A DNA stretch of 15,297 nt from contig JABLTI010000067.1 in NCBI GenBank assembly GCA_013166835.1, forward strand, positions 1-15,297, written 5' to 3'. Position 1 is the stretch's first letter. Each line of letters opens with the position of its first letter. The notes beneath the pieces were generated by a model. It saw only the letters and a program-made list of their open reading frames with translations, made no database searches and was not told the DNA's origin. The position numbers and the translations under genes were made by a program. This DNA comes from Promethearchaeati archaeon (lineage in GTDB: Archaea; Asgardarchaeota; Heimdallarchaeia; JABLTI01). Shown piece after piece: positions 1 through 15,297 of this stretch.

Positions 1-1068
1 AACAGGGTCATCTACTTGTGATCGACTACATTCACCTTCACAATGAGCAGTACAAATACGACCACAAACTGAGGGGAAGGGCATTTCTTCACGAATAAGT
101 TCTAATGATTCAGCAAATTTTCCTTCTGAAATAAGATTAACATAACCTTGGACATGAATATCAGCTGGACAACCATCTCTACATGGTGGAATCCCTTGTT
201 TGTCAATGCTATAACATTGAGGAACCGCCTGTGGGAAAGCTATGTTTATAGCTTTAGTAGTTCCTAATCCTTCATCAAATACACTTGTAATAACTGAGGG
301 ACAGGTTTCAACACAATCTCCACAGGAGGTGCATTTGTCTGGATCAACATATCTTGGCTGTTTTAGAATCTCTACTTCAAAATTCCCAACATAACCTGAA
401 ACATTCGTAACCTCAGATTTAGAATAAATTGTAATTTTTGGATGATCTGCTACTTCAGCCATTTTTGGTGTTAGTATACACGCTGAGCAATCTTGTGTTG
501 GGAATGTTTTATCTATTTGAGCCATTTTCCCACCAATCGTGGGTTCTTTTTCAACCAAAATGGTCTCAAATCCAAGTTTTCCTAATGCAAGGGAAGCTGT
601 AATACCAGCAATTCCCCCTCCAACAACCATAGCTTTTGGTGTGCTACCAACTGTATTAGGATCTAAAGGTACGAGTAAAGCTGCTCTATTGACTGCCATT
701 CGGACTAGATCTTTTGCTTTCTTTGTAGCACTATCTTTGTCATCTGTTACCCAACTAACATGTTCTCTGATGTTTGCCATTTCAAATAAGTATTTGTTTA
801 GTCCAGCTGCTTGCACAGTATTCCTGAAAGTTGTTTCGTGCATGTGTGGGCTACATGAAGCAACGATAACACGGTTTAAATTATGTTCAAGAACATCTGC
901 TTGAATACGCATCTGACTTGGTTTTGAACATGTATACTTGAGATTCTCAGCATGAGCTACATTATCAAGTGTCTTTGCATATTCTGTTACTTCTTTACAA
1001 TTAACCGTAGAAGCAATGTTTGTACCACAATCACAAATATATACACCAATTCTTATTTCTTCACTCAT
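1..1068 (-). CDS. hdrA: Large heterodisulfide reductase subunit A with inserted GltD/NfnB-type Fe-S domain (HdrL-like); 3' end runs off the window
   Basis: Manual translation from ATG at 1068 gives 356 codons with no stop: MSEEIRIGVYICDCGTNIA...VASCSPHMHE...MANIREHVSWV...VVGGGIAGITA...LVEKEPTIGGKMAQIDKTFPTQDCSACILTPKM...RYVDPDKCTSCGDCVETCP...AFPQAVP. These are HdrA motifs. It continues PPCRDGCP...GYVNLISEGKF...PFPSVCGRICTAHCEGEC (Fer4_20/GltD-like). AAGGAG lies 9 nt upstream of the start. Confidence 0.93.
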   Translation of the reverse strand, partial: MSEEIRIGVYICDCGTNIASTVNCKEVTEYAKTLDNVAHAENLKYTCSKPSQMRIQADVLEHNLNRVIVASCSPHMHETTFRNTVQAAGLNKYLFEMANIREHVSWVTDDKDSATKKAKDLVRMAVNRAALLVPLDPNTVGSTPKAMVVGGGIAGITASLALGKLGFETILVEKEPTIGGKMAQIDKTFPTQDCSACILTPKMAEVADHPKITIYSKSEVTNVSGYVGNFEVEILKQPRYVDPDKCTSCGDCVETCPSVITSVFDEGLGTTKAINIAFPQAVPQCYSIDKQGIPPCRDGCPADIHVQGYVNLISEGKFAESLELIREEMPFPSVCGRICTAHCEGECSRSQVDDPV

Positions 1069-1077
1069 ATTGGTTTG

Positions 1078-1083
1078 CTCCTT
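1078..1083 (-). promoter_or_regulatory. Shine-Dalgarno site (AAGGAG) of the hdrA-like gene
   Basis: The reverse complement reads AAGGAG-caaaccaat-ATG (9-nt spacer). Confidence 0.6.
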
Positions 1084-1405
1084 GCACCTAAAAGGGTGAT
1101 TGAGAGGTTAGTATTTGATACTTTGTTTAACTTTTACTATACACTGGGAAAATCAAACATTTTATTTTAATCTAGTCTACACTTATAATACAGACCTCTT
1201 TTATAAATTTAGCTTATAATTTCTTTTTATCTTCATTCTTTTTAAAAAAACCATTTTCGAGTCTCTACCCAATTTTGAAGTCTAATAATCTAGCTTGTGG
1301 GGGGGGAATTAATACAAAAATTCATAATAAAGTAATTATACAGTAAAGAAGGAATATCTCAAAAATTAAGTATTACATAATAAAAGATTAGAAAGGCGAA
1401 GTAAA

Positions 1406-2251
1406 ATGTATAGTTATGTTTCATTAAAAACAGAATGTCCCCATTGTGGGAAATCTCTAATGGATAAGAAAAAACTCATAGATCAAATTCCAAGCATTAA
1501 ATTAAAAATTAACTCAGATGATGCAGAAGGTATCATTAATTTTAGTGCTTTCTATGGAAGTTATAATTATTTAACAGATTTTGATATTGAGAAGGATAAA
1601 GAATACCATTTTTCCTGCCCCCACTGTAAAACAGAATTAAGTTCAGATATTACTTGTGATGAATGCTCTGCATCACTTATTCCGCTTAACATTAAGGACG
1701 GAGGAGTCATCAAATTTTGTTCAAGAGCAGGTTGTAAAAAACATAACGTAGTTTTCGAGGATCTCTCATCAATCCATCATTATTTCCAAGAAACCTATGA
1801 TGAGAACATTGTCCACGAGCCCCATACACCAGAAGAAGCTAAAGCTCATAAAGAATTAATTAAAAGTGGTACATTTCTAAGAATTTATTGCCCACACTGC
1901 AAAAAAAGCAATATTGAGAAAGGATCAGCGATCTTTCGGATTATAAATGGGAACGATGAAGCTGGGTATTTGATGCTAAGTCCTTATCTCAACGTTTTCA
2001 CTGCCAAATCTACTGTATATATTCCGGAGGGCGCAGTAATAAACGATATTCAATGTCCTCAATGTAAAACAACTTTACTTTCTGAGGAAACAAAATGTAA
2101 GGATTGTGAAGCCCCTGCAGTAGGTGTTTCTCTTGCTGCTTTAAGAAAACTAATTGATTTCTATTTCTGCTCTAAAAAAGGTTGTCATTGGCATAGCCTG
2201 AGTGAAGAAGATTTACATTATGTTTCATTAGAAGATAGTGATTACTGGTAG
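1406..2251 (+). CDS. Uncharacterised multi-Cys metal-binding (zinc-ribbon-like) protein with an internally duplicated domain; paralog 1
   Basis: 281 aa. Cys at 11/14/71/74/84/87/105/110 (+H113) and again at 162/165/217/220/231/234/255/260 (+H263). Clearly paralogous to 2464..3252. Confidence 0.85.
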   Translation: MYSYVSLKTECPHCGKSLMDKKKLIDQIPSIKLKINSDDAEGIINFSAFYGSYNYLTDFDIEKDKEYHFSCPHCKTELSSDITCDECSASLIPLNIKDGGVIKFCSRAGCKKHNVVFEDLSSIHHYFQETYDENIVHEPHTPEEAKAHKELIKSGTFLRIYCPHCKKSNIEKGSAIFRIINGNDEAGYLMLSPYLNVFTAKSTVYIPEGAVINDIQCPQCKTTLLSEETKCKDCEAPAVGVSLAALRKLIDFYFCSKKGCHWHSLSEEDLHYVSLEDSDYW

Positions 2252-2300
2252 AATAATTCCACAACATTTTCTCTTATTTTCACTTTAGTATTTAAATAAC

Positions 2301-2318
2301 ATTATTTTCGAAAATAAT
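2301..2318. promoter_or_regulatory. Perfect 18-bp palindrome, candidate operator or hairpin
   Basis: ATTATTTTCGAAAATAAT is self-complementary and lies in the intergenic region between the two Cys-rich paralogs. It is AT-rich and its function is inferred. Confidence 0.4.
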
Positions 2319-2463
2319 CAAATAATCTTTAATTTCATTAATAAAAGTTATATAATAACAAAGTCAATATTATAAAAAAAGTTAAGCATACCATACTGAG
2401 ATTTTTCCCGATTTTAATTATGCTTCATTTAAATAACATAACTATGCCTTAGGGGGCTGGTAA

Positions 2464-3252
2464 ATGAATGACTTAATATCATTAACAGTTTGGTGCCCGA
2501 ACTGCAGTAAATCGTTAATGGATAAAGAAAAACTAGTTGATGGAAAACCAAGTATTAGATTAGAAATTTCAGATAGTAAAAAGAAAGGAACAATTCTATT
2601 AAGCTCGTATTATGGGAGCTACAATTTCGATAGTGATTATGAAACCGAAACAGACAAAGAGTACACCTTTAGTTGTCCACAATGTGGAGATGTAATAACT
2701 TCTAATGTGAAATGTGAAGACTGCAAAGCAAAGATGATTCCTTTAAACATAGAAGGAATCGGTATTGTAAAGTTCTGCTCCCGATCAGGATGTAAACATC
2801 ACACTATTGAAGTAGAGGATCTGGAATATCTGGATTATTTCAAAGTTAAAAAAGAAATGCTAGAAAGCGGAACGTATTTGCGAACATTCTGTCCTCATTG
2901 TAGTAAAAGTAATGTGGACGGAAATGTTGTCAAGTTTCTAATCACTAACCAAAAAGGTGAAACGGGTGACTTATTCCTCAGTCCATACCTAAACTTGTTT
3001 ACTAATAAATCTACAATTGACATTCCTGAAGGTGAAATTGTAAAGGATATTAATTGTCCGCAATGTGGGTCTAGCCTAATTATTAAAGGTGCAAATTGTA
3101 AGGAATGCGCTTCACAAATTGTTGGATTAAACGTCGCTGCTGTAACCAGACTAATCGAGTTTCGTTTTTGTGCTAAGAAAGGTTGTCACTGGCATGGATT
3201 AAGTTCAGATGATATGGAATCTGTCTTATTAGAAGATAGTGAAGCATGGTAA
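2464..3252 (+). CDS. Uncharacterised multi-Cys metal-binding (zinc-ribbon-like) protein with an internally duplicated domain; paralog 2
   Basis: 262 aa with 16 Cys in the same spacing as paralog 1 (11/14/71/74/84/87/105/110; 143/146/198/201/212/215/236/241). Shared motifs are KSLMD, PSI, YGSYN, DKEY, FCSRxGC, LSPYLN, KST, IPEG, KKGCHWH and LEDSxxW. Confidence 0.85.
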   Translation: MNDLISLTVWCPNCSKSLMDKEKLVDGKPSIRLEISDSKKKGTILLSSYYGSYNFDSDYETETDKEYTFSCPQCGDVITSNVKCEDCKAKMIPLNIEGIGIVKFCSRSGCKHHTIEVEDLEYLDYFKVKKEMLESGTYLRTFCPHCSKSNVDGNVVKFLITNQKGETGDLFLSPYLNLFTNKSTIDIPEGEIVKDINCPQCGSSLIIKGANCKECASQIVGLNVAAVTRLIEFRFCAKKGCHWHGLSSDDMESVLLEDSEAW

Positions 3253-3294
3253 AAAACTAAGAAATAAAATTTTATAATCTGCGAGGATACCTCT

Positions 3295-3846
3295 ATGGTC
3301 ACAAGTAGTTCGAATAAAACATCTACAAAAGATTTTAAGCTTAACTCCAATGCTAAGCAGAAAATTAGTAAAATCCTAGAAACGTCGAATCATGATCCAA
3401 AGAATCTGATACGGATTCTTCAAGACTTACAAGACGAATTCCATTATTTGCCTGAAAAAATAATTTCTCATATTGCAAAGGAGTTGAAAATATCTGAACA
3501 CCATATATTTGGCGTTGCTACCTTTTATTCTCAATTTAAATTCATTAAACCTGGCAAACATGTAATCAGAGTTTGTATGGGAACAGCTTGCCATGTCCTA
3601 GGTGCACAATCCTTACTTGATAACTTGTCTCGAGATTTAGGAATAAACACTGGTGAGACAACAATAGATGATTTATTTAGCCTTGAAAGTGTATACTGTT
3701 TAGGTTGTTGTGCTTTAGCTCCAGTAATGGTGATTGATGAAGATGTCTATGGTAGTATGACAGCTGCGAAAGTAAATCGAATTTTGCGAAAATACCGCAA
3801 AGAAGCTAAGCCAAAACAAAGCAAAAGTGGAGCCAACAAAAAATGA
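3295..3846 (+). CDS. nuoE: NuoE/HydC(BfuC)-like [2Fe-2S] subunit
   Basis: GVATFYSQF, VCMGTACHV and CLGCCALAPV are NuoE-family [2Fe-2S] motifs. GAGG lies upstream and the stop overlaps the next start (ATGA). Confidence 0.93.
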   Translation: MVTSSSNKTSTKDFKLNSNAKQKISKILETSNHDPKNLIRILQDLQDEFHYLPEKIISHIAKELKISEHHIFGVATFYSQFKFIKPGKHVIRVCMGTACHVLGAQSLLDNLSRDLGINTGETTIDDLFSLESVYCLGCCALAPVMVIDEDVYGSMTAAKVNRILRKYRKEAKPKQSKSGANKK

Positions 3847-5720
3847 GCAATTTCTATTCAATGGTTAAACAAGCCAAAGCTTCTTGGGAAGCTCTACTAA
3901 ACCAAAAGAAACCAGTTATCTATGCTGGGGCAGCATCTTGCGGTCGGGCTGCTGGTATCTTACCAATAATCGAGGAATTAGAAGTTCTTTCCAAGGAAAT
4001 TCCACTAGACATAGTTGAAGTTGGTTGCATTGGTCCTTGCTACCTTGAACCCATTATAGGTATTCAAAAGAAGGATTCTTCCACTATTCTCTATAGCAAC
4101 GTCCAGGTGAGACAAGTACGAGAAATCGTAGAGAATTACCTAAATAAAGGAGATCCGCAAGTAGACAAAGCAATAGGCACTCTATCTGGTAACGGAATTG
4201 AAGGGATCCCATCCTTTTGGGAACATCCCATGATTAAAAATCAAGTACGCATTGTCCTAAAAAATTGTGGAATCATAGATCCAACAAATATCGACCACTA
4301 CTTGGCAATGGACGGATATCTTGGATTAAAAAATGCCCTTGCCATGAGTCCTGAGGAAGTAATCAAAGTAGTCTCTGATGCTGGTTTGCGTGGTAGAGGT
4401 GGTGCAGGATTTCCAACTGGTTTAAAGTGGAAATTTACTCGAGCCGAAAAAGACCAAGATAAGTATATCATCTGCAATGCTGATGAAGGGGATCCCGGAG
4501 CATTCATGAATAGATCACTAATAGAAGGTGATCCACATTCAGTTCTCGAAGGTATGATAATCGGCGCTTATGCTATAGGAGCACAAAAGGGTTACATTTA
4601 CTGTCGAGCAGAATATCCGTTAGCAATTGAACGATTTGAAAAAGCAATTGCTGATATGAGAGAACGGGATCTTCTTGGAGAAAACATTCTGAACAGCAAT
4701 TTTGATTTTGACATTGAAATCAAAAGGGGTGCTGGTGCTTTCGTATGTGGTGAAGAAACTGCCCTGATAGCCTCAGTTATGGGTGATCGTGGAATGCCTA
4801 GACAAAAACCCCCTTATCCTTCGCAAGAAGGGGTCTGGGGAAAACCCACAATCATAAATAATGTAGAAACACTTGGAACTGTCCCAGTTATTCTCAGAAT
4901 GGGGAAGACATGGTATGCCAAATACGGAACTGAACAATCTAAAGGCACAAAGACTTTCTCCCTTGTAGGAAAAATAAAGCGAACTGGATTAATTGAAGTC
5001 CCACTTGGCACTACATTACGAGAAGTAATTTTCGAAATTGGAGGAGGAGTTGCAGAGGAAAAGAATTTCAAAGCAATACAAGTTGGTGGACCTTCTGGTG
5101 GAACTATACCTTCAGCATTTATAGATGAACCATTAGACTATGAGGAGCTCACAAAATTAGGAGCAATTATGGGTTCAGGGGGTATTGTTGTAATTGATGA
5201 TGAAACCTGTGTTGTTGATCTTGCCAAGTACTTTTTAAAATTCACTGAAGCAGAATCTTGCGGAAAATGTGTTCCATGCCGAATTGGCAACAAACAACTA
5301 CTGATCCTCTTGGAGAAAATAACGGAAGGTAAAGGAACGATAGAAGATTTCGAACTTCTCGAAGAGTTTGCCCATACCGTTTCAGAAGGATCATTATGTG
5401 GATTAGGGAAAACAGCCCCAAACCCAGTAATTACTACACTGATGTATTTTAGAGATGAATATCGATCTCACGTGTTAGACAAACGATGTCCAGCGAAAGT
5501 CTGTAAGGAATTATTTGTTTATCAAGTGGATGAGGAAACATGCATTGGTTGCGAAATTTGTAGAAAACGATGCCCAACTGGTGCGGTTACGGGTGAGAAG
5601 AAGAAACCTCACGTAATTCATATTGAGGATTGCATAAAATGTGATGTTTGCTTCACGAACTGCCCAGCAAAAGCAATAAGAAAAATTGACAAGGTGGATG
5701 TGGAAATTGTTAGTAATTAA
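3843..5720 (+). CDS. nuoF: NuoF/HydB(BfuB)-like FMN/NAD(P)H-binding subunit with N-terminal thioredoxin-like domain and C-terminal 2x[4Fe-4S]
   Basis: GLRGRGGAGFPTG, CNADEGDPGAFMNR, GAGAFVCGEETAL, GGPSGG, ESCGKCVPCR, SLCGLG, H-x5-CPAKVC, CIGCEICRKRCP and CIKCDVCFTNCP. The N-terminus has SCG...GCIGPC. Confidence 0.95.
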   Translation: MSNFYSMVKQAKASWEALLNQKKPVIYAGAASCGRAAGILPIIEELEVLSKEIPLDIVEVGCIGPCYLEPIIGIQKKDSSTILYSNVQVRQVREIVENYLNKGDPQVDKAIGTLSGNGIEGIPSFWEHPMIKNQVRIVLKNCGIIDPTNIDHYLAMDGYLGLKNALAMSPEEVIKVVSDAGLRGRGGAGFPTGLKWKFTRAEKDQDKYIICNADEGDPGAFMNRSLIEGDPHSVLEGMIIGAYAIGAQKGYIYCRAEYPLAIERFEKAIADMRERDLLGENILNSNFDFDIEIKRGAGAFVCGEETALIASVMGDRGMPRQKPPYPSQEGVWGKPTIINNVETLGTVPVILRMGKTWYAKYGTEQSKGTKTFSLVGKIKRTGLIEVPLGTTLREVIFEIGGGVAEEKNFKAIQVGGPSGGTIPSAFIDEPLDYEELTKLGAIMGSGGIVVIDDETCVVDLAKYFLKFTEAESCGKCVPCRIGNKQLLILLEKITEGKGTIEDFELLEEFAHTVSEGSLCGLGKTAPNPVITTLMYFRDEYRSHVLDKRCPAKVCKELFVYQVDEETCIGCEICRKRCPTGAVTGEKKKPHVIHIEDCIKCDVCFTNCPAKAIRKIDKVDVEIVSN

Positions 5721-7275
5721 CGGAAGACAAGTACGCTACATAAAAGGTAAAACGATTCTTGAGACTGCCCGAGATAACAGTATTCATATTCCAAGTTTAT
5801 GTGCCCACGAACGACTGCCCTCTTTTGGAGCATGCAGATTATGCATGGTAAAAGTTAATGGAACTTCTGGATTCATGAATGCCTGTACAACACCAGTCAA
5901 GGATGATATGATCATAACTACTGACAGTTTAGAAATAAAGAAACTAAGAAGAGCTATTTTTGAACTGATTCTCTCAGAGCATCCAAGTAGCTGTATGGTT
6001 TGCGATCAAGCTGCTCATTGTGATAAGCTTAATTCCGGAGTCATGAAAGCTGGAGTGATAACTGGTTGCCATACTTGTCCAAATAGAGAGATGTGTGAAG
6101 TACGAATAGTTGCTGATGAATTAAACTTCAAAAGCATTCGATTCCCAATGTTTTACAAAGAACTCCCAATAGAGAGAACTGATCCATTTTTTGATCGAGA
6201 CTATAATTTATGCATTCATTGTGGAAGGTGTGTCAGAGTCTGTCAAGATGTAGAAGGAGCAAATATCCTAGTTTTCACAAAACGAGGACATGATACAAAG
6301 GTTGGAACATCTTTTGAGAAACCTCATATAGACACCGATTGCAAATTCTGTGGTCAATGTATAGATGTTTGTCCAACAGGAGCTTTATCTGCTCGAGGTC
6401 AGAAATGGTATGATTGTCCTGATGATCAATTCAGAACTACTTGTATGCTTTGTAACAAAGGTTGCAGATTTGAAGTCGACGTAAAGTGGGATCGAATCGT
6501 CGGGATGCGTCCAGATCCTGACTATAAAACATTGAAAACCGGGATATGTGTAAAAGGAAGATTCTGTATACCAGTATTATTCAACAATGTTGAACGTTTA
6601 AAATTCCCAAGGATGCTTAAAAACTTCAAATTATATCCAACAAATTGGGATGAAGTATCTCTCTATATTGCAGAAATGTTTGAGAAATATCCTCCATCAA
6701 AGATTGCAATTTATTTGTCTAATTTCTTAACCAACGAAGCAGAATATGTTTTCTTGAAATTTGCAGAACAACTTGAGATTACCACTATTTTGAGGAAACC
6801 CGAAGATTTAGAACAAATCACAAAGAAAGGTATTACAGTCCTGTATACAACTGAAGGATTACCAAATTTGAAGAAATACAAATCCTTGAAGCATATAATT
6901 TTCCAAGAGGTCTTTCCATCAGAGGGTTATGACCTTGCAGAAGTTATCCTACCCGTTGCTACATTTACTGAGCAATTTGGAACATATACAACAAAACGAG
7001 GACCAATGCCCATACAAAAAATAGTAAAAGCACCAGACCTTGCGCTAGAGGATTGGAAAATAGTCTGTAAGATAGCGAAAGAGCTTGATTTAACAGGATT
7101 CGATTTTATAGACACAGATGAGATAGATCAAGAAATTGGAAGAATGAAATATCAAACAGAGATAAAACCAGTGGATGAATACTATCTGAAGTATCGGGGA
7201 ACGCCAATCGCAGAGAAAGTGCCTGATTTTGACCTTCTTCTGAAGGCTAGAAAAGATAGGGAGAAACCGTGGTGA
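5698..7275 (+). CDS. NuoG/HydA-N/FdhA-like multi-Fe-S subunit (BfuA-like) with a vestigial molybdopterin-oxidoreductase domain
   Basis: [2Fe-2S] motif (IPSLC...GACRLC...NACTTP), His-[4Fe-4S] motif (EHPSSCMVC), 2x[4Fe-4S] (CIHCGRCVRVC, CKFCGQCIDVCP), Mo-family [4Fe-4S] (TTCMLCNKGC...CVKGRF) and remnants AEVILPVATFTE/DWKIV. No H-cluster motifs. The start is uncertain: TTG 5686, ATG 5698 or TTG 5707 (after AGGTGG). Confidence 0.85.
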   Translation: MWKLLVINGRQVRYIKGKTILETARDNSIHIPSLCAHERLPSFGACRLCMVKVNGTSGFMNACTTPVKDDMIITTDSLEIKKLRRAIFELILSEHPSSCMVCDQAAHCDKLNSGVMKAGVITGCHTCPNREMCEVRIVADELNFKSIRFPMFYKELPIERTDPFFDRDYNLCIHCGRCVRVCQDVEGANILVFTKRGHDTKVGTSFEKPHIDTDCKFCGQCIDVCPTGALSARGQKWYDCPDDQFRTTCMLCNKGCRFEVDVKWDRIVGMRPDPDYKTLKTGICVKGRFCIPVLFNNVERLKFPRMLKNFKLYPTNWDEVSLYIAEMFEKYPPSKIAIYLSNFLTNEAEYVFLKFAEQLEITTILRKPEDLEQITKKGITVLYTTEGLPNLKKYKSLKHIIFQEVFPSEGYDLAEVILPVATFTEQFGTYTTKRGPMPIQKIVKAPDLALEDWKIVCKIAKELDLTGFDFIDTDEIDQEIGRMKYQTEIKPVDEYYLKYRGTPIAEKVPDFDLLLKARKDREKPW

Positions 7276-7280
7276 AAAAG

Positions 7281-8141
7281 ATGTACGAAATCGTAGATAA
7301 AAAAGAAGAAGCACCAAATGTTCATCGAATTATCATTCGAGAACCAATGACTGCCGAGAAAGCACAACCCGGGCAATTTGCCATACTCATGCCTGATGAG
7401 AAAGGTGAAAGAATCCCTATGTCTATAGCTGATACTAACAAAGACACCTTCACAATCTTCCTCTTAGAATTAGGAATCTCCACAGCTAAAATCGCAACGT
7501 TAAACAAAGGTGACAAACTCTATTGTGTCGTTGGACCACTTGGGAAGCCATCAATAATAGAGAAGTATGGTCGAGTGATACTTGGTGGAGGGTGTTATGG
7601 AGTAGGTGCAATCTACCCGATAGCAAAAGCTTTGAAGGCAGCTGGAAATCACGTCACAACAATCATTGAAGCGAGAAACAAATACCTGCTTTACTTCGAA
7701 GAAGAATTAGCATCTGTTTCAGACGAGGTACATATAGCCACATCTGATGGATCAGTGGGAACAAAAGGACATGTCCAAGATGTTCTCGTGCAGCTAATAA
7801 GAGATGGAGAACGATATGATCATGCAAAATTCATCGGATGCACGTACATGATGTATAATTGCTCGAATATAACTGCACCATACAAGATACCAACAATGGT
7901 GTGTTTAAACACAATCATGCTAGATGGAACTGGTATGTGCGGTTGCTGCCGTGTTTCTGTTGATGGGAAAACGAAATTTGCTTGTGTTGATGGACCTGAA
8001 TTTGATGGTCATAAAGTGGACTGGGAAGAATTGATGAAGCGAAAGAAGTCCTACCAAATGGAAGAGATGATTTCCTATCAGACAGCTCCACACGTCTGTC
8101 GTGCGCTTGTAGAAACTATTCTAGGTGAGAACATTGAGTGA
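7281..8141 (+). CDS. nfnA: NfnA/SudB (sulfide/dihydroorotate dehydrogenase-like FAD/NAD-binding [2Fe-2S] subunit)
   Basis: PGQF, GERIPMSIAD, GPLGKP and DGTGMCGCCRV...FACVDGPEFDGHKVDW. ATG at 7281 is preceded by GGTGA (5-nt spacer). The ORF track starts at GTG 7269. Confidence 0.92.
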   Translation: MYEIVDKKEEAPNVHRIIIREPMTAEKAQPGQFAILMPDEKGERIPMSIADTNKDTFTIFLLELGISTAKIATLNKGDKLYCVVGPLGKPSIIEKYGRVILGGGCYGVGAIYPIAKALKAAGNHVTTIIEARNKYLLYFEEELASVSDEVHIATSDGSVGTKGHVQDVLVQLIRDGERYDHAKFIGCTYMMYNCSNITAPYKIPTMVCLNTIMLDGTGMCGCCRVSVDGKTKFACVDGPEFDGHKVDWEELMKRKKSYQMEEMISYQTAPHVCRALVETILGENIE

Positions 8142-9750
8142 AAAGAAGAAACCTCACACTAAAGAAAAGAAACCTGTTAAGCCAAAGATAGAGGAGAAGA
8201 AAGTAAAGAAAGCTCCCACTAAGACTTCTACAAAAACTCCCAAAAAAACACCGGTTAAAAAAGCTACCACGGAAAAGAAGCAAACACCTCCTAGACCACC
8301 TCGAGTAAAAATGAGTGAACAACCTCCAGAAGTCAGAATCAAGAATTTCGATGAAGTACCTTACGGTTTAACTCCTGAGCAAGCAATAGCGGAAGCTAAA
8401 CGTTGTCTTCAATGTGGTAAACCAAAATGTGTAGCTGGTTGCCCTGTTGAAGTTCAAATCCCTGAGTTTATTGGATTAATTGCTGAAGGAAAATTCGTAG
8501 AAGCTGCTTGTAAAATTAAAGAAACAAATGTTCTCCCAGCTGTTTGTGGTCGGGTCTGTCCCCAAGAAACACAATGTGAAGAAGTCTGTATTCTTGGAAG
8601 AAGACATGATCCAATTGCAATTGGTTGGTTGGAGAAATTCTGCGCAGATTATGAACGACTAGGTGGACACATCAAACTTCCAAAGAAGCAGAAAGATAAT
8701 GGTAAGAAAGTTGCAATAGTAGGCTCTGGACCCGCTGGTTTAACAGTGGCTGGAGACCTAACACTCCTAGGGTATTCTGTAACAATTTTCGAAGCCTTCC
8801 ACAAAGGTGGAGGAGTATTAGTCTATGGAATTCCAGAATTTCGATTACCAAAAGAAATCGTTGATATTGAAATAAACTACCTAGAAAGACTTGGTGTAGA
8901 AGTCAAGTATAATCATGTAATAGGTAGGTGTAAATCAATCGACGAGTTGTTCTCAAAAGATGCCTATCATGCTGTGTTCATAGCTGTAGGAGCTGGCTTG
9001 CCCCGATTCATGAATATGCCCGGAGAAAATCTCAATGGGGTCTATTCAGCTAATGAATACCTCACACGATCAAATCTCATGAAAGCTTATCTGTTCCCTG
9101 ATTACAATACTCCGTTGATTCATGGTCGCAGTGTAACTGTGGTGGGCGGAGGAAATGTAGCTATGGATTGTGCAAGAACAGCCATGCGACTGGGTTCAGC
9201 AAAGGTGACTTTGGTTTATCGGCGAGCTAGAGAGCAGATGCCTGCAAGAAATGAAGAAATTCATCATGCAGAAGAAGAAGGAATCATCTTCAAATTGCTT
9301 TCAAACCCAGTGGAAATATTTGGTGACGAAGAAGGTCGGGCGACCAAGATTAAATGTCAAAGATATGAACTAGGAGAACCCGATGATTCCGGCAGAAGAA
9401 GACCAATCCCAATTGAAAACGATTACTTCGAATATGATACAGACATTGTTATCATCGCAATCGGAAACAATTCAAATCCCTTAATTGCAGCCACTACTCC
9501 AGATATTGAAATAAATAAATGGGGAAACATCGTCGTTGATAGCCTTGGAAGAACTAGTAAAAAATTCGTTTATGCAGCTGGTGACATCGTTACAGGTGCA
9601 GCAACAGTCATCTCTGCAATGGGTGGAGCAAGACAAGCCGCTATCGGTATTCATTACGATTTAATGGGTGAGATAGAACCAGATATCCCCACTGCTTGCG
9701 AAATGCCTGATGAGTGGTTAGATGAAGAAAAAGACGAACCAGTTACTTAA
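8134..9750 (+). CDS. nfnB: NfnB/SudA (GltD-like NADPH-dependent FAD/[4Fe-4S] subunit) with Lys-rich N-terminal extension
   Basis: EAKRCLQC, CVAGCP, VCGRVCPQETQCE, GSGPAG, YGIPEFRLPK, GGGNVAMDCAR, YRR and AGDIVTGAATVISAMG. It directly follows nfnA. The likely start is TTG 8134 after AGGTGA; the track gives GTG 8125. Confidence 0.92.
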   Translation: MSEKKKPHTKEKKPVKPKIEEKKVKKAPTKTSTKTPKKTPVKKATTEKKQTPPRPPRVKMSEQPPEVRIKNFDEVPYGLTPEQAIAEAKRCLQCGKPKCVAGCPVEVQIPEFIGLIAEGKFVEAACKIKETNVLPAVCGRVCPQETQCEEVCILGRRHDPIAIGWLEKFCADYERLGGHIKLPKKQKDNGKKVAIVGSGPAGLTVAGDLTLLGYSVTIFEAFHKGGGVLVYGIPEFRLPKEIVDIEINYLERLGVEVKYNHVIGRCKSIDELFSKDAYHAVFIAVGAGLPRFMNMPGENLNGVYSANEYLTRSNLMKAYLFPDYNTPLIHGRSVTVVGGGNVAMDCARTAMRLGSAKVTLVYRRAREQMPARNEEIHHAEEEGIIFKLLSNPVEIFGDEEGRATKIKCQRYELGEPDDSGRRRPIPIENDYFEYDTDIVIIAIGNNSNPLIAATTPDIEINKWGNIVVDSLGRTSKKFVYAAGDIVTGAATVISAMGGARQAAIGIHYDLMGEIEPDIPTACEMPDEWLDEEKDEPVT

Positions 9751-9803
9751 AAACGAGTCATAAGAGAAACTCTTATGACGTTTCATTTCTTTTTATTTTA
9801 TTT
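9751..9803 (+). terminator. Stem-loop plus T-rich tract ending the redox operon
   Basis: GTCATAAGAG-AAA-CTCTTATGAC (9757-9779) is a perfect 10-bp stem, extendable by AAAC/GTTT. It is followed by TTTCATTTCTTTTTATTTTATTT and starts right after the nfnB stop. Confidence 0.75.
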
Positions 9804-9814
9804 GAGGAATTAAC

Positions 9815-10204
9815 ATGCTTGGCTCCGCAACTCTAGATGCTATGTTGTGGTTTTATTTTGTAAATGCAATTCTATTAATTGTTCATGAAATAGATTCAGC
9901 TTACTGGAAAGAATGGGAACTATTCAAGATTCCTGGAGGAATAACTAGCTTTCTAATTATTCATTTTCCATTAATAGGGGCAATCTTGTTTGGATTGGCA
10001 GCTATTACACAATGGTACGTTGTAGGATTAGTCTTTTCTTTCATTTTGTGTGTTGGCGGACTATTTGCTTTTACGATTCACACATATTTTCTCAAGAAGG
10101 GAAAAGAGGAATTTAACTCTCCAATATCAATTGCAATCCTAATAGCTATACTTGTTGTATCAGTAACCCAACTAGCACTAACTTTTCTAGTTATATTTAT
10201 TTAA
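9815..10204 (+). CDS. Small four-TM membrane protein (resembles DUF6713/HXXEE-like family)
   Basis: 129 aa with four hydrophobic segments and the motif HEIDSAYWKEWELF. GAGGA lies upstream. The family assignment is from memory and was not searched. Confidence 0.7.
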   Translation: MLGSATLDAMLWFYFVNAILLIVHEIDSAYWKEWELFKIPGGITSFLIIHFPLIGAILFGLAAITQWYVVGLVFSFILCVGGLFAFTIHTYFLKKGKEEFNSPISIAILIAILVVSVTQLALTFLVIFI

Positions 10205-10281
10205 TGTACTGAGAAAAATAATAAATACAAAGAATCAAAGTAGTTGCAGCTAAAAGTAATAAAGTAAAGGAATTTCTAACT

Positions 10282-11181
10282 ATGCGTAAAGTAGCTATAG
10301 TATCAGATGGTACAGCTGATATTCCCAAAGATTTAATTGAAAAATATAATATCCATATTATTCCTATTTTTGTTGTTTTTGAAACGGAGAAATTTTCTAT
10401 ATACGGTGATTATGGCGATATATCAAAAGAGGAGTTTTATGAACGATTAAGAACCTGTGACGAATTACCCACAACTGGTATTGCATCTCAAAGTTATTTT
10501 ATTTCAGCTTTTGAAGCAGCAGCAAAAGAAGCTAAATCTGTGATTGGCATCTTTGTCTCAGAGAAATTATCAGCTCATTTTGTGGAAGCAAAAAGGATAG
10601 CTGCAACATTAGAGGATATTGATATAACTGTTGTTGATGCACGAGCAGCAGCTATACCGTTGGGATTAACAGCCTTGGAAGCTGCAATTATGGCTCATGA
10701 AGGGAAATCAAAAGAAGAAATCCTTACTCGATTGGAAGAAGAACTGATACCTCAGAACAAAATGGTTGTAGTATTGGATACTCTCCAGAATCTTTATCGA
10801 TCGGGAAGAATTGGCAAAATTCAAAAGTTTTTTGGGCAATCATTAAAAATCAAACCAATCATTTGCTATAATAAAGATGGATCTGTTGGGAGTAGAGGGA
10901 AGATTAGAGGAGATAGAGAGGAAGTTATTAAGAGATTCAAATTCTTGGCTCCCTTTGTAGTAAAGCACGCAATAACTGATAATATATTTATTTGGCATTC
11001 AGAGTATAAAGAACCTGCAAAAGAGCTTTTAGAAATTATGGAACAACACAATGATAAAGGAAAGAAAATAAGAATTGTCAATGCAGGACCAGTGGTTGGT
11101 ACTCATATTGGAGAAAAAACTATTGGGATAGTTTATATTGGTCCTTATAATGAAAATTGGATGAATATGAAAGAAGCATAA
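10282..11181 (+). CDS. degV: DegV family (FakB-like) fatty-acid-binding protein
   Basis: VAIVSDGTADIP, LPTT, VSEKLS, ITVVD, LYRSGRIG, LKIKPII and GPVVGTHIG. The length of 299 aa is typical of DegV. Confidence 0.9.
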   Translation: MRKVAIVSDGTADIPKDLIEKYNIHIIPIFVVFETEKFSIYGDYGDISKEEFYERLRTCDELPTTGIASQSYFISAFEAAAKEAKSVIGIFVSEKLSAHFVEAKRIAATLEDIDITVVDARAAAIPLGLTALEAAIMAHEGKSKEEILTRLEEELIPQNKMVVVLDTLQNLYRSGRIGKIQKFFGQSLKIKPIICYNKDGSVGSRGKIRGDREEVIKRFKFLAPFVVKHAITDNIFIWHSEYKEPAKELLEIMEQHNDKGKKIRIVNAGPVVGTHIGEKTIGIVYIGPYNENWMNMKEA

Positions 11182-11182
11182 C

Positions 11183-11204
11183 TTTATCTTCTTCTTTTTT
11201 CTCT
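11183..11204 (+). terminator. T-rich archaeal-type terminator after degV
   Basis: Pyrimidine tract TTTATCTTCTTCTTTTTTCTCT lies immediately after the stop, in a convergent intergenic region. Confidence 0.4.
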
Positions 11205-11292
11205 AATGTATCATTACCATCATTTAGTATTTTTCCTAATGATATTTGTCAATTAACTCTTTTGGTACTCGAATGAAGGGACATGAGAATTA

Positions 11293-12741
11293 TTAATTAT
11301 TTTTGAAGAATTCAGTATTCAACGAAACAATATTACTCATACCATACTTCTCTTTTTTTACTAATCCCTTTACAATTAAACGCCCCACAGCTCTTGAAAC
11401 TGTAGATTTTGATAATGCTGTTTGTCTTACTAAATCAGCTTGAGTGAGTTCTGTCTTATCAATAATTATTTGAAAAATTGTAAACTCTCTTTCTGTCAAT
11501 ATTTCCTTCCATTTATCAAAATCAATTTTATCAATAATATCTTCTTCTGCAATTAAATCAGTATCACTTAATTTGTCACTTTTAACATAATTTTTCTTAT
11601 AATAATATACAATTCCAACAGCTGTTGATACTCCAAAAATCATTGCTGAAAGAATTATTGCTACAATTGCGCCAGTTGATAAAACAGCAATCTTGCCCGA
11701 AATCTGGATGTTTACTGGAAAAGACACTAAAGAACACTGTAATGATATATTGCAATCAAAATTCCTTGGAGTTGATCTATCAATTATAATCTTCAAGTAC
11801 ATAGTTTCTCCAATATTTAATTCCCAATCAGTGATATTGGCATCTACCCAATCAGGTTTGATAATTGAACCATCCAATTTTTGATTTTCGAAATTAGTTA
11901 TAGTAAATACCTTTTCCATTGGTTCACTATCCTTTCTGATTCTACCTGCATCCCATTCAGATGGTGTAATTTCTAGGTCATCAATAACAATTAGACTTGT
12001 ATAATTTATATCAGCAAAGAAATCATAGCGATTCACCTCTAGCCAAGATAATACCAGTTTATTACTGACTGTTGATATAGAATGTGGTGGAGGAACACAT
12101 TTCAATAATGAAATTTCTCTATCACAAATTATAATCACATTTTGATTGCCTATTCGTCTTAACCAATTAACCCCTAGTTCGTAATTATAATGAGTTAGGA
12201 AATCTTTAGTGTCCTGTAAGTAGGTTATTTTAACATTACGTACTAATCCAACTGGAATTTCAGAGGATAATGCAAATTGGATTTTCGTACTATTACCAAT
12301 TACTTCCTCATAATGATCTAGTTCAATAGTGTTAGCTTCTATAATTTGTACTCCTCTTATCTCTCCAAAAACAGATATTTCTTCTTGCGATGTGTAAAAC
12401 CTTGATTTAGTTTCACTTGGAGAATCTGAATCAACTCCAACGAAATTAATATCCAGTTGTATTTGTGTTGTCCTCAAATGTAAATAACAGGTGATTCTTG
12501 CTGAAGCAATATCATTCAATGAATTCGTTGACAACACTTGATTATTAAAATCAAATCCTTGTTTACCATTTCTTATCAGGTCATCATTCTTCTGCAAAAT
12601 TGAATCTGATGAATTATCATCAATAATTGACATTTTCTGAGAATAAATTGGATAATTACAAGTAATAACTAAAAGAGCAGAGATTAGACTAGTATAAACT
12701 AGTATTGAAAAAAAAGTTTTTAGTAAACTATTTTTGATCAA
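11293..12741 (-). CDS. Membrane-tethered winged-HTH regulator (signal/TM, extracellular beta-rich domains, TM, cytoplasmic MarR-like wHTH; COG2512-like)
   Basis: N-terminal hydrophobic segment, a TM (AIVAIILSAMIFGVSTAVGIVYYYKK) and a C-terminal LTERE..IFQII...LTQADLVRQTALSKSTVSRAVGRLIVKGLVKKEKYG. TTG start. Confidence 0.8.
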   Translation of the reverse strand: MIKNSLLKTFFSILVYTSLISALLVITCNYPIYSQKMSIIDDNSSDSILQKNDDLIRNGKQGFDFNNQVLSTNSLNDIASARITCYLHLRTTQIQLDINFVGVDSDSPSETKSRFYTSQEEISVFGEIRGVQIIEANTIELDHYEEVIGNSTKIQFALSSEIPVGLVRNVKITYLQDTKDFLTHYNYELGVNWLRRIGNQNVIIICDREISLLKCVPPPHSISTVSNKLVLSWLEVNRYDFFADINYTSLIVIDDLEITPSEWDAGRIRKDSEPMEKVFTITNFENQKLDGSIIKPDWVDANITDWELNIGETMYLKIIIDRSTPRNFDCNISLQCSLVSFPVNIQISGKIAVLSTGAIVAIILSAMIFGVSTAVGIVYYYKKNYVKSDKLSDTDLIAEEDIIDKIDFDKWKEILTEREFTIFQIIIDKTELTQADLVRQTALSKSTVSRAVGRLIVKGLVKKEKYGMSNIVSLNTEFFKNN

Positions 12742-12972
12742 TGAATCCCACTCACTTTATTATTTCTACAATGATTTATTTTAGGTATTTTATAGAAACG
12801 TTAATTTTCTCATAGGAAAATAATATAGAAGAGCAGATTCGATCTTCATCTGTATAGGTCTTCGTAATCTTTCAGACTGAATTTCGTTTTTTGCTCTTCA
12901 TTTTTTACCAAGTTACTAATTCTTATGCAGATAGTTTTATTTCGTTTTCAGTTTTCCATTTCACAATATTTC

Positions 12973-14340
12973 TTATATTGGAAGGTAAATTACATCAATT
13001 ACTTCTTCAGTAACATCATCAATTACAATGCGAATTCCAATTGTTTCACCAGGTATTAATGATTCATTAAAAGTTAGAATGTCATCAATTAAGTCAATGT
13101 ACCAAAAGCCTTCGTCGAAACACATGTAAACTTCATAACCAGTAACGGTAGCTAGCCAATCTTGAACTTCTGGATCAGATAAAGCAATTGCGAGTGCTTC
13201 TTCACCAGTTAGATTTGGATTAGGTAAGTCGTGAATATAGTAATAGAAAATCTCACCAGTAGCATCGATGATATCAACTTTAGCATATTCGTTGTAGTTG
13301 TAAATATTTTCAAAATAGACATACCAATACCCATAGAAGCTGTCAAATACTGCACTTACACCGTAGAGTGACAAACTATCTAAGAAAGTACTAACTTCTG
13401 GTTGTGATTCTGCTATAGCGATGACTTCATCAAATGTTAAATTTGGAGCCAAACTCTTTGTTATGTCTACTACTTCACCAGTTTCATCGTCAACAGTGAT
13501 AGAAATCCAATTTTGATATGGATTATCTAATGCCCAATAATCAACGATCCATACTCCTGCATTTACGTCAATGTTCTTTGTAGCAAAATTATTTGCACTT
13601 TTTAGAAAAGATTCGTTTCCAAACCAAATGGTATCATAGTAATTGATAGTTCTTCCAAACTCTGGATTGAATACAATCCATTGCTGAACTTCTGCTAAAG
13701 CTTCTACGATAACTATAATCTCTTCTTCAGTATGAATAGCATTCTCAAGCGGATCATAAATTTCGTAAAATATGACTGAACCATTATTGTTTGATATGAT
13801 AACAAAGGGATAAGATCGTATTGTATCAGACCAATAATCAACATACCAGAGCTCTAAACCATCATACCAAGCATTAATGGATATATCACCTGCTTGGGAA
13901 TCAAGCCATTCAGCGATTTCTGGTATGGCATTAGCTATTGCGATAATTTCTTGTTCAGTATAGTTCGGTTTGCTTGGAGTATACACTGCGAAATATAGTA
14001 CATCACTTGTTAAAGCATCGATCTCAACGTAAGCGTAATTCATCCAATAATAGATGTCTTCAGCATAAGTGAAATTATCAGCATAAAACTCAACAATCCA
14101 CTTCTCATCAATACGATTTGCAGAAACAGAACTGATTTCATTTTCTTCTAAAAATGTCGCAACTTCTGGAATTGCACTAGCAATATCTATAGCTTCTTGG
14201 TAAGTAATGTAATCGGGGTTTAATCTTTGGTTTCTAGCAATTAATGTCCCTGTTAGAATAGCACTTGTTACTAATGTTGCAAGAATAAGTGATATTACGA
14301 GTGTTGTTGATGCTCGTTTGGATAATGTTTTTTGTTTCAT
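12973..14340 (-). CDS. Acidic secreted or membrane-anchored protein with five PepSY-like repeats
   Basis: Basic N-terminus and a hydrophobic helix, then five repeats of T-x2-E-[AIV]-x2-I...[PA]E[VI]-x2-[FW]...W-[IY]-[VI]-x-[FYL]...[ID]D-x-T-[GSE]-[ED]-[VI]. Repeat 2 is degenerate at the end. Confidence 0.75.
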   Translation of the reverse strand: MKQKTLSKRASTTLVISLILATLVTSAILTGTLIARNQRLNPDYITYQEAIDIASAIPEVATFLEENEISSVSANRIDEKWIVEFYADNFTYAEDIYYWMNYAYVEIDALTSDVLYFAVYTPSKPNYTEQEIIAIANAIPEIAEWLDSQAGDISINAWYDGLELWYVDYWSDTIRSYPFVIISNNNGSVIFYEIYDPLENAIHTEEEIIVIVEALAEVQQWIVFNPEFGRTINYYDTIWFGNESFLKSANNFATKNIDVNAGVWIVDYWALDNPYQNWISITVDDETGEVVDITKSLAPNLTFDEVIAIAESQPEVSTFLDSLSLYGVSAVFDSFYGYWYVYFENIYNYNEYAKVDIIDATGEIFYYYIHDLPNPNLTGEEALAIALSDPEVQDWLATVTGYEVYMCFDEGFWYIDLIDDILTFNESLIPGETIGIRIVIDDVTEEVIDVIYLPI

Positions 14341-14375
14341 TTTTTATCATTCCGATTTTTTGTGGTAACCTCATC

Positions 14376-14447
14376 TGTTTCAATAGAAACATAGACTGAA
14401 ACATCCTAAAAAGCTAAACATAAAACTGGTTCACTTTTTTTGAACCA
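14376..14447. promoter_or_regulatory. Cluster of related inverted repeats upstream of the PepSY-repeat gene (candidate operator)
   Basis: TGGTTCA-N7-TGAACCA (14427-14447), TGTTTC-N4-GAAACA (14376-14391) and TGTTTCA-N14-TGAAACA (14376-14403). Confidence 0.5.
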
Positions 14448-14492
14448 AGCATAAAATAGACATTTCTGAATTTTTAAGAGAATTTTTTCATA

Positions 14493-15188
14493 TTAATCTT
14501 CAAATATCTTGTAGTTATATTCAATCCAAGCTTTTTTCATATCAGGATTTTTATTAAGGTACGAATCAACAAGCTCTTTTGGTACCTGATTAAAAGGACA
14601 TGAGAAGTTAACACACTTAATGCAGATGCGAGTAAACAAGAAGGTGAAACTGAAAATAACACCAATAACAGAGACACCAAGCAACACTAGAAGAGTAATG
14701 AAGAATGTTGTTTCGGCAGGTAAATTGGAAGCTATCCTAACAATACTTGGAATTTGTCCAGCGAGGGGAAGAGTACCAAATAAGACAAAACCAATGATTA
14801 GAAGCACTCGCTCAAACAAATTCATAGGTTCAGGATGATAACGATAAAATCTTATGAAACCGTGATTTGCAAGGCAATGAAGCATAACACCTTCCCTTGA
14901 ATAATAAGGACAATGACTGCACAAAATGCGAGTTTCCACAATAAAGAAGACAGTGAAATATCCGAGAAGTACTCCTATTGGCCACCAAATGCCAGTGAAA
15001 ACTCCACCAACGATAACAGAACCAAAAGTAATCAAAAGAGCAGGACTCATGGAATACAGAAACCTAATAACGTGTTTTCGATCCCAACGACAATCTAACT
15101 GAGTCTTATTTGAACAATCTTGACAATTAGATTCATCTTGCCAAGTGCAACAAGGTGTATAAGTTTTCTTTTGGTGAATTTCTGTAAT
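14493..15188 (-). CDS. Cys-rich integral membrane protein of unknown function; start probably upstream of the annotated ATG (15050), candidate ATT at 15188
   Basis: The frame stays open to 15209 and encodes CCTWQDESNCQDC...LDCRW before the first TM. Further motifs are LCSHCPYY, HCLANHG and CIKCVNFSCPFNQVP. GGAG lies 10 nt upstream of ATT 15188. The 3' part is solid; the start is uncertain. Confidence 0.7.
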   Translation of the reverse strand: MTEIHQKKTYTPCCTWQDESNCQDCSNKTQLDCRWDRKHVIRFLYSMSPALLITFGSVIVGGVFTGIWWPIGVLLGYFTVFFIVETRILCSHCPYYSREGVMLHCLANHGFIRFYRYHPEPMNLFERVLLIIGFVLFGTLPLAGQIPSIVRIASNLPAETTFFITLLVLLGVSVIGVIFSFTFLFTRICIKCVNFSCPFNQVPKELVDSYLNKNPDMKKAWIEYNYKIFED

Positions 15189-15297
15189 TCTATTTCGACT
15201 CCAAAATTCTCATTGCGTTCATTCTTATAATAATTTATCTAGTTAGATGTTCTAATGGAACAGTTAATTTATCTAATTCAAGTTGCTTGTTGCATTT

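What the first reader, a model, noticed from the sequence alone, without database searches (positions are those of the whole stretch)
1..9750. Three flavin-based electron-bifurcation families in one locus (HdrL-like HdrA, HydABC/Bfu core, NfnAB)
Seen in the sequence: an hdrA-like gene divergent from an operon of nuoE-nuoF-nuoG-like-nfnA-nfnB with overlapping or near-abutting stops and starts and one terminal hairpin. Established: HdrA, HydABC/Bfu and NfnAB are three of the four known bifurcating classes (EtfAB is the fourth). Sporomusa StnABC and Thermococcus NfnABC fuse a GltD/NfnB domain into the BfuA subunit. Here BfuA has no such fusion and no catalytic site, while a complete, separate NfnAB follows it. 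Inference: a five-subunit Bfu-Nfn assembly, or a co-regulated redox hub, linking NADH, NADPH, ferredoxin and, through HdrL, a disulfide. It might carry out two bifurcation steps.
Basis: partly seen in the sequence, partly recalled or inferred. Interest (0 to 1): 0.85.

Follow-up and report, generated by a model that had tools for sequence, protein, structure and literature searches.

The report
Nfn module wired to Bfu core
An Asgard-archaeal operon joins two different electron-bifurcating enzymes (a Bfu core and a complete NfnAB) through a catalytically dead connector subunit. The same gene set, in places fused into one gene, recurs across many anaerobic archaea and bacteria, which points to a widespread enzyme complex not described in the papers searched.

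Summary
bfuC-bfuB-bfuA-nfnA-nfnB (3295-9750, + strand) have overlapping or abutting junctions and end in a hairpin. An HdrA/NfnB-fusion gene (HdrL-like) starts at 1068 on the opposite strand and runs off the window.

The five-subunit idea is strongly supported:
- In the 80 closest BfuA loci, nfnA sits directly downstream in 66 of the 71 loci that can be judged. These span Asgard, Thermoplasmatota, Bathyarchaeia and at least ten bacterial groups.
- BfuA and NfnA are a single polypeptide in a large protein family.
- 62 of those 66 loci, and the window, lack the formate-dehydrogenase active-site Cys/Sec-His; the window's BfuA has that segment deleted.
- NfnA proteins linked to Bfu form their own subfamily, with two invariant cysteines in the NAD-binding motifs.
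- The Cys-ribbon module is fused elsewhere to BfuC-type proteins and to an NfnB, so it probably belongs to the system.

The HdrL link is not conserved (0 of 80 loci). No paper I could search describes this complex; one notes the gene neighbourhood in passing.

The parts
1..1068 (-). 5' part (356 codons) of an HdrL-type gene: HdrA N-terminal and thioredoxin-reductase-like FAD domains, then the start of an inserted NfnB/GltD-like module. The gene runs off the window.
   Evidence: NF040770 HdrA2 1e-124 over aa 6-303; PF14691 over aa 294-352. 5odc_A HdrA 392 bits over aa 3-296; aa 293-356 match the GltD-type Fe-S domains of 9n5u_A, 8oh5_C and 4ylf_B. Full-length relatives are 1152-1158 aa, from Heimdall/Asgard MAGs. 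P0242 aa 254-705 aligns to the window NfnB at 34% identity. Not conserved next to the operon: 0 of 80 loci.
1069..1405 (.). 337-bp AT-rich divergent intergenic region between hdrL and the first Cys-ribbon gene. Presumed to hold the promoters (inferred only).
   Evidence: Sequence read. The sigma-70 scan is not informative for an archaeon (51 sites found against 57.5 expected).
1406..2251 (+). Cys-ribbon protein 1 (281 aa). It holds two repeats of a ~130-aa module, each with three CxxC knuckles and a CxxxGCxxH motif. The metal (Zn or Fe) is unknown.
   Evidence: Only weak Zn-ribbon Pfam hits. Module alignment and HMM. No PDB relative at E<=1. 286 representatives at E<=1e-3. 14 of the 29 longer hits scanned carry a NuoE/BfuC-type PF01257 domain N-terminal to the module. 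The module is fused to an NfnB paralogue in L015.
2464..3252 (+). Cys-ribbon protein 2 (262 aa), a paralogue of protein 1. It ends 42 bp upstream of bfuC.
   Evidence: 47% identical to protein 1 over the full length. A GGGGG Shine-Dalgarno-like stretch precedes the ATG. Homologues sit beside bfu/nfn genes in L013, L014, L015 and L058.
3295..3846 (+). bfuC (NuoE/HydC-like, 183 aa), with a [2Fe-2S] cluster C1.
   Evidence: PF01257 1.5e-49. Best PDB matches: HydC 8a6t_C, NfnC 9n5u_C, NiFe-Bfu C 7t2r_C. Cys94/99 and Cys135/139.
3843..5720 (+). bfuB (NuoF/HydB-like, 625 aa): N-terminal thioredoxin-like domain, FMN/NADH domain, B1 cluster, His/Cys hinge site, and a C-terminal 2x[4Fe-4S] ferredoxin domain.
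   Evidence: PF01512 2.1e-49 and PF10589 9.5e-31. Full-length matches to bifurcating BfuB chains: 7t2r_B 739 bits, 8oh5_B 734, 9n5u_B 717, 7q4v_B 695. Motif positions: H543-x5-C549-x4-C554; CxxCxxCxxxCP at 567-578 and 597-608; C33, C62, C66.
5698..7275 (+). bfuA (525 aa; alternative TTG start at 5686). An Fe-S wire: [2Fe-2S], a His-ligated [4Fe-4S], an extra CxxCx5C triad, 2x[4Fe-4S], and a MopB-type [4Fe-4S]. It is followed by a truncated molybdopterin-fold remnant with no active site.
   Evidence: Pfam domains. Motif positions. The best PDB hit, FdsA 6tg9_A, aligns only to aa 5-357 and aa 399-481 of the query, skipping about 300 residues of the enzyme. The Sec/Cys-His segment is deleted. The family is conserved, with invariant Cys residues.
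7269..8141 (+). nfnA (290 aa; alternative ATG start at 7281). PyrK-like, with a-FAD and a [2Fe-2S] cluster. It belongs to a Bfu-linked subfamily that has Cys109 and Cys191 in the two NAD-binding motifs.
   Evidence: NF004862 354 bits (cut-off 220). 5jca_S 262 bits and 4ylf_A 248 bits. D219/C224/C227/C239. C109 and C191 are present in 67 of 67 linked copies, against G and P in 4 of 4 unlinked paralogues.
8125..9750 (+). nfnB (541 aa from GTG 8125, or 479 aa from ATG 8311). GltD-like, with 2x[4Fe-4S], b-FAD and an NADPH domain. It has a lineage-specific Lys/Thr/Pro-rich N-terminal extension.
   Evidence: TIGR01316 582 bits (cut-off 471.75). 4ylf_B 522 bits, 5jca_L 472 bits, EFRLP kept. The extension is 21 K, 10 T and 10 P in 66 aa and is absent from relatives.
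9757..9805 (+). Operon-end hairpin (9757-9779, 10-bp stem) followed by a T-rich tract.

Best explanation
The + strand genes 1406-9750 are one operon of a Heimdallarchaeota-like archaeon. I read it as encoding a soluble multi-subunit NAD(P)H/ferredoxin oxidoreductase.

Proposed architecture:
- A complete NfnAB module (the NADP(H) site on NfnB's b-FAD) is physically attached to a bifurcating BfuBC core (FMN, NAD(H) and ferredoxin sites).
- The link is BfuA, a formate-dehydrogenase/NuoG-like subunit that has lost its molybdopterin active site and now serves only as an iron-sulfur wire.
- Two Cys-ribbon proteins probably bind near BfuC and/or NfnB.

Shown here:
- the domain content and cofactor motifs of every subunit;
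- loss of the catalytic segment in BfuA;
- conservation of bfuC-bfuB-bfuA-nfnA-nfnB across both domains of life;
- natural BfuA-NfnA, BfuC-ribbon and ribbon-NfnB fusion proteins;
- a Bfu-specific NfnA subfamily.

Inferred:
- By homology with StnABC/NfnABC, where the GltD-like domain's two [4Fe-4S] clusters feed the NuoG-like wire, NADPH electrons leave NfnB through its [4Fe-4S] pair into BfuA.
- They then reach the BfuBC flavobicluster, which exchanges them with NAD+ and ferredoxin.
- The net chemistry is therefore ferredoxin-dependent NADPH:NAD+ transhydrogenation.
- NfnA gives the NfnB flavin a second exit whose use, and hence the stoichiometry, is open.

HdrL is a neighbour, not a part.
For: 1. 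Synteny. The best 80 of 551 BfuA relatives were fetched using BfuA alone as the query.
   - nfnA+nfnB lie directly downstream on the same strand in 61 loci.
   - L060 has bfuA-nfnA as one ORF, followed by nfnB. That makes 62.
   - 4 more loci have nfnA and then the contig ends.
   - In 9 loci the contig ends in or at bfuA.
   - 5 loci lack nfnAB (L005, L029, L034, L070, L079).
   - Total: 66 of 71 informative loci.
   - By record title these include Hodarchaeum, Thor- and Promethearchaeota, Thermoplasmatota, Bathyarchaeia, Desulfobacteraceae, Aminicenantes, Anaerolineae, Dehalococcoidia including D. mccartyi, Nitrospirota, Planctomycetota, Bacteroidota, Cloacimonadota, Coatesbacteria, Stahlbacteria and WOR-3.
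2. Gene fusion. P0121 (846 aa) is BfuA+NfnA in one frame. All 120 clusters listed carry NfnA-type PF10418 together with BfuA-type domains. By my reading of that table, 110 of them also carry the N-terminal PF13510. Source names include Syntrophales, Syntrophobacteraceae, Desulfonatronum, Desulfobulbus, Fidelibacterota, Kiritimatiellae, Hydrogenedentota and Phycisphaerales.
3. No other third substrate.
   - The FDH active-site Sec/Cys-His dipeptide occurs in only 6 of 80 loci (L034 and L079 with Sec; L041, L046, L070, L078 with Cys). L030 has Cys-Tyr.
   - The window and 7 loci have the whole segment deleted.
   - No gene other than the five is shared widely. The next most frequent is an AlaDh_PNT gene in 20 loci.
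4. The BfuB is of the bifurcating type, and it has the hinge His that the T. sibiricus paper calls Bfu-specific.
5. NfnA copies linked to bfuA share C109 and C191 in 67 of 67 cases. The 4 unlinked paralogues have G and P, as do T. maritima and P. furiosus NfnA. All 53 fusion proteins aligned in A3 also keep both Cys.
6. BfuA and NfnA trees recover the same main groups.
7. Tight junctions within the operon and a single terminator-like hairpin at its end.
Against:
- NfnAB here is complete and very like stand-alone enzymes, so it could work on its own.
- 5 of 71 informative relatives lack nfnAB.
- 4 nfnAB-linked relatives keep a Cys at the FDH active-site position (L030, L041, L046, L078). In those organisms formate, not NADPH, could be the third substrate, with Nfn as a neighbour.
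- 8 loci carry an [FeFe]-hydrogenase-like gene after nfnB.
- The contact point (NfnB clusters versus NfnA flavin) is inferred from homology and from the order of the fused domains, not observed.
- Supplementary tables of PMC9304861, which may already list such clusters, could not be opened.
Confidence: 0.68

Rival explanations
1. Two independent enzymes share one transcript. A free, ordinary NfnAB transhydrogenase is co-expressed with a BfuABC module because both use NADH and ferredoxin. BfuA's real partner is encoded elsewhere.
For: - NfnAB is complete and canonical in NfnB.
- The literature that noticed the neighbourhood treats the two as separate: PMC6349859 passages, and the Asgard figure legend in bioRxiv 10.1101/726976, which lists 'FdhA-HydBC' and 'NfnAB' apart.
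- 5 of 71 informative relatives have bfuCBA without nfnAB.
Against: - BfuA and NfnA are covalently fused in a large family.
- The NfnA copies next to bfuA are a distinct subfamily, 67 of 67 against 0 of 4.
- Adjacency is kept in 66 of 71 informative loci across both domains, with gene trees recovering the same groups.
- No candidate partner gene is conserved.
Confidence: 0.12
2. The complex exists, but BfuA's wire contacts NfnA's a-FAD, whose NAD(H) site has been closed by Cys109/Cys191. NfnAB's high-potential branch then drains into BfuABC, which acts as its NAD+ reductase. NfnB still reduces free ferredoxin.
For: - The fusion joins the BfuA C-terminus to the NfnA N-terminus.
- Both NAD-binding motifs of NfnA are changed in every linked copy: GGC[YF]G in place of GGGVG, and GCT in place of GPx.
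Against: - The glycine-rich loop is otherwise kept, so NAD(H) binding may persist.
- In the solved Stn structure the link between the GltD-like domain and the NuoG-like wire runs through the two GltD [4Fe-4S] clusters (PMC10482914 passages).
Confidence: 0.15
3. BfuABC works with the neighbouring HdrL, as BamGHI does with an HdrA-type subunit. The locus would then couple NADH and ferredoxin to a disulfide or another HdrL substrate, which is the 'redox hub' reading.
For: - hdrL lies 337 bp from the first operon gene, in divergent orientation.
- There is a precedent for Bfu plus an HdrA-type module in Bam-Bfu (PMC9304861 section 5).
- Close relatives of both proteins are each reported with a longest contig of 1,551,900 bp (P0003, P0247). 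That is only compatible with one genome.
Against: - The HdrA part has 0 matches within 10 kb of bfuA in 80 related loci, including the closest one, L001.
- No hdrBC or mvhD is in the window.
- The gene is on the opposite strand.
Confidence: 0.05
4. The bfuCBA genes encode a confurcating NAD/ferredoxin-dependent formate dehydrogenase ('FdhA-HydBC'), as such genes are labelled for Asgard archaea.
For: - BfuA's best solved relatives are FdsA-type formate dehydrogenases (6tg9_A and 9wxb_B).
- One clade of relatives does keep Sec/Cys-His.
- The label appears in bioRxiv 10.1101/726976.
Against: - The window's BfuA is 525 aa and lacks the whole segment that carries the Mo ligand and the catalytic His. 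About 300 residues of FdsA have no counterpart.
- The Thor- and Promethearchaeota relatives (767-770 aa) have 'GSDF' at that place.
Confidence: 0.02

Closest known systems
StnABC of Sporomusa ovata / NfnABC (Nfn-Bfu) of Thermococcus sibiricus and Caldicellulosiruptor saccharolyticus (PDB 8oh5, 9n5u, 9bov)
   Same: - BfuBC-type core with NAD(H) and ferredoxin sites. The window's BfuB and BfuC match these chains over their full length (734/717 bits and 123-145 bits).
- A catalytically dead FdhF/NuoG-like wire.
- A GltD/NfnB-type FAD module as the likely NADPH entry.
   Different: - There, the GltD-like domain is inserted into the BfuA polypeptide and no NfnA homologue exists. PMC10482914 says 'there is no NfnA homologue in Stn'.
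- Here BfuA has no such domain. A separate, canonical NfnB and an NfnA follow it.
- The NfnB flavin therefore keeps the partner that makes it bifurcating in NfnAB.
NfnAB / NfnSL of Thermotoga maritima and Pyrococcus furiosus (PDB 4ylf, 5jca)
   Same: - nfnA-nfnB gene order.
- NfnB 522 and 472 bits; NfnA 248 and 262 bits.
- All cluster ligands and the EFRLP arginine are kept.
   Different: - The known enzyme is a free heterodimer with 'no HydBC homologue' (PMC10482914).
- Here it is embedded in a bfu operon, and elsewhere it is fused to BfuA.
- NfnA carries Cys109 and Cys191 where the solved enzymes have Gly and Pro.
Type 2/3 Bfu enzymes with add-on subunits (NiFe-HydABCSL and WorABCSL of Acetomicrobium mobile; PDB 7t2r)
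   Same: - A BfuA without its own catalytic site receives electrons from extra subunits (PMC9304861 section 5).
- The best PDB match of the window's BfuB is 7t2r_B.
   Different: The add-on here is NfnAB, itself a flavin-based bifurcating enzyme. It is not among the add-ons named in the main text of PMC9304861 (hydrogenase, WOR, FDH, CODH, POR, Mbh, Nuo, Bam, rubrerythrin).
Bam-Bfu (BamBCDEFGHI) benzoyl-CoA reductase
   Same: It is proposed to hold two bifurcating modules in one complex: BfuABC plus an HdrA-type subunit (PMC9304861 section 5).
   Different: The second module there is HdrA-type and the substrate is benzoyl-CoA. Here the second module is NfnAB, and no substrate enzyme is encoded.
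fdhA-nuoE-nuoF genes 'in close proximity' to nfn genes in Margulisbacteria and Saganbacteria (PMC6349859)
   Same: The same gene neighbourhood, noted in passing.
   Different: There it is read as a real FDH (a possible FDH-Ehr complex) plus a separate Nfn. The passages I saw report no fusion, no active-site check and no proposal of a complex.

Membership tests
Bfu (HydABC-type) bifurcating core | BfuB: NuoF-like FMN/NADH domain with the B1 [4Fe-4S] cluster | tested here: met
   PF01512 2.1e-49 and PF10589 9.5e-31. GRGGAGFPTG at 184-193; CGKCVPC at 473-479; SLCGLG at 517-522.
Bfu (HydABC-type) bifurcating core | BfuB C-terminal ferredoxin domain with two CxxCxxCxxxCP motifs (B3, B4), absent from non-bifurcating homologues (PMC9304861 section 5) | tested here: met
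   Motifs at 567-578 and 597-608. Aligned to the end of 7t2r_B and 8oh5_B.
Bfu (HydABC-type) bifurcating core | Hinge His/Cys site (B2). The His is said to be conserved in Bfu B subunits and absent from non-bifurcating ones (PMC12018979 passage). | tested here: met
   H543-x5-C549-x4-C554, with the same spacing as in 7t2r_B and 8oh5_B. The fourth ligand was not mapped.
Bfu (HydABC-type) bifurcating core | BfuB N-terminal thioredoxin-like domain (B5 site) | tested here: inconclusive
   The domain aligns from residue 26-28 with 8oh5_B and 9n5u_B. Only three Cys are present (C33, C62, C66), with Gly at the fourth position. Cluster or zinc cannot be told apart; both occur in solved members.
Bfu (HydABC-type) bifurcating core | BfuC with the C1 [2Fe-2S] cluster; BfuA N-terminal Fe-S wire | tested here: met
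   BfuC: C94/C99/C135/C139. BfuA: four-Cys [2Fe-2S], HxxxCxxCxxxxxC, two CxxCxxCxxxC motifs, and a MopB-type cluster.
Bfu (HydABC-type) bifurcating core | Tightly coupled three-substrate activity (NAD, ferredoxin, third substrate) | not testable with these tools
   Needs enzyme assays.
NfnAB (NfnSL) | NfnB: GltD-like, with two [4Fe-4S] clusters, FAD and NADPH domains | tested here: met
   TIGR01316 582 bits against a cut-off of 471.75. 4ylf_B 522 bits over aa 61-519.
NfnAB (NfnSL) | Arginine contacting N5 of the bifurcating FAD (the EFRLP motif of the solved enzymes) | tested here: met
   EFRLP at 238-242. The sequence is present, but its geometry is not testable. The same Arg exists, too far from N5, in non-bifurcating Stn/NfnABC.
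NfnAB (NfnSL) | NfnA: PyrK-like, with FAD and an Asp+3Cys [2Fe-2S]; nfnA immediately upstream of nfnB | tested here: met
   NF004862 354 bits against a cut-off of 220. D219, C224, C227, C239. Gene order as. The pattern itself is described in PMC6405883.
NfnAB (NfnSL) | Canonical NAD(H)-binding motifs of NfnA (GGGVG loop and GP motif, as in 4ylf_A and 5jca_S) | tested here: not met
   The window has GGGCYG (C109) and GCT (C191). So do 67 of 67 Bfu-linked copies, against 0 of 4 unlinked paralogues. The consequence for NAD binding is unknown.
Stn / NfnABC (type 1 Nfn-Bfu) | GltD/NfnB-like domain inserted in the BfuA polypeptide; no NfnA subunit | tested here: not met
   BfuA (525 aa) has no Pyr_redox or Fer4_20 domain. 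A separate NfnA and NfnB are encoded.
NAD-dependent formate dehydrogenase (FdsABG / Fdh-Bfu) | Molybdopterin domain with the Sec/Cys-His active-site dipeptide | tested here: not met
   The segment is deleted in the window. In the alignment it is present only in L034, L079 (Sec), L041, L046, L070 and L078 (Cys). FdsA 6tg9_A aligns only to query aa 5-357 and 399-481.
HdrA / HdrL | HdrA N-terminal cluster domain plus thioredoxin-reductase-like FAD domain | tested here: met
   aa 3-296 against 5odc_A, 392 bits.
HdrA / HdrL | Complete NfnB-like module inserted in the ferredoxin domain ('HdrL'; the name is recalled. The insertion is described for ANME-1 HdrA9-11 in bioRxiv 10.1101/2021.09.25.461819.) | tested here: inconclusive
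   Only its first 64 residues (aa 293-356) lie in the window. A 92%-identical relative, P0242 (1157 aa), has the whole module at aa 254-705.

The most novel reading that the evidence does not exclude
The complex is a tandem (two-stage) bifurcating machine.
- NfnB's b-FAD splits NADPH electrons between NfnA (to NAD+) and its [4Fe-4S] branch.
- That low-potential branch does not reduce free ferredoxin. It feeds BfuA and is bifurcated a second time at the BfuBC flavobicluster.
- The overall reaction would be 4 NADPH + 3 NAD+ + Fd(ox) = 4 NADP+ + 3 NADH + Fd(red), instead of the 2:1:1 stoichiometry of NfnAB and Stn.
- Using the physiological potentials quoted in PMC9304861 (-380, -280 and -500 mV), simple arithmetic lets such an enzyme push an acceptor to about -680 mV. 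In reverse, it could make NADPH with half as much reduced ferredoxin per NADPH.
- The Cys-ribbon modules are fused elsewhere to the BfuC C-terminus and to an NfnB N-terminus, so they would sit at or near the ferredoxin-docking regions.
Probability: 0.25. Interest if true: 0.9.

Novelty: new variant of a known kind. Interest (0 to 1): 0.74.

Why it matters
- Bfu and Nfn are presented in the field as two alternative, mutually exclusive solutions for ferredoxin-dependent transhydrogenation (PMC7483475, PMC10482914 and PMC12018979 passages). A conserved operon and a large fusion family that join them into one unit do not fit that picture. They provide a natural system in which a flavin-only and a flavin/iron-sulfur bifurcation site may be wired in series.
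- The stoichiometry of such an enzyme would change redox and energy budgets in models of energy-limited anaerobes: Asgard archaea, Thermoplasmatota, Aminicenantes, Dehalococcoidia and syntrophic Desulfobacterota.
- It corrects an annotation. The 'FdhA' of 'FdhA-HydBC' in these Asgard clusters lacks the formate-dehydrogenase active site. It should therefore not be counted as formate metabolism in scenarios of syntrophy at the origin of eukaryotes.
- It also gives a first functional context to an uncharacterised Cys-ribbon family.

Tried and rejected
- Complex prediction (BfuA alignment A1 with NfnA alignment A2) was not available. The interface question stays open.
- Structure prediction on the natural BfuA-NfnA fusion (alignment A3) was accepted but the job failed.
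Its Supplementary Table 1 may already list bfu clusters with nfnAB.
I could not check through accession numbers whether HdrL and BfuA relatives are adjacent in the 1.55-Mb Heimdall contig.
I saw only their search listings.

Leads that came to nothing:
- HdrL synteny: 0 of 80 loci for the HdrA part. The 8 hits are cross-matches of its GltD-like end to NfnB.
- Window genes downstream of the operon (DUF6713, DegV, and the 482-, 455- and 185-aa ORFs): 0 of 80 loci at E<1e-10.
- NfnB: no column separates the 59 linked copies from the 5 unlinked ones.
- The K/T/P-rich NfnB extension is not shared by relatives.
- No tRNA and no Rfam family in the window.
- Two regex attempts to extract the NfnA loop were too strict and gave mostly 'NA'. 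They were replaced by a sliding comparison.
- The sigma-70 promoter scan is uninformative.
- Residue co-variation between BfuA and NfnA was considered but not run, because about 180 sequence pairs are too few.

Literature searches for a described Bfu+NfnAB complex found none. They cover only the open-access and bioRxiv library.

Full report
WHAT IS IN THE WINDOW

The ORF list and the Pfam and NCBIfam scans give this map.

On the - strand:
- 1-1068: the first 356 codons of an HdrA-like gene that runs off the window.

On the + strand:
- 1406-2251 and 2464-3252: two paralogous Cys-rich 'zinc-ribbon' genes, 47% identical.
- 3295-3846: bfuC (NuoE-like).
- 3843-5720: bfuB (NuoF-like, 625 aa).
- 5698-7275: bfuA (NuoG/FdhA-like, 525 aa).
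- 7269-8141: nfnA.
- 8125-9750: nfnB.
- 9757-9779: a 10-bp hairpin followed by a T-rich tract. It folds at -14.8 kcal/mol, and 3 of 200 shuffles fold as well.
- Downstream: DUF6713 and DegV genes.

Again on the - strand, further downstream: three unrelated ORFs.

The five redox genes overlap or abut (4, 23, 7 and 17 nt with the starts listed). The closest named relatives of BfuA and of the HdrA-like protein come from Candidatus Heimdallarchaeota and 'Asgard group' MAGs, at 76-86% identity.

The 'HdrL' identity also rests on only a fragment. Residues 3-296 match HdrA of Methanothermococcus (5odc_A, 392 bits). Residues 293-356 switch to a GltD/NfnB-type Fe-S domain. A 92%-identical full-length relative of 1157 aa carries a whole NfnB-like module at residues 254-705.

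THE SUBUNITS

BfuB is of the bifurcating kind.
- Its best solved relatives, aligned over the full length, are NiFe-Bfu BfuB (7t2r_B, 739 bits), S. ovata StnB (8oh5_B, 734), T. sibiricus NfnB (9n5u_B, 717) and A. woodii HydB.
- It has the two C-terminal CxxCxxCxxxCP motifs, the hinge H543/C549/C554 site and an N-terminal thioredoxin-like domain.
- The T. sibiricus paper says that His is conserved in Bfu B subunits and absent from non-bifurcating homologues (passages).

BfuA keeps every cluster motif of the wire, but its molybdopterin part is a stump.
- The best solved relative, FdsA 6tg9_A, aligns only with residues 5-357 and 399-481.
- That skips about 300 residues of the enzyme.

NfnB is 522 bits to T. 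maritima NfnB and clears the TIGR01316 cut-off. NfnA is 262 bits to P. furiosus NfnS and clears the NF004862 cut-off.

IS THE GENE ORDER CONSERVED?

I aligned 16 BfuA-like proteins (A1) and scanned one genome per species with that alignment.
- 551 stretches encoded a relative, and the best 80 loci were kept.
- The query held no Nfn sequence.

tblastn of the window's proteins against the loci, followed by a count, gave:
- nfnA and nfnB directly downstream of bfuA on the same strand in 61 loci;
- L060, where bfuA and nfnA are one ORF followed by nfnB;
- nfnA followed by the contig end in 4 loci;
- the contig ending in or at bfuA in 9 loci;
- no nfnAB in 5 loci (L005, L029, L034, L070, L079).

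That is 66 of 71 informative loci. The record titles span:
- Archaea: Hodarchaeum, Thor- and Promethearchaeota, Thermoplasmatota and Bathyarchaeia.
- Bacteria: Desulfobacteraceae, Aminicenantes, Anaerolineae, Dehalococcoidia (including a D. mccartyi MAG), Nitrospirota, Planctomycetota, Bacteroidota, Cloacimonadota, Coatesbacteria, Stahlbacteria and WOR-3.

In a Desulfobacteraceae variant the order is bfuC-bfuA-nfnA-nfnB-bfuB, so the bfuA-nfnA junction is still kept.

Apart from the five genes, nothing is widely shared.
- The next most frequent neighbours are an AlaDh_PNT gene (20 loci) and other lineage-specific genes.
- An [FeFe]-hydrogenase-like gene follows nfnB in 8 loci.

FastTree trees of BfuA (N-terminal 355 residues) and of NfnA recover the same main groups. 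Both are midpoint-rooted and no support values were examined.

GENE FUSIONS

L060 encodes an 846-residue protein that is BfuA followed by NfnA. A database search with its junction-plus-NfnA region listed 120 clusters.
- All 120 carry the NfnA-type PF10418 together with BfuA-type domains.
- 110 also have the N-terminal PF13510 and are 817-865 aa long.
- The other ten look like N-terminally cut fragments. This is my reading of the table.
- Source names include Syntrophales, Syntrophobacteraceae, Desulfonatronum, Desulfobulbus, Fidelibacterota, Kiritimatiellae, Hydrogenedentota and Phycisphaerales.

In an alignment of 53 of these proteins, all wire cysteines and all NfnA ligands are invariant. 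A fusion this common is strong evidence that BfuA and NfnA work in one complex.

NO CATALYTIC SITE IN BFUA

Two relatives (L034, L079) have an in-frame TGA followed by more than 540 open codons, which marks them as selenocysteine formate dehydrogenases. I aligned all BfuA proteins on that column.
- Sec-His occurs in those two.
- Cys-His occurs in L041, L046, L070 and L078.
- Cys-Tyr occurs in L030.
- L074 has a Cys-Pro in an unconserved context.
- Every other sequence has unrelated residues.
- The window, L001, L007 and the 544-aa Desulfobacteraceae forms have the segment deleted.

Of the 66 nfnA-linked loci, only L030, L041, L046 and L078 keep a Cys there. The Thor- and Promethearchaeota proteins (767-770 aa) read 'GSDF' at that place. 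A figure legend of the MK-D1 preprint lists 'putative confurcating formate dehydrogenase (FdhA-HydBC)' and NfnAB as separate Asgard features. For this cluster type the FDH label is not tenable.

A BFU-SPECIFIC NFNA

I compared the 67 nfnA copies next to bfuA (window included) with the 4 unlinked paralogues present in the same loci.
- Seven columns are at least 93% conserved in the linked set and differ in all four paralogues.
- Two of them are cysteines. C109 turns the glycine loop GGGVG into GGC[YF]G. C191 turns GPxxMM into GCTxMM.
- Both are present in 67 of 67 linked copies and in 0 of 4 unlinked ones.
- T. maritima and P. furiosus NfnA have Gly and Pro at these positions (alignments).
- From general knowledge of the ferredoxin-reductase fold, these are the two nucleotide-binding motifs of NfnA.

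I cannot say whether NAD(H) still binds, or whether the two thiols form a redox pair. NfnB shows no such signature.

THE TWO MISSED GENES

Each ribbon protein is two copies of a ~130-residue module with three CxxC knuckles and a CxxxGCxxH motif.
- They have no solved relative and only uncharacterised Atlas clusters.
- An HMM of the module finds it beside bfu or nfn genes in L014, L015 and L058; a tblastn match adds L013.
- In L015 it lies in the same reading frame as an NfnB paralogue.
- An exhaustive search found 286 representatives at E<=1e-3.
- I scanned 29 of the longer or offset hits. In 14 of them a NuoE/BfuC-type PF01257 domain lies immediately N-terminal to the module. One of these also has a receiver domain.

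[quoted passage not shown] A module hanging on the BfuC C-terminus would therefore sit near that site. I conclude that the ribbon proteins probably belong to the system. Their role and their metal are unknown.

HDRL

The HdrA part of the fragment has no match in any of the 80 loci. Relatives of HdrL and of BfuA are each reported with a longest contig of 1,551,900 bp, which is only compatible with one genome. I could not fetch that contig. The hub reading that includes HdrL therefore rests on this window alone.

MECHANISM

Shown: the parts, their motifs, their linkage and their fusions.

Inferred from homology:
- In solved StnABC the GltD-like domain hands NADPH electrons through its two [4Fe-4S] clusters to the NuoG-like wire and on to the bifurcating core.
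- There the flavin no longer bifurcates, and no NfnA exists (PMC10482914 passages).

The present system looks like that enzyme taken apart, with NfnA added back.
- My preferred reading is that NfnB docks on BfuA through its cluster domain. NADP(H) would then be the third substrate of the Bfu core.
- NfnA would be tethered to the BfuA C-terminus, as in the fusions.
- If NfnA's branch is active, the complex bifurcates twice. Using the potentials quoted in PMC9304861, the balance 4 NADPH + 3 NAD+ + Fd could reach about -680 mV. That figure is my arithmetic.
- If NfnA's NAD site is closed, the alternative wiring through a-FAD (the second rival explanation) applies.

IS IT KNOWN?

Section 5 of PMC9304861, which I read in full, classifies Bfu enzymes by their third-substrate module. 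It does not name an NfnAB add-on.

From passages only:
- The Nfn review PMC6405883 lists four Nfn patterns and never mentions Nuo-like partners.
- PMC6085437 does not either.
- PMC10482914 states that Nfn has no HydBC homologue and Stn has no NfnA homologue.
- PMC6349859 notes nfn genes 'in close proximity' to fdhA-nuoE-nuoF in Margulisbacteria and Saganbacteria, but treats them as separate enzymes.

Eight full-text searches found no description of such a complex. Subscription-only papers were not covered.

VERDICT

The central interpretation, a five-subunit Bfu-Nfn assembly, is strongly supported by comparative evidence. The HdrL part is not supported, and the double-bifurcation idea stays open. 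This is a new variant of a known kind. It is widespread, and it can be tested directly in cultured organisms.

Noticed in passing
Elsewhere their ~130-aa module is fused to the C-terminus of NuoE/BfuC-type proteins (14 of 29 longer hits scanned) and, in L015, to an NfnB paralogue.
   Followed up: yes
window 7269-8141 (NfnA residues 109 and 191): Two cysteines replace the Gly and Pro of the two NAD-binding motifs in all 67 Bfu-linked NfnA copies and in 53 of 53 fusion proteins. They are absent from the 4 unlinked paralogues and from the solved NfnA chains. Their function is unknown: a closed NAD site, a thiol pair, or something else.
   Followed up: partly
window 6067-6096 (BfuA residues 124-133): A CxxCx5C triad lies between the His-ligated cluster and the ferredoxin-like domain. 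It is conserved in 81 of 81 BfuA sequences and has no counterpart in the FdsA 6tg9_A alignment. It may bind a further metal centre.
   Followed up: partly
window 8125-8310 (NfnB residues 1-62): A Lys/Thr/Pro-rich low-complexity extension (21 K, 10 T and 10 P in the first 66 residues) lies upstream of the conserved NfnB core. The frame stays open for 62 codons in AT-rich DNA. Relatives lack it, although Aminicenantes-type NfnB has a different, conserved ~45-aa extension. The true start (GTG 8125 or ATG 8311) is undecided.
   Followed up: partly
window 9815-11181 (+); L078 6913-7407 (-): DUF6713 and DegV genes follow the operon. A DegV-family fragment also lies just upstream of the D. mccartyi cluster. 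This may be coincidence.
   Followed up: no
window 11293-12741 (-): A 482-aa protein with hydrophobic stretches near the N-terminus and again just upstream of the C-terminal MarR-type winged-helix domain, judged by eye. This could be a membrane-anchored transcription regulator. Only the HTH domain has a family match.
   Followed up: no
window 12973-14340 and 14493-15050 (-): A 455-aa protein with an N-terminal hydrophobic segment and what look by eye like internal repeats, and a 185-aa Cys-containing membrane protein. Neither has a Pfam or NCBIfam hit.
   Followed up: no
L046 8541-9758 and L066 8512-9744: A GltD/NfnB-like stretch (40-42% identical to the window's NfnB) sits between bfuB and bfuA, in addition to the downstream nfnAB. 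BfuB may be fused to a second GltD-like module there.
   Followed up: no
L009 142-1200; protein P0476: In the Desulfobacteraceae variant, BfuC carries an N-terminal response-regulator receiver domain. P0476 combines a receiver domain, a NuoE-like domain and the ribbon module. This hints at phosphorylation control.
   Followed up: no
L062 15454-16821 and 7 further loci; L052 2759-4012 and 19 further loci: An [FeFe]-hydrogenase-like gene (Fe_hyd_lg_C plus Fer4), together with a DRTGG-domain gene, follows nfnB in 8 loci. An alanine-dehydrogenase/PNT-family gene precedes bfuC in 20 mostly Aminicenantes-type loci.
   Followed up: partly
L078 12788-13282: In the D. mccartyi MAG a 164-aa ORF with no Pfam match lies between the Cys-type bfuA and nfnA.
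   Followed up: no

Follow-up and report, generated by a model that had tools for sequence, protein, structure and literature searches.

Anaerobes keep NADH, NADPH and ferredoxin in balance mainly by means of NfnSL and Bfu enzymes, whose structures and mechanisms are being actively studied. In the window analysed here (the whole stretch of DNA, 15,297 nt), genes for both enzymes are preceded by two tandem genes for small cysteine-rich proteins, here called ZnA and ZnB, which raises the question of what these proteins are and whether they belong to the oxidoreductases encoded downstream. The features of the locus are the following:

1406..2251, + strand: ZnA, a 281-aa two-unit cysteine-rich protein (ORF; 16 Cys; pI 5.7)
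1406..1765, + strand: ZnA unit 1 (residues 1-120), type 1 by alignments and tree
1745..1846, + strand: ZnA inter-unit linker (residues 114-147), predicted flexible (pLDDT <50)
1862..2248, + strand: ZnA unit 2 (residues 153-281), type 2 by its NfnL-fused matches, with a single-unit AF2 model
2228..2248, + strand: ZnA C-terminal tail LEDSDYW, candidate docking peptide by conservation and pLDDT
2252..2463, no strand: ZnA-ZnB spacer, 212 nt, AT-rich by sequence
2464..3252, + strand: ZnB, a 262-aa paralog of ZnA (ORF; 16 Cys; pI 5.25)
2464-2823 and 2863-3249, + strand: ZnB unit 1 and unit 2
3229-3249, + strand: ZnB tail LEDSEAW
3295..3846, + strand: NuoE/BfuC-like [2Fe-2S] subunit (PF01257, E 1.5e-49)
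3843..5720, + strand: NuoF/BfuB-like FMN subunit with a C-terminal 2x[4Fe-4S] domain (Pfam)
5686..7275, + strand: NuoG/BfuA-like Fe-S subunit with a partial molybdopterin-type domain (Pfam)
7269..8141, + strand: NfnS (NfnA)-like FAD/[2Fe-2S] subunit (NF004862, E 4.7e-106; PF10418)
8125..9750, + strand: NfnL (NfnB)-like subunit (translation; 4ylf_B, E 4.7e-155)
8125-8310, + strand: basic extension of NfnL, open in frame and Lys/Pro/Thr-rich, preceding the canonical start MSEQPPEVR (ATG at 8311)

The stop codon of ZnB ends at 3252 and the nuoE ATG lies at 3295, leaving the gap of 42 nt that a preliminary description of this DNA had given. The NfnSL (NfnAB) enzymes of T. maritima and P. furiosus and the BfuABC enzymes (Nfn-Bfu/Stn, HydABC, NiFe-Bfu) are close relatives of the host genes: the window NuoF finds its best PDB relatives among the bifurcating BfuB subunits (7t2r_B, 8oh5_B, 9bov_B, 9n5u_B), NuoG is related to 6tg9_A, 9bov_A and 7t2r_A, and the solved NfnSL enzymes closest to NfnL are those of T. 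maritima (4ylf) and P. furiosus (5jca, chain 5jca_L). Positions 1200-5200 are also spanned by a single contig of a relative that is about 91% identical, in which the 12 listed of 15 insertions and deletions against the window all fall in intergenic DNA; the ZnA-ZnB spacer tolerates such changes at 2282-2445 (run X9). Metatranscriptome run X20 contained short contigs 90-95% alike to the window, which cover 2929-3059 within ZnB as well as portions of nuoE and nuoF, none of them lying over ZnA; these come from a relative in an RNA library, and neither transcription of the window locus nor its absence follows from them. A scan of 1000-3400 for promoters and terminators gave results at chance level with bacterial models, which are inapplicable to archaea.

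ZnA and ZnB align end to end by BLASTP with 47% identity (E 7e-102) and a single gap, of 19 residues missing from ZnB, located in the inter-unit linker. Each protein consists of two copies of a unit with eight Cys and one His, as the preliminary description had proposed, and an alignment of the four half-proteins shows eight invariant Cys together with P12, G42, S47, F104, G109 and H113. In unit 1 of ZnA the spacing is C11-x2-C14-x56-C71-x2-C74-x9-C84-x2-C87-x17-C105-x4-C110-x2-H113, and in unit 2 it is C162-x2-C165-x51-C217-x2-C220-x10-C231-x2-C234-x20-C255-x4-C260-x2-H263. The C-terminal motif earlier written as FCx[RK]xGCxxH is valid within the window, whereas across the family only C-x4-C is fixed, and the unit is larger than the approximately 100 aa first estimated, the folded unit comprising about 115-130 aa. 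Neither the ferredoxin CxxCxxC nor the heme CxxCH motif occurs in the full sequences of ZnA and ZnB, in agreement with the earlier reading.

That the internal duplication is older than the gene duplication, also as suggested before, is supported by the identities, which are 28-32% between units 1 and 2 and 47% between ZnA and ZnB, and by a tree that separates the two unit types. In this quick tree, which took in 60 of the 92 single-unit-sized representatives (the remaining 32 were omitted by file order), type 1 and type 2 units lie on opposite sides of the deepest split (SH-aLRT 94). The type 1 side contains the first units of two-unit proteins as well as NuoE-fused and CBS-fused units, and the type 2 side the second units together with NfnL-fused ones.

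In Pfam and NCBIfam no model describes this domain. Generic zinc ribbons have in common with it a beta-hairpin knuckle architecture, and PF13248, PF12773 and PF07191 score on its central CPxC-x9/10-CxxC pair (knuckles 2 and 3). For PF13248 (Zn_ribbon_3), ZnA reaches a summed 37.1 against a cut-off of 27, with no single stretch passing, and ZnB 17.1; PF12773 (DZR) gives 26.8 and 21.7 against 27.3, and PF07191 (Zn_ribbon_6) 23.7 and 17.8 against 25. Those models describe motifs of 25-45 aa, whereas the unit is an all-beta domain of 115-130 aa that has in addition an N-terminal CPxC knuckle and a C-terminal Cx4C-x2-H knuckle. Judged from these profile scores, ZnA and ZnB contain a ribbon-like element but are not described by the zinc-ribbon models. 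The RIG-I-like receptor C-terminal domain and Yippee/Mis18, which are zinc-pinned beta-sheet domains, were considered as possible structural relatives.

The label "class I tRNA ligase family protein" and others like it in the databases stem from a partial match to PF09334 (tRNA-synt_1g, the MetRS zinc-knuckle insertion), which covers profile positions 132-220 of 391 and ZnA residues 64-154 at 23.5 bits against a cut-off of 20.1. The catalytic core of methionyl-tRNA synthetase, a Rossmann fold, is absent from ZnA, the genome's real MetRS is encoded elsewhere (at G000:C197), and hhalign against that protein aligned 25 columns of one CxxC-x9-CxxC ribbon at a probability of 14%. A domain derived from MetRS or class I tRNA ligases was accordingly rejected, and on the same comparisons these names are over-annotations. 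Rubredoxin and desulforedoxin Fe(Cys)4 proteins have paired CxxC knuckles, including CPxC, like the unit, and are small, acidic and associated with NAD(P)H oxidoreductases; however, the unit is twice as large and has four knuckles. Gly after the second Cys is typical of rubredoxin knuckles, but among 121 units it is present in only 41, 24 and 52 for knuckles 1-3 and is thus not conserved, while K or R is commonest at that position of knuckle 4. No rubredoxin model in Pfam or NCBIfam matched at E<=0.01, and this identity was also rejected, as were a [4Fe-4S] ferredoxin or c-type haem protein (no CxxCxxCxxxCP, no CxxCH and no Fer4 match in ZnA or ZnB) and HypA (PF01155, 24.3 bits against 28.9, residues 64-90 on profile positions 66-95 of 112, no stretch passing alone).

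A search for relatives returned 704 homologs of near-full length, and at E<=1e-3 the family was represented by 446 clusters sharing less than 50% identity with one another. In the best 150 of these 446 clusters, on which conservation was scored, all eight Cys are kept in 121 of 131 full-span units (nine have seven and one has four), the motif His fills 132 of 151 non-gap cells, and the Cys/His pattern is far beyond chance. The Cys spacing classes recur throughout the family, which is acidic (median pI 5.57, n=75). As its sequences suggest, this is an unnamed, widespread family of small cysteine-rich proteins that probably bind zinc or iron. NfnL-fused units were found in many Bacteroidota, Ignavibacteriota and Cloacimonadota, and free two-unit proteins are encoded in other lineages, including the Asgard-type archaeon of the window.

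PDB sequence-profile searches with ZnA (A3) and with A4 gave no match at E<0.01, the solved NfnSL and Bfu chains contain no unit of this type by the same searches, and the ESM Atlas returned only the family's own clusters. The literature searched on Nfn/Bfu bifurcation, on Heimdallarchaeota NuoEF/Nfn and on NuoE zinc ribbons yielded no description of a ZnA/ZnB-type protein. The available portions of PMC9304861 and PMC12018979 mention no such subunit in their text on Bfu enzymes, and the zinc treated there, a Zn ion that occupies the B2 cluster site in the NuoF-like subunit, is a different thing from ZnA and ZnB. The ribbon of PMC8612252 is an unrelated one on heliorhodopsins. With no Pfam or NCBIfam model, solved relative or paper found for this conserved domain, the definition of a new domain family would be justified.

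The gene neighbourhood was compared in 79 genomic loci, for which the 80 best among 203 relatives had been selected. Of the 74 loci whose sequence continues for at least 400 nt beyond the gene, 73 have a member of the NfnS/NfnL or NuoE/NuoF (Bfu) set as the next gene; the sole exception (L036) has an R-M methylase next to the Zn gene, and in the other five of the 79 the contig ends less than 400 nt past it. NfnS follows on the same strand in 52/79 loci, with a median gap of 42 nt (<=60 nt in 38 of the 52), NuoE follows in 10/79, and in 11/79 the Zn gene is convergent on NfnL. De novo clustering of the ORFs of 80 loci, including the window, recovered NfnS in 70, NfnL in 70, NuoE in 44 and NuoF in 43. 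The preliminary description had tied an undescribed component to the Bfu-Nfn oxidoreductase genes and had named homologs unassociated with NAD(P)H/Fe-S oxidoreductases as the finding that would speak against it; with association in 73 of 74 loci and two types of fusion, the tie is supported, and the core claim is left standing by the tests set beforehand. The tandem pair is found only in L003 among the fetched loci, which also holds the only ZnB ortholog (78% identity), and for this reason an obligate ZnA-ZnB heterodimer was dropped. A rubrerythrin gene lies at the end of 12 loci.

Two fusions join the unit covalently to bona fide subunits of these enzymes. The one mentioned in the preliminary description, to NuoE-like proteins, is real: among 36 scanned representatives of odd length, 9 combine PF01257 with a C-terminal unit, and the fusion is present in 80 metagenome loci, in all of which the fused unit is type 1 and matches unit 1 of ZnA/ZnB from residues about 2-11 to about 113-125. 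NuoF follows this fusion in 43/43 loci with at least 2.5 kb downstream. The operons with the NuoE-unit 1 fusion, which form a second large family, sit behind genes for a histidine kinase and a sigma-54 response regulator. The second fusion, which was not foreseen and is commoner, places unit 2 in frame at the N-terminus of NfnL in 52/79 loci, and Pfam confirms it for L010 and L006. Among the longer matches, all 120 listed of 185 contain PF07992 and none of those listed contains PF01257. The NfnL-fused units end at ZnB residue 257 and mostly start from residue 133. The two fusions are independent of each other.

In the window, the NfnL extension at 8125-8310 lies where the fused unit 2 is located in other lineages; 7/7 archaeal loci conserve it, and its last residues are RPPRPPR or a similar sequence. 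The unit is also found outside these enzymes, as many stand-alone single units, in fusions of type-1 units with CBS pairs (seen in 4 of 36 scanned representatives), and in one cyclase/AAA_16 and one Mur-ligase-like protein. One Bacteroidales genome has a single-unit copy beside hypE/hypD and a weak copy beside the gene for a NiFe-hydrogenase large subunit. Because of these CBS, cyclase/AAA_16, Mur-ligase-like and hyp/hydrogenase contexts, the role of the unit may exceed docking on Nfn and Bfu enzymes.

The AF2 model of ZnA (mean pLDDT 75.9) has two confident all-beta units separated by the linker at residues 114-147 (pLDDT <50), and unit 2 modelled alone reached pLDDT 88.3 and pTM 0.80. In the C-terminal tail, E276, D277, S278 and W281 are nearly invariant in the family, and residues 278-281 are predicted to be disordered (pLDDT <50), making the tail a candidate docking peptide. 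In NfnAB, the clusters on the ferredoxin side reside in the N-terminal domain of NfnL, a placement backed here by the Fer4_20 match at the NfnL N-terminus only. A complex prediction of NfnL, NuoE and ZnA, from which NfnS, NuoF and ZnB were left out, scored 0.12 against a mark of 0.32; controls were not folded, and the score speaks neither for nor against binding.

Here it is proposed, with middling confidence, that ZnA and ZnB serve as adaptor subunits, stabilised by metal and without catalytic activity, which dock on NuoE and NfnL at the ends facing ferredoxin. Because its members stand almost always beside these enzymes or are fused to them, the family is probably an overlooked part of the NADH/NADPH/ferredoxin electron-transfer machinery, and it would be dedicated to the NfnSL and BfuABC (NuoEFG-like) NAD(P)H:ferredoxin oxidoreductase complexes. 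Each module would be an acidic all-beta domain held together by four Cys knuckles, for which two Cys4 metal sites are the simplest reading; this is consistent with the earlier suggestion of about two metals per unit, and the poor conservation of Gly after the second Cys leans towards structural Zn as the probable metal. Type 1 units would work beside the C-terminus of NuoE/BfuC, and type 2 units beside the N-terminus of NfnL, at the domain predicted to carry two [4Fe-4S] clusters. ZnA and ZnB each have one unit of each type, one on either side of a flexible linker, and it is this combination of two unit types, each tied to one partner and flexibly joined, that is read as an adaptor. In physical association with the Bfu and NfnSL modules encoded downstream, they would attach to the low-potential ends of these modules, which they might also bridge or cap, and they may affect electron flow. 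Candidate contacts are the invariant acidic EDSxEW tail and the basic extension at the N-terminus of NfnL. 4ylf and 5jca, which we take to be active two-subunit enzymes, have no ZnA/ZnB-type protein, so the module would be unnecessary for the basic Nfn reaction. Against the adaptor reading count the 11 loci in which the Zn gene converges with the Nfn/Bfu operon and is not co-transcribed with it, and the occurrence of the family in the window's phylum, where only 3/201 sampled genomes have it. In many type-II loci NuoE is missing within 10 kb, and therefore bridging of NuoE and NfnL cannot account for everything.

The placement of both fusions at the low-potential end of the host enzyme (compare PMC12018979) would also suit a redox-active relay, in which the Cys4 sites bind Fe in the manner of rubredoxin or desulforedoxin, or small Fe-S clusters, and extend the wire of the ferredoxin port, the free two-unit proteins being dedicated soluble or tethered carriers between NfnSL, Bfu and other partners. 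This is rather unlikely. The CPxC knuckles are shared with the rubredoxin motif, the proteins are acidic as ferredoxins are, the eight Cys are near-invariant, more strictly than in many structural ribbons, and rubrerythrin ends 12 loci; however, rubredoxin, ferredoxin or other Fe-S Pfam models gave no match at E<=0.01, the CxxCxxC motif and the conserved Gly are missing, and a module for binding or sensing agrees better with the CBS and cyclase fusions. Mononuclear Fe(Cys)4 centres would moreover be poor low-potential relays, because their potentials are normally far above that of ferredoxin. A bolder form of the idea makes the two-unit proteins Fe-bearing connectors, with the type-1 unit in the ferredoxin port of BfuBC at the NuoE C-terminus and the type-2 unit in that of NfnL, exchanging electrons directly. 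If this improbable arrangement were true, two mechanistically different bifurcating modules would swap low-potential electrons without free ferredoxin, in a hard-wired "double bifurcation" supercomplex. Operons of this type appear to have been exchanged between Bacteroidota/Ignavibacteriota-like bacteria and a single genus of Heimdall-type archaea.

The same CBS fusions, together with the adenylate-cyclase/AAA_16 signalling protein and the histidine kinase and sigma-54 regulator ahead of the NuoE-unit 1 operons, could instead point to a redox or metabolite sensor or regulator, whose zinc-thiolate (or iron) switch domain would bind the enzyme and gate ferredoxin access or activity according to oxidants or NAD(P)H state. 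The rubrerythrin neighbours would fit this as well, and the family looks like an add-on because it is absent from the well-studied NfnSL enzymes. Nevertheless, tight operon coupling (the median gap of 42 nt) and a covalent link to catalytic subunits are more usual for constitutive subunits, and no known switch motif was detected with Pfam or NCBIfam, which leaves a sensor unlikely. Permanent fusion to NfnL and NuoE also argues for a role in the mature enzyme and against an assembly or maturation factor that, as a metallochaperone of HypA-like kind, would insert metal or Fe-S cofactors into NuoE/NfnL-type subunits and stay outside the finished complex. The HypA match in its favour is restricted to the CxxC ribbon and below the cut-off, and the hypE/hypD and NiFe-hydrogenase neighbours come from one genome only; with Zn at a former cluster site in solved Bfu enzymes (in the part of PMC12018979 available) also on its side, such a factor is distinctly improbable. 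Most improbable, and already disfavoured, is an unrelated zinc-ribbon protein adjoining the operon by chance, for example a nucleic-acid-binding regulator or translation-related factor: nucleic-acid binding is frequent among zinc ribbons and some members are labelled "tRNA ligase" or "topoisomerase Zn-finger" in databases, but the family is acidic, it is independently fused to two redox subunits, its neighbourhood is conserved in bacteria and archaea, and its likeness to MetRS is confined to one ribbon.

As the unit is present in many environmental lineages, the models of these enzymes based on T. maritima, P. furiosus, S. ovata and T. sibiricus lack a component. Both fusion points are on the ferredoxin side of the enzymes, and if the module acts there, it bears on the handover of low-potential electrons or its control. 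Recognition of the family also corrects a recurrent misannotation of its members as "class I tRNA ligase", "methionyl-tRNA synthetase" or "topoisomerase Zn-finger".

The window carries genes for ZnA and ZnB, two adjacent paralogous Cys-rich proteins of two units each (unit 1 and unit 2, the N- and C-terminal halves), 5' of a row of electron-bifurcating NAD(P)H:ferredoxin oxidoreductase genes.

Gene row of the window
1-1068, minus strand: HdrA/HdrA2-like flavoprotein gene, partial (N-terminal 356 aa), exiting the window
1406-2251, plus strand: ZnA, 281 aa
between ZnA and ZnB: AT-rich spacer, 212 nt
2464-3252, plus strand: ZnB, 262 aa
3295-3846, plus strand: NuoE-like gene, starting 42 nt past ZnB
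3843-5720, plus strand: NuoF-like gene
5686-7275, plus strand: NuoG-like gene
7269-8141, plus strand: NfnS/NfnA-like gene
8125-9750, plus strand: NfnL/NfnB-like gene
9815-15050: downstream genes, namely DUF6713, a DegV/FakB-like protein and a 482-aa minus-strand protein with a C-terminal MarR-type wHTH

The closest solved relatives of NfnL are the Nfn large subunits of T. maritima and P. furiosus (4ylf_B, E 4.7e-155; 5jca_L), and those of NuoF are Bfu B subunits (7t2r_B, 8oh5_B, 9bov_B, 9n5u_B), so "Bfu plus Nfn operon" is a fair label for the context; the gap of 42 nt reported in the preliminary description between ZnB and nuoE is exact. The HdrA-like gene is divergent from the ZnA promoter region and is kept beside the operon only in the fetched locus L003 (83% identity). 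Two downstream minus-strand ORFs (455 and 185 aa, within 9815-15050) had no Pfam or NCBIfam match, and the shorter one was found again in L003 and L007.

Over the full length, ZnA and ZnB share 47% identity (E 7e-102). Alignment of their four halves showed eight invariant Cys, in four knuckles, in addition to a Pro after the first Cys, a Gly, a Ser, Phe-Cys, Gly-Cys and a His. The spacing described earlier, as well as the absence of CxxCxxC and CxxCH, holds when read from both proteins, and two spacing classes are found across the family, x56/x9/x17 for unit 1 and x51/x10/x20 for unit 2. The eight Cys are also invariant across an alignment of 43 units of three architectures, and all of them are kept in 121 of 131 full-span units from the 150 best representative clusters, so that chance does not account for the cysteine pattern. 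The same four genes lie on a single contig in a relative with about 91% identity, where all listed indels are intergenic. The family is real and strongly conserved.

Against Pfam and NCBIfam, ZnA and ZnB gave only fragments of zinc-ribbon models and a partial match to the zinc-knuckle insertion of methionyl-tRNA synthetase (MetRS; profile positions 132-220 of 391), and profile searches of all PDB sequences gave no match at E<0.01. A MetRS-derived identity was rejected, as profile comparison with the MetRS of the same genome aligned only 25 columns, one ribbon, at 14% probability. The partial match accounts for the public names of some homologs ("class I tRNA ligase family protein", "methionyl-tRNA synthetase", "ssDNA-binding Zn-finger/Zn-ribbon topoisomerase 1"), which are wrong and rest on the partial ribbon match. 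As far as could be found, the family is undescribed.

The association of the family with NfnSL/Bfu genes is solid. The best 80 of 203 relatives were kept, and the 79 loci fetched were scored by tblastn with the proteins of the window. NfnS is the next gene on the same strand in 52 of the 79 (median gap 42 nt) and NuoE in 10; in 11 the Zn gene converges on a nuoEFG-nfnSL operon, facing its 3' end, in five the contig ends less than 400 nt past the Zn gene, and in one (L036) a restriction-modification methylase follows. Label-free clustering of all ORFs of 80 loci recovered NfnS and NfnL in 70 each, NuoE in 44 and NuoF in 43, along with the unrelated genes for a PPDK-like protein (23 loci), glutamate dehydrogenase (15) and rubrerythrin (12). 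Many bacterial loci, L010 (13649-20203) and 19 others, have the order Zn, NfnS, unit 2-NfnL, followed by NuoE, NuoF, a 1234-aa StnC-like fusion (Fer2_4, GltD, NuoG ferredoxin and molybdopterin domains) and rubrerythrin, that is, two transhydrogenase-type enzymes in one gene row.

In 52 of the 79 loci, NfnL has one unit joined in frame to its N-terminus, giving proteins of about 595-625 aa. The fused unit matches unit 2 of ZnB, mostly from residue 133 and ending at residue 257. Among 185 longer homologs, the 120 listed all have the GltD/NfnL set of Pfam domains and none has a NuoE domain. In L068 (2535-5210), NfnS, unit 2 and NfnL lie within one open frame of 892 codons, which is a triple fusion or else an artefact of assembly.

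The fusion to NuoE-like proteins, mentioned in the preliminary description, was verified, the NfnL fusion being a second, additional one. A unit profile searched against 1.84 billion representatives matched 446 clusters, 213 of these at E<=1e-10. Pfam scanning of 36 odd-length representatives of the 150 listed showed a NuoE domain followed by a unit in nine, NfnL pieces in four, a type-1 (unit-1-like) unit followed by a CBS pair in four (P0303, P0312, P0318, P0327; one named from Thermoanaerobaculia), and one each of an adenylate-cyclase/AAA_16 signalling protein with a C-terminal type-1 unit and a Mur-ligase-like protein with a type-1 unit (P0313 and P0326). The CBS, cyclase/AAA_16 and Mur-ligase fusions hint at a possibly more general binding or sensing role. 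In the metagenome scan 80 NuoE-unit fusions were found, and the fused unit is unit 1 (residues 4-117) in all 80. Their operon encodes a histidine kinase (GAF), a sigma-54 response regulator, a 115-aa Cys-rich protein, NuoE-unit1 and NuoF or a NuoF-GltD of about 1060-1100 aa, with a 225-aa NuoG-N-like Fe-S protein and a 527-533-aa GltB-like FMN protein (PF01645) in its 3' part; it is apparently a large, uncharacterised operon family (L082-L161, e.g., L087:9929-16487 and L093:9935-16462, and L185:3372-13150). One Bacteroidales genome (G202) contains this operon and, in addition, a two-unit gene beside nuoEFG-nfnSL. Elsewhere in G202, a stand-alone 136-aa unit adjoins hypE- and hypD-like genes (L184:6759-7169), and a weak 206-aa unit-bearing ORF lies beside a NiFe-hydrogenase large-subunit-like gene and a DDE transposase (L186:6901-7521). 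In a quick tree the two unit types flank the deepest split (SH-aLRT 94), NfnL-fused units grouping with unit 2 and NuoE- and CBS-fused units with unit 1. Of this acidic two-domain protein, each domain type is found in covalent linkage with one particular end of one particular redox subunit.

Here it is proposed that the family is a modular add-on to NfnSL/Bfu oxidoreductases, in which a free unit would work at the same place as its fused counterpart. The N-terminus of NfnL, where Pfam places Fer4_20, is the two-cluster domain leading to ferredoxin, as established for NfnAB. In a solved archaeal Nfn-Bfu, the ferredoxin site is where the C-terminus of NuoE is located (PMC12018979). Because both fusions are on the ferredoxin side, the hypothesis of mechanism is that ZnA and ZnB are adaptors, stabilised by metal, that would dock on the Bfu and NfnSL modules at their low-potential ends. 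In the window, the reading frame of NfnL extends 62 open codons 5' of the canonical start (8125-8310), encoding a basic Lys/Pro/Thr-rich stretch that ends PPRPPRVK-M. Such an extension, of 28-70 codons and ending RPPRPPR or a close variant, is present in all seven archaeal loci (the window, L003, L004, L006, L007, L008, L009), at the position occupied in bacteria by the fused unit 2; bacterial convergent-type NfnL genes have a short MAKISPKKTP lead only. The free two-unit proteins end in an invariant acidic tail, EDSxEW-COOH, predicted to be disordered. Tail and extension fit the docking reading. The four knuckles per unit suggest two putative Cys4 sites; since the two central knuckles look like a classical ribbon (Pfam), the outer pair would clamp the domain ends. 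The metal leans, weakly, towards Zn, as the Gly after the knuckles is not conserved across units and neither protein matched an Fe-S or rubredoxin model in Pfam.

To our knowledge, the NfnSL enzymes that have been well studied are active without such a protein. NuoE is absent within 10 kb from many NfnS-linked loci, and units are also found fused to CBS pairs and to a signalling cyclase, in many free single-unit forms and, in one case, next to hypE/hypD. Together with the 11 convergent loci, these observations leave three alternatives to the docking adaptor in play, namely a maturation factor, a sensor or regulator responding to redox state, and a redox-active relay or carrier. The acidity of the family (median pI 5.57) and its fusions to redox subunits make it unlikely that it binds nucleic acids.

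At E<=1e-3 there are 704 near-length homologs. The top ones carry the names Heimdallarchaeota, Asgard or Thorarchaeota, and many at 44-50% identity are from Bacteroidales, Ignavibacteria, Cloacimonadota and others. Within the phylum of the window the family was found in three of 201 sampled genomes (this one counted), all in one genus of 59, and the window's own genome has these four units only and one bona fide NfnL. The high cross-domain identity and the patchy archaeal spread suggest that the gene set may have been transferred between bacteria and this archaeal lineage. Among the fetched loci, the tandem ZnA-ZnB pair is found elsewhere only in L003, which argues for a recent, local duplication of the gene. 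Public records assign some archaeal-type loci to Bathyarchaeia or Zixibacteria, possibly through labelling or binning noise.
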